Positions 1 through 64,000 of a stretch of DNA of 64,000 bases are shown piece by piece (positions within the stretch are counted from its first letter, which is position 1; every line of letters begins with the position of its first letter). The notes under the pieces are model-generated. The model saw only the letters and a list, made by a program, of their open reading frames with translations. It had not been told where the DNA came from and made no database searches. The stretch comes from Candidatus Thermosaccharophagus tengchongensis (lineage in GTDB: Bacteria; Armatimonadota; Fervidibacteria; Fervidibacterales; Thermosaccharophagaceae), in the NCBI GenBank assembly GCA_032161105.1, contig JAVHTD010000009.1. One strand, written 5' to 3'. A program made the translations under genes and the position numbers.

Positions 1-566
1 CCGCGAATTTTGGGCTCAGGCGTCGGCTCGCTTTTCAGCAACCGTTCGGCTTCTCGTAACAAAGGCTCAACGACTTTGTGTCCCTCGCCTTTTGCCCATT
101 CCCGAAGTTGGGGGATTTCTTCGGGGCGGAAAAACAGTCGCGGGTGTCCCTGCGGAATCCGCCTTTTCAGTTCGTCCAAAGTTGGCTGTGGGAAAATCAC
201 GGCATCGGGCGGAACGATGAAACGGCGAACTCTGCTCCAATCAGACATGCTCCCATCCTTGCGGACGACCCTGTAGCGCCAGAAGTAAGTGCCGGGTTTC
301 AAGGGTTCGTGATGGGTGTAAACGCACCAACGAACTTTATCAACGGTGATGGCATCGCTGAAATCGTCCTTCGTTGCCAGTTGGACAATGTATCTGACAG
401 CTTCACGGTCATGAACCCAAGTTAGTGACGGCGGGTTGACAACCACTTCGTTTCCGTCCGGTGGTCTGTAACCCCACTCACTGAAGCGAGGCTCTCGGTC
501 TGGCATGGCAGCTAACGCTGTGCCGATAAGGAGCATCCCCATTAGCGCTGTCGCAAGCATGCCCAT
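1..566 (-). CDS. Secreted DUF4962/heparinase II-III-like polysaccharide lyase, 5' part (runs off window edge; absent from ORF track)
   Basis: Manual minus-strand translation from ATG at 566 (GAGGGG RBS upstream) is open to the window edge: MGMLATALMGMLLIGTALAA signal peptide, then NPPSLTW, PGTYFWRYR, WSRVRRFIVP and GHPRLFF, typical of DUF4962 N-terminal domains. Confidence 0.7.
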   Translation of the reverse strand, partial: MGMLATALMGMLLIGTALAAMPDREPRFSEWGYRPPDGNEVVVNPPSLTWVHDREAVRYIVQLATKDDFSDAITVDKVRWCVYTHHEPLKPGTYFWRYRVVRKDGSMSDWSRVRRFIVPPDAVIFPQPTLDELKRRIPQGHPRLFFRPEEIPQLREWAKGEGHKVVEPLLREAERLLKSEPTPEPKIR

Positions 567-696
567 TGCCACCCCTCGGATTCAAAATGGTTGCCACCAA
601 AGTGGCTCCTGTTATGCTGTTCAGTTACTTGGACACAGGTTTGCAGTTTGTGGGAGCATGAGACGACACACACGCAAAACAACACTCGTGCCACCT

Positions 697-1350
697 CTAC
701 GGCTTTTCCATCAACGCAATGATGACATCATGCGGCATTGGCAGCTTGCTTTTGACCTTTACCGTCTTCAACTCAAGCACACGGAAGCGCCTGCTAAATA
801 ACTCACGCAGTTCTTCCTCGGATGAGAAATAGAGCACAGTGCCAAGCGGCGTCGTCCTGTATTTTCCAATGCCACCAAAGTGCACATTCGTTTCACCAAA
901 GCATGCGGAAAGATACTTGCCGCCGCTGCGCAAAAGCGCATCCACATTTGCGATGTATCGCTCACGATGCTCTGGGTAAATGTGATGGAGCAAATACCAA
1001 TCGTAGGCGAACTCAAAAGTCTCACCGATGATGCTCGTCAAGTTTGAGAGCACATCCGCAACAACGAACTTGCAACGCTCTGCGACACCAGCCATGAGTG
1101 CGTTCTCCATTGCGCGCTTGATTGCCGACTGCGAAATGTCAACGCCAGTGACATCAAAGCCGAGCTTCGCAAGGTAAATTGCGTGTAACCCAATGCCGCA
1201 GCCGAGGTCTATCGCCTTACACGGCTTAACAACACCTGACTCAATAAACTCAACGAACTCCTTGGGCAACTCTTCACTCACCCAAGGGATTTCACTTGGA
1301 TGAAGCGTTGAGTAAATGCGCTCAAGCTTCTCATGTTCACCAATGCCCAT
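697..1350 (-). CDS. Class I SAM-dependent methyltransferase (TPMT/Methyltransf_25-like)
   Basis: [11 protein letters not shown] motif, VTGVDIS, N-terminal IPW motif. Confidence 0.85.
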
Positions 1351-1457
1351 GCAGCTTCACCGCCTTGTTTATCACTCCCGCTATTGGCGCTGAGTCATTA
1401 CCCATCTGCATGAGCGATAATTGAATTTGGACCGCATGAGACACCAGACAAATTGGG

Positions 1458-2318
1458 GTGGGCGCCATGCACCGCACAGCCTCAGTTATGACTTTAATGC
1501 TCGTCATAACTGTGTGCCTATTGGACTGCCCTGAGGCTCAACCGCCAGTTCAGCAATTAAAGCCACCCCCAGAAAAAAATTACGCTGACATAAGCAGAGA
1601 AATTGAAGTGCTCATGTTCATCAGGCGCTGGGGATTTAGCAGGGAGCAACTTGAGTTAATTCGCAAGCTCGTGACAAAGCTCCGTCAGGCTGAGAGTGAA
1701 CTTGAGAGGGCTCGCAACTCACCAGAGTTGCTTGAGCTCCTTTGGCAAGCACGCATGGCAATGCTCCGCGGCGATGATGCAACACCGTGGCTTGAGAAGG
1801 CAGAGCAACTGAGGAGCAAGCTGGTAGGCGCGCTTGAAGAAGCATTTTGGGAATTGCACGAACGGACATTGAACGAGCTGCGCAAGGTGTTGAGCGATGA
1901 GCAGGCATCAAAGATGTCAATTGAGGGGACTGTGTGGGCGAGGTTGATTGAAATCGCAGACGAGTTCGTTAAGGTGGCTAAGGCTGAAGAGGATGAGTGG
2001 GTGATCTGGAGAACATCAGTCGCCAACGAGTTGAGGGACGCCGCGAGGGAGCACAATCCGAATGCGCCAAAGAATGTGGCTGACCAAATCACCCTTTTGC
2101 TCATCAAGCTCAAGCAGCTCGCAATTGAGCAACCGAAACAAGCGCGGGCAGACTTGTACAAGCGTTTGTTGGACATCGTCCTGCCACAGGAAAAGCAAGC
2201 CGGTCCGACAAAGGACGAAGCTGAGGGACGCATCAGGGAGCTTTTGAGTGATGGATTGCTTTCCAACCTTAAGGCTACAGAAGCCGTCCTTAACGATTTG
2301 CTCCCAACAAAGCCTTAA
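1458..2318 (+). CDS. Secreted helical protein, Spy/CpxP-like
   Basis: Signal peptide; two LTxxQ-like motifs (FSREQ, LSDEQ); all-helical charged composition. Confidence 0.5.
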   Translation: MGAMHRTASVMTLMLVITVCLLDCPEAQPPVQQLKPPPEKNYADISREIEVLMFIRRWGFSREQLELIRKLVTKLRQAESELERARNSPELLELLWQARMAMLRGDDATPWLEKAEQLRSKLVGALEEAFWELHERTLNELRKVLSDEQASKMSIEGTVWARLIEIADEFVKVAKAEEDEWVIWRTSVANELRDAAREHNPNAPKNVADQITLLLIKLKQLAIEQPKQARADLYKRLLDIVLPQEKQAGPTKDEAEGRIRELLSDGLLSNLKATEAVLNDLLPTKP

Positions 2319-2365
2319 CCAGAACATGCCGATAAGCTGTTAGCATGGCGAGGTGAGAGATGCGC

Positions 2366-3367
2366 TCATGATTTGAATTCGCTCAGCTTGACACTGCGAT
2401 TCTGCAGCGCTGATGTGTAAATGGCTGTAAGCAACTCAAGTGAGCGCCTCCCCTCCTTACCATCAACAGCCACTTTAGTCCCGTGAAGGAGCGCCGAAAC
2501 AACATCCTCAATGACATTCTTCACCCTTGGTTGCACATCCGGCGGCTTGAGCGTTGCATCCCTGAAGAACCATTTCTCAACATCGCCCACGAAGACATGC
2601 GCTATGACTCCGCCATCTGTGCCATGAATCTCAATGCCAGAATATGCATCCTGCGGGAATGTGGTCGTCCCAACGACCATCCCAACTGCACCGTTTTTGA
2701 ACTTGAGCATTGCAATGCCCAAGTCCTCTGTCTCAATCTCGTGTGCGTATACGCCTATGTGCGCTGCTTGCACCTCGTCAACATCTCCGACGAGCCAAAG
2801 GAGCAAGTCAATGAGATGGATGGTTTGATTTGATAATGAGCCACCGCCGTCATACTTCCAAGTGCCTCGCCAACCGCTTGCCGAGTAGTATTCCTGTGAG
2901 CGATACCACTTGAGGCGCGCCTCAGCGAGGATGGGCCTTCCAAACATACCCTCTTCAACTGCACGCTTTATGCGCACCATCGTCGGGTAGTAGCGCGCCT
3001 CAAAATCAACGGCAAGCAGCTTGCCGTTAGCCTCGGCAGCTTTTATAATCATGTCAGCGCGCTCAAGCGTCACTTCCATCGGCTTCGTGACTATCACATG
3101 CTTTCCGGCATTCAATGCATCCACCGCCACCTCAGCATGCATCCCAGAGGGCGTCATCACCATGACGACATCAATGTCATCACGGTCAAGCAGCTTGCGG
3201 TAGTCAGTTGTGGCATCACATGAAAGCTCGCTCGCAACTGCCATCGCTCTGTCTTCCCGTATGTCTGCGACCGCAACAAGCCTTGCACCATTCGTATTGG
3301 CAATCGTTCTCGCTCGGACTGCTCCCATGCCAAGCCCGACTACGGCAAAGCCGATCTCGCTCACCAA
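2366..3367 (-). CDS. Gfo/Idh/MocA family oxidoreductase
   Basis: VVGLGMG Rossmann motif, GKHVIVTKPM, WRGTWKYDGGGSL..QTIHLID. Confidence 0.9.
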   Translation of the reverse strand: MVSEIGFAVVGLGMGAVRARTIANTNGARLVAVADIREDRAMAVASELSCDATTDYRKLLDRDDIDVVMVMTPSGMHAEVAVDALNAGKHVIVTKPMEVTLERADMIIKAAEANGKLLAVDFEARYYPTMVRIKRAVEEGMFGRPILAEARLKWYRSQEYYSASGWRGTWKYDGGGSLSNQTIHLIDLLLWLVGDVDEVQAAHIGVYAHEIETEDLGIAMLKFKNGAVGMVVGTTTFPQDAYSGIEIHGTDGGVIAHVFVGDVEKWFFRDATLKPPDVQPRVKNVIEDVVSALLHGTKVAVDGKEGRRSLELLTAIYTSALQNRSVKLSEFKS

Positions 3368-3397
3368 TGCCCCACCTCACTCGCATCCATTACGCAC

Positions 3398-3589
3398 TCA
3401 CACCACCTTTTGCACTTTGCCAGCCTTCAAGCACGACGAGCACACTCGCACCTTGCGCACCTTGCCATTTATCTTCGCCTTGACCTTGATCAGGTTTGGG
3501 AGCAGCTTGACTTTCGTATGCCTGTTTGAGTGGCTAACTCGGTATGACATCATCGGACCCTTCCCGCATATTTCACACCTGCGCGCCAT
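3398..3589 (-). CDS. rpmB: 50S ribosomal protein L28 (Zn-ribbon form)
   Basis: MARRCEICGKGP..VSHSNRHTK..PNL..VCSSCLK. Confidence 0.97.
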   Translation of the reverse strand: MARRCEICGKGPMMSYRVSHSNRHTKVKLLPNLIKVKAKINGKVRKVRVCSSCLKAGKVQKVV

Positions 3590-3668
3590 AACAGATCATC
3601 CCCCTTCATTGGCGAATGGTTGTGTCGGATTTAGTGGAGCCACCGTTTGCGAGAAGCCCGCCAAAGCA

Positions 3669-4055
3669 TCAAACCAGATGGCGCACGCAAGCTGGCAATT
3701 CGCCTTTTGACATGTGTGAGCGCATGCACAGGCAACACACCCCGCGAATCTCGCATGGCTCATATGTGCATGCGCATGTCTTCAAGTTTTCCTCCTTGCG
3801 TGGGCACTCCACAACATCGTATGAGATGCTTGGCATCATCGGTCTGAACCCGCTCTTGTATAGCTCAACGAAGCGCCTTTGTGACCTATTGTAAGTTCGC
3901 TCCACCTCCTCGGAGAAGAAGCACCCCGGAACCTCGCCATGAGACAAGTGGTAGCCAAGGCAAAGGCAACAGTTGCCCTTCCTTGAGCACGGCTCATAGC
4001 TGCAGATGCAAGTTGCCAAATTGTCCTTTGAGCGCTTGCAATCAACCATCGGCAT
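3669..4055 (-). CDS. Cys-rich protein with two DUF6485-like units
   Basis: Two copies of C-x(5)-NL-x-TC-x-C-[ST]YEPC-x(3)-G-x-CCLC-x(3)-H-x(3)-GE-x-P-x-C. Confidence 0.7.
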   Translation of the reverse strand: MPMVDCKRSKDNLATCICSYEPCSRKGNCCLCLGYHLSHGEVPGCFFSEEVERTYNRSQRRFVELYKSGFRPMMPSISYDVVECPRKEENLKTCACTYEPCEIRGVCCLCMRSHMSKGELPACVRHLV

Positions 4056-4301
4056 TGCTCCCTTACCCCCTTACCACTCTGTCATGCATAGCCTCCATCA
4101 CATTCAAACCTCCTTAAATGATGCCACGCCACCATGCAGTGCGTCATTGTGGCTCATATTTGCCGCCCGTGAACTCATTCGCCGCGCGCGATTGTTGGCA
4201 TAACTGCTTGGCTTACAGCCAAGGCATGCATGTGGCATTATTGCAATAGCCGTTGCTCTCTTACAGCGGTTAATTGCTCGTGTGAGTGATGGTGAGCAGT
4301 C

Positions 4302-5462
4302 ATGCCAAATGTGGGCGACATAGCAAGTATGCCACCGATGCTATCACCTGATGACCCTATAGGCAAAGCTGCGGAATTGCTTCGCCGCTCAACCCACGAT
4401 GCATTGCCCGTTGTTGATGCCGGCTGCGTCATCGGATTGGTCGTAGAGGGTGATGTCTTCATGGCTGCTCACCGAGCTGATGGCGTAACCCAGATGGATG
4501 ACCCAATGGCAATGCGCGTGCGCGAAATCATGCGAATGCATGTCCCAGCGATACAATCCGACGCAACCATAAAAGATGCAGCGGCATATTTCGCATTGAC
4601 AGACCTGCCAGCTTTGCCGGTAGTTGATGGTGACGGCAGATTGCGCGGCTTGATATCCCGCTCCGACATAGCCAGCGCACTTTGTGCCGCATTGCGCCCG
4701 AGCAGGGTTGCGGGCATGTCAACGCCGCTTGGAGTTTACTTAACCTGCGGAACGCACAGGGGCGGCGTCGGCGACATCGGGTTGCTATTAACCGGCGCCA
4801 CAATGGGTGCGTTGCTCATACTCTCTCAGGCACTCGTCAAACTCATCCTGCACATCGTTGACATAGCCATGAACTCAAACCTGCTCTCAATCTACCTTGA
4901 CGCCGATTGGCTGGTTGTATCGGAGAAGTTCCCGATAACCATCGGTGCCCTCGGATTGATGTTGCAAATAGCCATCTTCTTTGTCATGATGCGCTTCTTG
5001 CCGTTGTCCGGATGGCATGGCGCTGAGCATAAAGTTGTGCACGCAATTGAGAGCGGTGAGATGCTAATACCCGAAAGGGTGGCAAACATGCCGAGGGTGC
5101 ACCCGAGGTGTGGGACGAACTTGGTTGTGATGTTCCTGTTGCTTTTGAGCATATATGTTGCGCGCCCAAACGCACTTGTGACGATACTGTTGATTGGCAT
5201 TGTGCTTCTCACATGGCGTAGGTTGGGCATGTTTCTTCAGGCTGTGTTCACAACGAAAGACCCAACCGGAAAGCAACTTGAAGGGGCTTTGAAGGCTGGG
5301 CGTGAGTTGGTGATGCGTTATTACCAGAAGCCCAACATACGCCCGCACTTCATCAAGGTGGTCTGGAACACCGGCTTGGTGCAAGCGCTGGTTGGCTTCG
5401 CAGCCGTCCAAGGATTGTGTTGGCTATATGGACTGGCTATACAGGCGTTGGTGGCGAGGTGA
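4302..5462 (+). CDS. CBS-pair plus DUF1385 membrane protein
   Basis: Two CBS motifs (LPVVDAG, LPVVDGDGRLRGLI), then HGAEHKVVHAIE and RVHPRCGTN DUF1385 motifs with TM helices. Confidence 0.85.
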   Translation: MPNVGDIASMPPMLSPDDPIGKAAELLRRSTHDALPVVDAGCVIGLVVEGDVFMAAHRADGVTQMDDPMAMRVREIMRMHVPAIQSDATIKDAAAYFALTDLPALPVVDGDGRLRGLISRSDIASALCAALRPSRVAGMSTPLGVYLTCGTHRGGVGDIGLLLTGATMGALLILSQALVKLILHIVDIAMNSNLLSIYLDADWLVVSEKFPITIGALGLMLQIAIFFVMMRFLPLSGWHGAEHKVVHAIESGEMLIPERVANMPRVHPRCGTNLVVMFLLLLSIYVARPNALVTILLIGIVLLTWRRLGMFLQAVFTTKDPTGKQLEGALKAGRELVMRYYQKPNIRPHFIKVVWNTGLVQALVGFAAVQGLCWLYGLAIQALVAR

Positions 5463-5542
5463 ATGCTCATCTGGCGGATCAATGCCGCCCCTCGCAACTG
5501 GGGATGGTGTCACCAGCGCACATTAGATTGAAGGTGAGCGGG

Positions 5543-5812
5543 ATGAAGTGGGTTGAGGTCATTGAGACGCTGGTCATCTTCGTTGCCATCGGCTCAATAT
5601 GGCTCCTCACGCTCGGCTACATATCGCCGCTCACAATTGGCTTTTGCGTCGCCGTCATTGCGGGGCTGTGAGTCATCGCTGTGAGGCGCTGGAAGCGCTT
5701 CAAAGCCGCATTGGAAGAGGAGCGCAAGCGCATTGAGATGATGACAGGTTTTTATAACCATCAAACACCACAACGATATGAGCGCACCGGAGATGACGGC
5801 GATAACTTGTGA
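5543..5812 (+). CDS. Small two-TM membrane protein with in-frame TGA at 5669-5671 (Sec readthrough, nonsense allele or sequence error)
   Basis: ATG 5543 after GGTGAG; MKWVEVIETLVIF...VIAGL*VIAVRRWKRFKAALEEERK...DNL*; the hydrophobic helix continues across the TGA into a positive-inside tail. Confidence 0.55.
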
Positions 5813-5859
5813 CCCGCTTTGCCAACGGATGACATAGCACTCTACTGCGAGCCGAGCTT

Positions 5860-6828
5860 CTACTCCACTTTGCGCATCCACTCCCAATGCGCCAGAAACC
5901 ACTCAACGAACCTCTTTATGCCCTCCTCAATTTGCACCTTCGGTTTGTAGTTGAGCAACCGTTGCGCCTTCGTAATGTCGGCATGCGTCATTGGCGGGTC
6001 ACATGGCGGCATCGGTTGGAAGTCAAGCACTGCCTTGCGACCAATGGACTCCTCAAGCAGCTTTACGACATCCATCAGCACAACTGGATGCCCACAGCCC
6101 AAGTTGATGATTTCAAACTGGAAAACATTCTCAAGGCTCGCCATGACGCCATCAACGATGTCATCAACATAGGTGTAGTCGCGCAGCGAGGTTCCATCGC
6201 CGTATATCGGCAATGGCTGACCGAGCATTATCCGCCTCGCAAACTTGTGTATGACTAAGTCGGGACGCTGCCTCGGTCCGTAGACGGTGAAGAAGCGAAG
6301 CGATGTAATCGGGATGCCATAAAGGTGGTGGTAGGTGTAGCAAAGTATTTCACCCATGCGCTTCGTTGCGCCATAAGGTGATATAGGCTCAACAGCTGGG
6401 TCGTCCTCCCTAAACGGAGCCTTTGATAATGCGCCATACACCGACGATGAAGAACCAAAGATAAATTGCTCAATCCCAAATTGACGGCAAAGCTCAAGCA
6501 GCACCCAAGTCCCAGTTATGTTGACCGAGTTATAATCAAGCGGACGCTCAAGCGATGGGACTACGCCAGCCAATGCTGCCAAGTGCACAACCTTGCTCGG
6601 ACGATAGCGCTCAAACACAGCCTTCATTGAAGCCATGTCACGGATGTCAGCCTCAATGAGGTGAAAGCGCTCATCGGTGAGCAAGTGCGCTATGTTCTGG
6701 CGCTTCATTTCCGGACTGTAGAAGTCGTCAAAGTTGTCAACGCACACGACATCGTAACCGTTAGTTAGCAACCGCTCAACGAGGTGCGAACCGATGAAGC
6801 CAGCACCGCCAGTGACCAAAATGCTCAT
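5860..6828 (-). CDS. NAD-dependent nucleotide-sugar epimerase (UDP-glucuronate 4-epimerase-like)
   Basis: TGGAGFIG, SSSSVYG, YGATK, LRFFTVYGPRQRPD. Confidence 0.9.
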   Translation of the reverse strand: MSILVTGGAGFIGSHLVERLLTNGYDVVCVDNFDDFYSPEMKRQNIAHLLTDERFHLIEADIRDMASMKAVFERYRPSKVVHLAALAGVVPSLERPLDYNSVNITGTWVLLELCRQFGIEQFIFGSSSSVYGALSKAPFREDDPAVEPISPYGATKRMGEILCYTYHHLYGIPITSLRFFTVYGPRQRPDLVIHKFARRIMLGQPLPIYGDGTSLRDYTYVDDIVDGVMASLENVFQFEIINLGCGHPVVLMDVVKLLEESIGRKAVLDFQPMPPCDPPMTHADITKAQRLLNYKPKVQIEEGIKRFVEWFLAHWEWMRKVE

Positions 6829-6929
6829 CCACTATCGCTCCTTTCAACTCCCATCCTTCTCAACTTCACACGCTGCAGCGCAATCTCAATGCGCATCACA
6901 TTATAACGCTTTGCGCTTTTATGGGTTCA

Positions 6930-7151
6930 CTTTCAATCCCACTACGGTGCGATTGCAACCTGTGGGTGGAGGAGGCGGAGGGAACTCGTGACAGGTAGCT
7001 TTCAATCCCACTATGGTGCGATTGCAACATCGTAGCGCATGAAGCAGTCAAGTGCTAATTGCCAAGTCGGTGAGATTGACGGGCTATTCCATCTTCGCCT
7101 TTCAAATGACTTCAATCACCGCATCCAATCACGCTATAGTGCGATTGCGAC
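6930..7151 (-). CRISPR. Orphan CRISPR mini-array: two 30-bp repeats, one 39-bp spacer, one degenerate repeat
   Basis: CTTTCAATCCCACTA(C/T)GGTGCGATTGCAAC at 6930-6959 and 6999-7028 (1 mismatch); 24/30 copy at 7122-7151; the reverse complement ends in the canonical ATTGAAAG handle. Confidence 0.8.
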
Positions 7152-7152
7152 T

Positions 7153-8124
7153 TTACATCAGCACATTCAACTTGCGCAGCACAACGGAGGCAGTGGCGAC
7201 ATCTTGAATTGCCAACCCAGTAGAACTGAAGACTGTCACCTCGTCATTGCTCGTGCGCCCTTGCAACTTGCCCACAAGAACATCTCCTATCTCCCCTGCA
7301 ATTTCATCCCTGCCTATTAAGCCCTCTCGGAGCGGCACATTCACCTCGCCAGATTCAATCCCCTGTGCCCAATCATCAAGGAACACTTTTGCTCGCTTTA
7401 ACAGTGCTGGGTCTAACTCCTGCTTTCCGGGTGCATCAGCGCCGATTGCGTTTATGTGTGTGCCATCCTTCACCCAACCATCCATCACAATTGGCGAGCG
7501 CGACGGTGTAGCAGTCACGATAATGTCAACCTCGCATACGGCATCATGCGGGTCATCGTGCACGAAATACTTGGCGCACACCTTTTCACGCATCTCCTCA
7601 ACGAGCGAATGTGCGAGCTCCATATCAAGGCTCCAAACATGGACTTCTTCTATATCCATGACCTCGTTCAATGCGAGCAGTTGATATCGTGCTTGAACGC
7701 CAGCGCCGATCAACCCAACCTTCGCCGCATCACTGCGCGCCAACAACTTGGCTGCAATGGCACCAGCACCTGCGGTGCGCATTGCTGTCAAATGCGTTGC
7801 CTCAATTACAGCCAGCGGGAAGCCAGTCTCAGGTTCAACGACGACAAGGATAGCCATCACCGTTGGCAACCCAAGCGCCCTGTTAGCCGGATGCGAGTTG
7901 ACGACTTTGACACCGGCGAGCCCTATGTCCCTCAAATACGCCGGCATTGCCCGTATATCCCCATTCGGGAGCGGCACGATGAGCTTTGGTGGCATGACGG
8001 CATTGCCGAGGGCTTTCTCACGGAAAGCCAACTTGGCAGCTTCAATTGCATCTTGCATTGTGAGCAGCTCACGAACTTGCTCCTCCGTCACATAGATCGT
8101 CTTTCGCTCCGCCGACCCATGCAT
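7153..8124 (-). CDS. Ornithine cyclodeaminase/mu-crystallin family (archaeal-type alanine dehydrogenase-like)
   Basis: MPPK, RAMPAY, GVKVVNSHP, TAMRT, IGAGVQA, HINAIGADAPGKQELD, FSSTGLAIQD. Confidence 0.88.
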   Translation of the reverse strand: MHGSAERKTIYVTEEQVRELLTMQDAIEAAKLAFREKALGNAVMPPKLIVPLPNGDIRAMPAYLRDIGLAGVKVVNSHPANRALGLPTVMAILVVVEPETGFPLAVIEATHLTAMRTAGAGAIAAKLLARSDAAKVGLIGAGVQARYQLLALNEVMDIEEVHVWSLDMELAHSLVEEMREKVCAKYFVHDDPHDAVCEVDIIVTATPSRSPIVMDGWVKDGTHINAIGADAPGKQELDPALLKRAKVFLDDWAQGIESGEVNVPLREGLIGRDEIAGEIGDVLVGKLQGRTSNDEVTVFSSTGLAIQDVATASVVLRKLNVLM

Positions 8125-8131
8125 GGCTCCC

Positions 8132-9019
8132 TCACCCCAACCGCTCGAGGAGAAAACTCGCAAATGCCCTCAGGGGCTCCGCACGCTCATCAAATTGCCT
8201 CAGTTGCATCAATGCGCATTTAACAGCCTCATTTACAAGATGCCTTGCACCATCAACCCCGAGCACCATAACCGCATTCGGCTCCCACTTGCCCTTCTTT
8301 GGCTCGCCCGCCGCATCAATCAAATCATCAGCAACCTGAAATGCAAAGCCAATCCATTCCCCATACTCCCTTAATGCCTTACGCTGCCACTTAAAAGCCC
8401 CGCCAATTATTGCGCCAACCTCAACTGATGCGGCTATCAGCGCCCCCGTCTTGCGGCGATGTATGTCGTAAAGCTCAAGCTCGTGCAACTGCTCCCCAGC
8501 GGATAATCGCTCCTGAGCTTCAATGTCCTTCGCCTGTCCACCAACCATTCCGAGGTGACCAGCTGCTTTGGCTATCACCCTGATAACTTCCATAGCCACA
8601 TCTGTTGGAACGCCGGCTTTAATTTGCTCGTCAGCCAAGACCTCAAATGCGAGTGTCAGGAGTGCATCGCCACAAAGCAGCGCCATTGCCTCGCCGAAGG
8701 CTCTGTGACATGCGGGTTGACCTCGCCTATAGTCGTCGTTGTCCAAGCATGGCATGTCATCGTGGACGAGCGAATAGCTGTGGATGAGCTCAATCGCGCA
8801 CGCCGCCGGCAGGGCGAGCCTGTCATCACCGCCGACTGCATAGCACGCATCCAATGTGAGAATTGGTCGGATGCGCTTCCCGCCATCAATGACGGCATAG
8901 CGCATGGCTTCATGGAGGCGTCCCAATGGCTCATCAAATGTTGAGAGCAACCTTTCCAGTGCCTCGTCAATCACAGCCTTTCGGTTGCGTAAGTGCTCAT
9001 CAAAGTCAAATCCGTTCAT
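8132..9019 (-). CDS. ispA: Geranyltranstransferase / polyprenyl diphosphate synthase
   Basis: GGKRIRP, SLVHDDMPCLDNDDYRRG, GGQ, KTGAL, FQVADD. Confidence 0.92.
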   Translation of the reverse strand: MNGFDFDEHLRNRKAVIDEALERLLSTFDEPLGRLHEAMRYAVIDGGKRIRPILTLDACYAVGGDDRLALPAACAIELIHSYSLVHDDMPCLDNDDYRRGQPACHRAFGEAMALLCGDALLTLAFEVLADEQIKAGVPTDVAMEVIRVIAKAAGHLGMVGGQAKDIEAQERLSAGEQLHELELYDIHRRKTGALIAASVEVGAIIGGAFKWQRKALREYGEWIGFAFQVADDLIDAAGEPKKGKWEPNAVMVLGVDGARHLVNEAVKCALMQLRQFDERAEPLRAFASFLLERLG

Positions 9020-9084
9020 TCACACCACGCACCCTTTGATGGGCGCATTTGACACCAGCCCACATTGCTCCAATTTGCCGCCGC

Positions 9085-9450
9085 TTAAAATGGCAATCCT
9101 TCATCCGTGGAAGGGGCACCACTCATCTCATCCGATGTCATCTTTGAGGCGCCCTCTTGGGCATTCTCTTCCGAGACATCAAAGTCACGCAATTCAATTC
9201 GCCCGTTTGGCGTCCTGATGACCATCTGCAAGCGCCTCTCAACCCACTCCAACTTGTGCTCGCAGAACTTGGCAAGCTTAACGCCGCGCTCAAAAAGCCT
9301 TAGCGCTTCCTCAAGCGATGATTTGCCCTCCTCAAGCTTCCTCACAATTTCCTCAAGCTCACTCACAGCTTGTTCAAATGTCATCGTTGAAAGCTCATCA
9401 TCCATTGGTGGTTGTTCGGGCGAGTTTCCACGCTGTCCGACTGCGCTCAC
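9085..9450 (-). CDS. xseB: Exodeoxyribonuclease VII small subunit
   Basis: TFEQAVSELEEIVRKLE..SLEEALRLFERG; lies between xseA and ispA. Confidence 0.93.
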   Translation of the reverse strand: MSAVGQRGNSPEQPPMDDELSTMTFEQAVSELEEIVRKLEEGKSSLEEALRLFERGVKLAKFCEHKLEWVERRLQMVIRTPNGRIELRDFDVSEENAQEGASKMTSDEMSGAPSTDEGLPF

Positions 9451-9456
9451 ATCAGC

Positions 9457-10755
9457 TCACCCCTCGTTAGGCGTAATGGCTTCAACTTCGCATTTGAGCT
9501 TGCCGTCGGAAAGCACCACTTCTAACTTCTCGCCAACGCTTACCATGTGAACGCTCTTAACAATCTCGCCCGTCTTTGGCTGCCTGACATACGCATAGCC
9601 TCTCTCCAACACTCCCTTCGGATTGAGCGCTTGCAACTTGCCTTCAGCGGATGCAAGCCTTTGCCTCAGCCTGAGCACTGTGTTGCTAAATGAGTAAATC
9701 AACCTCTGATGCAGCTCATCAACTCGTTGGCGCCTTATATCCAACAGCTCCTCTGGGCTCCTCATGATACGCCTTGATGTGAGTGCGTTTAATCTTTGGC
9801 GTGCACTCCTGAGGAATGACTCAATGGCGAAGGAAAACCTTTCAAGCAGCTTTTGAAAGCGAGTTTGCAACTCCATCAGGTCTGGCACAACCATTTCTGC
9901 CGCAGCGGATGGAGTTGGTGCTCGCACATCTGCAACGAAGTCAAGGATGGTGAAATCCGTCTCATGTCCGACTGCGCTCACTACGGGTATCTGCGACTCA
10001 TATGCAGCCCTCGCCACAACCTCCTCATTGAACGCCCATAAGTCCTCAATTGAGCCGCCGCCGCGCCCAACAATGAGCACATCAAACATGTTGAGCTCGT
10101 TTGCGAGCTTAATAGCTGCCGCAATTTGTGGAGCTGCATCAGCACCCTGAACCAATGTCGGTATGAGTATGAGCTGCACTCTCGGACAGCGTTTCTTGCA
10201 CACGCGAACTATATCCCTTATCGCTGCCCCATCCGGTGATGTGACTATCCCGATGACTTCGGGAAACTTCGGCAGGGCACGCTTCCTTGATGGCTCAAAC
10301 AACCCTTCAGCTTCTAACTTCCGCTTTAGCGCCTCAAACCGCTCCCATAACACCCCAACGCCGCAAAGGCGCAGTTCCTTGACATAGAGTTGGTAACGCC
10401 CCCTTTGCGGATAGACCCTGACATCCCCTTTTGCAATGACATGCTGCCCATCGGCTGGTTGGAATGTGAGATTTAGCGTGTGCTCAAACCACATCACGCA
10501 ATCAATTTGGGATTGATCCTCGTCCTTGAGGGTGAAGTAGAGGTTGCCAGATGATGAATGGCACTTCACATTTGATAGCTCGCCGGATACCCAAATGCCC
10601 TGAAGCAGCTCGTCGTTGTCTATCTTGCGCTTGATGTATTCCGACAGCTGACTTACAGTTAAAATCACGGCATCCTCAATTGGGATTCCGAGACGCAACC
10701 TCTCAAGGATGCCAAATGGAGATGTGCTGTTTATGTCAAATTCAGACGCCCCCAT
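9457..10755 (-). CDS. xseA: Exodeoxyribonuclease VII large subunit
   Basis: GELSN..YFTLKD OB-fold, GRGGGSIEDLWAFNEE, SAVGHETD, APTPSAAAE; start taken at ATG 10755. Confidence 0.95.
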   Translation of the reverse strand: MGASEFDINSTSPFGILERLRLGIPIEDAVILTVSQLSEYIKRKIDNDELLQGIWVSGELSNVKCHSSSGNLYFTLKDEDQSQIDCVMWFEHTLNLTFQPADGQHVIAKGDVRVYPQRGRYQLYVKELRLCGVGVLWERFEALKRKLEAEGLFEPSRKRALPKFPEVIGIVTSPDGAAIRDIVRVCKKRCPRVQLILIPTLVQGADAAPQIAAAIKLANELNMFDVLIVGRGGGSIEDLWAFNEEVVARAAYESQIPVVSAVGHETDFTILDFVADVRAPTPSAAAEMVVPDLMELQTRFQKLLERFSFAIESFLRSARQRLNALTSRRIMRSPEELLDIRRQRVDELHQRLIYSFSNTVLRLRQRLASAEGKLQALNPKGVLERGYAYVRQPKTGEIVKSVHMVSVGEKLEVVLSDGKLKCEVEAITPNEG

Positions 10756-10887
10756 CGGAATGCACCTGCCCTCGCATTTGAGACTGAAGCAAATTATCGC
10801 ATGGAGTTGCAACCGCCATCCACAACCAAAATTTTGGCGCCAATGAGATGCACCATCCACTGGGGGAGCGTTGATTGGCTTATTTGC

Positions 10888-11322
10888 TTAACTGCCCCCG
10901 GAAGCCTTCCCACTGGGTGAGCAATACTTCTTAACGATGCCACCGAGGATGCCATTCACAAACCTGCCGGAATTTGAGGTGCCAAAAAGCTTTGCCAACT
11001 CAACCGCCTCGTTTATGGAGACGCTGTAGGGTGTGTCTGGCATGTGAAGAATTTCATAGGTAGCCATGCGCAGTATGTTGCGATCCACACCGGTCATTTG
11101 CTCAATTGACCAATGTGGGGCGCACTCCTGAATTATCCTGTCAAGCTCCTCCTTGTGCTCCCATGTGCCGACGGCGAGCTCCGTTGCGAACTCAATCACA
11201 TCCTTGGGCAAATTCTTGTCCTGGAATAAAAACTCAAGCCCCTCACTGATTGGGACGCCACCAACATCGGCTTGAAAGAGCGCTTGAAGCGCTATTTGCC
11301 TTGCGATGCGACGCTTGCGCAC
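10888..11322 (-). CDS. nusB: Transcription antitermination factor NusB
   Basis: RRIARQIALQALFQ, DRNILR, INEAVELAK, FVNGILG. Confidence 0.95.
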   Translation of the reverse strand: MRKRRIARQIALQALFQADVGGVPISEGLEFLFQDKNLPKDVIEFATELAVGTWEHKEELDRIIQECAPHWSIEQMTGVDRNILRMATYEILHMPDTPYSVSINEAVELAKLFGTSNSGRFVNGILGGIVKKYCSPSGKASGGS

Positions 11323-11341
11323 CCCGCTCTTCCTCCAAATT

Positions 11342-12367
11342 CTAAGGCTGCTTTTGAGGCTCGGTCAAACTGCCCTTCATTTGTTCCTTCCGTTCAATGA
11401 TGCGCTTCCAAAGCTTTGCCTTGTAACGGGCACCCGCATCAAGTTTGTTCTTGTTTGACCATTGCTCCATTATCGCCTGAGCCGTCTCAAGGTCACCCAT
11501 TCGGCGGTATATCTCGGCGAGCACATGCCTGACTATGCTTGAGTGCCTTAACTCCTCCCTTTCGCTCAGCCTATCCATCCACGCAATCGCTTCCTCAAAC
11601 CTACCTTGTTCCATCAACTTCCATGGGACAACATACCGCTCAGTTATCGTCTCAACTGCGCCCTTATTTGCGCCGCAATAGTGCTCATATTTGAAGTCAT
11701 CCTTCCATGTCTTCAGAGCAAGCGGTATGTCCGGGAGGCGCTCGTATGCGTGGGCAATCATGTGGTGCGTTCTCGGCAGGTCACCCGGCTTCCAATCCTC
11801 ATACGGGAGCGCTCTCTTAAACCACCTGATTGCCTCCTCAAGGTTGCCAGACTTGTCATAGTGTGTCCAGCCGAGTTGGAAGAGAAGTTCCCATGACCTC
11901 GGATTCCACCTTATCCCCTCCTCAAGTATCTCACAGCCCTTCCTAACATACTCGTCTTGTTCCTCTTCGGTCTTTGCCTCGGCTCTCAAGTTGTATGCTA
12001 CATGCCAGCCGGCGATATCCCAAGCTTGAACGAAGCTCGGGTCAAGCCATGTTATGGTGCGCATTATCGGTAGCATGCTATACCAGCGCCCGGAGTGCCA
12101 ATACTCATCCGACTTCAGCCAAAGCATCTTTGCAGCGACGCCGCGAAAGCCACCGAGCATCGTCCCTATGACCGTTATCGTTATAGCCTCAGCTGGCATA
12201 AGCTGGTAGAGCACAAGCACATCAACTGGCGGCAGGAGCTTGTATACCTTGCGCTGGCTGTGGATGAGGGACTGCAAAGGACCTTGCGCCACGATGAAGA
12301 CAATGAGTGGCACTATTAAACTCACCCTTGAAAGCGGCTTGCGCAATCTCAACCACCTCCAAGCCAA
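11342..12367 (-). CDS. Membrane-anchored TPR protein, partner of the ABC system (PilG/XapA-like)
   Basis: N-terminal TM, LGGFRG..A..LWL, LDP.F..AW...GWH.AYN, EEGIRWNP, TPR repeats; TTG start 2 nt after the permease stop. Confidence 0.65.
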   Translation of the reverse strand: MAWRWLRLRKPLSRVSLIVPLIVFIVAQGPLQSLIHSQRKVYKLLPPVDVLVLYQLMPAEAITITVIGTMLGGFRGVAAKMLWLKSDEYWHSGRWYSMLPIMRTITWLDPSFVQAWDIAGWHVAYNLRAEAKTEEEQDEYVRKGCEILEEGIRWNPRSWELLFQLGWTHYDKSGNLEEAIRWFKRALPYEDWKPGDLPRTHHMIAHAYERLPDIPLALKTWKDDFKYEHYCGANKGAVETITERYVVPWKLMEQGRFEEAIAWMDRLSEREELRHSSIVRHVLAEIYRRMGDLETAQAIMEQWSNKNKLDAGARYKAKLWKRIIERKEQMKGSLTEPQKQP

Positions 12368-12368
12368 T

Positions 12369-13181
12369 TCAGAATTCCTGATCTTGGAATAGGACGACCG
12401 CAACGAGTATCAAAACTGAGCAATACAACAGCCCGTAGAGGATGGAGTTAATGACAGTCTGCCATGGGACTACCGACTCAGTGACGATGGCTTGCCTCAC
12501 ATCAAAGTTATCAAGGTGCGGCACAAGCCAGTAAACCGTCTTAAGGACACCGCGAAATACATAAGCCTTCCATGAGATGGCTTCTTCATGTTGCGCTCGC
12601 TCTACCGCTAAGTGTTTCTCCGGTTCGGCGAGTGCCAGTAGTGAGCTGCTCTGAGCCCCAACGAAGTAAATGAGCACGGCAAAGACGATGTTGAATGCGA
12701 GAGAACCCCTCGTTGATGCCGCAAGCGCTATTGCACCGATGATCAACAGTTGGAAGAAGGCGAGCGCAACCGCTTTAATCACATTTACATCCAGACCCTT
12801 AGCGACATAGGAGTGGATGACTACGAGCAGGATTCCCATACATGCCACCGTGACGAGCGTCGTCAAAGCGAGCCCCAAGAACTTGCCCAAGAGGAACTGC
12901 CATCGCCTGACCGGCTTTGAAAGGATGGTAAAGATGGTCCTTCGGTCAACCTCGCTCGGTATCATCGTTGCACCGAGAAAGATAGTGATGAGCATGCCAA
13001 ATAGCGTTATTGAGCCGAGCCCAAAGTCAAAGACGAACTTCTTCTCCTCGCCCGGAGCTATGCCACTGAACAGGTTGGCAGAAGCTATCGCCACAAGCGC
13101 AAACAGAAAAACGACCCAGAAGAACTTGCGCCTGATGGCTTCTTGGAATGTGTTCCTTGCGATCACCCATATGACCCTCAT
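12369..13181 (-). CDS. ABC transporter permease (PilI/XapB-like)
   Basis: IARNTFQEAIRRK, EVDRRTIFTILSKPVRRWQFLLGKFLG, about six TM helices. Confidence 0.85.
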   Translation of the reverse strand: MRVIWVIARNTFQEAIRRKFFWVVFLFALVAIASANLFSGIAPGEEKKFVFDFGLGSITLFGMLITIFLGATMIPSEVDRRTIFTILSKPVRRWQFLLGKFLGLALTTLVTVACMGILLVVIHSYVAKGLDVNVIKAVALAFFQLLIIGAIALAASTRGSLAFNIVFAVLIYFVGAQSSSLLALAEPEKHLAVERAQHEEAISWKAYVFRGVLKTVYWLVPHLDNFDVRQAIVTESVVPWQTVINSILYGLLYCSVLILVAVVLFQDQEF

Positions 13182-13236
13182 TTAGCAGCACCTCCAATTC
13201 TCTGGGCACAAGGTGAGTTTTATCGTCTCACTAACG

Positions 13237-14208
13237 CTATGTTATCTCGGGGGCGCCAGCCTCCCTCACAGCTTTGATGAACACATCCTCAAGTGTTTCC
13301 GTGAGGCGAGTTATTGAGGTGATGTGTCCATTACAAGCCCGTATGGCATCAATCACTTCGGGCACACGATCGTGGTCCGAGAGGCGAAAGACAACCTCGC
13401 CATCCCTCCTCTCCGTTGTGACTCCCAATCCCCTTACACGCTCAAACACTTCCTCACTCACATCCCGCGCCACAACCTCGGTCACCGCCGTTGGCTCAAG
13501 CAGCTCCTTCACCGTTCCCTTTCGTATCACCCTGCCGAGGTTGAGAATGACAACCCTATCGCATATCATCTGGACATCGGCAAGCAAGTGGGAGCAAAGG
13601 AAAATGGTCTTCCCTTGCTGACGCAGTTGGAGCAAGAGCTGCTTGATGTCATGAGCACCAATCGGGTCAATTCCAGTTGTCGGCTCATCAAGCAAAAGCA
13701 AGTCTGGGTCGTTTATGAGGGCTTGTGCCAAACCTATGCGCTGCATCATGCCCTTTGAGTAATTGCGAAGTGGCATTTTCCTGAAGCGCTTCATCCCGAC
13801 AAGGTCAAGGAGCAGCTCAATGCGCTCCTCCCTCTCCGATTTGCTGTATCCGAACAGCCTCCCATAAAAGTCAAGCAACTCATCAGCGTTGAGGAAATCG
13901 TAAAAGTATGGACCATCTGGGAGGAAGCCTATTCGGTTCTTGACGCTTATGTCAAACGGGCTTGACCCAAAAACCTTGATCTCGCCGCGTGTCGGAAATA
14001 TGAGCCCGAGTATGAGCTTCAGCGTCGTTGTCTTGCCCGAACCGTTGGGTCCAACAAGCCCAAATATCTCGCCTCGGTATACCTCAAATGAGACATCATC
14101 AAGCGCCAATATTGTCCCACCCCACCCAGTCGGATATTCCTTGCGCACATTGCGAAGCTCAACTACGACTTCACCAGATGAAACATTGCTCAACTCATTC
14201 ACCCCCAT
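13237..14208 (-). CDS. ABC transporter ATP-binding protein
   Basis: GPNGSGKTT, YSKGMMQR, LLLDEP, SHLL. Confidence 0.93.
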   Translation of the reverse strand: MGVNELSNVSSGEVVVELRNVRKEYPTGWGGTILALDDVSFEVYRGEIFGLVGPNGSGKTTTLKLILGLIFPTRGEIKVFGSSPFDISVKNRIGFLPDGPYFYDFLNADELLDFYGRLFGYSKSEREERIELLLDLVGMKRFRKMPLRNYSKGMMQRIGLAQALINDPDLLLLDEPTTGIDPIGAHDIKQLLLQLRQQGKTIFLCSHLLADVQMICDRVVILNLGRVIRKGTVKELLEPTAVTEVVARDVSEEVFERVRGLGVTTERRDGEVVFRLSDHDRVPEVIDAIRACNGHITSITRLTETLEDVFIKAVREAGAPEIT

Positions 14209-14337
14209 TGCAGCATATGTCCTGCGCCATTCCTTTTATCGGCTCAGGCTTCAAAGTGAGGGTGGACAGCGAGCCGCACAAACATGCAGCTCTGACGGGT
14301 TGCAGCCTTCGCAGATCCACTACAACGATTATAGCGA

Positions 14338-14886
14338 CTAAATCCGATGGCTGTCTTTTGGCTCCAGATACTTTCGCGCAAGCTCATAAACGGCAATCCC
14401 ATAAGCCACTGCCACATTCAATGATTGCTTCCAACCGCGCTGTGGTATCTCAATTGCAAAGTCGCACAGCTTGAGAGCCTCGTCACTTACACCATCAACT
14501 TCGTTGCCGACGACCAAGCAGACAGGGAAGGCATCCCTCGGAAATGCAGTATACGGCATGCTCTCATAAGTCCGCTCAAGGGCAACAATCTTCCACCCGC
14601 TTCTTTTCAGGCACGCAATCGGAAATGCCACATCATGATGGTATTCCCAGAATACGCTCAGTGTTGCTCCGAGCGCTGTCTTTTCAATCTCCGCATCCGG
14701 CGGGCAGCCAGTTATGCCGCACAGGTAAAGCTTGCGTATGCCAGCACCATCTGAGATGCGAAATATAGCGCCCACATTGTAGAGGCTGCGTATGTTATCA
14801 AGGATGGCGCATATTGGGAGACGCTCGCCAATTCTCACCTCTGATAGCTGTGGGCGATATTCCCTCTCACTCGGTCGCTTGCGCAT
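14338..14886 (-). CDS. TrmH/SpoU family RNA methyltransferase
   Basis: LDNIRSLYNVGAIFR, VGNEVDG, QSLNVAVA. Confidence 0.9.
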   Translation of the reverse strand: MRKRPSEREYRPQLSEVRIGERLPICAILDNIRSLYNVGAIFRISDGAGIRKLYLCGITGCPPDAEIEKTALGATLSVFWEYHHDVAFPIACLKRSGWKIVALERTYESMPYTAFPRDAFPVCLVVGNEVDGVSDEALKLCDFAIEIPQRGWKQSLNVAVAYGIAVYELARKYLEPKDSHRI

Positions 14887-14899
14887 GGCTGCGTGCTGA

Positions 14900-16804
14900 T
14901 CACCTCAATTGGCGCAGCCGATCAAGAAGCTCTTCCTTGCCAACTAAGCCCTCAACGCGCAGGTGGCGCAGCTCCTTTCCGTCCGAGCCGATGAAGACAA
15001 TCGTCGGCAACCCTACAACTTTGTAACGCTTCCTGAGCTCCTCAGCGGCGCTGTTTCTGATGGTCAAGTCAACGCGGAAGCAAGCCAGCTTCCCAAGCTC
15101 GTTTAAGATGCTCTTGCTTGAGAGAATTTGCCGCTCAAGTTCCTTGCACTCGTGACACCACTCAGCCGTGAACTTGATTGCAATCGGCTTACCTGCCTTG
15201 AGAGCTTCACTGAAGCGCCTTGGCGAGTAATCCTTCCAGACAAAGTCAGCAGCTGCCCCCGTGGACGCCATAAGCCCTGCGCCATAGCCGCGTTCATAGC
15301 CGATGCTGTAGCTGGCTTGCATTAGCAAGCCAATTGATGCGGCAACCATCAAGCCACCGACAGCCCTCTTGAAAATGACGAAGCGCGGTTGCCCACCTTG
15401 AGATGGAGTAAGCCATCCAAGATGGATGCCAGCAACAAAGAGCAGGCTCGGAAACGCAAATGGGGCGGCAATGCGCGGCATGAGCGGCATGACAAGGTAA
15501 ACGGCTAAAGCGAGCAGTGCAAATCCGAGCGCCTTCCTAACCCAATCCATCCAGATGCCCGATTTGGGCAGGCGGTGTAGCGAGCTGGAGAAGATGGCAA
15601 GAAACATATACGGCAATCCCAGACCCAAAGAGAGCGCAAAGAAGCAAACGAAGCCAACCAATGCGCTCCCGGAGGCAGCTACGAAAGCAATGAGCGCAAC
15701 TGTAAATGGACCGATGCATGGTGCTGCTATCAATCCGGCAACCATGCCGAGTCCAAGTGACCCAACTGCCTGCGCAAAGCTGTGCAGCCTGCCGAGGAGA
15801 CGAGATGGCAATTCAATCTCGTATGCGCCAAACATGCCGAAGGCAAGGGCTGCAATTATGCCGGCAACAATGATGAGGGCAATTGGGTGTTGAAGCATAA
15901 AGCCAAACAGCTCACCAGTTAACCCGGAGACAACGCCGATGAGCGAATAGGTGATGGCTATGCCAAGCACATAGAGCAGCGCCTCCACCACAAGCCTTCT
16001 CATGTTTCCGTGTGAGCGGCTCGCGAAATACCCGACGGTGATTGGCACGAGTGGAAAAACGCACGGCGTCAAGTTGAGCGCCACACCGAAGGCGAATATG
16101 ATGAGCAGTGTGGTTGCCCAACCAAAACGGCGGATGAGGGACAATATGCGCTCTGAAGGACCAGCTCCAACTGACCCTTCTTTGATGATTCGCCAGCGCT
16201 TCGGCTCAGGTGATGACTTTAGCCAACTTGCATATTGCTGAAACAGCTCGGCATTTTTCGGGGTGACTTTCTCGCCCTTACCGACGACTGTAATTGCGAT
16301 GGGCAGCTGCAAGCTGCTTGGCGGGTAACAGCGGTGCTCATCACAGGCTTGATAACGCAGATGTGCAATCACGCGATGCTTACCAATTGGCGCATCAGGT
16401 GAAGCGCACAATGTCGCAACGATGGCAAACTTGCCATCATACACCAACAGCTCCCCAAATGATGTGCGCAATACCTTTGCAGGCGGATAATGCACTCGCT
16501 CAACTTTGAGCCAATTCGGCAGCTTAAGCGATAGCGTCGTCGGTATTAGCCACTCATCCTTTGGCTCGTGCGAATTCACATGCAAGCCATGCGGAAGATT
16601 GATAACCACCATCATGTTGACCTTTCCGCCGCGCCTTACAGCTGAGGCATCCACATACGCCCTCGCACTGACTTTGGAAAGTTGCGCACCGAAAACTACA
16701 TCGCCAAGGATGTATTGGAACAAAATGCCAATATGAACTGCGACCAAAGTCAAAAGCCTCAAATGAGCGCCGGTGTGCGATGGGCTTTCATTCCACTGGG
16801 GCAT
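14900..16804 (-). CDS. dsbD: Thiol:disulfide interchange protein DsbD
   Basis: YQACDEHRCYPP N-domain, LTPCVFP and APCIGP TM cysteines, WCHEC thioredoxin domain; ATG 16804 has a GGGGGTG RBS. Confidence 0.9.
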   Translation of the reverse strand: MPQWNESPSHTGAHLRLLTLVAVHIGILFQYILGDVVFGAQLSKVSARAYVDASAVRRGGKVNMMVVINLPHGLHVNSHEPKDEWLIPTTLSLKLPNWLKVERVHYPPAKVLRTSFGELLVYDGKFAIVATLCASPDAPIGKHRVIAHLRYQACDEHRCYPPSSLQLPIAITVVGKGEKVTPKNAELFQQYASWLKSSPEPKRWRIIKEGSVGAGPSERILSLIRRFGWATTLLIIFAFGVALNLTPCVFPLVPITVGYFASRSHGNMRRLVVEALLYVLGIAITYSLIGVVSGLTGELFGFMLQHPIALIIVAGIIAALAFGMFGAYEIELPSRLLGRLHSFAQAVGSLGLGMVAGLIAAPCIGPFTVALIAFVAASGSALVGFVCFFALSLGLGLPYMFLAIFSSSLHRLPKSGIWMDWVRKALGFALLALAVYLVMPLMPRIAAPFAFPSLLFVAGIHLGWLTPSQGGQPRFVIFKRAVGGLMVAASIGLLMQASYSIGYERGYGAGLMASTGAAADFVWKDYSPRRFSEALKAGKPIAIKFTAEWCHECKELERQILSSKSILNELGKLACFRVDLTIRNSAAEELRKRYKVVGLPTIVFIGSDGKELRHLRVEGLVGKEELLDRLRQLR

Positions 16805-17056
16805 TTCAAATTGCACCCCCTTAGCACGAACGGCAACGCCATGAAGCGTATTATGCAGCACATCAAACGGGCAAGATGAGCAGGTGTGGCGATTCTGCCA
16901 ACCAATCGGAAAATGATGTCCCGCAGCGCTCTGAACGGCACTCCAATGATATCGTTCGCAATGCTCGTATCGGGTGGCATATGAACACATGCCATTCCCG
17001 TTCGTCTAACCTAATGAACGCGTGCACCAAAAAAACTTTGCGGAGGTGTGGCTCAC

Positions 17057-17494
17057 ATGAAGGGGCGAAAGGCGATGCCGACGATGTTTATTGTGCTGCC
17101 GCTTACAGCCTGCTTGGTAGCTGCATGTTTGCGTGTTTCAGCTGCTCAGCCGCCGCAGCAAACTCAACCGCAACAAGTCCAACCACAGCAAGTCCAACCA
17201 CAACAAGTTCCACTGCCAGCGCGACAGCAGCAACCGCCACAGTTCCAACCGGGTCAACCACCATTCCAGCCGGGTCCTCGGATGCCTTGGTTCGGGGTGG
17301 CATTGCCGGTTGCCATTTACGCCAACGACAAGTATGTCTATGTTGTGCGCGGCAATGTGCTGTATCAGTTTGATGCCGAGACGCTGCAGCTCAAAAATAG
17401 GGTCATCCTGCAGGATGTAGTCCCACCCCCGCCACCTCAACCTGCTCCAGCGCCTCAACAGTTGCAGCAACCAATTGCGCAACCGAGGCAGTGA
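17057..17494 (+). CDS. Secreted Gln/Pro-rich small protein, paralogue A
   Basis: GGAGGTG RBS, signal peptide ending SAA|QPPQQ, (QPQQV)3 repeat, conserved ~35-aa beta module. Confidence 0.75.
   Translation: MKGRKAMPTMFIVLPLTACLVAACLRVSAAQPPQQTQPQQVQPQQVQPQQVPLPARQQQPPQFQPGQPPFQPGPRMPWFGVALPVAIYANDKYVYVVRGNVLYQFDAETLQLKNRVILQDVVPPPPPQPAPAPQQLQQPIAQPRQ
17165..17209 (+). repeat. 15-bp tandem repeat x3 encoding QPQQV
   Basis: caaccgcaacaagtc / caaccacagcaagtc / caaccacaacaagtt. Confidence 0.8.
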
Positions 17495-17906
17495 TCTGCT
17501 TCCAGAGCAAAGGCACATAACAAAAACCCAAAGAAACCTAAGGGGGGTGTAGTGTCATGAGGATGCGAAGAGCGATGCCTGTGACACTTATTGCTTTGCC
17601 GCTTGTAGCTTGCCTAATCACTGTGTGCCTGCGCACATCAACTGCACAACCGCCGCAGCAAGGTCAACCGCAAGTAGGGCAGCAGGTGCAGCAGCCGCAG
17701 CAGCCGAGAGCATTTCAACGCCAAGAACAGCAGCGTGAAGGCGGTCGCCAGTTTGATAGAGAGGCATTTCAACGCATGATGACATTTGGCAGGATGACGC
17801 TTCCGGTTGCCATTTACGCCAACGACAAGTATGTCTATGTTGTGCGCGGCAATGTGCTGTATCAGTTTGATGCCGAGACGCTGCAGCTCAAAAATAGGGT
17901 CATCCT
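17306..17906 (+). repeat. Perfect 104-bp direct repeat (17306-17409 = 17803-17906)
   Basis: Base-by-base identical ccggttgccatttac...agggtcatcct in the two paralogues. Confidence 0.95.
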
Positions 17907-17958
17907 TGAAGATGTAGTTCCAACCAGAGGAGAAGGTTTCCAGCAAAGAGGGCGCTGA
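17557..17958 (+). CDS. Secreted Gln-rich small protein, paralogue B
   Basis: GGGGGGTG RBS, signal peptide ending STA|QPPQQ, same beta module as paralogue A. Confidence 0.75.
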   Translation: MRMRRAMPVTLIALPLVACLITVCLRTSTAQPPQQGQPQVGQQVQQPQQPRAFQRQEQQREGGRQFDREAFQRMMTFGRMTLPVAIYANDKYVYVVRGNVLYQFDAETLQLKNRVILEDVVPTRGEGFQQRGR

Positions 17959-18072
17959 GGTGAAGTAGGGAACAGCGCACTGCAAACGCGTTGTGACCTG
18001 CACAATGGGCGCACTTTTGTAGCGGTGGATGGCAGCGTGCAAACACTCAGATGATGTGAATGGCACGGTGCC

Positions 18073-18681
18073 CTAAGTAAGGGTGTTGCTGAGCAAGCTA
18101 AAGGGCAATAGCAGTCCGCTTGCAAATGCAACGGTGGTAAGAGCAAGGGGGAGTTCGTCATGTGAGGCAGCCTCAAGTATGATGTGGATGGGATGTTCCT
18201 TTTCACAAGCGCCCTCAAATGCCCGCAATACCGAGGAGAGAAGTTGAGCTGATTCGGTGAGGATACCCTTTGTCGCTCCCAAAGCAGTTGATGTTGGTAA
18301 TCGTAAAAGTGTCGGTCTCACCTTGAGCGAGATCGCAACCTGCCATATCTCATTGACCTTTAAAGCCACTTTAAACCCGGCAGAGGAAAAGTTCTTGCAA
18401 GCCAGCAAGCCATCTCTGGTCATCGGGAATTGCGGGATGAGCTTTGGCTGCCATTTGCAGGCTGTATCTGCGAGTTCAGAGAGCGTGTGCGCATCAGCAG
18501 TTGGCAGTTCAACTACGGCATCGCAGATGAAATCGTTCGCCAAACGCTCAACAACATTTCTCCACAGCGCTTTATCGTTGCTGCTCATGCCGCATAGCCA
18601 CAGGCTGTCAACTAACTTGTCAAACTCGCCCACCTTCACTTGTTCCAACTGACCCTCACTTACGAGTGCCATGAGCTTCAA
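18073..18681 (-). CDS. Degenerate transaldolase/fructose-6-phosphate aldolase-fold protein
   Basis: LIPQFPMTRDGLLACKNFSSAGFKV aligns with the family pattern VIKIPMT.EGL.A.K.LS..GIK; catalytic Lys and the TTNP motif are absent. Confidence 0.55.
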   Translation of the reverse strand: MKLMALVSEGQLEQVKVGEFDKLVDSLWLCGMSSNDKALWRNVVERLANDFICDAVVELPTADAHTLSELADTACKWQPKLIPQFPMTRDGLLACKNFSSAGFKVALKVNEIWQVAISLKVRPTLLRLPTSTALGATKGILTESAQLLSSVLRAFEGACEKEHPIHIILEAASHDELPLALTTVAFASGLLLPFSLLSNTLT

Positions 18682-18700
18682 AGCGCATCACCTCATAACT

Positions 18701-19648
18701 TTACTTTTCCCACTTCATTGGCGCCGTCTCCATGAACCTCATCGTCTCTTCAAAGCTCCTATAACCGCCGGTTGCCCCAATTGCTGTCACACACAGCGCT
18801 CCAACTGCGTTTGCGAATTTTCCAATCGTGTATAGGTCCCAACCCTTTAGCACGCCGACGAGCAACCCAGCCATGAAAGCATCTCCAGCCCCAGTCGCAT
18901 CAACTGGCGTTACATCAAATGCCGGAATGTAATGGCTCTCAATGCCATCGGTGATGTAACATCCCCTTTCGCCGAGTTTCACGCCAGCCACCTTCACACC
19001 GCTTTTGAGGAACATCTCGCATATCTGTTTTGGGTCATCCTGACCAGTCAGGTGGCGTGCCTCCTCGTAACTTGGGATGAAGTAGTCAACGAATGGCAGA
19101 CACGGCGCAAGCAATTTCATCCATCGTCCGGTCGCATCAAACACGGTATCAAGGCAGGTTATCATTCCCCTCGCCTTTGCCGCTTCAAGGAGCCTCGCAG
19201 TCGGCTCACCGTCAAACCCGGGCATGACAAATGTGCCAGCGACATCAAGCACCTTCGCTTTGGCAATCTCGTCAATGTCAAACTCCTCAAGGCGCAACGC
19301 CCCGTTTGCACCCGGATAGTGAATGAAACTCCTTTCGCCATCGCTGTGCACCATGACCATCGTTGCCGAAGTTCCAACGGTGTCGTCAACAATAATCCCG
19401 CTCACATCAACACCAGCTTGCGAAAGAGCCTTCCTTAGGAAGTCGCCAAGCGCATCATTTCCGACCTTGCCAACCACCTTAACATCCACACCAAGCTTAG
19501 CCAATCCAACAGCTGTATTTGCAGCGCATCCACCTATGTGAGTTTCCATCCTTTCGGTCAGGACGAGCTTTCCCCTCTCTGGGTAACGGTCAACGGGCTT
19601 TGCCACTACATCGGCAACAAGGATGCCGAGGCAAACCACATCTGCCAT
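18701..19648 (-). CDS. PfkB family carbohydrate kinase
   Basis: GGCAANTA, GKVGND..G, VKLGERG, DATGAGDAF. Confidence 0.92.
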   Translation of the reverse strand: MADVVCLGILVADVVAKPVDRYPERGKLVLTERMETHIGGCAANTAVGLAKLGVDVKVVGKVGNDALGDFLRKALSQAGVDVSGIIVDDTVGTSATMVMVHSDGERSFIHYPGANGALRLEEFDIDEIAKAKVLDVAGTFVMPGFDGEPTARLLEAAKARGMITCLDTVFDATGRWMKLLAPCLPFVDYFIPSYEEARHLTGQDDPKQICEMFLKSGVKVAGVKLGERGCYITDGIESHYIPAFDVTPVDATGAGDAFMAGLLVGVLKGWDLYTIGKFANAVGALCVTAIGATGGYRSFEETMRFMETAPMKWEK

Positions 19649-19692
19649 GCCGGTTCACTCCCTCACCGATGGGCATGTCCTCAAAAACAGCT

Positions 19693-21378
19693 TTACATTT
19701 GCGCAGGCGCTGACACGCCCATGAGCGTAAGGACATTCCTTATCGCAATTCTTGCGGCGTCTGTAAGCATCAGGCGAGCCGCACTCAGCTTCTCGTCATC
19801 GCTTAACACCCTGCAAGAAGTGTAGAAGCTGTGGAAGGCAGTTGCAAGCTGGTGTGCATAGCTTGTGAGCCTATGCGGCTCATAGCGCAACGCAGCCTCC
19901 TTAACCGTATCCGGCAACTCAGCCACCTCACGCATTAGAAGTTGCTCGGAACTGTGATTCAGAAGTGATAAGTCAACTTCCCCCTTTGGTATTGTCAGAG
20001 CAGGGTGTCTCTCAAGGCTTGCCTGCTTGAATATGCTGCACGCCCTCGCATGCGCATACTGGACATAGTAGACCGGATTCTCCTGGCTCTGTTTCACTGC
20101 GAGTGTGATATCAAAGTCAATCGGGCTGTCCGCACTGCGCATGAGCAAGAAGAAACGCACTGCATCAACTCCAACCCAATCTATGAGCTCCTCAAGTGTG
20201 ACCATCTCTCCCTCGCGCTTCCCCATCGGGACAAGCTCCCCATCCTTAAAGAGCCTGACAATTTGGTAAACGATGATATGCAGCCTGCTCACATCGTATC
20301 CCAAAGCCTGCAATGCGGCTTTCAGCCTCGCAACATAACCATAATGGTCCGGACCCCAGATGTTTATCAGCTTCTTGAAGCTGCGCTCATACTTGTAGAT
20401 GTGATAAGCCACATCGGCTGCAAGGTATGTCGGCGTGCCATCAGACCTGATTAGCACTCTGTCCTTATCATCGCCAAATGGTCTCGTCCTGAGCCATACG
20501 GCTCCATCCTGTTCGTATGTCCACCCGCTCTGCAACAGCCTATCTATCGCGTCTTTAACTCTGCCCTCGTCGTAGAGCCATTGCTCGCTCACCCAGCTAT
20601 CCATGTATATCCCGAAGCGCTCAAGAGTCGCCCTCTGCCTTTTGAGCATTTTCTCCTTCGCAAGCTGCGTGAACAGCGCCACCCTCTCCTCAGACGACAT
20701 GTGGAGATACATGTCGCCATGCTCGCTCTCTATCTCCTTCGCTATGTCCATGACATATTCGCCCTTGTATCCATCCTCCGGTATCCGAGCTGAGTGGCCG
20801 AAGAGTTGCAGGTAGCGGACCTCAAGCGATTGCCCGAACTTGTGCATTTGTGCGCTTGTGGCTGCATCGTTTATGTAAAACTCTCGGTGCACATTGAATC
20901 CGACCGCGCTCAGCAGGCGCGCAATTGCGTCACCGAGAACGCCGCCCCTGCCATGCCCAAGGTGCAAGGGACCGGTCGGGTTGGCACTCACAAACTCAAT
21001 TTGCACTGGCTGACCGTTGCCGACATTGCACCACCCAAAGCGTGCATCCTCAGCAACAGCTTGCCTGACCACATCCCACAGCCAGCCGGGACGAAGATAA
21101 AAGTTGATGAAGCCGGCGCCGGCAACCTCAACGCGCTCAACCAAGCTGCCATCCACATCCAGATACTTGAGGATGATGTGCGCTATTTCAATTGCGTCAC
21201 GCTTCAATTCCCTGCCGAGCATCATCGCTATGTTGGATGCGTAGTCGCCGAATGTGTGGTGCGGTGGGCGCTCAACCACAAACCTCGGCAGCTCGCCAAA
21301 CTCAATTTCGCCCCGTGAGCGAGCCTCGTTCAATGCTTTGATCAATGCCTCAGTTAGCGCATCCCTGACTGCTATCAC
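19693..21378 (-). CDS. argS: Arginine--tRNA ligase
   Basis: FGDYASN, EFVSANPTGPLHLGHGR, MGKR, NPVYYVQYAHAR. Confidence 0.97.
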   Translation of the reverse strand: MIAVRDALTEALIKALNEARSRGEIEFGELPRFVVERPPHHTFGDYASNIAMMLGRELKRDAIEIAHIILKYLDVDGSLVERVEVAGAGFINFYLRPGWLWDVVRQAVAEDARFGWCNVGNGQPVQIEFVSANPTGPLHLGHGRGGVLGDAIARLLSAVGFNVHREFYINDAATSAQMHKFGQSLEVRYLQLFGHSARIPEDGYKGEYVMDIAKEIESEHGDMYLHMSSEERVALFTQLAKEKMLKRQRATLERFGIYMDSWVSEQWLYDEGRVKDAIDRLLQSGWTYEQDGAVWLRTRPFGDDKDRVLIRSDGTPTYLAADVAYHIYKYERSFKKLINIWGPDHYGYVARLKAALQALGYDVSRLHIIVYQIVRLFKDGELVPMGKREGEMVTLEELIDWVGVDAVRFFLLMRSADSPIDFDITLAVKQSQENPVYYVQYAHARACSIFKQASLERHPALTIPKGEVDLSLLNHSSEQLLMREVAELPDTVKEAALRYEPHRLTSYAHQLATAFHSFYTSCRVLSDDEKLSAARLMLTDAARIAIRNVLTLMGVSAPAQM

Positions 21379-21410
21379 TGATGCTTCACCTCACACAGGG
21401 TAAGCGAAGG

Positions 21411-22082
21411 CTATTGCGATGTGCTCCTGACGACGATTTTCTCAATGACACATTTATCATTCCCCACTGCCACAACCGCGTAATCTCCAGCCCTCGTATA
21501 GCCGACATTTATTATGAGAGCACCATCCTTGAGCTGGCGATGCTGTGGCAGGTGCAAATGCCCGCACACATACAGCTTGGGGCGTATGAGCTTAAAGGCT
21601 TCAAGAAAGCACCTCTGCCCACCATGTGTCCCCTTTGGGGTCATGTCGGCTATCCCGATGGGGCATGCATGCGAAATAAGCACATGCACACAAACGCCCT
21701 TTGAAGCCACAGCGTTAGCGGCTTCAAGCACTTCCTCATCAAGGGTATAGAATGGCTTGCGCTTTGATTTTGCCCATATGCCGTTTATGCCGGTCAGGGT
21801 GATGCCTTTTACTTCCACAATATCACCATCGCGCAAGAGCACAGGAGTGCCATCGGCATTGCGCAACCGGCTCAGCAGCCCTATGTCATCGTGGTTGCCA
21901 TATACGGTGAGGATGGGCAATCTCGCGAGCAATTGTTCGTATGTTTCGCTCGGCACAGTTTCAGGGTCACCCCAATCGCCAGCGCATATGAGCAAATCGG
22001 GCTGCTCAGCATCCAGCGCCGAAAATAGGTGAGTCAAATCACCGTGCATGTCCGAAACGAGCAAAACGCGCATCAAGTCCAT
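21411..22082 (-). CDS. Calcineurin-like metallophosphoesterase
   Basis: SDMHG, AGDWG, GNHD, SHACP, GHLH. Confidence 0.88.
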   Translation of the reverse strand: MDLMRVLLVSDMHGDLTHLFSALDAEQPDLLICAGDWGDPETVPSETYEQLLARLPILTVYGNHDDIGLLSRLRNADGTPVLLRDGDIVEVKGITLTGINGIWAKSKRKPFYTLDEEVLEAANAVASKGVCVHVLISHACPIGIADMTPKGTHGGQRCFLEAFKLIRPKLYVCGHLHLPQHRQLKDGALIINVGYTRAGDYAVVAVGNDKCVIEKIVVRSTSQ

Positions 22083-22711
22083 CACTTCCCATGCGCTTGA
22101 ATGCGATTTGCCAGCTCCTTTATTGCGCATGCTATGCGCCTAAACGCTCTGCCCCTATGGCTAATCGCATTCTTCACCTCAATGGGGAGTTGCGCCATCG
22201 TAAAGCCCAATCCCGGAAGGTAGAATATGGGGTCGTATCCAAAGCCGCCCTCACCAATTGCCTTAAAGGCAATCAACCCCTCCACCTCATCCTCAACGGC
22301 GCTTATAAGCTCATCTGCAGTTGCAAGCGCCATCGCACACCTGTAGCGTGCTGTGCGTCTCTCCTCGGGTATTGATGACAGCATCTCCAGTATGGCTTCA
22401 TTCTTGATGTCATACGATGTTGCCCTACCCATGAACCTTGCTGAACGGCTTCCGGGAAAGCCGTCAAGGGCGTCAATCTCTAACCCCGAATCCTCAGCCA
22501 ATGATGGCAACCCGCTTACCTTTGCGGCATGCACGGCTTTTCGCTTCGCAATCTCAATGTGGCTTTCACCGTGCTCCTCAAAATCAATGTCCAAGCCAAC
22601 TTGGCGCGGCGTAATTGGCTCAATGAGCTCTGCGAGCTCGCAATCGCTCTCAATTAGCAGCAATAGCTCACGCAGCTTGCCGGCGTTTGATGTCGCAATG
22701 AATAGCTTCAT
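22082..22711 (-). CDS. rdgB: Non-canonical purine NTP pyrophosphatase (Ham1/RdgB)
   Basis: ATSNAGKLRE, EDSGL..DALDGFPG..SARF, GFGYDPIF, KNAISHRGRA. Confidence 0.92.
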   Translation of the reverse strand: MKLFIATSNAGKLRELLLLIESDCELAELIEPITPRQVGLDIDFEEHGESHIEIAKRKAVHAAKVSGLPSLAEDSGLEIDALDGFPGSRSARFMGRATSYDIKNEAILEMLSSIPEERRTARYRCAMALATADELISAVEDEVEGLIAFKAIGEGGFGYDPIFYLPGLGFTMAQLPIEVKNAISHRGRAFRRIACAIKELANRIQAHGK

Positions 22712-22712
22712 C

Positions 22713-23993
22713 TTATGCCGGCTCATGTTGCCCACCTGCTAAGGCATCATGCTTCGCAAAGACCTCACATGCGGCGCTCAGAGCCGATAGCACATCGGCA
22801 TTGAAGTTCTCCCTCCTCAGTGCCGTCCCGAGAGCCGATAGCACGAGCAGGACATTACGCCTTTGAGATGAGTATCCCATCAATCCGATGCGCCATACCC
22901 GTCCCTTCAGGGCGCCCAAGCCTGCACCAATCTCTATGTTAAACTCGTTGAGCAAGTAACCCCTAACTTTAGCCTCATCCACGCCCTCCGGGACGCAAAC
23001 GGCAATCAGGCATGGTATGCGATATTCCTTTGGGACAAAAAGCTTCAACCCCATCGCTTCAAGACCGGCGGCAAGTGCCTCACCGTTCTGAGCGTGCCTT
23101 CGCCACCGCTCCTGCAAGCCCTCTTCAAGCAGCAGCTTAAGCGCTTCCCTAAGAGCATAAACCATGTTGATTGGGGCAGTGTGATGGTAAGCCCTATCCT
23201 CACCCCAGTATGTTGATATGAGCATGGCATCGTAATACCAACTCGCTGGCTTATGCCTCCTTTTCCTTATCCGCTCAACGCCTCTGTCGCTGAATGTTAC
23301 CGGCGCGAGCCCCGGGGGACAGCCAAGGCACTTTTGCGTCCCCGAATAAGCCATATCCCAACCCCACTTATCAACAAAAACCGGCACACCACCGAGCGAT
23401 GTCACACAATCAACGATGAGCAGCGCATCAACATCTCGCACTGCCTTATAAACCTCGTCAAGCGGTTGAAGGACACCGGTGGATGTCTCGGCATGCACTA
23501 CCGCAACAACTTTTGGTGCATGCCGTCTGATCAACTTGCACATCTCATCTTGCTCAAAGCCCCTTCCCCACTCGCAATCTATGACGATGAGTTCACCGCC
23601 GATGCGCTCAACCATCTCGCACATGCGTCCGCCAAAATAGCCGTTGACGAAAACCATGACCTTATCTCCCGGCTCAACTGCGTTCACAAAACACGCCTCC
23701 ATTCCGGCGGAGCCTGTCCCAGATATCGGGAATGTTAACTTGTTCCTCGTCTGGAAGACTATGCGCAGCATCTCTCTCACTTCGTCCATTACACAAAGGA
23801 ATAGCGGGTCAAGATGACCAATCGGCGGGTGTGAGAGAGCCCTCAAAACCTTCGGATCCACATCGCTTGGTCCGGCGCCAAGCAGTATTCGGTTTGGCGG
23901 CATTGAATTGAGCGACTCCAAAAGCTTTGAAACCATCTTATCGGTAGCCTCTGTCCCCTTATCCCCAACTTCATTTGAACCTTGCGTATCCAC
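22713..23993 (-). CDS. Alanine-glyoxylate/serine-pyruvate aminotransferase (class V PLP)
   Basis: LLGAGPS, SGTGSAGME, HAETSTG, DCVTSLGG, SGTQKCL, YHHTAP, WRIGLMG. Confidence 0.92.
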   Translation of the reverse strand: MDTQGSNEVGDKGTEATDKMVSKLLESLNSMPPNRILLGAGPSDVDPKVLRALSHPPIGHLDPLFLCVMDEVREMLRIVFQTRNKLTFPISGTGSAGMEACFVNAVEPGDKVMVFVNGYFGGRMCEMVERIGGELIVIDCEWGRGFEQDEMCKLIRRHAPKVVAVVHAETSTGVLQPLDEVYKAVRDVDALLIVDCVTSLGGVPVFVDKWGWDMAYSGTQKCLGCPPGLAPVTFSDRGVERIRKRRHKPASWYYDAMLISTYWGEDRAYHHTAPINMVYALREALKLLLEEGLQERWRRHAQNGEALAAGLEAMGLKLFVPKEYRIPCLIAVCVPEGVDEAKVRGYLLNEFNIEIGAGLGALKGRVWRIGLMGYSSQRRNVLLVLSALGTALRRENFNADVLSALSAACEVFAKHDALAGGQHEPA

Positions 23994-24088
23994 TGCTTGA
24001 TCGCCTCCAATGGTGGAGCAATGAGGTTACACACTCAATGCGCGGCAGTGACGATAGCCTTGCATTTGGCAGCCGTGATTGTTAAAGC

Positions 24089-24101
24089 ATTATAGCGCAC
24101 A
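24089..24101 (-). promoter_or_regulatory. Putative extended -10 promoter (TGTGCGCTATAAT) for the aminotransferase-argS operon
   Basis: Perfect TATAAT in the divergent intergenic region; the motif recurs at 47058 and 52035. Confidence 0.5.
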
Positions 24102-24163
24102 AACCCGCCAGCTCAATTGCTCTACAATTGAGGCGTGATTGACCATCAAAGGTGGTGGGCGAC

Positions 24164-24901
24164 ATGAAGGGCAAGCCACACTGCGCAAGTGATATGCTCA
24201 TTGTAGCCGTTGATGTCAGGTCAAGTGAAGAAGCGCTCTCCCTATTGGAGGAACTATTGCCGTTGTGTAGGCAGTTCAAAGTTGGGTATGCGCTGATTTG
24301 CAACGCCGGGTTTGGCATAGTCAAGGAGATGGTGGGGATGGGCGCATCAGTGCTCATTGACCTGAAGCTGCACGATATACCGAATACGGTTTACGAGGCT
24401 TCGTTTGCGCTCGCAAAAGTGGGAGTATGGGCGATGACCATGCACGCATGCGGGGGAGCTGAGATGATGCGCGCTTGCATCTTGGGAGCACATGACGGGT
24501 CTGAGACGGCATCACAAATGGTGCCGCTCACATTCGCCGTCACACTCCTAACGAGCATATCGCAGCAACAGCTCAATGATGAGTTGCGAGTTAAAGCATC
24601 AACCACTGAATATGTCGTTGCTATGGCGAAGCTTGCAATGCATGTTGGCGCAGATGGCATTGTGGCATCTGGGTGGGAGGTCGACAGCGTAAGGAAGGCA
24701 TGCGGGGATGATTTGCTCATCCTCGTTCCGGGAGTCCGTCCATATTGGGCGAGCACCGATGATCAGCGCCGATACATAACTCCGGCTGAGGCAGTCAGGC
24801 GTGGCGCAAATTACATCGTTGTTGGGCGACCAATACTCAGGGCTGAAAACAGACAGGAGGCTCTTAAGCGAATCCTTGATGAAATCTCAAGCGCCCTCTA
24901 A
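24164..24901 (+). CDS. pyrF: Orotidine-5'-phosphate decarboxylase
   Basis: DLKLHDIPNTV, VTLLTS, VPGVRP, DQRR, VVGRPI. Confidence 0.95.
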   Translation: MKGKPHCASDMLIVAVDVRSSEEALSLLEELLPLCRQFKVGYALICNAGFGIVKEMVGMGASVLIDLKLHDIPNTVYEASFALAKVGVWAMTMHACGGAEMMRACILGAHDGSETASQMVPLTFAVTLLTSISQQQLNDELRVKASTTEYVVAMAKLAMHVGADGIVASGWEVDSVRKACGDDLLILVPGVRPYWASTDDQRRYITPAEAVRRGANYIVVGRPILRAENRQEALKRILDEISSAL

Positions 24902-24927
24902 CACGGCAAAGCCACTTCGTGATAGCC

Positions 24928-26703
24928 TTACTTGACCGGCTTGAGCAATACCGAGCGCAGGTTGATTGGACGCCAGCCGTCTGCTATCGGCTCAACCTTA
25001 AGGGTGTATTCTCCAGCCTTTATTAGCTTCACCCTTCCAGCCGTCACAGTCGTATATTTGTCGTAGTCTCCAGTTTGTGGCACTCGCATCAGCAATGTTG
25101 AGCCATCAATGATTATCCGCACTTGAACATCACTTGCCGGCGTCGCCGTTTGAACATGCACATCAAAATCGCCCGGAACTGTGACCTTAAACTTCCACTC
25201 AACCGTAGATCTCGGATCAAGCCAAAAGCCTATGTTGTCCTTTGGACCTCCATATTCATATCTCGCCGGCGTGCTAACCCCCGGCGGATTGTTCACAGTT
25301 GCATCCGCAGCCCTGAGCAAGATGGAACCATCTGCAGCCTGCCTTATCGCTTGACTGATCACTACAGGCTTGCCTTTAACCTCAAGCACAACGACGGTGC
25401 AGATTTTATCCGGCGCATCGCCTTCAAGTTGGATTACCAAACCCTCCTCTCCCTTTACAGCTCGCAGCTTGCGTGCCTTGTCAGCAAGCAAGTAACATGC
25501 GAGCGGTTCATTGCTAATGGGCACTTCAATTCCGGCGCCATCCTTCCAATCAAACACATGCAGGTAAAGTATCGTCTTCTCTCCCAACTCCTTCGTTGTG
25601 CATCTGCCCCATGTTGGTCTCCTGAACGGGCTTGCTTTCGTTCCGTAGATTGCTTCCCCATTAATCCTGAGCCATTGCCCCATTTCCCTGAGCCGTTCAA
25701 TTGATGGTTGTGGTATTTCGCCCTCCGGTGTCGGTCCAACATTCAACAAGTAGTTCCCGCCTTTACTCGCTATGTCAACGAGGTTGCGTATGAGCGTCGT
25801 TGTTGATTTCCAATTCTGGTCATACACCTTGTAGCCCCAAGTGTTGTTCATAGTCATGCAGACTTCAAAATCCCTCCCGTAGGTTGCCATCTCCGGTATG
25901 TGCTGTTCTGGCGTGTCAAAATCGCCCCGTATACCGCCTCCGAGCCTGTTGTTCATCACTATGTTCGGTTGGAGCTTTAGCAATGGCAAAAACAGCTCAG
26001 CGCGCTCCCTCGTCATATTCACAGGTGTGTCCCACCAGATGATGTCAATTTCGCCGTAGTTGGTGAACAGCTCGCGCACCTGCGGGACGGCAATCTTGCG
26101 CAGGTATTCATCAAAGCTTCCCTCCTGAGCTTTATCCCAATGACCGCCAGCTGCAGCCCCGCCCGGATGACACCAATCCTGAGCCTGCGAGTAATAAAAG
26201 CCAATCCTTACCCCTTGCCTCCTGCACGCCTCAACCAATGGCTTGAGCAAGTCCTTGCCGTAAGGCGTGGCATCAACGACATCCCAATCCGTAACCTTTG
26301 AATCAAACAGGGCAAAGCCATCGTGATGCTTTGATGTTATGACGATGTATCTCATCCCGGCTTCCCTTGCGAGGCTCACCCAAGCATTCGGGTCGTATTT
26401 GATCGGGTTGAACTTACTCGCATACTCCCTGTATTCGCTCACGGGTATGCGTGCGCGGTGCATTATCCACTCGCCTATCCCGGGTATCTCCTTGCCTTTG
26501 TATATGCCGCCGAGAACAGCATACACACCCCAATGGATGAACATGCCGAACTTGGCTTCACGCCACCATTTCATCCTCTTGTCCCTTGACTCCTCAAACC
26601 ACTGCTCCTGAGGGAACACAGCGAAGGTCGGCAGGTTGACAAGGGTAACCACAAGCGCAAGCAGAGTGAGCTTCTTCACACCACGATTACCCATACCCCA
26701 CAC
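24928..26703 (-). CDS. Secreted alpha-L-fucosidase (GH29) with C-terminal CBM-like domain
   Basis: WWREAKFGMFIHWG, TSKHHDGF, IWWD, SKGGNYLLNVGP; signal peptide; C-terminal beta-sandwich. Confidence 0.9.
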   Translation of the reverse strand: MWGMGNRGVKKLTLLALVVTLVNLPTFAVFPQEQWFEESRDKRMKWWREAKFGMFIHWGVYAVLGGIYKGKEIPGIGEWIMHRARIPVSEYREYASKFNPIKYDPNAWVSLAREAGMRYIVITSKHHDGFALFDSKVTDWDVVDATPYGKDLLKPLVEACRRQGVRIGFYYSQAQDWCHPGGAAAGGHWDKAQEGSFDEYLRKIAVPQVRELFTNYGEIDIIWWDTPVNMTRERAELFLPLLKLQPNIVMNNRLGGGIRGDFDTPEQHIPEMATYGRDFEVCMTMNNTWGYKVYDQNWKSTTTLIRNLVDIASKGGNYLLNVGPTPEGEIPQPSIERLREMGQWLRINGEAIYGTKASPFRRPTWGRCTTKELGEKTILYLHVFDWKDGAGIEVPISNEPLACYLLADKARKLRAVKGEEGLVIQLEGDAPDKICTVVVLEVKGKPVVISQAIRQAADGSILLRAADATVNNPPGVSTPARYEYGGPKDNIGFWLDPRSTVEWKFKVTVPGDFDVHVQTATPASDVQVRIIIDGSTLLMRVPQTGDYDKYTTVTAGRVKLIKAGEYTLKVEPIADGWRPINLRSVLLKPVK

Positions 26704-26861
26704 CCCCCTTTTGTAGCCTCAGCCACTCGCACAGTGCGATACTTCCACTCCATTAGCTCCGTTATCTCACCGAGAGCTAATGAAGCCTCCCCCGCTTCAA
26801 CGCATCGGAGTCACTCAATATGAGTTTCCGATAGCCTTCACGGTTGCAGCAAAGCGCAAAA

Positions 26862-28067
26862 TCACTTCCGTATGACGATCCCCTTTAGCGCTGAGGCTAT
26901 CCAGCTGAGATGGTGGTTTGAGAGGGTGCCATAGTTGAAGAAGGACAAGCCATCAACGCCGCTTTTAACGCACACATTTATGCGCTCAATAAAGCCCCCG
27001 TATGAACCGACATATTTTTCGGATGGGTTCAGTCCAACGATCAGTGTCTTCTCCCTAAGCATTACCCTGCTAACCGTAAGCTCTGTCTTCAGCTGCGATG
27101 GCGATAAGTGATATGCGAGGATTATTACACCATCAGCATGCGTCATTAGTAAGCTCGGGTCCAAGCCAATTTGCCAAAGGTTGACGGGGCGGGTCATACT
27201 GAACAGGTGCAACCTTGTCCGCTCACGAAGCCCCACCCTCTCATGGAGGAGTGCGAGGAGAGAGCCCATACTCGTTATGCGCATGTTCAAGTAGCCCTCC
27301 ATTTCCGCCCCAAACTTCGCCATAACCGTATCCCAACTGAGCTCCTCACGAGGATATGACGACGGCGATAGGAAAAAGCTCTCAAGCTCATTTCGGACGG
27401 CGTTCCTAACGGCTTGAAAATCAACCCCGCTTCCTTCAGCCCTCCTTTCGCACGCGCGGCAGAAACACAAACCGAGCAGGAACTCAATTAAGGGTGGCAG
27501 CTCAATGTCCACCTTCTCATGGTGGTAAGCATGCCTAAATGGCATGTATTCAAATGCTTCAAGTTCAACGGCATAGAACGGATAATTCGTGACGAGGTCA
27601 CCAACCATAGCCAGAATGAATTCCCTGACGGACTCGTTGCTCGGGCAAAGATGCGTGATGTAAGTGTCGCCAAAGCAGTTTACGGTTGCGCAATCCCTCC
27701 GCTGTGAGGCAATCCTTGTGTTATGGAAGCAGGATAGCCATGCGATGACTTTCATACCGAGCTTGGTGGAGACATCAATAATCTCGGCGAGCAAATTTAT
27801 ATCTTTGCACATGCTGCTTACGCTCGGCTGCAAGTCCAAGCCGGCATACCAGATCGGCATCGGTTGAAAGTAGACCACCCCTTCCTCAGCGAAGTAAACT
27901 TTGCGCTTCGGATTGTGCGGCGAGAGCATCCTTCCGGCATCGTAGCTCAGAGCTACACTGACGGCATCAATTCCAATCTCATCGCGAATGCGCTTTAACA
28001 CCACCTCAACTCCCTCATCCATCAAGTCCCACGGAAATACCCACATGCTAAGGTGCATTATTTCCAC
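26862..28067 (-). CDS. Uncharacterised glycoside hydrolase-like TIM-barrel protein
   Basis: FPWD, W..CFHN, LCPSNE.VR, LCFC..C, YGTL motifs of GHL/DUF187-like barrels. Confidence 0.55.
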   Translation of the reverse strand: MEIMHLSMWVFPWDLMDEGVEVVLKRIRDEIGIDAVSVALSYDAGRMLSPHNPKRKVYFAEEGVVYFQPMPIWYAGLDLQPSVSSMCKDINLLAEIIDVSTKLGMKVIAWLSCFHNTRIASQRRDCATVNCFGDTYITHLCPSNESVREFILAMVGDLVTNYPFYAVELEAFEYMPFRHAYHHEKVDIELPPLIEFLLGLCFCRACERRAEGSGVDFQAVRNAVRNELESFFLSPSSYPREELSWDTVMAKFGAEMEGYLNMRITSMGSLLALLHERVGLRERTRLHLFSMTRPVNLWQIGLDPSLLMTHADGVIILAYHLSPSQLKTELTVSRVMLREKTLIVGLNPSEKYVGSYGGFIERINVCVKSGVDGLSFFNYGTLSNHHLSWIASALKGIVIRK

Positions 28068-28517
28068 CCCGCCTGCGCCTTATCATGATATGCGCGCCAC
28101 CGGCGTTTTCCCACGGAACGAAAAACATCAAAGCCAAATGCAGTGGGTGATGACCTCCCTCAGCCCCATGCGAATGTCGTCATAGCTAATCTTGAAGCAT
28201 CGGGATGGCGATGTAAAAGGTGCAGTAGGCAAACTATAAGTGCCGAGCAGAAAGCCGTTGCAAAACGCGGAGCGTTGAAACGCCATCATATGGTGCTCGG
28301 CGCGGGTTTTAGCATTGCCTCGCTATTGCTCCGCTCTGGATTGGAAATACATTGAACATTCACTGTTTGCATCGCCACAAGGGTTTACCGGCGATCAATC
28401 CTTCCATCATGGGCGCAATTGCGAGGCAGTCTCTGTCGGGCTTTGTTTTCCATTGTCCATTGCGCAAGGCATCATAAGCACAGAGCAAAAGGTTACTACT
28501 AAAAGGGGTGATGGGGA

Positions 28518-29300
28518 GTGAGCATCAGAGGACGCAATCGGAGTAAAAGCGCAAAGGGCAAACACAGGTTGGATGGGGTTACCCTTGATGACCTTGAGCT
28601 GCTTGACTCATCAAGGCAATCTCCCGATTTCACAAAGACTGACACTTGGCGAGTCCTTCGCATCATGGGTGAGTTCGTTCACGGCTTTGAATTGCTTTCA
28701 CGCGTAGGACCTGCTATTGCCATATTCGGTTCCGCAAGGGTTGGACCCGATGACGAATATTACAAGGCAGCGATGCGCACTGCTGAGCTGCTCGCCAGCA
28801 ACGGCTTGGCAGTAATCACCGGCGGAGGACCCGGCATAATGGAAGCCGCAAACAAAGGCGCAAAGCTTGCCGGAGGATTGTCAATCGGGCTTAACATTGA
28901 GCTTCCGAAGGAGCAGCAGTCAAACCCATACCAAGATATAGCCATACTCTTCCACTACTTCTTCTGCCGCAAGATGATGTTCGTCAAATACTCACTCGGC
29001 TTCGTCATCTTCCCAGGTGGCTATGGGACGCTTGATGAGCTCACCGAAGCATTGTGCTTAGTTCAGACGGGACGCATACTCAATTTCCCAATCGTGCTCT
29101 ACGGAAGCGAGTATTGGGATGGGTTTATCAGGTGGATAAGCGAGACGATGCTCCCACTCGGATACATCTCGCCCGAAGATACGGAGCTGTTTTGCGTTGT
29201 CGATTCCCCTGAAGACGCTGTTGAGGCGGTCATGAAACGCTTGGTTGAGCTTAAAAGGAGGGCACGGTTTCAACACGGGAAGGGCACAGCCAGCCGATGA
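28518..29300 (+). CDS. LOG family protein (TIGR00730, nucleotide monophosphate nucleosidase)
   Basis: FGSAR, TGGGPGIMEAAN, RKMMF, FPGGYGTLDE. Confidence 0.92.
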   Translation: MSIRGRNRSKSAKGKHRLDGVTLDDLELLDSSRQSPDFTKTDTWRVLRIMGEFVHGFELLSRVGPAIAIFGSARVGPDDEYYKAAMRTAELLASNGLAVITGGGPGIMEAANKGAKLAGGLSIGLNIELPKEQQSNPYQDIAILFHYFFCRKMMFVKYSLGFVIFPGGYGTLDELTEALCLVQTGRILNFPIVLYGSEYWDGFIRWISETMLPLGYISPEDTELFCVVDSPEDAVEAVMKRLVELKRRARFQHGKGTASR

Positions 29301-29346
29301 GTGAAGGGCACCATGGAGCTATAGCATTGTATGAAGGGAGCTGTAG

Positions 29347-29373
29347 TTAGCACTCCAATCTTATGAGTGCTAA
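29347..29373 (+). promoter_or_regulatory. CIRCE element (HrcA operator)
   Basis: Perfect TTAGCACTC-N9-GAGTGCTAA upstream of groEL. Confidence 0.97.
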
Positions 29374-29553
29374 AATGTGAATTACGGCGGTAGGAAGCTG
29401 CTTTAACACCTCATGATGCAAGCGTCATAGCAGCCGAACATCGCAGCGACAACTTCACGGTGAAAGCGATGCTTCGGCGATGAATATTGTTGAGTGCTGC
29501 TTTTCCCATCAACATGAGATGCCTATACCATGTGCGAGGAGGTGCAAGACGCT

Positions 29554-31179
29554 ATGGCGAAGAAGAGGTTGTTGTTTGACGAGGAAGCAAGAAGGGCGCT
29601 TGAGAGGGGCGCTGACATCGTTGCTGATGCCGTCAAGGTGACGCTTGGACCGAGGGGAAGAAATGTGCTCATTGAAAAGAAGTGGGGTTCGCCAACGGTT
29701 ACGAAGGATGGCGTTACCGTCGCAAAGGAGATTGAGCTTGAAAACCGAGACGAAGATATGGGCGCGCAGTTGCTAAAAGAGGTGGCTCGCAAGACGAACG
29801 ATGTGGCTGGCGATGGGACGACAACAGCGACTGTGCTTGCACAGTGCATCTTGCACGAGAGTTTGAAGGCGGTGGCGGCTGGAGCAAATCCGATCATGGT
29901 TCGCAAGGGAATTGAGATGGCAGTTAAGAGGGCTTGTGAGCGGATAAGGGAAATGGCAACGGAGGTCAAGGAGAAGGACGATATAGCTAAGGTTGCTGCG
30001 ATAGCTGGCAACGACCCAGAAATAGGGGAGATAGTCGCAGATGCAATGGATAAGGTTGGAAAGGACGGCGTCGTCACAGTTGAGGAAGCGAAGGGGACTC
30101 AAACTACGGTTGATATAGTTGAGGGGATGGAGTTTGATAGGGGCTACTTGTCGCCATATTTCATCACCGACCCGGAAAACATGGAGTGCGTCCTTGAGGA
30201 GCCATACATCCTGCTCTACGAGAAGAAGATAAGCTCCGCTCGCGACCTTGTTCCACTGATGGAGCAAATTGCGCGCGTTGGGAAACCGCTGCTCGTCATA
30301 GCGGAGGATGTTGAAGGGGAGGCGCTCGCACTGCTCGTGGTCAACAAGCTTAGAGGAGTTGTGCAATCATGCGCTGTTAAGGCGCCCGGGTATGGTGAGC
30401 GGCGTAAGGCGATGATGCAGGACATAGCGATACTGACCGATGGAAAGTTCATAACCGAGGATTTGGGAATCAAGCTTGAGAGCGTCACCCTTGACATGCT
30501 TGGCAGGGCAAGACGAGTCATTGTCCGAAAGGAGGAGACAACGATAGTTGAGGGTGCCGGGAAGAAAGAAGCCATACAAGGGCGCATTGAGCAGATCAAG
30601 AAGGAGATTGAGACGACAACAAGCGACTATGACCGCGAGAAGTTGCAGGAAAGGTTGGCTAAGCTTGCCGGCGGTGTGGCAGTTATTGAAGTTGGGGCAG
30701 CAACGGAGAGCGAGCTCAAGGAAAAGAAGCACCGATTTGAGGATGCCCTTTCTGCAACGAGGGCTGCAATTGAGGAGGGAATTGTCCCGGGCGGTGGCGT
30801 GGCATACATAAGGTGCTTGCCAGCACTTGAGCAACTGAGGAATGAGACAGATGGAGATGTGCGCATCGGTGTGCAAATCGTCATGCGTGCACTTGAAGAG
30901 CCGCTGCGCCGAATAGCCGAGAACGCCGGATACGATGGCTCAGTCGTCGTTGAGAAGGTCAAGGAGCTGCCAGAGAGGCATGGCTTTGATGCGCTCAATG
31001 AGAAGTATGTGGACATGTTTGAAGCCGGAATAGTTGACCCGGCAAAGGTTGTAAGGCTCGCGCTTGAGAATGCCGCAAGCATTGCCTCAATGATACTCAC
31101 CACCGAAGCGGCGGTCGTTGAGATACCCGAAAAGAAGAAGCCAACAACACCGCCGTCCGAATACTCCGAAGAATGGTAA
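29554..31179 (+). CDS. groL: Chaperonin GroEL
   Basis: [50 protein letters not shown] before ATG 29554. Confidence 0.98.
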
Positions 31180-31189
31180 TCTGCCTCCT

Positions 31190-31245
31190 TTGAGGGCGCG
31201 CCTCTGGCGTGCCGAAATGGCATTCGGCAGGGGCGTCGCCCTCAA
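31190..31245. terminator. Long GC-rich hairpin between convergent groEL and glycosyltransferase genes
   Basis: Nested inverted repeats ttgagggcg/cgccctcaa and tgccgaa/ttcggca; no clear U-tract. Confidence 0.45.
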
Positions 31246-31366
31246 TGATGCGATAAGTTCATCCTCGGAGTGCTGCAATCGGTTGTTTAATTGGCTCGGC
31301 AGCAGCCTCGCCCTTCAACGGCATGACAATTCGTTTATCGGGGGGCATGCCGATAGCGGCGGATGG

Positions 31367-32488
31367 TTAGCTATGTCCCAAGGCATCAATGTAAACTCGC
31401 AAGGTGAGTTCTGCCGCTTGTTCAACACGATATGTTGCGGCATATGAAGCAGCATTGTGAGCGAGTTGGTGTTGCAAGTCATCCCGCTCAAGCAACTCAA
31501 GGATTGCCGCACGAAGGCTTGAGGCATCCCCTGCTTTAAACAGGCGTGCGCATTTTGCGCGCTCGCTGAGCTCGCGCAGCGGCTTCAAGTCGGAGCAAAC
31601 AATTGGCAGGCTGTATGCTATGCAGCGAAGCAGCGATGCGGACTCGGTTAACTCAGTGAATGGTGCAACAACGAAATCAAGCGCTGATAGCCATGTCGGC
31701 AACTCATCATCGCTGACGAAGCCAGTCATGATAACCCTTTCCCTCCAACGCCATTGACTAACGCGCCTCACGAACTCCTCGTAGTAGCCACTTCTGTCAA
31801 GTGGGTGCTTACCGCCAATGATGACGAGGACAGTTCCATCGGGAAATGGATTGAGCGCCTCAAGCAACAGGTCATAACCGCGCCTTCTTACGATAAATCC
31901 GAATGCGCCAATTGCGCGCTCGCATTTCAGCCCAAGCAACTTGCGCGCTTCAACCTTGGTGAGCTTTAACGGCTTGACATTCGGCACCCACATCGGTATG
32001 ACGCTCACCTTGCTTTGGTTCACTCCGAGCTTGAGCAGCAAACCCCTTGTGAATTCATTGTGAACGATGAAGCGCTCAGCCTTGCGCCTCCTAAACAGCC
32101 AAATGTTGATGAGCCACTTCACAAGTGAGATTGGGAAGGCACCGTATGTGTCAAGTTCGTGTATTGTAACCACAGCTGGCACCCTCAAATTCCCGACCAG
32201 TGTTGTGAATGTGCACCTTAGAGGGTGCATGCCACCAAAGAATTGCGGTTGAAACTGGATGTGAGCTATCTCCGCATGTGATGCCACTCTGGCTGCTTCA
32301 ACAGCTCTAATTTTCCGCGCAGCGATGTCATTCGGCAGCCCGAGGCGTTTCCAAACCTGCGGACCGAATGGGATGATGAAAATGTCAACATGCTTGCGCA
32401 ATGCGTTCACAAGCTCAGCACTGTAACGGGCTATGCCGCAATCAACATCCCAACTCGTGATGAAAGAGACAAAGGCGCGCCTTCCCAT
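31367..32488 (-). CDS. Glycosyltransferase family 4
   Basis: CGIARYS, VVTIHE, FGFIVRRRGYD, LPIVCSD. Confidence 0.85.
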   Translation of the reverse strand: MGRRAFVSFITSWDVDCGIARYSAELVNALRKHVDIFIIPFGPQVWKRLGLPNDIAARKIRAVEAARVASHAEIAHIQFQPQFFGGMHPLRCTFTTLVGNLRVPAVVTIHELDTYGAFPISLVKWLINIWLFRRRKAERFIVHNEFTRGLLLKLGVNQSKVSVIPMWVPNVKPLKLTKVEARKLLGLKCERAIGAFGFIVRRRGYDLLLEALNPFPDGTVLVIIGGKHPLDRSGYYEEFVRRVSQWRWRERVIMTGFVSDDELPTWLSALDFVVAPFTELTESASLLRCIAYSLPIVCSDLKPLRELSERAKCARLFKAGDASSLRAAILELLERDDLQHQLAHNAASYAATYRVEQAAELTLRVYIDALGHS

Positions 32489-32559
32489 CTCAACCTGCGC
32501 CCCAATTCAATGGAGTGACGGCAAGCTGACAGTGCGTGAGGAGTCACATTTCAAAGACA

Positions 32560-33222
32560 CTACTTCGGTGTGGATGCAGCCCCCGCAATCAAAGCTACGA
32601 AGAAATAACCCACCGTAGCAATCACACAGCAACAGCCAAGCAATATTGGAAGAATGACAGCGATGGCGGAGCGCCAATATTCTATCCCGTGAGCACGCGC
32701 CAAACCAATAATCTCCAAGACAATGCCGTAAATTGGTGCGACTAACCAACCGATGACTGGCACGATGGAAAAGATATTTGGCGCCCATGCATACCCGATA
32801 ACTCGGCAAGTTGTAGCTAAACCTCCCCTTGCGCCACCAACGATGATGAGAAAAAGGTGCGCAACTAAGGTGCTCACCATAATTCCAACTAAGGCGAATA
32901 ACCACCCAAAGAGTATATAGACTGCAACCCATGCTGCTTGCGACATTACGCTGATGAGACCTGAAACTTGACCACCCGAAATCGTTCCAAGAAAACTAAC
33001 CAGTGGAGCAATGCCCATAAATGACATCAGCGAGGTTGCAATTGCGCTTAGCCAACCCACGATCACTCCGAACAAGACTGGTTCAAACAAGCTTGTCCCT
33101 CTACCAACTGCATCAAAGAACTTCACTGGGCTGAGGCACGCTTCAAACCATGTGCGAGCAAATGCCGCAAGCCAGCCACCGTGTTGCTGTGGCTCCTCTA
33201 ATGGGGGCAAGTTGTATACCAT
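32560..33222 (-). CDS. YIP1 family membrane protein
   Basis: SPVKFF, HLFLIIVGG...TCRVIGYA, about five TM helices. Confidence 0.75.
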   Translation of the reverse strand: MVYNLPPLEEPQQHGGWLAAFARTWFEACLSPVKFFDAVGRGTSLFEPVLFGVIVGWLSAIATSLMSFMGIAPLVSFLGTISGGQVSGLISVMSQAAWVAVYILFGWLFALVGIMVSTLVAHLFLIIVGGARGGLATTCRVIGYAWAPNIFSIVPVIGWLVAPIYGIVLEIIGLARAHGIEYWRSAIAVILPILLGCCCVIATVGYFFVALIAGAASTPK

Positions 33223-33372
33223 GCCATCTCACCCTTCACACCGTGTTCCGCTCACAACGGCTGTCACAACCAAATGACTTTGATGCCCGCTCACATGCGG
33301 TTATTTTACCTTTTGCTGGGAGGCATGTTCAGTGTAAAGGGGCAGAATCGCAGATGCCATGTCATTACTCGC

Positions 33373-34044
33373 TCATCCCCGCTTCACCGCTTTTATCACC
33401 CTGTATCCGCCGTGCCTGTCCACCGTCTCGGCGTTTCCAAACATCTCTTGGATTATGCGCTGCAAGCGCTTTGCGCCTTGACTCGTTTTTGCGACTATCC
33501 AAAGTGTGCCATTTGACTTCAGGCGCTCATACGACTCTCGGAGCATCTTCATGATGACCTTCATGCCAGCCCTCATCGGTGGATTTGAGAGGATGGCATC
33601 AAGCTCTAACTCCTTCGGCAGCGGTTCAAATCCATCCCCGTGAAGTATGTGCACATTCTTCAGACCGTATGCCTTGGCATTCCGCCTCGCCAGCGCTATG
33701 GCGCGCTCATTGACATCAACCATCCACACCCTTAACTTTGGATGGCACACTGCTGCCACAATCCCGATGACGCCATACCCGCATCCCCAATCAAGGATGT
33801 TGCCCTCCTCAGGCAACTCCATCTTCTCAACCAACCTCTTGGTCCCCAAATCAACATAGTCCTTTGCGAACACACCCTTGTCAGTGTGGAACGAGAAAAC
33901 CCTCCCGCGAAGGCGTGCGTATATCACCTTCGGGCGATGTTCGGTTTTTGGGCGCTCCACGAAGTAGTGTGAGAACTCCGCTTCAGCTTGCTCTTTTGAG
34001 CCCTCATCATTTCGCCACTTATCATTGCTCGCCATTCCTTCCAC
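33373..34044 (-). CDS. RsmC/YbxB-like small methyltransferase (MTS family)
   Basis: HYF, GVFAK..VD.GT, LDWGCGYG, SNPP. Confidence 0.88.
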   Translation of the reverse strand: MEGMASNDKWRNDEGSKEQAEAEFSHYFVERPKTEHRPKVIYARLRGRVFSFHTDKGVFAKDYVDLGTKRLVEKMELPEEGNILDWGCGYGVIGIVAAVCHPKLRVWMVDVNERAIALARRNAKAYGLKNVHILHGDGFEPLPKELELDAILSNPPMRAGMKVIMKMLRESYERLKSNGTLWIVAKTSQGAKRLQRIIQEMFGNAETVDRHGGYRVIKAVKRG

Positions 34045-34186
34045 CTCTTTCCTTCAGCGCCTTGCGAATGGTGACCACCCGTTAATCGCTCGCCATTTGG
34101 GCAAAGCCCATGCCATCGTCATTATTCTCGCTTCATAACCAAGCGATGAAGATCGTCTTTGACCCTGCCTTCATACCCGAACGCCA

Positions 34187-35173
34187 TCATTTGCCTTGCG
34201 ATACTGCTTCATGCTCAGCATGGCAAGTTGGGTTGTATCGCATCACATCCAACCCTGAGAAAACACCCCCAACCTTTTCCACCGCCCTGCAGAATGCGCA
34301 CACATCCTCAGCAGTCGGCATTGAGCAAATTGAACAAGGCTTAAGTTGCACCTTCGGGGCTTGCTCACGCTCAAACAGCCCCCGTGCATGCACAAGGAAG
34401 TTGTTGTAGAACTGCAACTTAGTCCCGGGCATGCGCTCCTCAATTTGGTTCAAGATGCCCTTGAGGAAAATCGTCGTTGCGTCAACCGAATATGGGCATT
34501 CATCCTCAATGTATGCGATGCCATTTAGCAGCGCGTAGAGAGCTGTTTCCTTCTCAGTGAACCGATATAGCGGTTTAATTCGCCTAACAAAGCCATCTCG
34601 TTCCATAAGCACTGGCGATTGCCTCGCCAAGTAGCCAACTTGCCAATGAAGGACATTTGAGAGCAAAGTTGAAACCTCGTCATCCAAGTTATGCCCTGTA
34701 GCCAAGACATCAAATCCGCCTTCAACGGCAAACCTGTTCATGATGTATCGCTTGACTAAGCCACACAATGAGCATGGCGAGCGGTCACTTCGGCGCACCA
34801 ATTGCGGTATTGCTTTCCCCACGCTGCCAGATACGGAGACAATATTTAGCGGGCGCATCAGCCTATCTGCAAGTTGCATCGCATACATCTTGCTCTTCTC
34901 CGAGTAGCCGATGCTGTCAATGCCCAAGTCAATGTAGAGCCCCTCAGCATCATATCCGAGCCCGCACAATACATGCCACAGGCTCAAGCTGTCTTTCCCA
35001 CCGGAGACTGCCACAAGCACTCTCTCGCCCTTCCTCAACATCTTGAGCTCCGATATTGAGCGTTGCGTTTGCTTCACAAACCACTGCACATAGCAATCCT
35101 TGCATAGGGCAAGCCTATGTTGGCGCATGTAAATGACGGCTTTGCTCGGGCACAGCTTGCACTTGTAGCCCAT
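34187..35173 (-). CDS. ttuA: tRNA 2-thiolation enzyme TtuA (TIGR00269)
   Basis: N- and C-terminal Zn fingers, SGGKDS PP-loop, CSLCG, TGHNLDDE, ECPY; adjacent sulfur carrier. Confidence 0.88.
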   Translation of the reverse strand: MGYKCKLCPSKAVIYMRQHRLALCKDCYVQWFVKQTQRSISELKMLRKGERVLVAVSGGKDSLSLWHVLCGLGYDAEGLYIDLGIDSIGYSEKSKMYAMQLADRLMRPLNIVSVSGSVGKAIPQLVRRSDRSPCSLCGLVKRYIMNRFAVEGGFDVLATGHNLDDEVSTLLSNVLHWQVGYLARQSPVLMERDGFVRRIKPLYRFTEKETALYALLNGIAYIEDECPYSVDATTIFLKGILNQIEERMPGTKLQFYNNFLVHARGLFEREQAPKVQLKPCSICSMPTAEDVCAFCRAVEKVGGVFSGLDVMRYNPTCHAEHEAVSQGK

Positions 35174-35177
35174 GACA

Positions 35178-35384
35178 TCATCCTCCCGAGATGGCAATGA
35201 TGATGCGCACTTCATCACCGCGCCTCAAAAGCTCATCCTCGGTCAGCACCTCATCGCCGCGAACAACAAGTGTGCTCTCAGGAGACAGGTTGAGCCGCTT
35301 GAGCAAGTCCTTCACCTTCATCTTCTTCTCATCAAACTCATACACCTTGCCCCTGAAGATGGCTCTCAAAACGCTGTCACTCAT
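35178..35384 (-). CDS. ttuB: Ubiquitin-like sulfur carrier TtuB (ThiS/MoaD family)
   Basis: 68 aa ending ISGG, directly upstream of ttuA. Confidence 0.85.
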   Translation of the reverse strand: MSDSVLRAIFRGKVYEFDEKKMKVKDLLKRLNLSPESTLVVRGDEVLTEDELLRRGDEVRIIIAISGG

Positions 35385-35470
35385 GCGGCATCACTCCCCG
35401 CCTGCAATGGAGGGCTTTTTGCTGAGTCATCCTGCGGCATTTTATAAGTCACTGGCGGTCATTTGGTTGG

Positions 35471-38407
35471 CTATGCGACTTTTGCCGAACCTGCGCCAAC
35501 GCGCGTTGGGCGCTTACCCTTAGCGCCCTCCTTCAACCTGCCATGCTTTTGAAGTATGCGCTTTAGGAACTGCCCAGTGTATGAGTGCTCAACTTGCGCT
35601 ACAACTTCCGGCGGACCCTCGGCGACGATGTAGCCGCCGGCATCGCCGCCCTCAGGTCCGAGGTCAATTATCCAGTCGGCTGTTTTGATGATCTCAAGGT
35701 TGTGCTCAATGACGACGACCGTGTTTCCGGCGTCAACGAGGCGATGAAGCACATTCAAAAGCTTGTGCACATCGGCAAAGTGCAACCCGACCGTCGGCTC
35801 ATCAAGTATGTATAGTGTTTTCCCGGTGCTCTTTCGCGCCAACTCCTCGGCGAGTTTTACCCGCTGCGCTTCGCCACCAGAGAGCGTAGTCGCTGGCTGC
35901 CCAAGCTTTATGTAGCCCAATCCGACATCGCTCAGCGTCTGCAGTATGTGCCTTATCTGCGGTATGTTCTCAAAGAACGAGAGTGCCTCATCAACTGTCA
36001 TGTCAAGCACATCCGCTATATTCTTCCCCTTGTATGTGACTTCAAGCGTCTCTCGGTTGTATCGCTTACCCTTGCACACATCGCATGTGACATAAACATC
36101 GGGCAGGAAGTGCATCTCAATCTTGATTACACCGCTGCCCTGACACGCCTCGCACCTACCACCCTTAACATTGAAGCTGAACCTGCCAGCCTTGTATCCC
36201 CTCGCCCTCGCCTCGCGCGTTTGAGCAAACAGCTCCCTTATGTAAGTGAACACGCCGGTGTATGTCGCCGGGTTTGATCTGGGTGTCCTGCCGATGGGTG
36301 ATTGGTCAATGTTTATCACCTTGTCAATGTGCTCAATGCCCAGTATCTCATCGTGGTCTCCCCAACGGGTTATTGCTCGGTGAAGCAGATATGCGAGCCT
36401 GTTGTAAACGATGTCAATCATGAGCGTGCTCTTACCGGAGCCAGAAACGCCCGTTACGCACACGAATAAGCCAAGCGGTATGCGCACATCTATGTTTTTG
36501 AGGTTGTGCTCCCTCGCCCCCTTAACTATGAGCCACTTGTCGGTTGGCTGACGACGCCTCTCCGGGATCGGTATCTGCAGCTCACCGCTCAAGTATTTGC
36601 CCGTGATTGACTCCTTGCAGTTGATGATGTCTTCAACCGTCCCAGTTGCCACAACATAACCGCCATGCTCACCGGCACCGGGTCCAAGGTCAACGATGAA
36701 GTCGGCACTGCGAATCATATCCTCATCGTGTTCAACGACTATGACGGTATTCCCCATGTCGCGCAACCTCTTCAAAGTCTCAATCAACCTTCTGTTGTCC
36801 CTCGGGTGCAGCCCTATGCTCGGCTCATCAAGCACATACAAAACACCGGCAAGCCCGGAGCCAATCTGCGTTGCCAACCTTATGCGCTGCGCCTCACCGC
36901 CAGCAAGCGTTGAAGCACACCTGTCAAGCGTTAGGTAATCCAAGCCGACATCAACGAGGAAGCGGAGGCGATTGCGTATCTCCTTAAGTATCTCCTGCGC
37001 TATGACTTGCTGCCGCTCCGGCAGCTTCAGATTCTCAAAGAAGCTCAAAGCATCCTTGACGGTGAGCCTGCAAACCTCGGCAATGTTCCAACCGTTTATC
37101 TTCACGGCGAGGCTCTCCGGCTTCAGTCTGGCGCCGTTGCACTTTGGGCATGGTCTCTCCCTCATGAATCTGCGCAACTGCTCACGCCACTCGTCATCGC
37201 CCTCATCATAATCACGCTGCAGGCTGTTTATGACGCCCTCAAAGTAAGTGGTGATGGTGCGCAACCTGCCATAGCGATTAACATAGGTGACTTGCACGGG
37301 CTTGTCGGTGCCGTAAAGGATGACATTCAATTGCTCCTCAGTGAGATCCTTTATTGGCGTGTGAATTGAGAAGCCGTAAGCCCTTGCAACAGCCTTGAGT
37401 ATCTCACGCTTGTAGTTGCTCGTGTAGCTTCTCCAAGGGACAATTGCGCCCTCGGCGATTGAGAGGCGGGTGTCTGGTATCACAAGTTCCGGATCAAACT
37501 CGGCGATTGAGCCCAAGCCGTCGCAGTGTGGGCATGCGCCATATGGGCTGTTGAAGGAGAAGTTGCGCGGTTGAAGTTCACCGATGCTCACACCGCAATC
37601 CGGGCACGCAAAATGCTCCGTGAACATCAAATCGTCGCCTGTGCCATCCTCATTCAAGCGATGGACGATCACATAACCTTGCCCAGCTTTGAGCGCCATC
37701 TCAATTGAGTCCGAAAGCCTGCCCCTGACTTCATCGCTTATGACGAGCCTGTCAACCACGACCTCAATCCAATGCAGCTTGTATCTGTCAAGCTCAATCT
37801 CTTCGTTCACATCCCTTATCACGCCATCAACTCTTACTCTGACAAAGCCCTGCCTGCGTATCTCATCAAACAGGTGCCTGTATTCCCCCTTACGACCGCG
37901 CACGAGTGGGGCGAGGATGTAAACCCTTGTTCCGTTGGGGAGGGAGAGAACTTGGTCAACAATCTGGTCAACTGACTGGCGAGATATTTGCCGACCGCAA
38001 TTTGGGCAGTGAGGTATGCCGACCCTCGCATATAGCAAACGAAGGTAATCGTAAATCTCCGTCACCGTCGCAACCGTTGAACGCGGATTGTGTGAGGCGA
38101 TACCTTGGTCAATTGAGATGGCGGGAGATAGACCATCTATGAAGTCAACATCGGGCTTATCCATGCGCTCAAGGAACTGGCGCGCATATGCCGAAAGCGA
38201 TTCAACATACCTCCTTTCGCCTTCGGCATAGATGGTGTCAAATGCGAGCGATGATTTTCCAGACCCGCTTATCCCGGTAATGCAAATGAGTTTTTCCCTC
38301 GGGAGCTTAAGCGATATGTTCTTCAAGTTGTGCTGCCTTGCGCCCTTGATAGTGATGTATCTGGTTCCCACGGCTTGGTGCCTCCCATTGTGAGGCAATT
38401 GGTTCAT
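35471..38407 (-). CDS. uvrA: Excinuclease ABC subunit A
   Basis: GARQHNLKN, two Walker A motifs, Zn fingers, GGEAQR signatures. Confidence 0.98.
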
Positions 38408-38594
38408 AAGAGACGGTTAATCCATCGCCGCATCAACGCATGCCCCCTCACCTTATCCATTTTGACGACAGCCCATGGAGCATGGAGAGCCGCTGTAGCA
38501 CTCCGCAATCTCTCAGTGGCGGCTTCTCCGTCACACGGGGCATTGCCCAACGCGGCACTCTGTGATGCACCCTTTGAGTGATGCGTGAATGCCA

Positions 38595-40226
38595 TCACCA
38601 CGGTCTTACGGAATCAACCATTGCCCTCACCAAAAGGGCAACGATGCATTGGAGCGCCGAAAGCAAGATAAGCGGTTTATCCCGACAGCTCAACTCCCAT
38701 TGAGCTAAGTTGGCTGCAGTGCCAACCGCAAGCATCGGAACAAATGGCAGCCAAACTCTGGAGACCTCGCCACGAACGACTCCAAGCAGGTCAAGCAAAA
38801 TTATCACAGCGATTGAGGATAGCGATGGCATGAGCGCCATAAAGCCTCCCCGAATGAGAAGCCGAAAAGAGCATACCTTGAGCAGGGCAACCAACGCCGG
38901 ACCAATTGAGATTCCAAACTCAATCAAGTTGACGATAGCCCACTTCCAATGGGTGCGCACCGATGATGCTGCTTGCTCACCGTGCGCTCGCATCGCCGCA
39001 GAGAATGCGCCAAGCCAGTCAAATTTGAAGGCAGCGGAGAAAAGCAACGGGAGCAGGACCATCGGAATGATGAGCCAAAAAAACGATTTGACTGCCATTG
39101 CAACTTTCCCTCTATTCGCGTCGGGCGCTGCACAACGGGATGCGCCAACCACCCAGATTGCCCATGCGGCAATGATGGGCAAAAACTTGAAGCTGCAAAT
39201 TGTGCCAATGAACCCGAGCACACCGCACAGCGACAACGCAAATTTTTGTTTCGGCTTAACCATCCACGCACAGAGACATATTGTCCCGAGCGCTGAGACG
39301 AGCGTGAGCAGCTGATCTGGTGAGAGTGAGAAGGCAAGCTGCGCCGGTGAAAGCGAATAAAGCAGCACCGCACTCGCAATCGCAAACCATGCTCTGTTGG
39401 CGCTGTCGCATGATGAACCACCATCGCCAACCGAGCTGCCATTGGCACACCTAACAAGCAACAGCGCCCCAAACACCACAGGCGGCAATGCCAATGCCCC
39501 AAGCAGCAGCATGAGCAGCGAGCTCAGGAATGCCGCCGCTAATTCCCACGGCTCAACCGATACACCGAGCAAACGGCGCACAATGTAAATGTGGTCATAC
39601 ATCCTCCACCCGCCGCCGAGCAACCCATATGCCACATGCTGCAGCCAATCCGAGCTGCGGGTTGCGATTCTGATGAGGCTGTAAAGCATGAGCATCCCAG
39701 GTGGATGGGTTGCTGCGTGGACTGGTTGGCGGCGCATGAACTCGTCATAACTCCGCAAGACATTCAGCCAGCCCTCATGTTCAGCCTCGCGCGCAGCCGT
39801 AAAGTAAGATGTGGCTATCGGGCTAACGGCAATGTATGCTGCGGATGCTATCGGATTCCTGTTGGGTGGCTCGGCAATTTGCGAGGCGAGTTTGAGAAGG
39901 ACAATCGTGATGAAAATGAGCGCATGCGCGCAGATGGAATAGCCGATGCTCTTTGGCGGTGATGCGATGAATCGCCATGCGATTAGGACGAGGACGACCG
40001 CAACAACTGCCATGGGAATGCAGTTTGCAAGCGGTGTAAACTTGCGCTCAAACACCCATTCGCCGATTACACCAAGCGGTATGAGTGGGCACGCGATGAT
40101 GATGCTGAATGCGACGCAAAGCAGCAGCGTAAGCCATATAGTCACTCGCATAAGCATCTCATCCGGCTGGCTCTTCAAGCCAAACTGCTTGAACCAACTG
40201 AAGGCACACCTCAAATTCATCACCAT
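38595..40226 (-). CDS. Polytopic membrane protein, GT-C glycosyltransferase-like
   Basis: More than 10 TM helices, loop motif HAATHPPG, C-terminal GEVSRVWLPF. Confidence 0.55.
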   Translation of the reverse strand: MVMNLRCAFSWFKQFGLKSQPDEMLMRVTIWLTLLLCVAFSIIIACPLIPLGVIGEWVFERKFTPLANCIPMAVVAVVLVLIAWRFIASPPKSIGYSICAHALIFITIVLLKLASQIAEPPNRNPIASAAYIAVSPIATSYFTAAREAEHEGWLNVLRSYDEFMRRQPVHAATHPPGMLMLYSLIRIATRSSDWLQHVAYGLLGGGWRMYDHIYIVRRLLGVSVEPWELAAAFLSSLLMLLLGALALPPVVFGALLLVRCANGSSVGDGGSSCDSANRAWFAIASAVLLYSLSPAQLAFSLSPDQLLTLVSALGTICLCAWMVKPKQKFALSLCGVLGFIGTICSFKFLPIIAAWAIWVVGASRCAAPDANRGKVAMAVKSFFWLIIPMVLLPLLFSAAFKFDWLGAFSAAMRAHGEQAASSVRTHWKWAIVNLIEFGISIGPALVALLKVCSFRLLIRGGFMALMPSLSSIAVIILLDLLGVVRGEVSRVWLPFVPMLAVGTAANLAQWELSCRDKPLILLSALQCIVALLVRAMVDSVRPW

Positions 40227-40431
40227 ACCTCTATTTGGCAAGGATGGAAACATTGCGAACGGTGCTGTGAAGGCTTGCTGTGATTAGCCAACTTGGACCT
40301 TATTGGCAGCGTTTGTCCGCTTCGCAGTGCAGATGGGCATATGAGCGCATAACCGTAGTAACAAGGCATGCCAAAATGCATCATAGCGTCACGAATGCGC
40401 AGTTGGTGCAGGCTGCAACATCGTTTGCTTA

Positions 40432-40935
40432 ATGGAAGTGAATGGCATGTGGGAAATCCAAATCGCGACCGCCGACGAGATGGCGAAGCTCGGCAGGTGC
40501 ATAGCGGCTCACCTTTGTGGCGGTGACATCGTTGCGCTTTATGGACCACTTGGTGCCGGCAAGACTACGCTCATACAGGGAATTGCTGATGGGCTCGGCG
40601 TGAGCAAGCGCGCCATAAGTCCGACATTCGTGCTTGTGCGCGAGTATCTTGGGAGGCTGCCACTTTTCCATGTGGATGCGTATCGCCTTGAGGGAATTGA
40701 CCCCGATGAAGCTGACTTACAAGTGGCATTCAGTGAATATGCCTCTCGCGGTGGCGTCATCGTAATTGAATGGGCTGAGCACATAAGGCAATTGCTCCCG
40801 AGCGAGCGCTTGGATGCATTCCTGTCGCATGAGAGCATCGGAAGGAGAGTCAAGTTTGTGGCGCACGGTGAAAGGCATTTAAAGCTGCTCGCAGCAATCC
40901 GCGAGGATTGGAGCCATCTTTTGGGGAGAGGTTGA
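40432..40935 (+). CDS. tsaE: tRNA t6A biosynthesis ATPase TsaE
   Basis: GPLGAGKTT, SPTF, HVDAYRL, IEWA. Confidence 0.95.
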   Translation: MEVNGMWEIQIATADEMAKLGRCIAAHLCGGDIVALYGPLGAGKTTLIQGIADGLGVSKRAISPTFVLVREYLGRLPLFHVDAYRLEGIDPDEADLQVAFSEYASRGGVIVIEWAEHIRQLLPSERLDAFLSHESIGRRVKFVAHGERHLKLLAAIREDWSHLLGRG

Positions 40936-40937
40936 GG

Positions 40938-41651
40938 ATGCTCATCCTCAGCATTGAGACAACCGGCGAACTGTGCAGCTTAGCAGTTTGCGAGAAGTCG
41001 TCGTTAAAGGCGATGCTTCTCACTCACACATATCGTGACTTGCTCGTCAGATTGCCGGAGCTGACGCAGCTGACGCTCAAGGCAGCCAATTGCGAGCTCT
41101 CAGATATATCGCTTGTGGCTGTTTCCATAGGACCGGGCTCATTCACGAGCACGCGCATTGGCGTTGCATATGCAAAGGCGATGGCTTATTCGCTTAACAA
41201 GCCGATTGTGGGGGTAAGGACGCTTGAATGCATGGCGCACCTTGCAGGCGCACAAGATGGGCAAAGGTTGATCGTCCTATATCCATCACGCCCAACACGC
41301 CCATTTGAAGCATACTCGGCAAAGTTCGTCAAGGTGAGCGGGGAGTTGAAAACGATTGAGGAAGAGTGTGTGGTCAATGTTGAGGCGCTGCTGAGCGAAC
41401 TCACATGCTGCAACGAACGAACGGTCATCTGTGGCGCATTGAGGGATGAATGGAAAATGTTGCTATCTGAGGTTGCCACATCCAACAGCCTTATCTGGGT
41501 GATTCATATCTTCCCAACTGCCTGGGGCATCGGGCAGCTGGCGTATCGCCGTTGGGAGAGGCAAGGATGCGGCGATGATGTATTTCAACTCAAACCGCTT
41601 TATGTGCTGCCGTCACAGGCTGAAGAGAAGTTCGGCATAAGGGTGACATGA
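40938..41651 (+). CDS. tsaB: tRNA t6A biosynthesis protein TsaB
   Basis: ILSIET, GPGSFTSTRIG, LKPLY. Confidence 0.9.
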   Translation: MLILSIETTGELCSLAVCEKSSLKAMLLTHTYRDLLVRLPELTQLTLKAANCELSDISLVAVSIGPGSFTSTRIGVAYAKAMAYSLNKPIVGVRTLECMAHLAGAQDGQRLIVLYPSRPTRPFEAYSAKFVKVSGELKTIEEECVVNVEALLSELTCCNERTVICGALRDEWKMLLSEVATSNSLIWVIHIFPTAWGIGQLAYRRWERQGCGDDVFQLKPLYVLPSQAEEKFGIRVT

Positions 41652-41689
41652 GTAGCATTGGTTGTGGATGAGCAAGACGAGCTCAAGCA

Positions 41690-41785
41690 TCACGGGCGAA
41701 GAAGGACGCGGGTGAAGCAATACACGACCAAGCTTATCACCAAGCCCCATCCGATGAGCATGAACAGCCATCCTTGCCAACTCAC
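41690..41785 (-). CDS. 31-aa single-TM protein, MetS-like small subunit of NSS transporter
   Basis: GTG start overlaps the transporter TGA (GTGA); MSWQGWLFMLIGWGLVISLVVYCFTRVLLRP. Confidence 0.65.
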   Translation of the reverse strand: MSWQGWLFMLIGWGLVISLVVYCFTRVLLRP

Positions 41786-43605
41786 CTTTTGACGCCCTCC
41801 CTGATTCGCCACGCGATTCCGACGGCAACGCACATTGAGATAAATACGGTTAAGAGGAACGCCCTCGTTATCCAAATAGTCGCTCCCGGACGCTGCCCTT
41901 CAACGCTTCTTGCGATGACGGTGTAATACGAATCGCTGTCGGCGATGAAGCTGAATACATTGCTCCCTTTGAAGTAGCCTGCGAAGACTTCATCGCCAGC
42001 CTTGAACTCGCTTAAGCTCGCCCTCTCGCAATTGCGCAGCAGCGTAGTTCCGTCGGCTTGCCTGACTGTGCCGACTATCTCACCCCTTTCAGTCCTGATT
42101 GCCACACGAGCTTCTTCACCGATGAGCTCAATTCGCTCTATGGAGCCGTAGTAGGTTTTGGGTGGCAACAGGTTCCGCCAAATCCAGCCAAAGAAGATGA
42201 GGATCAAAAACAGTGGTGTCACATATTTGCTTGTGTAGTAGAAGAAGCGAGGCGCGCGAAGCTCGGCACCACGGTGCATCTCCTCCCACATCCTATCGGC
42301 TCCGAATATCCACATCATGATGATGACTTCAATCAGGGCGAGCAGCGGTGGACCGAATGTGCCAGCCCAAAAATCCATCACATCAACGCCGCCGCGAAGG
42401 AAGATGCAAATTTGGGTTGTGACGAAGTAGAAACAACCGAGCACGAGAGCTGCGTGAACTCTCCTGATGCCGAAGTGCTCTTGAAGGAATGCCATTATGG
42501 GTTGCGACATGGCAACGGAAGATGTAAGGCCGGCGAAGAAGAGAAGTAAGAACCAAAGTGCGCCAAATAAGTTGCCAAGAGGCAAGTAGCTGAATATCGC
42601 CGGCATTGAAATAAAAGCGAGGTAGAAGACGCCCTTTCCGGCAGCCTCAAGTGCCCCAACCAAGCCAAAGAAAGTGACCGCTGCCGGAATGGCAATTGAG
42701 CCGCCAAGCACGACTTCAGCAAACTCATTTGTAGCCGTCGTTGTCAAGCCAGTCAGCATGACATCGTCATTCTCGTCCATATAGCTCGCATAGGTTTGTA
42801 TGGCACCCATACCTAAGCTCAGCGTGAAGAACATCTGCCCAGCTGCTGCCAGCCATATCGTTGGATCAAGCAAAGTGATGACAGTATGTCCGGAGCGCTC
42901 CATCACCCATTTTGGCTCCCAGAGGAATGACAAGCCTTTAAGTGGTGTCCATTCCGGGTGGACTTGTGCACCGAGCGTGAAAACCCTTATTACAAGCACT
43001 ATCGCAAATAGGAATAGCAGTGGCATTGCCACCTTAGCGAGCACTTCAATGCCGCGGGAAACGCCTCGGGCAAGTATCCACATGTTGAGCATGAGCGTGA
43101 TGAGGAAGAACGCATACGCTGTTGGGCTGACGGAGATAAACCATTCACCGCCCTTACCGATGTAGGAGGCAAAGTATTCCTCAAACTGCGCCAAAACCTC
43201 CCTCGGCGACATGCCGGGTTCAACAGTCGGCATCTTCCCAATGAGCGCAAGGAAGCTATAGCCAAGCGTCCAGCTCTCAATGTAGGTGTAGTAAATCATG
43301 ATCACCGTCGGGATGAATATGCCGAGCACCCCGAGATATTTACTTATGCGCGCACGCCACATCTCGTGGAACATCCCTGGCGTTGTCCCATAGCCTCGTG
43401 AACCGCCGAAACGCCCCTGGGCGAATTCCATCCACATTAGCGGTATGCCCATCATGACGAGGGAGATGAAATAAGGTATCATGAATGCGCCGCCGCCATT
43501 GCGAGCTGCCTGTCCGGGGAAGCGCAGGAAGTTTCCAAGCCCTATGGCATTGCCAGCCATCGCCAAAATGAGCCCTATCCTCGTCGCCCATCGTTCACGC
43601 CGCAT
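41782..43605 (-). CDS. Na+-dependent amino acid transporter, NSS/SNF family (LeuT-like)
   Basis: RERWATRIGLILAMAGNAIGLGNFLRFP, GQMFFTLSLGMG, FFAGLTSS. Confidence 0.93.
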   Translation of the reverse strand: MRRERWATRIGLILAMAGNAIGLGNFLRFPGQAARNGGGAFMIPYFISLVMMGIPLMWMEFAQGRFGGSRGYGTTPGMFHEMWRARISKYLGVLGIFIPTVIMIYYTYIESWTLGYSFLALIGKMPTVEPGMSPREVLAQFEEYFASYIGKGGEWFISVSPTAYAFFLITLMLNMWILARGVSRGIEVLAKVAMPLLFLFAIVLVIRVFTLGAQVHPEWTPLKGLSFLWEPKWVMERSGHTVITLLDPTIWLAAAGQMFFTLSLGMGAIQTYASYMDENDDVMLTGLTTTATNEFAEVVLGGSIAIPAAVTFFGLVGALEAAGKGVFYLAFISMPAIFSYLPLGNLFGALWFLLLFFAGLTSSVAMSQPIMAFLQEHFGIRRVHAALVLGCFYFVTTQICIFLRGGVDVMDFWAGTFGPPLLALIEVIIMMWIFGADRMWEEMHRGAELRAPRFFYYTSKYVTPLFLILIFFGWIWRNLLPPKTYYGSIERIELIGEEARVAIRTERGEIVGTVRQADGTTLLRNCERASLSEFKAGDEVFAGYFKGSNVFSFIADSDSYYTVIARSVEGQRPGATIWITRAFLLTVFISMCVAVGIAWRIREGVKR

Positions 43606-43628
43606 CCTGACGCCACCTCAAGCCAATT

Positions 43629-44393
43629 TCAGATGTCCAGTATCCCATCAACTTGCGTCAGGTTTATGAAAGCATCGCATGACCTTATGAGCTCGGGCGA
43701 TGTGAGTTTATCCGGACCAATGACCTTGACCATCTTGCCCATCCTTGCAAGCTGATCAATTAGCGGCGCAAAGTCACCATCACCGGTGACGATGACTATC
43801 TCATCAAGGTATGGTGCTTCGGACAATATTTCAATTGCCATCTCCATGTCCATGCTTGCCTTCACAGATCCATCGGGGAGGCGCTTTATAGGCTTTGCTA
43901 CGACTCTGTATCCCATAAGCGCGAGCGCATGGATAAACTCAAGCTGCGGGCGATTGTCCGGGTCGTAACATGTGAATGCGGTCATCTTGACGATGGCTCC
44001 ATTGCGGGATAAAAAATCCTTGAGCGCACGGTAGTTTATCTTCGCCTGATTGAAAACGCTCTTCACGCACAAGTAAAGGTTTTGCACATCTATAAACACA
44101 CCCACCCTCCAAGGTTGCCCATATGGGCGCGGGACAAACTCCTCCTTTGTAATGCTCCATGAGTGCTCACGCTGCTGCGGGAATAAGTCACCTTGCTCAT
44201 CATTGTTAAAGCCCCTGCCAAAATGACTTAAAGACGCATCCTGCACATTTTCTCCCATTGCTTTCACCCCCCTCATGGGCTGCGCTGGCTGCCTTGTTTT
44301 AGCTTCAAACCCATCGTGTGTCTTTTTAACTCCTACAAGACGACGCCAGATGCTCCAAAGCCAACCTGCACGGTGCATATGCTTGCTTTTCAT
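43629..44393 (-). CDS. NYN domain protein (LabA/DUF88)
   Basis: VFIDVQN, KASMD, IVTGDGDFAP, LIRSCDAFI; start uncertain. Confidence 0.85.
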   Translation of the reverse strand: MKSKHMHRAGWLWSIWRRLVGVKKTHDGFEAKTRQPAQPMRGVKAMGENVQDASLSHFGRGFNNDEQGDLFPQQREHSWSITKEEFVPRPYGQPWRVGVFIDVQNLYLCVKSVFNQAKINYRALKDFLSRNGAIVKMTAFTCYDPDNRPQLEFIHALALMGYRVVAKPIKRLPDGSVKASMDMEMAIEILSEAPYLDEIVIVTGDGDFAPLIDQLARMGKMVKVIGPDKLTSPELIRSCDAFINLTQVDGILDI

Positions 44394-44525
44394 GAGTAAT
44401 CACCAACCACGGCAATCACTGCAGCGTTTGATGAGGGGACAAAAACCACACTCATTTTAGCGCGCCTTGAAATTCACATAAGTTGAGTGCACTGTCAGCT
44501 GGTCGCGATCTTTTGAGGCAATCGC

Positions 44526-45170
44526 TCAGGTTAGTTCGTTATGCTCATCAAATCTAAACTTTGAAACTGCTGCCTCTTTCCTCCGGTGGTAGAGCCACAG
44601 CAATGCGAAAAAGCCAGAGAGAGCTAAGACGAGAAGCAAGCTTACGATGTCCAGTTGCTTGACGAACGCCTGCCCGATGAAGCGCACGGAATATGCCACA
44701 AGGAAGAAGCGTGCGCCACGCCCGATGAACGACATGAAGAGCAGCGCAAAAATGCTCAGCCTGAAGACACCGCTTGCAATCGTGAATACCTTGTAGGGGA
44801 TTGGCGTGAAGGCAGCTATGAGGACTGCCCATGCACCATAGTTGTTGTAGAGGTTTTCGGCGGCTTCCACCTTGCTCCGTTTAAAGAGCTTGAGCAACAA
44901 TGGGCGTCCGCCAATCAACCCAATTGCATATCCCAGTAGCGCACCGAGCACGCTGCCAATTGTGCAAACAGTGCTGGCAGCTAAAGCAACCATCGGTGCT
45001 CTCGTCGTGATGGCGATTAAAAGCACATCCGGTGGCACCGGGAAGAAGGACGACTCAATGAATGCCACGACGAATAGCCCGATCATGCCATAGCGGTCAA
45101 GCAGTTGCAATGCCCACTGTTGCAATGCCACCAACTCATCCTCATCTCCCTTCACTCTCGTTGGCGCCAT
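44526..45170 (-). CDS. YqaA/DedA family membrane protein
   Basis: ESSFFPVPPD, FTPIPYKVFTIASG, GRGARFF. Confidence 0.88.
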   Translation of the reverse strand: MAPTRVKGDEDELVALQQWALQLLDRYGMIGLFVVAFIESSFFPVPPDVLLIAITTRAPMVALAASTVCTIGSVLGALLGYAIGLIGGRPLLLKLFKRSKVEAAENLYNNYGAWAVLIAAFTPIPYKVFTIASGVFRLSIFALLFMSFIGRGARFFLVAYSVRFIGQAFVKQLDIVSLLLVLALSGFFALLWLYHRRKEAAVSKFRFDEHNELT

Positions 45171-45852
45171 AACGCTGCTGCGTTTCCCATGCGACCAAAC
45201 TGTGCAGCGCATTGTAATGATCCAATATGTCGCTCAAGTATGAGGTGATGTTCGCCACATTCGGTATGCCGAGGCGCAATTGGATCAGCTTTGGACCAAG
45301 CCTATATGAAGCGAGTGCCATTTCAATGAGATCATCCCTATCATGCCAGAGCTGCATCAGCATGCCAATGTAGCGTGCAGCCCCATCCAAGTTTTGAGCG
45401 ATATCGTATGGGTCTATCACGCCGAGCATGGTTGCAGTTTGTGGCATCAGCTGGGCAAGCCCGATGGCGCCGCTCGGCGAGCGAGCCTCCGGGCGGAAAG
45501 ATGACTCTCTCGCCACAACGGCTGCAAGCAAGAGTGGGTCAATGCAATTTCGCCTCGCCGCATCAAGCAATGCAAGTGCAATCACTTCTGCAAGCTCCCT
45601 TTTAAGCCGTCCGTTCAACTTCATCGCATACTCAGCTATGGCGTTTGCGATGACCATCTCATCAGCTTCGCTTCGCTGTTTAAGCGCCTCAGTCAGCCGC
45701 GTGCACTTCGGCAAAAGCGGCGCATGTAAAGCCACCAAGGCGCGTTCGTTTGCGCTTAGCGCATTTGCATATGGACGGATTGCATCGCAGTCACTTCGCA
45801 CAAGCAACTGCATCATCAGAGCTGTTAGGATGAGCGCTCCACCGAGTCCCAT
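45142..45852 (-). CDS. Lytic transglycosylase (SLT domain)
   Basis: RESSF, GAIGLAQLMP.TA, NLDGAARY, ALASY. Confidence 0.85.
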   Translation of the reverse strand: MGLGGALILTALMMQLLVRSDCDAIRPYANALSANERALVALHAPLLPKCTRLTEALKQRSEADEMVIANAIAEYAMKLNGRLKRELAEVIALALLDAARRNCIDPLLLAAVVARESSFRPEARSPSGAIGLAQLMPQTATMLGVIDPYDIAQNLDGAARYIGMLMQLWHDRDDLIEMALASYRLGPKLIQLRLGIPNVANITSYLSDILDHYNALHSLVAWETQQRYGANESEGR

Positions 45853-45898
45853 TCTCGTCACCGCAGTGGCACAGGCAAAGTAAAAGCATGAGCGATAG

Positions 45899-46786
45899 TC
45901 AAAGTGAGAAGCCCTCCCCGAGGATGAGGTCAATGAGGCGTTGTAAGTCGCCATCGGAGAAGTATCGGATCTCAACCGTGCCGCCGCGCCTGCCCGGCTT
46001 TATGCGGACGCGCATTTGCAACCTTTCCTGAAGCGCATCCTGCAAAGAGAGCAAGTTCGGATCAACCTTTGGCTTCTCCTTTGGCGGCTTCTCATGTTGC
46101 TCCTTGAGGCGGCGCACAAGCGCTTCAGTTTGCCTCACTGAAAGGTTGTGCCTTTGAATGAGCGAAAATGCGTGAAGGATGAGATGCTCTTCATCAAGCG
46201 CAAGGAGTGCTCTGCCATGTCCCTCGGATATTTCTCCCCTTCGTATAGCCTCCTTCACCGGCTCTGGAAGCTGTAAGAGGCGCATGGAGTTGGCTATGGC
46301 TGCCCTACTCTTACCGACGCGCGCTGCTATCTCCTCTTGCGTCATCCCGAAGCGCCGAGAGAGCTGAAAGTATGCTTCTGCCTCCTCAATTGGGTTGATG
46401 TCCTCTCGCTGCAAGTTTTCAACGAGCGCAAACTCTATCATCTCCTGATCGTCACATTGCCTAATGACAGCCGGCAGCTTCCTAAGCCCGGCAATCATTG
46501 CGGCACGCCATCGCCTCTCACCAGTTACAAGCTGATAGCCATCCTCAGTTTGCCTGACAACAACCGGTTGAAGCAACCCGTGCACCCTTATGGAGTCGGC
46601 GAGTTCCTGTAGCGCCTTTTGATCCATGTCGCGGCGCGGTTGAAATGGGTTTGGCTTTATGCGGTCAATATCTATCTCAACGATGCTGGCTGCCTCTGGC
46701 GTTACTGTTGCAAGCCAATTTTCATCCACTGCTGGTGGTATGAGGGCATCCAGTCCACGACCGAGACCGCGTTTTCGCATCTTCAA
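45899..46786 (-). CDS. parB: Chromosome partitioning protein ParB/Spo0J
   Basis: RGLGRGLDALI, NPFQPR, GERRWRA, ENLQREDIN, HTH. Confidence 0.95.
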   Translation of the reverse strand: MKMRKRGLGRGLDALIPPAVDENWLATVTPEAASIVEIDIDRIKPNPFQPRRDMDQKALQELADSIRVHGLLQPVVVRQTEDGYQLVTGERRWRAAMIAGLRKLPAVIRQCDDQEMIEFALVENLQREDINPIEEAEAYFQLSRRFGMTQEEIAARVGKSRAAIANSMRLLQLPEPVKEAIRRGEISEGHGRALLALDEEHLILHAFSLIQRHNLSVRQTEALVRRLKEQHEKPPKEKPKVDPNLLSLQDALQERLQMRVRIKPGRRGGTVEIRYFSDGDLQRLIDLILGEGFSL

Positions 46787-47057
46787 TCCACCACCTAATT
46801 GCTGCGTGTCTGCAATTGCAAGTGGTCCTCAACCCGGTCTGACAAAGGGCTGCATCAATTCAATTCAACTTTAGCTGCGCGATGCTGCATCCTCGTTTGC
46901 AAAGATAACAGCTTTTGGCAAAGCCGTCAATCACCGCACTGCATGGCGCATGTGCTGTAGAGGGCATCCTTGCAAACTGCTTTACTCGTAAGCTGTGCCA
47001 TCCAAGCTGCGACAATGCTCAATAGCTATGGGCAGCTTTTTGGACCGACATTTTGAA

Positions 47058-47068
47058 TGCGCTATAAT
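47058..47068 (+). promoter_or_regulatory. Putative -10 promoter for the riboswitch operon (TGCGCTATAAT)
   Basis: TATAAT about 70 nt upstream of the aptamer; TTGGAC at 17-bp spacing. Confidence 0.5.
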
Positions 47069-47137
47069 GAAGTGACGATGTTTCTGCATTGCGCCAGTAG
47101 GAGGAACTTCAACTGCTCACAATCAATGCGGTGCGAA

Positions 47138-47318
47138 GCGGGTGGATGAGCGGGAAGACGGTGCAAATCCGTCGCTGCCCCGCAGCTGTGACCGGGGACG
47201 AAACCCGTATGGCGGTGCATTTAACTTGGCACCGTCAAAAGCCACTGGTGGGGCTGATCCCCACTGGGAAGGCACGGGGAGTAGGATGATCCGGGAGCCA
47301 GAAGACCGGTCCACCCGC
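47138..47318 (+). ncRNA. Cobalamin riboswitch
   Basis: GGGAAgacGGTGcAAaTCCgtcgCTGcCCCGCAgCTGTg core, GCCACTG, GGGAAGGC, B12 box GAGCCAGAAGACC; terminal stem gcgggtgga/tccacccgc; upstream of btuF-cobUTS. Confidence 0.93.
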
Positions 47319-47633
47319 GGGAATGCTCGTGCCGCCTCGCGGGAGGGCGATGAGCATGCTCAAAGAGCGGTTTGGCAGACCCCCGGCAAGCTGCTAAGGG
47401 AGCTTCCAAGGATGGGGATGGCTGCCGGGGGTAATTGCTTTATGCACCGCAGCAGCGCCGCATGAATACCCCCGCTGTGTAGGAAGTGCAGCTACTCCCC
47501 ATCTGATGCCTTGGCTTTCTCCGGCAGCAAAGCTTTCGCCATCCATACTCTCAGCCTTGCCGGTGCACTAACACAGTCAAACGCGCTCACCGGTTGTTTG
47601 GCATAACCAAAACCAAAAGCACGGAGGTGCGTC

Positions 47634-48443
47634 GTGATGAGGCGCTATAGGTGCAGCTCAAATTTGGGCTTTGGCGCAGCAAGATGCACAGGACAACAGA
47701 CGCCGGGAGCATTCACGCTAATTGAGCTGCTGGTGGTGATTGCCATAATCGCCATCTTGGCAGCGATATTGTTCCCGGTGTTTGCACGGGCGAGGGAGAA
47801 GGCAAGGCAAGCTTCATGTCAGTCCAACCTGAAGCAGATCGGTCTGGCTTTCCTAATGTATGTCCAAGACTACGATGAAATGGCGATGCCAGTGCAAGTC
47901 AGTGGCGCCGGAAAAACATACTACTGGTGGGGCAGTTGGGATGGGAGCACATTAAATGAACAAGAGGGGCTTCTTTACCCCTACATGAGGAACACGCAAA
48001 TTAGGGCATGTCCATCATTCCCTGAGACATTGCGCACAGCGTTGGGGCTCACAGGATATGGGTATAACTACGCCTACCTATCTCCATACCTTCCACCCGA
48101 CTGGGATGTGCATCCGGTCTCCATAGCCAAGATTCAAAACCCGGCTGAGACGGTTCTTATGGCGGACGCAGCCCGGATAAATACATGGAGCTACCCTCAA
48201 CCAACTTTGGAAGGCAATGCCTACCTTGACCCGCCTTCTTACAGTTACCCTGGCTTTCACGCTCGCCACAATGAGACGGGAAATGTCCTATGGATGGATG
48301 GGCATGTGAAAGCGAGGAAACCGGTATACCGAACCGGGACTTTCGGATGGGGATATAACGCCGATGACTTTCGCAAGAACAATCTCGGCGACATTGATGA
48401 GGATGGCGACCTGACCACAGATGAGCTGTTTGACCTGAACTGA
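47634..48443 (+). CDS. Prepilin-type N-methylation / DUF1559 / H-X9-DG protein
   Basis: [66 protein letters not shown]. Confidence 0.92.
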
Positions 48444-48588
48444 AGCGCAATGCTCACGCCCTGTGCAAGGTGGCTGAGGAATGATTGAGTGAGACTCCCC
48501 TGCGCCTTTGATGCTGGGGCGCAAACAGCCCGTGCAGTTCTAACTGACGGAATGCTGCTGCCAGCACAGACGGTTGAAATGAAAAGGG

Positions 48589-49527
48589 GTGGGCAATGTG
48601 AACGATAGATGTCACTGTGCTGGTGGGCTGATAGCGGTGCTTCTGATGGCGCAAATCTGCGCCCTCTGCACCGCTGAGACAGCTCGTCACGGGTGCGCAG
48701 TCAAAGATGATTTGGGAAGGCTCATCAAACTTGATGTGCTGCCGAAACGCATCATATCGCTCTCGCCGAGCACAACCGAGATACTCTTTGCCATAGGCGC
48801 CGGCAGGCTCGTCGTTGCCGTTGATGATTGGTCCGACTATCCACCTGAAGCACGCCGCTTGCCGAAGGTGGGTCCTTTTATGCGCCCAAGCATTGAGGCT
48901 GTAGTTAAGCATCACCCGGATTTGATCGTGCTCGCATCAGTTGTGCTTCCGATGAGTGAGGTTGAAACGCTTGAGGGGAGGGTGCGTGCGCCAATATTCG
49001 TCATGTCCCCAAGGAGGGTCATTGACATAGTGAGCAGCATTGAGAGAATCGGGATGCTCGTCGGTAAGCAAAAGGAGGCCAAGCTGGTTGCCGATAGGAT
49101 GCGCTCCGACATAAAACGCATCACGGCGATGCAACAAAAGCGCTTCAGGAAGCCGAGTGTGTTCATAGAGGTCTCGCCGCCACCAAGTCTGATGGGCGTC
49201 GGCGCCAACAATTTCATTGATGATGCCATTGAGCTCGCTGGCGGATACAACATCATGAGGCGGCTCAAATCAAGGAGTGAATTCCCAACGGTCAGCCTTG
49301 AGGTGCTGATGGCGCTTAACCCAGATGTTTACATTTTGGCGAGGCACGGTCGTTTGAATTCGGCTCGTGCCCTTTGCGAGGTCAGGGGGAGAAGCGGCTT
49401 TGAGCAACTCAAAGCGGTGCGCATGGGTAGAGTATACGCGCTCAACGCTGATTTGATTTTCAGACCCGGACCGAGGATCACATCGGGGATAGCTGAACTG
49501 CACCGCTTCCTTTATGGACGCAAGTGA
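48589..49527 (+). CDS. btuF: Cobalamin-binding periplasmic protein
   Basis: DDLGR, RIISLSPSTTEILFAIG, SDYPPEA, RPGPRI; in B12 operon. Confidence 0.85.
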   Translation: MGNVNDRCHCAGGLIAVLLMAQICALCTAETARHGCAVKDDLGRLIKLDVLPKRIISLSPSTTEILFAIGAGRLVVAVDDWSDYPPEARRLPKVGPFMRPSIEAVVKHHPDLIVLASVVLPMSEVETLEGRVRAPIFVMSPRRVIDIVSSIERIGMLVGKQKEAKLVADRMRSDIKRITAMQQKRFRKPSVFIEVSPPPSLMGVGANNFIDDAIELAGGYNIMRRLKSRSEFPTVSLEVLMALNPDVYILARHGRLNSARALCEVRGRSGFEQLKAVRMGRVYALNADLIFRPGPRITSGIAELHRFLYGRK

Positions 49528-49568
49528 TGTTTGGTGCGGGCATGATGTTTGTGCCACAGTGTGGGGGT

Positions 49569-50129
49569 ATGAGCATTGTGGGATTAATCACACTACTACT
49601 TGGTGGGGCGCGCAGCGGGAAGAGCAAATTCGCTGTTGAGCTTGCAAGGGGCAATGGAAAAGTGGCTTTCATAGCCACAGCAACATGCACCGATGGCGAA
49701 ATGGAAAAGCGAATTGAAGCGCACAGGCGTTCTCGCCCGAGGGAGTGGCTGACCGTTGAAGAGGCGCTCAATGTATCCGAATGGATTGATGAGCATGGCG
49801 ATGAATTTGATGTGGTGATAATTGACTGCATCACGCTATGGCTCAGCAATTGCCTTGCATTTGGCATGAGCGATGAAGCGATATTGGACGCCGTTGAGAA
49901 GCTGCTCAATGCGTGCAAGGGGCGCAAGTGCAACGCCATCATAGTGAGCAATGAAGTTGGTATGGGAGTTGTCCCAATGACGCACATTGGCAGGCGATTT
50001 AGGGACTTGCTCGGTGAAGCAAATCAAAAGCTCGCCTCATGTGCTGATTGTGTATACTGGCTTTGCGCCGGCATACCGGTGCGTTTAAAGGGGCAAGATT
50101 TGCGCAACTGCCCTCAGGTGAATGAATGA
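49569..50129 (+). CDS. cobU: Adenosylcobinamide kinase / cobinamide-phosphate guanylyltransferase
   Basis: GGARSGKS, DCITLWLSN, VSNEVGMG, FRDLLG..NQ. Confidence 0.95.
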   Translation: MSIVGLITLLLGGARSGKSKFAVELARGNGKVAFIATATCTDGEMEKRIEAHRRSRPREWLTVEEALNVSEWIDEHGDEFDVVIIDCITLWLSNCLAFGMSDEAILDAVEKLLNACKGRKCNAIIVSNEVGMGVVPMTHIGRRFRDLLGEANQKLASCADCVYWLCAGIPVRLKGQDLRNCPQVNE

Positions 50130-50152
50130 AGCGGTGGGCGTGGTGATGCGAT

Positions 50153-51217
50153 GTGGACAACAAAAGCCTTCAAGCACTCTTGAACGCTATAAAGCCGTTG
50201 GATAGGCTATCAATGGTTAAAGCGAGTGAGCGCATGGACAGGCTAACCAAGCCGCTCGGGAGCCTCGGCAAGCTGGAAGACATTGCCGTGCGTGTTGCCG
50301 GAATTACCGGGACACCATTGCCGAGCGTGGAAGGCAAGGCTGTAGTTGTGTTTGCAGCTGATCATGGTGTCACCGCTCAGGGCGTGAGCCTTTACCCGAG
50401 GGAAGTTACGGCGCAAATGGTGATGAATTTCGTCCGTGGCGGCGCGGCGATAAGCGTGCTGAGCAGGCATTGCGGTGCAAGGCTTGTGGTGGTTGATGTT
50501 GGGGTTGCGGCAGAACTGCCACAGCATGATGGTTTGATCTTGAGGAAGGTTGCATGGGGCACAAGGGATCTTTCAACCGAACCAGCAATGACGCTTGAGC
50601 AGGCGATGGAGGCGATTGGCATCGGCGTTGAAGTGACCAAGATGCTTATCAACGATGGCGCACGCATGATCGCCCTCGGTGATATGGGGATAGGCAACAC
50701 AACGCCGAGCGCAGCCATTGCTGCGGTGCTGCTCGGTAAGCCAGCAAGGGATGTGACGGGGAGGGGCACGGGGTTGGATGATGAGCGCTACGAGCATAAG
50801 GTCGCTGTTATTGAAGCAGCATTGAATTTGCACCGTCCAACCCCGGATGACCCAATTGGAGTGCTCACAAAAGTTGGCGGGCTTGAGATTGCGGCGTTAA
50901 TTGGCGTTGTGATAGCTTGTGCGGCGGGGCGAATCCCGGTCGTGCTTGACGGGTTTATCACAACCGCTGCAGCGGCACTCGCATTCAAGATGCAACCGCT
51001 TGTGAGAGAATACATGTTTGCCGGGCATATCTCAATGGAGCCGGGGCACCGCCTGTTGCTTGACTGGCTTGGGCTTGAGCCAATATTGAATCTCAACATG
51101 CGCCTCGGGGAGGGAACTGGTGCTGTCTTGGCGATGCACCTGATTGACGGTGCGTGTAAGCTGCTCTCACAGATGGCTACATTTGATGAGGCGGGTGTTT
51201 CCGGTCCGGTGGCGTAA
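50153..51217 (+). CDS. cobT: Nicotinate-nucleotide--dimethylbenzimidazole phosphoribosyltransferase
   Basis: LTKPLGSLGKLE, FAADHGV, MGIGNTT, MRLGEGTGA. Confidence 0.96.
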   Translation: MDNKSLQALLNAIKPLDRLSMVKASERMDRLTKPLGSLGKLEDIAVRVAGITGTPLPSVEGKAVVVFAADHGVTAQGVSLYPREVTAQMVMNFVRGGAAISVLSRHCGARLVVVDVGVAAELPQHDGLILRKVAWGTRDLSTEPAMTLEQAMEAIGIGVEVTKMLINDGARMIALGDMGIGNTTPSAAIAAVLLGKPARDVTGRGTGLDDERYEHKVAVIEAALNLHRPTPDDPIGVLTKVGGLEIAALIGVVIACAAGRIPVVLDGFITTAAAALAFKMQPLVREYMFAGHISMEPGHRLLLDWLGLEPILNLNMRLGEGTGAVLAMHLIDGACKLLSQMATFDEAGVSGPVA

Positions 51218-51220
51218 GGC

Positions 51221-52012
51221 ATGTTTGTGAAAGCCATATTGTGCAGGTTGCGCAGGGCTGTTAATTGGCACCTTAACACCATATGCTGTGCCATCTCTTT
51301 CCTCACGATTGTGCCGATGCCTCGCCCACACTCGGAAAGCGCCATCAAGATGTGCAGTTGGCTCTTTCCATTTGTCGGGTTGCTCATTGGTGCTCTAATA
51401 GCCACGGTGGACAGCCTGCTTCTTCTGCTCATGCCCGAAAGCGCGACGAGTGCCATAACCGTCGGAATGCTTGCGGCTATCACTGGTGGACTTCACCTTG
51501 ATGGGCTGGCAGATTTGGCGGATGCAATTGGCAGCCTTAAGGACAGGCGGGGGCAACTTGAAGTGATGCGTGATGCGCACATCGGCGCTTTGGGGGCTGC
51601 GAGTGTGTGCATTGTGCTGCTGTTAAAGTATGCCCTCATAGCCTCCGTTAATCCGCCTCTGAGGTGGGTTGCACTCTCGCTTGCGCCGATGCTCGGGAGG
51701 TATTGCGCTGCGCTATCAATGCTCCTCTTCCCGTATGCGCGCTCCGAAGATGGGATAGCCTTTCGCATGAGAGAACACAGGATGGAGCAACTCATCGCGG
51801 CAACGGCATACACAGTCATAGCAGTGCATGCTGCTGCAAGCTATGTCGGGCACATCAGCATGTGGTTGTGCATCGTGATCACCCTCCTCATTTCACTGCG
51901 ATTGACGAAGAGGTTTGGTGGTCTGACCGGCGATTGCTATGGGGCGACGGTTGAAATATGTGAGACGGCATCGTTATTCGCCTTTGCCATGCTGCAAAAG
52001 GTTTTCCTGTGA
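51221..52012 (+). CDS. cobS: Cobalamin synthase
   Basis: FLTIVP, TGGLHLDGLAD, MRD..IGA.G, GGLTGDCYGA. Confidence 0.93.
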   Translation: MFVKAILCRLRRAVNWHLNTICCAISFLTIVPMPRPHSESAIKMCSWLFPFVGLLIGALIATVDSLLLLLMPESATSAITVGMLAAITGGLHLDGLADLADAIGSLKDRRGQLEVMRDAHIGALGAASVCIVLLLKYALIASVNPPLRWVALSLAPMLGRYCAALSMLLFPYARSEDGIAFRMREHRMEQLIAATAYTVIAVHAAASYVGHISMWLCIVITLLISLRLTKRFGGLTGDCYGATVEICETASLFAFAMLQKVFL

Positions 52013-52034
52013 GTGTGAACGGAGCAATACCCAG

Positions 52035-52047
52035 TGTGCGCTATACT
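52035..52047 (+). promoter_or_regulatory. Putative -10 promoter for the acs operon (TGTGCGCTATACT)
   Basis: Same motif as at 24089 and 47058, in the cobS-acs gap. Confidence 0.45.
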
Positions 52048-52161
52048 GGTAAAGGGTTTGCTTGACCAAAAGTGAGGGTTAATGGCGGGCAATCACGGTG
52101 CAGATAAGGTGCTTATAAACAGGGAAGGCGAATTAGCCACTTGCAGCGAGGAGTGAGTTCA

Positions 52162-52380
52162 ATGGAGTTCACCACGGAGCGAAGAAAGCGCTTTGATGGA
52201 GTTGAGGTTGAAATACTCGGAGAGACATATGAGCCCGGTAAGCCGCAGCCGGAAGGGGAGGGCGACTGGAAGAGCAAATTGCAGACGATAGAGGAGATTG
52301 AGAAGTATCTCCGTTACGCTGAGCGCTACTGGTATAGCACCGAATGGTATGGCTCCGAGAAGCGCAAGACACCCGCTTAA
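52162..52380 (+). CDS. 72-aa hypothetical protein heading the acs operon
   Basis: GAGGAG RBS; charged, aromatic C-terminus ERYWYSTEWYGSEKRKTPA. Confidence 0.7.
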   Translation: MEFTTERRKRFDGVEVEILGETYEPGKPQPEGEGDWKSKLQTIEEIEKYLRYAERYWYSTEWYGSEKRKTPA

Positions 52381-52431
52381 CCTGCAGCTGTCCATTCCTT
52401 GCCTCAGATGATGAAGCGCAATTGGGGGTGA

Positions 52432-53385
52432 ATGGCTGTGAGTTTAAACATCCCGAAGGAGACCTATGTCGGTCGGATAAGGGAAATCACGATTGGCAGC
52501 GGTGATAAGGCGGTGAAAGTTGGCAACGAAGGCTGCCTACCGTTCTACACATTTGAGGGCGAGATGCCAAACCCGGTCCGCATAGCAATGGATGTGTATG
52601 ACTATCCACCTGAGGGCTGGGCGCCTGCGTTGCTTGAAGTTTACGGTGATGTGCTCAACGACCCAATTGCGTGGGCGAAAAAATGCGTTGAGCAATTTGG
52701 CGCTGAGATGATTTGCCTCCAGCTTGCGAGCACTGACCCTTACGGGATGGATAGACCATCCGAGGAGGCGGCACGGATAGCAAAGCAAGTTGCTGATGCA
52801 ATTGATGTGCCGCTCATAATCTGGGGGTGTGGCAACGAGGCAAAGGATGTAGAGACGCTGAGGCTTGTTTGCGAGCTGTGCGAGGGTAAGCGAGTGGTGG
52901 TGGGACCGGTCGTTGAAAAGATCTACGCAAAAGTTGGCGCGCAGGCGATAGCTTATGGGCAAGTTGTGGCAGCCTCCTCGCCAATTGACATTAACCTCGC
53001 AAAGCAACTTAACATACTGCTCTCCAACCTCGGCGTGCCGGATGAGCAAATTTTGATTGACCCGACCGTTGGCGGGCTTGGCTATGGGATTGAATACACA
53101 TATTCGGTGATGGAACGCATCAGAATCGCAGCCCTGCTACACGAGGATGAGCGGCTTGCCTTCCCGATGATTTGCAATGTCGCAAAGGAAGTTTGGGGCA
53201 CAAAGGAAGCCAAGTTGAGCGAGGAGGAAGCGCCACTGCTTGGAAAGGCGAAGGAAAGGGGTATCCTGATGGAAGCAATCACAGCAATGCTGCTTGCGCT
53301 CGCCGGCGCTGATATACTCATCATGCGCCATCCTGACGCAGTTGAGCTTGTCCGGAAGGCTTTGAACGAATTGATGAATGCCTAA
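52432..53385 (+). CDS. acsD: Corrinoid iron-sulfur protein small subunit
   Basis: PFYTFEG, SPIDINLAKQLN, DPT.GGLGYGIEYTYSVMERIR, MRHP. Confidence 0.95.
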   Translation: MAVSLNIPKETYVGRIREITIGSGDKAVKVGNEGCLPFYTFEGEMPNPVRIAMDVYDYPPEGWAPALLEVYGDVLNDPIAWAKKCVEQFGAEMICLQLASTDPYGMDRPSEEAARIAKQVADAIDVPLIIWGCGNEAKDVETLRLVCELCEGKRVVVGPVVEKIYAKVGAQAIAYGQVVAASSPIDINLAKQLNILLSNLGVPDEQILIDPTVGGLGYGIEYTYSVMERIRIAALLHEDERLAFPMICNVAKEVWGTKEAKLSEEEAPLLGKAKERGILMEAITAMLLALAGADILIMRHPDAVELVRKALNELMNA

Positions 53386-53436
53386 TTGCGCAAAGTGCCT
53401 TACGGCGCGATCAATCGGCAAAGGATGGTGATTGAG

Positions 53437-55380
53437 ATGCCTCAAAATAATTACAGCATAGACCCAGCAGTTGTTGAGCTCCTTGAGCGAGCAAAAAGGG
53501 ACGGTGTAATGACAGCCTTTGACAGGGCTGAGGCAATGCGCCCATGCCCAATTGGAAGGGACGGAATATGCTGTAAGCTATGCGCTATGGGACCGTGTCG
53601 CCTGGTTGCACGGAAGGGCGAGGAGCCACCGAGAGGGGTATGCGGTGCAACTCAGGACACAGTTGTGGCGAGGAACTACCTCCGAATAGTGGCGGCTGGA
53701 TGCGCCGCACATGCTGATCACGGGAGGGCTGCAGCCGAGCTTTTGCTTGCGGTAGCTAATGGTGAGACGAAGGACTACGAAATTAAGGACGAGATGAAGC
53801 TGATCAAGCTCGCCATGGACTTCGGGGTTGAGGTATCGGGGCGACGAATTGAGGACATAGCAAGGGATGTGGCGATGTTGGCGCTTGAGGAGTTTGGGAA
53901 GCAGGAGGGCGAATTGGCATTCATCAAGCGTGCACCATTGCGCCGCCAACAGCTTTGGCGAGAACTCGGCATTGTCCCGCGAGGCATTGATAGGGAGATA
54001 ACCGAAGCGTTGCACAGGACACACATGGGCACTGACCAAGATTACGAGAACTTGCTCATGCACGCTGCAAGGGTAGCGCTTGCCGACGGCTGGGGTGGCT
54101 CAATGCTTGCAACCGAAATTCAGGATGTGCTTTTTGGCACTCCCTACCCAACCGTAAGCCAAGTCAACCTCGGCGTTTTAAAGCCAGACCATGTCAACAT
54201 AATCGTGCACGGTCATGAGCCATTGCTCTCGGAAGTAGTCGTGCTCGCTTCAAGGGAGCCGAAGCTTGTAGAGCTCGCGAGGAGCAAGGGTGCAAAGGGA
54301 ATCAACATAGCTGGTATATGTTGCACTGCCAATGAGGTGCTAATGCGCCATGGCATACCGTTAGCCGGAAACTTCCTGCAGCAAGAGGCTGCTCTCCTCA
54401 CTGGCGTGGTTGATGTAATGGTTGTTGATGTGCAGTGCATAATGCAATCGCTGCCTGAGATAGCTGAATGCTATCACGGGCGCATCATAACGACCTCACC
54501 GAGGGCGAAGATAAGGGGCGCAACACACATTGAATTCAACGAGCACAATGCGCTTGACTCCGCAAGGAAGCTCATTGAGATCGCAATTGATGAGTTTGAA
54601 AAGCGCGGTGGGAATGGCTATGTGCCAAACTACGCCGTTGATTTGGTAGCCGGATTCAGTCATGAGACAATCACCTATCTGCTCGGCGGTCTGTTCAGGG
54701 CATCCTATCGCCCATTGAATGACAACATCATCAACGGGCGCATAAGAGGGGTTGCCGGCGTAGTTGGATGCAACAATCCGAGAGTGACTCAGGACAGCGC
54801 CATTGTGACGCTCGTAAAGGAACTCATAAAGAACGATGTTCTCGTCCTTGAGACGGGCTGCGCGGCTATGGCGTGTGCGAAAGCCGGATTGATGAACCCA
54901 GATGAAGCCCTGAAATATACAGGCGATGGTCTTGGTGAGGTCTGTGAGGCGGTTGGCATACCGCCAGTCCTTCATATGGGTTCGTGCGTTGACAACAGCC
55001 GAATATTGATTGCAGCAACAGCGATGGTCAAGGAGGGCGGCTTGGGCGATGACATAAGCGACCTACCCGCAGCCGGTGCAGCACCGGAATGGATGTCGGA
55101 AAAGGCGATAGCCATAGGCATGTATTTCGTTGCGTCGGGCGTCTTCACAGTTTTCGGTGTTCACTATCCGACGCTCGGAAATGAGGCTGTCTCCAACTGG
55201 CTCTTTAGGGATATGGAAAAGCTGTTCAAGGCAAGGTGGGCTTTTGAGCCAGACCCTGAGGAGATGGCGAAATTGATGATCAACCACATTGACCAGAAGC
55301 GCAAGGCACTCGGCATTGATAAGGCGAGGGAGCGAATACTGTTTGACATGGCCATGAGGCGGCAGTTGGAGGCGGTTTAA
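53437..55380 (+). CDS. cooS: Anaerobic [NiFe] carbon monoxide dehydrogenase catalytic subunit
   Basis: CPIG..GICCKLCAMGPC, HGHEP, GICCTANE, GCNN, TGC, GSCVDN, SEKA. Confidence 0.97.
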   Translation: MPQNNYSIDPAVVELLERAKRDGVMTAFDRAEAMRPCPIGRDGICCKLCAMGPCRLVARKGEEPPRGVCGATQDTVVARNYLRIVAAGCAAHADHGRAAAELLLAVANGETKDYEIKDEMKLIKLAMDFGVEVSGRRIEDIARDVAMLALEEFGKQEGELAFIKRAPLRRQQLWRELGIVPRGIDREITEALHRTHMGTDQDYENLLMHAARVALADGWGGSMLATEIQDVLFGTPYPTVSQVNLGVLKPDHVNIIVHGHEPLLSEVVVLASREPKLVELARSKGAKGINIAGICCTANEVLMRHGIPLAGNFLQQEAALLTGVVDVMVVDVQCIMQSLPEIAECYHGRIITTSPRAKIRGATHIEFNEHNALDSARKLIEIAIDEFEKRGGNGYVPNYAVDLVAGFSHETITYLLGGLFRASYRPLNDNIINGRIRGVAGVVGCNNPRVTQDSAIVTLVKELIKNDVLVLETGCAAMACAKAGLMNPDEALKYTGDGLGEVCEAVGIPPVLHMGSCVDNSRILIAATAMVKEGGLGDDISDLPAAGAAPEWMSEKAIAIGMYFVASGVFTVFGVHYPTLGNEAVSNWLFRDMEKLFKARWAFEPDPEEMAKLMINHIDQKRKALGIDKARERILFDMAMRRQLEAV

Positions 55381-55468
55381 AGGGTTACATGGATGCCAAA
55401 TTTGTGGCTGGTCAAAGAAGCATTTGAAAGGCAGCCCATGAGCAGCGCCTGTGGGGAGGGGATATGCG

Positions 55469-57673
55469 ATGTCAAAGTTGATTTGCTCTGCAGCAATCAG
55501 GGGCGCACATAAGATAGTGGCGAGGGCTGAACAAAAGTGGCGAGAGGCGATGGATAGGTGGGGGGCTAAGCAGGAAGTCGGCTTTCCAAACACAGCATAT
55601 TACTTGCCAATCATCTACGGCATAACTGGCATCGCTGTCAAAACGCTCGGCGACATGGAGCAAGTCCTTAAGCTGTGCAGGAGATTGCTCCCGCCGCCGG
55701 TCAGGGAGAAGGTGCACCTTCCGTATCTTGCGCCGGCGCTTGATGCTGGCATGGCTACATTCTTCGCTGAGGAGATAATTGAGGCGATCAAGTATCTTGA
55801 GAATCCGAACATGTATGTTGCGAGCGCGGAAGAGCCAACCGATGAGAACATCTGGCTCGGTGCAGCCGATGATATCATCATGCGAAAGAGGGGCGTTGAA
55901 TTCGTTGATGGAACTGCGCCCGGCTTCGCGGCGATACTCGGTGCACCGCCGGATGTTGATACAGCGGTTCGCATAGCCAGAGAGCTTCAGGAGAAGAACC
56001 TGTATGTCTTCATGTGCTCGGATAACAACGGCGTGAGGATGGCTGAGCAACTTGTGGAAGCCGGCGTGCAAATTGGATGGACGACAAGGCTTGTTCCATT
56101 TGGTCCGGATACCTCGGCGACCGTCTTCTCAATCGGCTTTGCCACGAGGGTCGCAATGGCATTTGGTGGTATAAAGCCCGGCGAGTATAGGCGCATCCTC
56201 ATCTACAACAAGGATAGGGTTTTTGCGTTTGTCCTTGCGCTTGGCTTTGTGACCGACGAATGGTATGCTAATGCGGCTGGGGCAATAAATTGGGGCTTCC
56301 CGACGATAGCCGACACACCCATACCGCAAGTTCTCCCGACGGGCATTTGCACATACGAACATGTTGTCTCAAATGTGCCACACTCGGAGATCGTTTCAAA
56401 GGCAATTGAGGTGCGCGGTCTCAAGGTGACTGTGACCAAGGTGCCAGTGCCAGTTGCCTATGGACCAGCGTTCGAAGGCGAGAGGGTGCGTAAGGCTGAT
56501 CTGTATGTTGAATTTGGTGGCAATAGGTCGCTTGCACTTGAACTTTGCAGGATGCGGCGCATGGATGAAGTGCAAGACGGCAAGATTGAGATCGTCGGTC
56601 CAGACATTGATACTGCCGAAGAGGGCGGTGCAATGCCGCTCGCAATACTCGTTGAGATTGCCGGAAGGAGGATGCAGGAGGACTTTGAGCCGATACTTGA
56701 GCGTCAGATACATCACTTCATCAACTACGCTCAGGGCATCTTCCACATGGGGCAGCGTGATATAGTTTGGTTGCGCATAAGCAAGGGCGCATTCAATCAG
56801 GGCTTCAGGCTCAGACACATTGGAGAGATACTACACGCAAGGTTCCATCAGGACTTTGGAAACATTCTGGACAAGGTTCAAATCACCATATTCACCAACG
56901 AGGAGGATGTGCGCAGGTTGCTTGATGAGGCACGGGCAATATACCATGCAAGGGATGCGCGCATGGAGGGCATGAGAGATGAGGATGTGGACATATTCTA
57001 CTCGTGTGTGCTCTGTCAATCATTTGCGCCAACGCATGTCTGCGTCATAAGCCCAGAGCGCCCGGGATTGTGCGGCGCATACACATGGCTTGATGCGAAG
57101 GCAATGTATGAAGTCAATCCGGAGGGACCAAACCAACCAGTCCAATATGGTGAGTGCATAGACCCGCTCAAGGGTGCATGGAAAGGCGTGAACGAGTTCG
57201 TTAAGAAAGCCTCAAGGGGTGCAATTGATGGCTATAACTTCTACAGCGTTGTGGATAGCCCTATGACAACATGCGGTTGCTGTGAGTGCATAACTGCTGT
57301 CTTGCCGTTGTGCAACGGCGTCATGACTGTAAACCGAGAATACATGGGCATGACGCCGTGCGGTATGAAGTTCACGACGCTCGCCGGAACAATCGGCGGT
57401 GGAGTCAGCACGCCGGGGTTCGTCGGGCATGCGAAGATTTGGATTGTGCAAAGGAAGTGGCTTCAAGGTGATGGCGGGATAAAGAGGCTCGTTTGGATGC
57501 CCAAGATGTTGAAGGAGGAGCTCGGTGAGAGGTTGGTCAAGCGCCTCGCCGAAGTCGGGATGTCGGTTGACATGATTGCCGACGAGACAGTCGGCACTAC
57601 CGAAGAGGAGATATTGCCATACCTGCAGGAGAAAGGGCATCCGGCGCTCGAGATGCCGCCGATAATTGGGTGA
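55469..57673 (+). CDS. acsB: Acetyl-CoA synthase (bacterial type, with N-terminal domain)
   Basis: FPNTAYYLP, CVLCQSFAPTHVC, CGAYTW, PMTTCGCCEC, TPGFVG. Confidence 0.97.
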   Translation: MSKLICSAAIRGAHKIVARAEQKWREAMDRWGAKQEVGFPNTAYYLPIIYGITGIAVKTLGDMEQVLKLCRRLLPPPVREKVHLPYLAPALDAGMATFFAEEIIEAIKYLENPNMYVASAEEPTDENIWLGAADDIIMRKRGVEFVDGTAPGFAAILGAPPDVDTAVRIARELQEKNLYVFMCSDNNGVRMAEQLVEAGVQIGWTTRLVPFGPDTSATVFSIGFATRVAMAFGGIKPGEYRRILIYNKDRVFAFVLALGFVTDEWYANAAGAINWGFPTIADTPIPQVLPTGICTYEHVVSNVPHSEIVSKAIEVRGLKVTVTKVPVPVAYGPAFEGERVRKADLYVEFGGNRSLALELCRMRRMDEVQDGKIEIVGPDIDTAEEGGAMPLAILVEIAGRRMQEDFEPILERQIHHFINYAQGIFHMGQRDIVWLRISKGAFNQGFRLRHIGEILHARFHQDFGNILDKVQITIFTNEEDVRRLLDEARAIYHARDARMEGMRDEDVDIFYSCVLCQSFAPTHVCVISPERPGLCGAYTWLDAKAMYEVNPEGPNQPVQYGECIDPLKGAWKGVNEFVKKASRGAIDGYNFYSVVDSPMTTCGCCECITAVLPLCNGVMTVNREYMGMTPCGMKFTTLAGTIGGGVSTPGFVGHAKIWIVQRKWLQGDGGIKRLVWMPKMLKEELGERLVKRLAEVGMSVDMIADETVGTTEEEILPYLQEKGHPALEMPPIIG

Positions 57674-57706
57674 TGCAGACCGAATGATGTAGAGGGGGCA
57701 TGAGAT

Positions 57707-59062
57707 ATGCCATTGAGTGGCATTGAGATATTCAAGCTGCTTCCAAAAAAGAACTGCGGTGAGTGTGGCGTGCCAACATGCCTTGCATTTGCAATGAACT
57801 TGGCGCAGGGCAAGGCTGAACTTGATGCATGCCCATACATCTCCGATGAGGCAAGGGAAAAGCTGGCTGAGGTTGCTGCACCTCCAATTAGGGAAGTTGT
57901 CATAGGCAGTGATGGCAGAGTTGTGAAAGTCGGCGGTGAAACCGTCCTCTTCAGGCACGAGAAGACATTCGTCAACCCGCCCGGAATAGCCATGCTCATC
58001 AGCGATACGATGGACGATAGCGAAATTGATGCTCGCATTGACAGGATCAACAGCATGGTCTATGACAGAGCCGGATTCATATTGCGCCCTGAGATAGCCG
58101 CGCTGCGCTGCGACTCCGGCAGCAAGGAAAGGTTCACCGATGTAGTCGGGCGGATCATCAGCAGTTCAGATTGCAGCATCATGCTCATCAGCTATGACCC
58201 ATCAATTCAATGTGCTGCGCTTGAGGTATGCAAAGCGAAGCGCCCGCTAATTTACGCCGCCACCAGTGAGAACATTGATGAGATGATGGAGCTGGCAAAG
58301 GAGTATGCATGTCCGCTGGCTGTAAAGGGGAATGGCTTGAGCGAAGTTGCGAGGTTGACATCAACAGCCATTCAAGCCGGCTTAAAGGACCTCCTAATTG
58401 ACACCGGCGCACGCTCGCTCAAGGAGGCTTTCGTGCATCACATAATGCTGAGGAGGGGCGCCCTCATAGGCAAGATTAGGGAGCTTGGCTTCCCGACGGT
58501 TGTCATGGCGTGCGAAATGAGCGACGACCTTTTGATGCAGACGCTCATTGGGGCGATATTCATTGCCAAGTATGGCGGCATAATTGTCCTCTCGGATTTC
58601 CAAGGGCACTCGCTTTATCCGCTCCTGCTTGCGAGGATGAACATTTACACAGACCCGAGAAAGCCGCTTGCAGTTGAAGAGGGCATCTACGAGATAGGAA
58701 AGCCAACGGAAGAATCGCCCGTGCTGCTGACCTGCAACTTTTCTCTCACATACTTCCTCGTCTCAACCGAGATAGAAAACAGCCGAGTGCCATCATGGTT
58801 GCTGGTCAAGGATACCGAGGGGCTTTCGGTGATGACCGCATGGGCTGGCGGCAAATTCACAGCGGATGTGATTGCTCCATTCATCAAGAAGTGCGGCATT
58901 GAGAGCAGAGTTAAGCACCGCAAGCTGATCATACCGGGCTATCTTGCACCCGAGAGCGGCGCGCTTGAAGAGGAACTTGGCGGTGAATGGGAGATACTTG
59001 TCGGTCCAAGAGAAGCAGCAAACATACCTGCATATTTGCGCACCGTCTGGCAAGCTGCCTGA
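57707..59062 (+). CDS. acsC: Corrinoid iron-sulfur protein large subunit
   Basis: LPKKNCGECGVPTCLAFA, FRHEKTF, NFSLTYF, SVMTAWAGGKF. Confidence 0.96.
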   Translation: MPLSGIEIFKLLPKKNCGECGVPTCLAFAMNLAQGKAELDACPYISDEAREKLAEVAAPPIREVVIGSDGRVVKVGGETVLFRHEKTFVNPPGIAMLISDTMDDSEIDARIDRINSMVYDRAGFILRPEIAALRCDSGSKERFTDVVGRIISSSDCSIMLISYDPSIQCAALEVCKAKRPLIYAATSENIDEMMELAKEYACPLAVKGNGLSEVARLTSTAIQAGLKDLLIDTGARSLKEAFVHHIMLRRGALIGKIRELGFPTVVMACEMSDDLLMQTLIGAIFIAKYGGIIVLSDFQGHSLYPLLLARMNIYTDPRKPLAVEEGIYEIGKPTEESPVLLTCNFSLTYFLVSTEIENSRVPSWLLVKDTEGLSVMTAWAGGKFTADVIAPFIKKCGIESRVKHRKLIIPGYLAPESGALEEELGGEWEILVGPREAANIPAYLRTVWQAA

Positions 59063-59225
59063 GGTCAATGCAACCTCGTCATAAAGGTTGCTGAATGCGA
59101 ATTGAAGGGTGCCCTATGTGGGGCGGGATCTTCCATTGCAGTTAACTCCGCGCCTTAAGTGAGCTTGTTTGGCGATGGCTATATTGCACGGGCGGGAAAA
59201 TCGCCCTATGCAGGGGTGGTGAGAG

Positions 59226-60104
59226 ATGATCCTTGTGGGTGAGAACATCAACATCATGTCAAAGACGATAGGGGCTGCGATAAGAAATCGCGATGCGGCT
59301 ACAATACAGCAGCTTGCAAGGCAGCAAGCGGGAGCCGGGATGGATTACCTTGACCTCAACATTGGGCCGGCGAGGAGAGACGGTCCCGAGCTTATGGAGT
59401 GGATAGTTAAGACGGTGCAAGAGGTCGTTGAATTGCCGCTGTCACTTGATACAACGAATCCGGATGCAATGGAAGCCGGCTTGAAGGTGCACCGTGGTAA
59501 GGCGATCATCAACTCAATCTCACTTCAACCGGAGAGGCTTGAGAGGATGCTTCCACTTGCCAAGCAATATGGCGCTGCAGTTGTCGGACTGCTGTGGGGC
59601 ACCGAGGGAATGCCGAGGGATGCGGATGACCGTGCCGCATTATGCGTTGAACTTGTCCAAAGGGTTATGGATGCCGGCGTCCCGCCGGAGGACATCCTGA
59701 TTGACCCCATTGTCACACCAGTTTCAGCCGACATAGGGCAGGTGATTGCGGTAGTTGAGTTCATGAGCGCCTTTAAGGACCTTGCGCCCGGATGCAAGTC
59801 CATCGTCGGCTTATCAAATGTCTCCAATGGAACTCCAACTGAGCTGCGCCCACATTTGAATCGTGCATACCTTGCGATGCTCATGAAGTATGGCTTAGAT
59901 GCGGCGATAGTCAACGCTTTTGATGAGGAGTTGGTTAAGCTCGCAAGGGGTGAGATGCCGGAGATACTGAACTTGGTTCACCGCATAATGGATGGCGAAA
60001 GATTTGATGTGAACGAGTTGCCCGAGAAAGAGCGCATATACGCAAAGACGACGCTTGTGCTCATGGGAAAAGTCGTTTACTCGCACTCGTGGCTTGAAGC
60101 CTGA
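59226..60104 (+). CDS. acsE: Methyltetrahydrofolate:corrinoid methyltransferase
   Basis: Pterin-binding barrel: GENIN, LDLNIG, LSLDTTN, IINS, DP, GLSNVS; acs context. Confidence 0.88.
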   Translation: MILVGENINIMSKTIGAAIRNRDAATIQQLARQQAGAGMDYLDLNIGPARRDGPELMEWIVKTVQEVVELPLSLDTTNPDAMEAGLKVHRGKAIINSISLQPERLERMLPLAKQYGAAVVGLLWGTEGMPRDADDRAALCVELVQRVMDAGVPPEDILIDPIVTPVSADIGQVIAVVEFMSAFKDLAPGCKSIVGLSNVSNGTPTELRPHLNRAYLAMLMKYGLDAAIVNAFDEELVKLARGEMPEILNLVHRIMDGERFDVNELPEKERIYAKTTLVLMGKVVYSHSWLEA

Positions 60105-60215
60105 GCCGAGTTCCGTGCACCATTTGAGTAATGCTAAACATCCATGTTGGGATCGGAAACACAAGACGCAATTTGCGCTTCTAACTTAAGCCTCTAATTT
60201 TGGGCTGTAAGAGCC

Positions 60216-60875
60216 GTGAGGGTGATGATGCCATTCAACACCATCCCAAAGGATGAGCATGAGGGGCACAAAATAGCCTATGAACTCTCAAAGGAAGGCT
60301 TGAGGGCGCTTGATATCAAACTGCAATGTGAACTTGCTGGTGCGCACTTTGTTGAGGGGGAGCGTAAAGCTCGCCTGAAGCTGCTCGGTGATGTCTACGA
60401 AATTTCGCTTCCTGATTGCGATGTCAGGTGTGTGACGGATGAGGATGCACCAATCCACCTGAAGATACTCGCATTGCACTACCTCACACAAGCCACCGGT
60501 AAGCCGCTCACAGGCAGGTTGATTGACTTTAGGGAATTGCCCGGCGGGATCGCTTACCATGTGAGCTTTGATAGCCGCGTGAAGAAGCCGCTAATAAACG
60601 CATTTGGTGATGACGATGGGAGCAAGTTGCGCCAAGCTGCTATGCGCCTTGATGCGGAAGATGTGAACTACGGCGATGTCGGATTGAGGATATGGGCGCT
60701 ACCGAAGGTGCCAATCATAATCGCCTTCTGGGCAGCAGATGAGGAGATGCCGGCGAGCATCAGCATCCTCTTTGACTCATCCATATCGGACTATCTTACA
60801 ACCGAGGATGTGGCAGTCCTCGGCGAGCACTTAGCCGAGAAACTCATAACCGCAGCTAAAACGATGCAGCGGTAA
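60216..60875 (+). CDS. DUF3786 family protein
   Basis: ILALHYL, FRELPGG, LPKVP...W..DEE.PA....LFD......L..ED. Confidence 0.8.
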   Translation: MRVMMPFNTIPKDEHEGHKIAYELSKEGLRALDIKLQCELAGAHFVEGERKARLKLLGDVYEISLPDCDVRCVTDEDAPIHLKILALHYLTQATGKPLTGRLIDFRELPGGIAYHVSFDSRVKKPLINAFGDDDGSKLRQAAMRLDAEDVNYGDVGLRIWALPKVPIIIAFWAADEEMPASISILFDSSISDYLTTEDVAVLGEHLAEKLITAAKTMQR

Positions 60876-60968
60876 AATTTTGATTCCCTGTGAGATGGCC
60901 GGGGCTAATTCAAAGCCGCTGAATGTGGACGATTTCAGCCGTTTGAGTGAAGGGGGCGAAATGACAAG

Positions 60969-61712
60969 GTGCACATTTCAATTGCTGGGAAGGGTGGCAC
61001 AGGAAAGACAACATTTGCCGCTCTGCTCATAAAGTGGCTTGCCGAAAATGGCAAAGGACCGATATTGGCGATTGATGCTGACCCAAACTCAAACTTAAAT
61101 GAAGCCCTCGGCATGGAAGTCAACGCATACATTGCCGACATACTCTCGCGGGTGCGCACGGCGGCTCCATCGCCCAACATGCCGAAGTTGCGCATGATTG
61201 AGTATCAACTGCACGAAGTCATCACCGAAGGTGACAAAGTTGACCTGCTTGCAATGGGTGGACCTGAAGGTCCGGGATGCTATTGCGCTGCCAATCAAAT
61301 GCTGCGCGATTTCATTGAGCGGCTGCGCCCAAGCTATGCCTATCTCGTGATGGATAACGAAGCCGGGATGGAGCATTTGAGCAGGCGCGTTGCGCAGGAT
61401 GTTGACATCCTGTTCATAATGAGCGACCCGACAGTGAAGGGCATACGCTCCTCTGGAAGGATTGCCGCTTTGGCTAAGTCACTTGAACTCAGCGTGCGAA
61501 GGGTATATCTCGTGCTTAACAGGGCAGGGGAAGATGCGGTTGAAGCGCTCTCCGATGAGATTGAGAAGACGAGATTGGAACTCGCCGGAGTCATACCTGA
61601 GGATGAACTCATCATCAAGTATGACATTGAGGGACGACCGCTGGTGGAGCTCCCGCACGATAGCCTCGCATACAAAGCTGTGCGTGAGATAGCGCAGAGG
61701 GTAATCGGATGA
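60969..61712 (+). CDS. cooC: CooC/AcsF nickel-insertion ATPase
   Basis: GKGGTGKTT, IDADP, GPGCYC, DNEAGMEHLSR. Confidence 0.93.
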   Translation: MHISIAGKGGTGKTTFAALLIKWLAENGKGPILAIDADPNSNLNEALGMEVNAYIADILSRVRTAAPSPNMPKLRMIEYQLHEVITEGDKVDLLAMGGPEGPGCYCAANQMLRDFIERLRPSYAYLVMDNEAGMEHLSRRVAQDVDILFIMSDPTVKGIRSSGRIAALAKSLELSVRRVYLVLNRAGEDAVEALSDEIEKTRLELAGVIPEDELIIKYDIEGRPLVELPHDSLAYKAVREIAQRVIG

Positions 61713-61990
61713 CCGATGTGTTAAATTGTTCACGATGGCTGTCCCGCTTTGAACTGTCATTTGAGATGCTCAAATGTTAGCCGCAAGCAATTCGCAACGA
61801 GTCGGAACACATCAAGATGCGTCAGGAACGAGGGAGCTTCCATTTGCCATTCACTTATATGGTTGGCAACGGCTGAAGAGCGAGCAAGCGAGGGTGTATG
61901 TTCAATTGCAAGTCCTCACTCCTCATGAGCAGATGCGCTTACATGCCGTTACCTACGAGGCAGCGATGAAATTCGGGAGGGTGAGCATCG

Positions 61991-63940
61991 GTGCCGCTCA
62001 GGAGGATACGGTTTCTTCCAGAGGGCGTCTCAATCTTCGTTGAAGAGAGCACACCGGTCCTTCTGGCTGCGAGGGATGCCGGCATTGAAATAGCGAGCGT
62101 TTGCGGCGGTCAGGGCACCTGTGGGAAATGCCTTGTGAGGTTGCTCTCGGGCAAGGCGCGCATGACGGAAAGGGTGTCAATGATTAGTGAAGAGTTGCGT
62201 TCAGAGGGATACACGCTCGCATGCCAAACATTCCCAGTTGAGGACTTGGTTGTTGAAGTCCCAGTTGAATCGCGCTTGGCGTTTTCCGAGGAGGCGATCA
62301 AGCACATTGAGCTTGAAGTTCCAGAACACGAAGCCGGGTTAAATGTTTACCCACCGAGCCCGATGGCGATCAAAGTGCATATCAAAATGCACCCGCCATC
62401 GCTCACCGACAACATCAGCGATTTGACAAGGTTGCTTAATGCCGTGAAGCGAACGCTAAGCGAGAAGCAAGGGCTCACGGGGGCGCAATTTGACATTGGG
62501 CGTCCAATGAGGGCGAGCATCAATGCCCTCCGACAACTGCCATTTGCTGCAAGGGCTGGTGGCTGGGAAGTGACGGTCACTTTGGTGAACTGCCTTGACT
62601 ATTGGGAGGTTGTAAGGATAACCCCCGGCGTTGACGAGAGGCATGTTTATGGCGCCGCAATTGATGTGGGAACAACGACAGTCACAGTTCACATCGTTGA
62701 CTTGAAAACCTTTGAGACAGTTCAGCGGCTGGCAAAGTATAACGAACAGTTTGTCTTTGGTGAGGATGTGATAAGCCGAATAGCGTATGCCTCTCGCAAC
62801 GCGAATGGCTTGAATGAGCTGCGTGAGGCTGCCTTGAAGACCATCAATTCGCTTCTGAAGCACGCTGTAAGTTCACTTGGCATATCGCACGATGACATAG
62901 CATGTGCAACTGTTGCGGGCAATACCATCATGACGCATCTTTTGCTCGGCATTGACCCAGCGAACATACGCATAGAACCATACATCCCAGCCGCCACTGT
63001 ATTCCCACCGCTGAAGGCAAGCGATGCCGGGATCGCCATCCATCAGGATGGATGTGTCCTCATATTTCCATGTGTTGCCAGCTATGTTGGCGGCGATATT
63101 GTGGCTGGCACTCTCATCTCCGGGATGTCACTGCGAGATGAAATCTGCCTTCTGATTGACATGGGGACGAATGGTGAGATGGTTCTCGGGAACAGGGACT
63201 TCATGGTGGCGTGCGCATGCTCCATAGGTCCGGCATTTGAGGGCAGCGGAATAACTTGCGGTATGCGCTCCGTTAGGGGCGCAATATCCAGTGTCAGGAT
63301 TGATCCAAAAAACCTTGATGTGAGCGTTAAAACCATAGGAGATGCAAAGCCGATTGGGATATGCGGCTCTGGGCTTGTTGACCTGCTCGCCGAAATGAGG
63401 CATGCCAACATCATTGACATGGCTGGCAACTTCGCTGAGCGTAATGGCAGCGGGAGGCTGAGGCAGACTGCCGACGGCGATTTGGAGTTTGTGCTTATGC
63501 GCTCAAAAGATGCCGGCATAGCCCGTGACATCACGATAACACAATCGGACATAAAGAACTTGATTCGCTCAAAGGCAGCCGTGTATGCCGCGCTCAGGTC
63601 CATGCTGAATTCAATCGGGATGGAAGTTAACCAGATAAAGCGCATCTTCGTTGCGGGTGCATTCGGAAGCCATTTGAATGTTCGTGGGGCGATTGAAATA
63701 GGCTTGCTTCCGGACATCGCTGAGGATAGGTTCATCGTGCTCGGCAACAGCTCGGTCAAAGGTGCACGGCTGGCTCTGCTGTCACGGGCAGCATTTGACG
63801 AGGCGCATAGGATCGCATCAAAAATGACATACATTGAGCTAAGCGTTGACCCGGGTTATATGAGCGAGTTCATTTCGGCAAACTTCATACCGCACACGGA
63901 CTTGCGCCAATTCCCATCGGTCAAATTGGATGCGAGGTGA
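61991..63940 (+). CDS. acsV: Reductive activator of corrinoid proteins (RACo/AcsV; 2Fe-2S plus ASKHA ATPase)
   Basis: CGGQGTCGKC...LAC, IDVGTTT, GEDVISR, YVGGD, DMGTNGE, GPAFEG, GICGSG, AGAFG. Confidence 0.92.
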   Translation: MPLRRIRFLPEGVSIFVEESTPVLLAARDAGIEIASVCGGQGTCGKCLVRLLSGKARMTERVSMISEELRSEGYTLACQTFPVEDLVVEVPVESRLAFSEEAIKHIELEVPEHEAGLNVYPPSPMAIKVHIKMHPPSLTDNISDLTRLLNAVKRTLSEKQGLTGAQFDIGRPMRASINALRQLPFAARAGGWEVTVTLVNCLDYWEVVRITPGVDERHVYGAAIDVGTTTVTVHIVDLKTFETVQRLAKYNEQFVFGEDVISRIAYASRNANGLNELREAALKTINSLLKHAVSSLGISHDDIACATVAGNTIMTHLLLGIDPANIRIEPYIPAATVFPPLKASDAGIAIHQDGCVLIFPCVASYVGGDIVAGTLISGMSLRDEICLLIDMGTNGEMVLGNRDFMVACACSIGPAFEGSGITCGMRSVRGAISSVRIDPKNLDVSVKTIGDAKPIGICGSGLVDLLAEMRHANIIDMAGNFAERNGSGRLRQTADGDLEFVLMRSKDAGIARDITITQSDIKNLIRSKAAVYAALRSMLNSIGMEVNQIKRIFVAGAFGSHLNVRGAIEIGLLPDIAEDRFIVLGNSSVKGARLALLSRAAFDEAHRIASKMTYIELSVDPGYMSEFISANFIPHTDLRQFPSVKLDAR

Positions 63941-64000
63941 CCGAGTTGAAGTTTGCAATATCAGGGAAGGGCGGCGTTGGCAAAACGACGATAGCAGCAG
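63937..64000 (+). CDS. Second CooC-type ATPase, 5' fragment cut by window edge
   Basis: GTG overlaps the acsV TGA; reads (M)TELKFAISGKGGVGKTTIAA. Confidence 0.75.
   Translation, partial: MTELKFAISGKGGVGKTTIAA

Follow-up and report, generated by a model that had tools for sequence, protein, structure and literature searches.

The window analysed here, a 64,000-nucleotide stretch of one contig from the Armatimonadota bacterium Candidatus Thermosaccharophagus tengchongensis, carries a cobalamin riboswitch followed on the same (+) strand by a prepilin-type DUF1559/H-X9-DG gene, a BtuF-like gene, cobU, cobT and cobS. This is the arrangement given in a preliminary description of the locus, and the covariance-model, Pfam and NCBIfam matches bear it out. 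The features are as follows.

47041-47068, + strand: candidate sigma-70-like promoter, TGGACC-16-TATAAT (consensus scan, 10/12 matches, pattern only)
47123-47328, + strand: cobalamin riboswitch aptamer (RF00174, 87.8 bits, E 2.6e-20, model positions 1-189, full)
47380-47443, + strand: candidate expression platform, a terminator-like hairpin, CCCCCGGCA...TGCCGGGGG, with a T-rich tail (minimum-free-energy fold)
47634-48443, + strand: prepilin-type DUF1559/H-X9-DG protein, 269 aa (Pfam and NCBIfam; start GTG 47634 or ATG 47637)
48589-49527, + strand: BtuF-like periplasmic binding protein (Peripla_BP_2) with a hydrophobic N-terminus (PF01497, 99 bits)
49524-50129, + strand: CobU, adenosylcobinamide kinase/guanylyltransferase (PF02283, 192 bits; NF004469, 185.4 bits, cut-off 161)
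50153-51217, + strand: CobT, nicotinate-nucleotide:dimethylbenzimidazole phosphoribosyltransferase (PF02277, 462.8 bits; TIGR03160, 456 bits, cut-off 319)
51221-52012, + strand: CobS, adenosylcobinamide-GDP ribazoletransferase (PF02654, 174 bits; TIGR00317, 138.9 bits, cut-off 110)
52432-63940, + strand: acetyl-CoA synthase cluster, a corrinoid consumer, given as context (Pfam): AcsD-like, 52432; CODH, 53386; ACS, 55451; AcsC-like corrinoid Fe-S protein, 57707; pterin-binding methyltransferase, 59226, then DUF3786 and a CooC-like ATPase; RACo corrinoid activator, 61991

The aptamer, scored against a curated gathering threshold of 31.5 bits, is the sole RF00174 match in the host genome (44 contigs, 2.74 Mb, 97.4% complete). 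Position 47138, where the preliminary description began, lies 15 nt within it. The candidate promoter is 55 nt 5' of the aptamer, and a consensus scan of the interval between the aptamer and the DUF1559 gene found no promoter-like site. That interval measures 306 nt, and a further 145 nt separate the DUF1559 gene from the BtuF-like gene. In many relatives the DUF1559 gene starts at most about 60 nt from the aptamer. Because the genome has no second aptamer, no promoter-like site intervenes and the gaps are short in many relatives, we consider the DUF1559 gene to be under direct control of the riboswitch.

The leader hairpin itself spans 47380-47431. Its fold energy has a z-score of -0.58 and is not distinctive alone. 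It is kept in all four genomes of the genus, and in two of them (G001 and G002) both arms are changed (CCCCCAC...GTGGC[A/G]GGGG) and the T-runs that follow are clearer. We regard 47380-47443 as a predicted terminator-like expression platform, which may couple the aptamer to the genes behind it.

Because the product of 48589-49527 scores 82.9 bits with the NCBIfam BtuF model NF002894, below the cut-off of 234, we call it BtuF-like from its context. A Pfam search of the operon found neither a Plug/TonB-dependent receptor nor a FecCD gene, in agreement with the earlier statement that the operon lacks a TonB-dependent receptor and BtuCD, and no pilus-machinery genes lie within it. The acetyl-CoA synthase cluster begins 420 nt after cobS; the order cobS-CdhD is repeated in G001.

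The DUF1559 protein

The first gene behind the riboswitch encodes a protein with a prepilin-type N-terminus that matches both the DUF1559 and the H-X9-DG models. The N-terminus is recognised by N_methyl (PF07963, 23.6 bits, cut-off 21.2) and by TIGR02532 (24.9 bits, cut-off 16.3). The DUF1559 match (PF07596) reaches 41.7 bits with a cut-off of 23.3, although the alignment covers just positions 2-52 of the 268 in the profile, and TIGR04294 matches residues 208-227 with 22 bits (cut-off 19). The leader is predicted to end at A26, with prepilin peptidase cutting before F27. Leader, G/A|F-x-x-x-E methylation motif and hydrophobic helix are all present, and this segment is invariant or almost so across the alignment.

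The preliminary description drew attention to an aromatic-rich variable domain. The letters it quoted (YYWWGSW, GYGYNY and TFGWGY, together with the acidic loop DIDEDGD) are all found in the translation, and part of this signature is specific to the proteins linked to a riboswitch: G141, Y144, N145 and Y148 are, with G112 and R211, conserved residues of that subgroup. W98 and Y117, by contrast, are common to the whole family, as is the H-x9-DGH motif, which in the host protein runs from H212 to D222-G223-H224. The C-terminal DIDEDGD loop resembles the Ca site of GspG and may have a Ca-binding role.

An AlphaFold2 model of residues 52-269 (pLDDT 93.4, pTM 0.90) suggests a pilin-like fold. Type IV pilins and pseudopilins top the list of VIA-align matches to the model, although these matches are weak (Z 5.5-3.4, about 100 of 218 residues aligned), and a Foldseek search with the model returned no match at E <= 0.001. 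Three other identities were considered for the protein and rejected. The GspG model TIGR01710 gives 34.6 bits with a cut-off of 88.85 and covers the N-terminal helix only; there is no PF07715 or PF00593 match that would mark a BtuB, and no PF14717 match that would mark a DUF4465/BtuJ-type protein.

Distribution of the riboswitch-DUF1559 pairing

The linkage that the preliminary description reported from this one genome, and whose restriction to it was named there as a refutation, is not unique to it. Of the 151 Armatimonadota genomes sampled, 87, covering 30 of 39 family codes, have a DUF1559 gene behind a cobalamin riboswitch, a count that overstates the number of independent events since related genomes are not independent. 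Outside the phylum, the pairing occurs at 4 of 30 riboswitch loci in Planctomycetota and in one genome of the Victivallales. Among 126 newly fetched riboswitches, from a survey covering all but its 53 lowest-scoring matches, 67 are followed on their own strand by a DUF1559-like ORF, which comes first of the genes in 63. Close orthologues, of 57% identity or more, occur in 20 genomes: in 13 the gene adjoins a cobalamin-clan riboswitch at gathering level, in 6 the riboswitch lies upstream of nrdA-nrdB-DUF1559, and in the last, G033, the riboswitch match is below threshold (22.6 bits). For the best matches in more distant families, a riboswitch lies upstream in 8 of 9.

The operons themselves vary. 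The DUF1559 gene may stand alone (many riboswitch-DUF1559 operons are monocistronic), before BtuF, or before BtuF and an ABC ATPase. Elsewhere it comes behind NrdAB, the B12-independent reductase, or behind a PduO-type adenosyltransferase. In G001-G003, G015 and G038 the next gene is BtuF-like. Pilus-machinery genes never accompany it in the operons examined. Elsewhere in the phylum the first gene behind the riboswitch can specify a protein that looks secreted, either a beta-propeller (Dockerin/DUF5074 or YncE-like) or a PEP-CTERM protein, and at one Planctomycetota riboswitch locus the first gene is DUF4465.

The preliminary description asked whether the riboswitch-linked proteins form one clade. 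In two trees with 58-61 paralogues they group apart from the paralogues, with weak support. With IQ-TREE, all 34 riboswitch-linked representatives fall on one side of a branch (SH-aLRT 68) with none of the 61 paralogues inside, and the riboswitch-linked label needs 2 changes on the tree versus 28.7 in shuffles. With FastTree, 92 of 93 riboswitch-linked proteins belong to one group of 96 rows (support 89), with three paralogues at its base. The riboswitch-linked protein of G148 (614 aa) is outside the group.

Pfam finds 34 DUF1559 matches in the host genome. Despite this number, the pairing is beyond chance, because the one protein linked to the riboswitch belongs to the group that is so linked in 87 of the 151 genomes. 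These data support the view that the DUF1559 gene truly belongs to the B12 riboswitch regulon and is conserved in it. We found no paper in the literature linking a cobalamin riboswitch with DUF1559.

Relation to TonB-dependent receptors

The preliminary description placed the DUF1559 gene where btuB normally sits. A TonB-dependent receptor is the first gene behind 19 riboswitches, and the order riboswitch-PduO-receptor, found in 4 genomes, has its counterpart in a riboswitch-PduO-DUF1559 operon in G118. The DUF1559 gene fills operon slots that hold a TonB-dependent receptor in other Armatimonadota. A strict replacement of BtuB is too simple, however, because two genomes (G099 and G141) each carry both a riboswitch-receptor operon and a riboswitch-DUF1559 operon, and because, of the 87 genomes that show the linkage, 36 have some Plug-domain protein.

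The preliminary description proposed a search of the genome for btuB. In the host, neither PF07715 nor PF00593 matches anywhere and a Plug-domain receptor is absent; in families f1 and f2, all 15 genomes lack a Plug domain. The host genome also has no CbiC and no DUF4465 (PF14717). It does encode 4 secretins, 12 T2SSE-family matches (PilB/PilT-like ATPases, including PilT-sized ones), 2 prepilin peptidases (Peptidase_A24), and one FecCD-type permease on contig C20, away from the operon. Because Plug, CbiC and DUF4465 are missing, yet secretins, ATPases, peptidases, the permease and corrinoid enzymes are present, the organism would have both the need and the means for an alternative route of uptake.

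Proposed function and alternatives

Thus the observation behind the preliminary description is confirmed, and its interpretation is partly supported. With moderate confidence, we interpret the DUF1559 protein as a corrinoid-capture component that moves B12-type cofactors across the envelope, ahead of the BtuF-like protein and CobU-CobT-CobS. All functional evidence for the protein is by association; that it binds a corrinoid, assembles into a fibre and hands its ligand to BtuF is our inference. With ample adenosylcobalamin, the aptamer would favour the terminator-like hairpin and the operon would be off. When B12 is scarce, the prepilin would be made, prepilin peptidase would cut before F27, and the hydrophobic helix would anchor the protein. 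It could then join a fibre that resembles a type IV pilus or a pseudopilus, or the tip of one, passing an outer-membrane secretin. The globular domain, which carries the G-Y-x-Y-N-x-x-Y and R-H motifs specific to the group, would bind a corrinoid. Retraction or diffusion would bring this ligand to the BtuF-like protein and the FecCD-type permease. CobU, CobT and CobS would complete the cobamide, to be used by the corrinoid Fe-S protein that the adjoining acetyl-CoA synthase cluster encodes.

Parts of this scheme resemble known systems. As in E. coli-type uptake (btuB under a cobalamin riboswitch, with BtuF and BtuCD), a riboswitch stands over a gene that may serve uptake through the envelope, with a BtuF-like protein and a FecCD-type permease, and in other Armatimonadota a TonB-dependent receptor holds the matching operon slots. 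The first gene in the host instead encodes a 269-aa pilin-like protein with neither Plug nor barrel, in a genome lacking any Plug-domain protein, and energy would presumably come from pilus ATPases rather than TonB. In competence type IV pili, the minor pilin ComP of Neisseria binds DNA. Such pili combine a pilin whose globular domain binds a ligand (as ours may) with a secretin and with assembly and retraction ATPases, and the host genome likewise encodes secretins and PilT-sized ATPases. ComP (5hz7) is the second-best structural match to our model (Z 4.9), but the cargo here would be a vitamin and the match covers the generic pilin core only. GspG/EpsG/PulG, the major pseudopilins of type II secretion, have a similar N-terminal helix and pilin core (4lw9, Z 4.3; 5wda, Z 3.4), whereas the DUF1559 protein has a globular domain of roughly double the size. 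For a capture protein, the closest analogy in function is with BtuG, BtuH and BtuJ (DUF4465), the surface corrinoid-capture lipoproteins of riboswitch-controlled btu loci in Bacteroides: accessory, B12-repressed, and encoded next to the core transporter genes. DUF4465 domains bind B12 (PMC13398666). There is no relation in sequence or fold, the DUF1559 protein being N_methyl plus DUF1559 only by Pfam, and these lipoproteins feed BtuB, while the host protein has a prepilin-helix anchor and the genome no BtuB.

Several other explanations must be weighed. The protein might be a membrane-tethered binding protein rather than a fibre subunit, its helix holding the domain on the periplasmic side while corrinoids cross the outer membrane by other means and pass to BtuF or the permease. 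The frequent monocistronic genes and the lack of pilus machinery in the operons examined fit this account, as do the Pfam short name of PF07596, SBP_bac_10, and the presence of a 3' BtuF-like gene in some genomes only. We nevertheless judge it rather unlikely: it leaves unexplained how a molecule the size of B12 passes the outer membrane in a genome without a Plug-domain receptor, the operon has a BtuF-like binding protein of its own, and the genome has secretins and PilB/PilT-like ATPases. It is less probable still that the protein works as a pseudopilin in a machine like that of type II secretion, one that would send out separate scavengers of B12 under scarcity, and does not itself bind corrinoids. 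The secreted-looking riboswitch-first genes of the phylum would suit it, as would the Planctomycetota locus headed by DUF4465, a domain that binds B12 (PMC13398666). The host, however, has no DUF4465 and no secreted-scavenger gene in the operon, many operons are monocistronic, the GspG score falls far below its cut-off, and merely powering secretion does not require a dedicated B12-specific pseudopilin clade.

A response to B12 starvation outside transport, such as a pilin for adhesion or aggregation toward B12-producing neighbours or a surface remodelling factor, is in our judgement very improbable. Pilins often mediate adhesion, and in 6 genomes the gene would be expressed together with NrdAB, which is a substitution typical of starvation and has no part in uptake; against this, DUF1559 recurs in the company of BtuF, an ABC ATPase, CobU/T/S and adenosyltransferases, and it takes TonB-dependent-receptor slots. 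Finally, the riboswitch could control btuF-cobUTS, with the DUF1559 gene merely inserted between. Gaps of 306 and 145 nt would fit this, and a stock of 34 paralogues makes insertions plausible, but the pairing recurs across the 87 genomes, including operons with nothing else, and the riboswitch-linked proteins group together in trees. The conservation data contradict this reading, to which we give almost no credence.

Relative to the rest of the DUF1559 (PF07596)/H-X9-DG (TIGR04294) family of Planctomycetota, Verrucomicrobiota and Armatimonadota, the host protein is a member that belongs to a cobalamin-riboswitch subgroup with conserved residues of its own. To our knowledge, no function has been assigned to the family. 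If the capture reading is taken one step further, corrinoid import across the outer membrane would be TonB-independent and pilus-powered, the DUF1559 pilin binding the vitamin outside and its fibre retracting through a secretin to deliver it to BtuF, with the paralogues acting as ligand-specific uptake pilins; we put this forward tentatively, as a possibility more doubtful than a role in capture. If true, the DUF1559/H-X9-DG paralogues, which number from dozens to hundreds in Armatimonadota, Planctomycetota and neighbouring groups, would constitute a repertoire of such pilins, each specific for its ligand.

Operon organization in the window

The preliminary description had placed a cobalamin riboswitch, a DUF1559 gene and btuF-cobU-cobT-cobS in that order on one strand, an arrangement confirmed by matches to Rfam, Pfam and NCBIfam models. 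It located the riboswitch correctly with a start coordinate slightly off, as the aptamer begins at 47123, and the protein motifs that it quoted are present in the translation. The features are as follows.

47041-47068: candidate sigma-70-like site, TGGACC-16-TATAAT (pattern match)
47123-47328 (+): RF00174 cobalamin riboswitch, full model, 87.8 bits, E 2.6e-20 (Rfam scan of the whole window)
47380-47431: hairpin CCCCCGGCA...TGCCGGGGG, then a T-rich tail (minimum-free-energy fold of 47300-47460)
47634-48443 (+): DUF1559 gene (product P0001), with N_methyl, DUF1559, TIGR02532 and TIGR04294 (H-X9-DG) each above cut-off
48589-49527 (+): BtuF-like gene, Peripla_BP_2; only 82.9 bits with the NCBIfam BtuF model, for which the cut-off is 234
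following the BtuF-like gene (+): CobU, CobT and CobS genes
52432-63940 (+): AcsD-like protein, CODH, ACS, AcsC-like corrinoid Fe-S protein, pterin-binding methyltransferase, DUF3786, CooC-like ATPase and RACo corrinoid activator

RF00174 is the sole Rfam family at gathering level in the whole-window scan, and it has a single match in the entire host genome (2.74 Mb in 44 contigs, 97.4% complete). The operon contains neither a TonB-dependent receptor gene nor a FecCD gene. Directly behind this corrinoid-salvage operon lies a complete carbonyl-branch cluster, so that corrinoid supply and use are encoded next to each other; the related genome G001 shares the cobS-CdhD order.

The aptamer is separated from the start codon by 306 nt, and the hairpin in this leader may serve as the platform of a transcription terminator. 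Its energy (z -0.58) is not distinctive given the G+C-rich sequence. The hairpin segment is kept in an alignment of leaders from four genomes of the genus; in G001 and G002 both arms are altered (CCCCCAC...GTGGC[A/G]GGGG) and the T-runs are clearer. A consensus-type scan, which is a weak test, found no promoter-like site between the aptamer and the pilin-like gene and no terminator-like site between that gene and btuF.

Conservation among close relatives

A search of 40 relatives with the DUF1559 protein gave an orthologue group with at least 57% identity, full length and at least 265 bits. The group is sharply bounded: it comprises 20 genomes, and the next-best matches reach at most 184 bits. 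At 13 of the 20 loci the gene is immediately preceded, on its own strand, by a cobalamin-clan riboswitch, and wider flanks revealed an aptamer about 3.5 kb upstream in six more, where it heads an nrdA-nrdB-DUF1559 arrangement. The last of the 20, G033, carries two copies, one of them closely preceded by an RF00174 match that stays below threshold (22.6 bits, E 0.056). Among the best matches in nine more distant families of the phylum, eight have a cobalamin-clan riboswitch upstream. Close relatives in named records (17 loci, alignment A3) all belong to Armatimonadota: Candidatus Fervidibacter canadensis, Ca. Caldisaccharidevorator, Fimbriimonas, Capsulimonadaceae, Abditibacterium and 'WS1'. 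In nine of them the 2.5 kb upstream contains a cobalamin-clan riboswitch; the others include an nrdAB-type Fervidibacter locus and loci truncated at a contig end. The linkage is thus not unique to this genome; the pairing recurs in relatives and across the phylum.

All six nrdA-nrdB-DUF1559 genomes come from the family of Ca. Fervidibacter canadensis (G005); the loci are L035 (4071-8571), L037 (7213-11717, minus strand), L040 (7607-12059, minus strand), L036, L038 and L039. In G005 only 12 nt separate nrdB from the pilin-like gene, and nrdAB encodes the class I, B12-independent ribonucleotide reductase.

Survey of cobalamin riboswitches

We searched for RF00174 in 151 Armatimonadota genomes, 147 of which had a match, and worked from the best-scoring 150 of about 203 matches; the 53 lower-scoring ones fall mostly in family codes f10, f13 and f15. 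Downstream DNA was taken for 126 further riboswitches (120 regions), with one 67-nt fragment match dropped and locus L117 ending at its contig end. To call DUF1559-like ORFs we ran a profile built from alignment A1 through hmmsearch (E < 1e-5) and kept those on the riboswitch strand no more than 2.3 kb away. Such an ORF lies downstream of 67 of the 126 newly fetched riboswitches. In 63 cases the ORF takes first place, within 400 nt of the riboswitch; in the other four a PduO-type adenosyltransferase or an unassigned ORF stands ahead of it. A further 58 first genes encode 19 TonB-dependent receptors, nine Peripla_BP_2 proteins, four CobU, two CobD, three NrdD, four PduO-type and one CobA-type adenosyltransferases, three Dockerin/DUF5074 or YncE-like proteins, two PEP-CTERM proteins, seven proteins without a family, and one each of a ThiC-family enzyme, an ABC ATPase, ExbB and a homocysteine methyltransferase domain. 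Among the matches listed, at least 87 of the 151 genomes, in 30 of 39 family codes, carry a riboswitch-linked DUF1559 gene; these genomes are related, and hence the count is not one of independent events.

Beyond Armatimonadota, a DUF1559 gene comes first at four of the 30 best-scoring riboswitch loci (L241, L256, L259 and L263) in a 101-genome sample of Planctomycetota, the phylum of a Phycisphaerales genome in which DUF1559 is itself the second gene behind a riboswitch. In one Victivallales genome, too, DUF1559 is the first gene behind a riboswitch. At most of the other Planctomycetota loci the first gene encodes a TonB-dependent receptor, Peripla_BP_2 or an unassigned protein.

Several Armatimonadota first genes encode unassigned proteins with a secreted look: Dockerin proteins with DUF5074 or YncE-like beta-propellers (427-437 aa) and PEP-CTERM proteins (327 aa), at L070:435-1727, L094:574-1887 (-), L086:814-2097 (-), L168:1069-2052 (-) and L178:1070-2053 (-). 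These may be further B12-capture proteins. First genes in the Planctomycetota sample include one for a DUF4465 protein, two for HEAT-repeat proteins and others for proteins with PKD or TIG domains (L257:325-1110 (-), L246:416-1258, L251:1707-2534, L238 and L254); DUF4465 is a B12-binding domain (PMC13398666). One Armatimonadota locus, L079 (G107:C50:3909-14063), has four cobalamin riboswitches in 10 kb, controlling CobU, CobD, a ThiC-family radical SAM enzyme and a TonB-dependent receptor.

Relation to TonB-dependent receptors

A search of the host for btuB yielded no Plug-domain protein, and none of the 15 genomes sampled from families f1 and f2 has a Plug domain; it is present in 77 of the 151 genomes of the phylum. 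The preliminary description had put the DUF1559 gene in the place normally taken by BtuB. This holds to the extent that the two kinds of gene use the same slots in relatives: four genomes have the order riboswitch-PduO-receptor, and G118 has riboswitch-PduO-DUF1559. It does not hold as a strict replacement. G099 and G141 each have a riboswitch-receptor operon together with a separate riboswitch-DUF1559 operon, and 36 of the 87 genomes with the linkage carry some Plug-domain protein. Strict mutual exclusion is ruled out by these counts (both, 36; linkage only, 51; Plug domain only, 41; neither, 23).

Phylogeny of the riboswitch-linked proteins

We built a FastTree phylogeny of 155 rows, comprising 93 riboswitch-linked proteins, the G033 orthologue and 61 paralogues from six genomes, and leaving out the linked genes of G008, G025, G031, G032, G034 and G035. 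In this tree 92 of the 93 linked rows fall in one 96-row group (support 89, not starred) with three paralogues at its base, and the linkage label requires three changes, compared with 48.9 in shuffles. An IQ-TREE 'quick' tree (LG+G4) of 35 representatives and all 61 paralogues separates 34 linked rows, all but that of G148, from every paralogue by a single branch, at a weak SH-aLRT of 68. Both trees group the linked proteins, with G148 outside. The group appears to behave as one subfamily, with modest statistical support.

The G148 protein (L088, G148:C40:16187-18673) is a 614-aa DUF1559-like protein behind a riboswitch, on a long branch, and may have arisen by fusion or been recruited independently. 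Three loci, L153 (G099), L165 (G141) and L154 (G149), have a tandem pair of DUF1559 genes behind a single riboswitch. The second copies make up a separate sister clade, and their unusual N-terminus reads FALSEL or FAPSEL in place of FTLIEL.

Features of the protein

An AlphaFold2 model built from an alignment of 43 mature domains has pLDDT 93.4 and pTM 0.90. Foldseek found nothing in the PDB at E <= 0.001. The top matches of an exhaustive VIA-align search are type IV pilins and pseudopilins: PilA4 (6xxd, Z 5.5), ComP (5hz7, Z 4.9), PilV (5v23, Z 4.4), EpsG (4lw9, Z 4.3) and PulG (5wda, Z 3.4). These matches are weak, and because each covers about 80-100 of 218 residues, the modelled domain would have a pilin-like core with roughly half of its length in family-specific insertions. 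The Z values alone are insufficient as proof of a pilin fold; they agree with the N-terminal motif.

Residues particular to the riboswitch-linked group are G112, G141, Y144, N145, Y148, D178, P201, R211 and G252 (P0001 numbering), while C62, C126, Y76, D79, W98, Y117 and H212-x9-D222-G223-H224 are common to the group and its paralogues. The C-terminal LGDIDxDGxxxTDELFDL is found in closer orthologues only. A predicted complex of the BtuF-like protein (residues 34-312) with the DUF1559 domain scored 0.01 against a mark of 0.32, which speaks neither for nor against binding.

Gene content of the host

The host genome has no CbiC and no DUF4465. It encodes one FecCD permease, away from the operon on contig C20, one B12-binding domain protein, four secretins, 12 T2SSE-family matches (three of PilT-like size) and two prepilin peptidases. 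Judging from this inventory and the neighbouring corrinoid genes, the host would need corrinoids, be unable to make the ring, be able to finish cobinamide, and have an outer membrane with secretins and without the usual receptor.

DUF1559 is present in 34 copies in the 2.7 Mb host genome, and one relative has 110 Pfam matches. Among the other 33 host paralogues, some have a T2SSE-type ATPase gene within 4-7 kb, on contigs C5 (16929, 21394), C14 (61827, 68953) and C22 (4304, 7831), and one secretin gene is 3 kb from a prepilin peptidase gene; these neighbours are possible machines for the DUF1559 family.

Interpretation

The comparative data argue strongly for conserved membership of this DUF1559 subfamily in the B12 regulon, under predicted repression along with uptake, salvage and B12-sparing genes. 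The same conservation contradicts the view that the gene is an incidental neighbour of the riboswitch, which we consider ruled out for practical purposes. Cobalt transport can also be set aside: the operon is a cobinamide-salvage operon, and cobalt for corrin synthesis would be useless to a host in which CbiC is missing.

The most economical function, and one that we somewhat favor, is corrinoid acquisition across the envelope. A full pilus-import model is a tentative extension that we think rather doubtful; in it, a ligand-binding pilin would be shown on a type IV pilus-like fibre passing through a secretin, a display modelled on DNA-uptake pili. Among other accounts of the regulated gene, a membrane-tethered periplasmic binding protein is unlikely, a pseudopilin that secretes separate B12 scavengers is distinctly less credible, and a starvation response unconnected with transport is improbable. 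The preliminary reading of the protein as a corrinoid-binding pilin is therefore upheld only in part; we infer its corrinoid binding and mechanism from the regulation and gene context.

Of the systems described so far, BtuB/BtuFCD and the Bacteroides surface binders BtuG, BtuH and BtuJ (PMC13398666) come closest. We found no paper linking DUF1559 or pilins to cobalamin riboswitches in a search that did not extend to subscription-only papers and bioRxiv supplements. The available portion of PMC2667541 has no pilin link, and that of PMC13398666 does not contain pilin, DUF1559, PEP-CTERM or words beginning with Planctomyc or Armatimonad.

Corrinoid acquisition, the best-supported reading, would make the protein a new kind of vitamin-uptake component. 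Few gene families in Armatimonadota and Planctomycetota are as expanded as the DUF1559/H-X9-DG proteins, which to our knowledge have no assigned ligand or role. A conserved B12 riboswitch before one clade of them offers a concrete and cheap test of corrinoid binding, since the riboswitch names its own ligand. If the soluble domain binds corrinoids, it would reveal a route for uptake of a 1.3-kDa vitamin in bacteria without TonB-dependent receptors, add a new type of component to B12 acquisition, and hint at the function of the remaining DUF1559 family. It would also be relevant to B12 cross-feeding in hot-spring and soil communities; the host lacks CbiC and with it corrin-ring synthesis, yet it encodes a corrinoid-dependent acetyl-CoA synthase.
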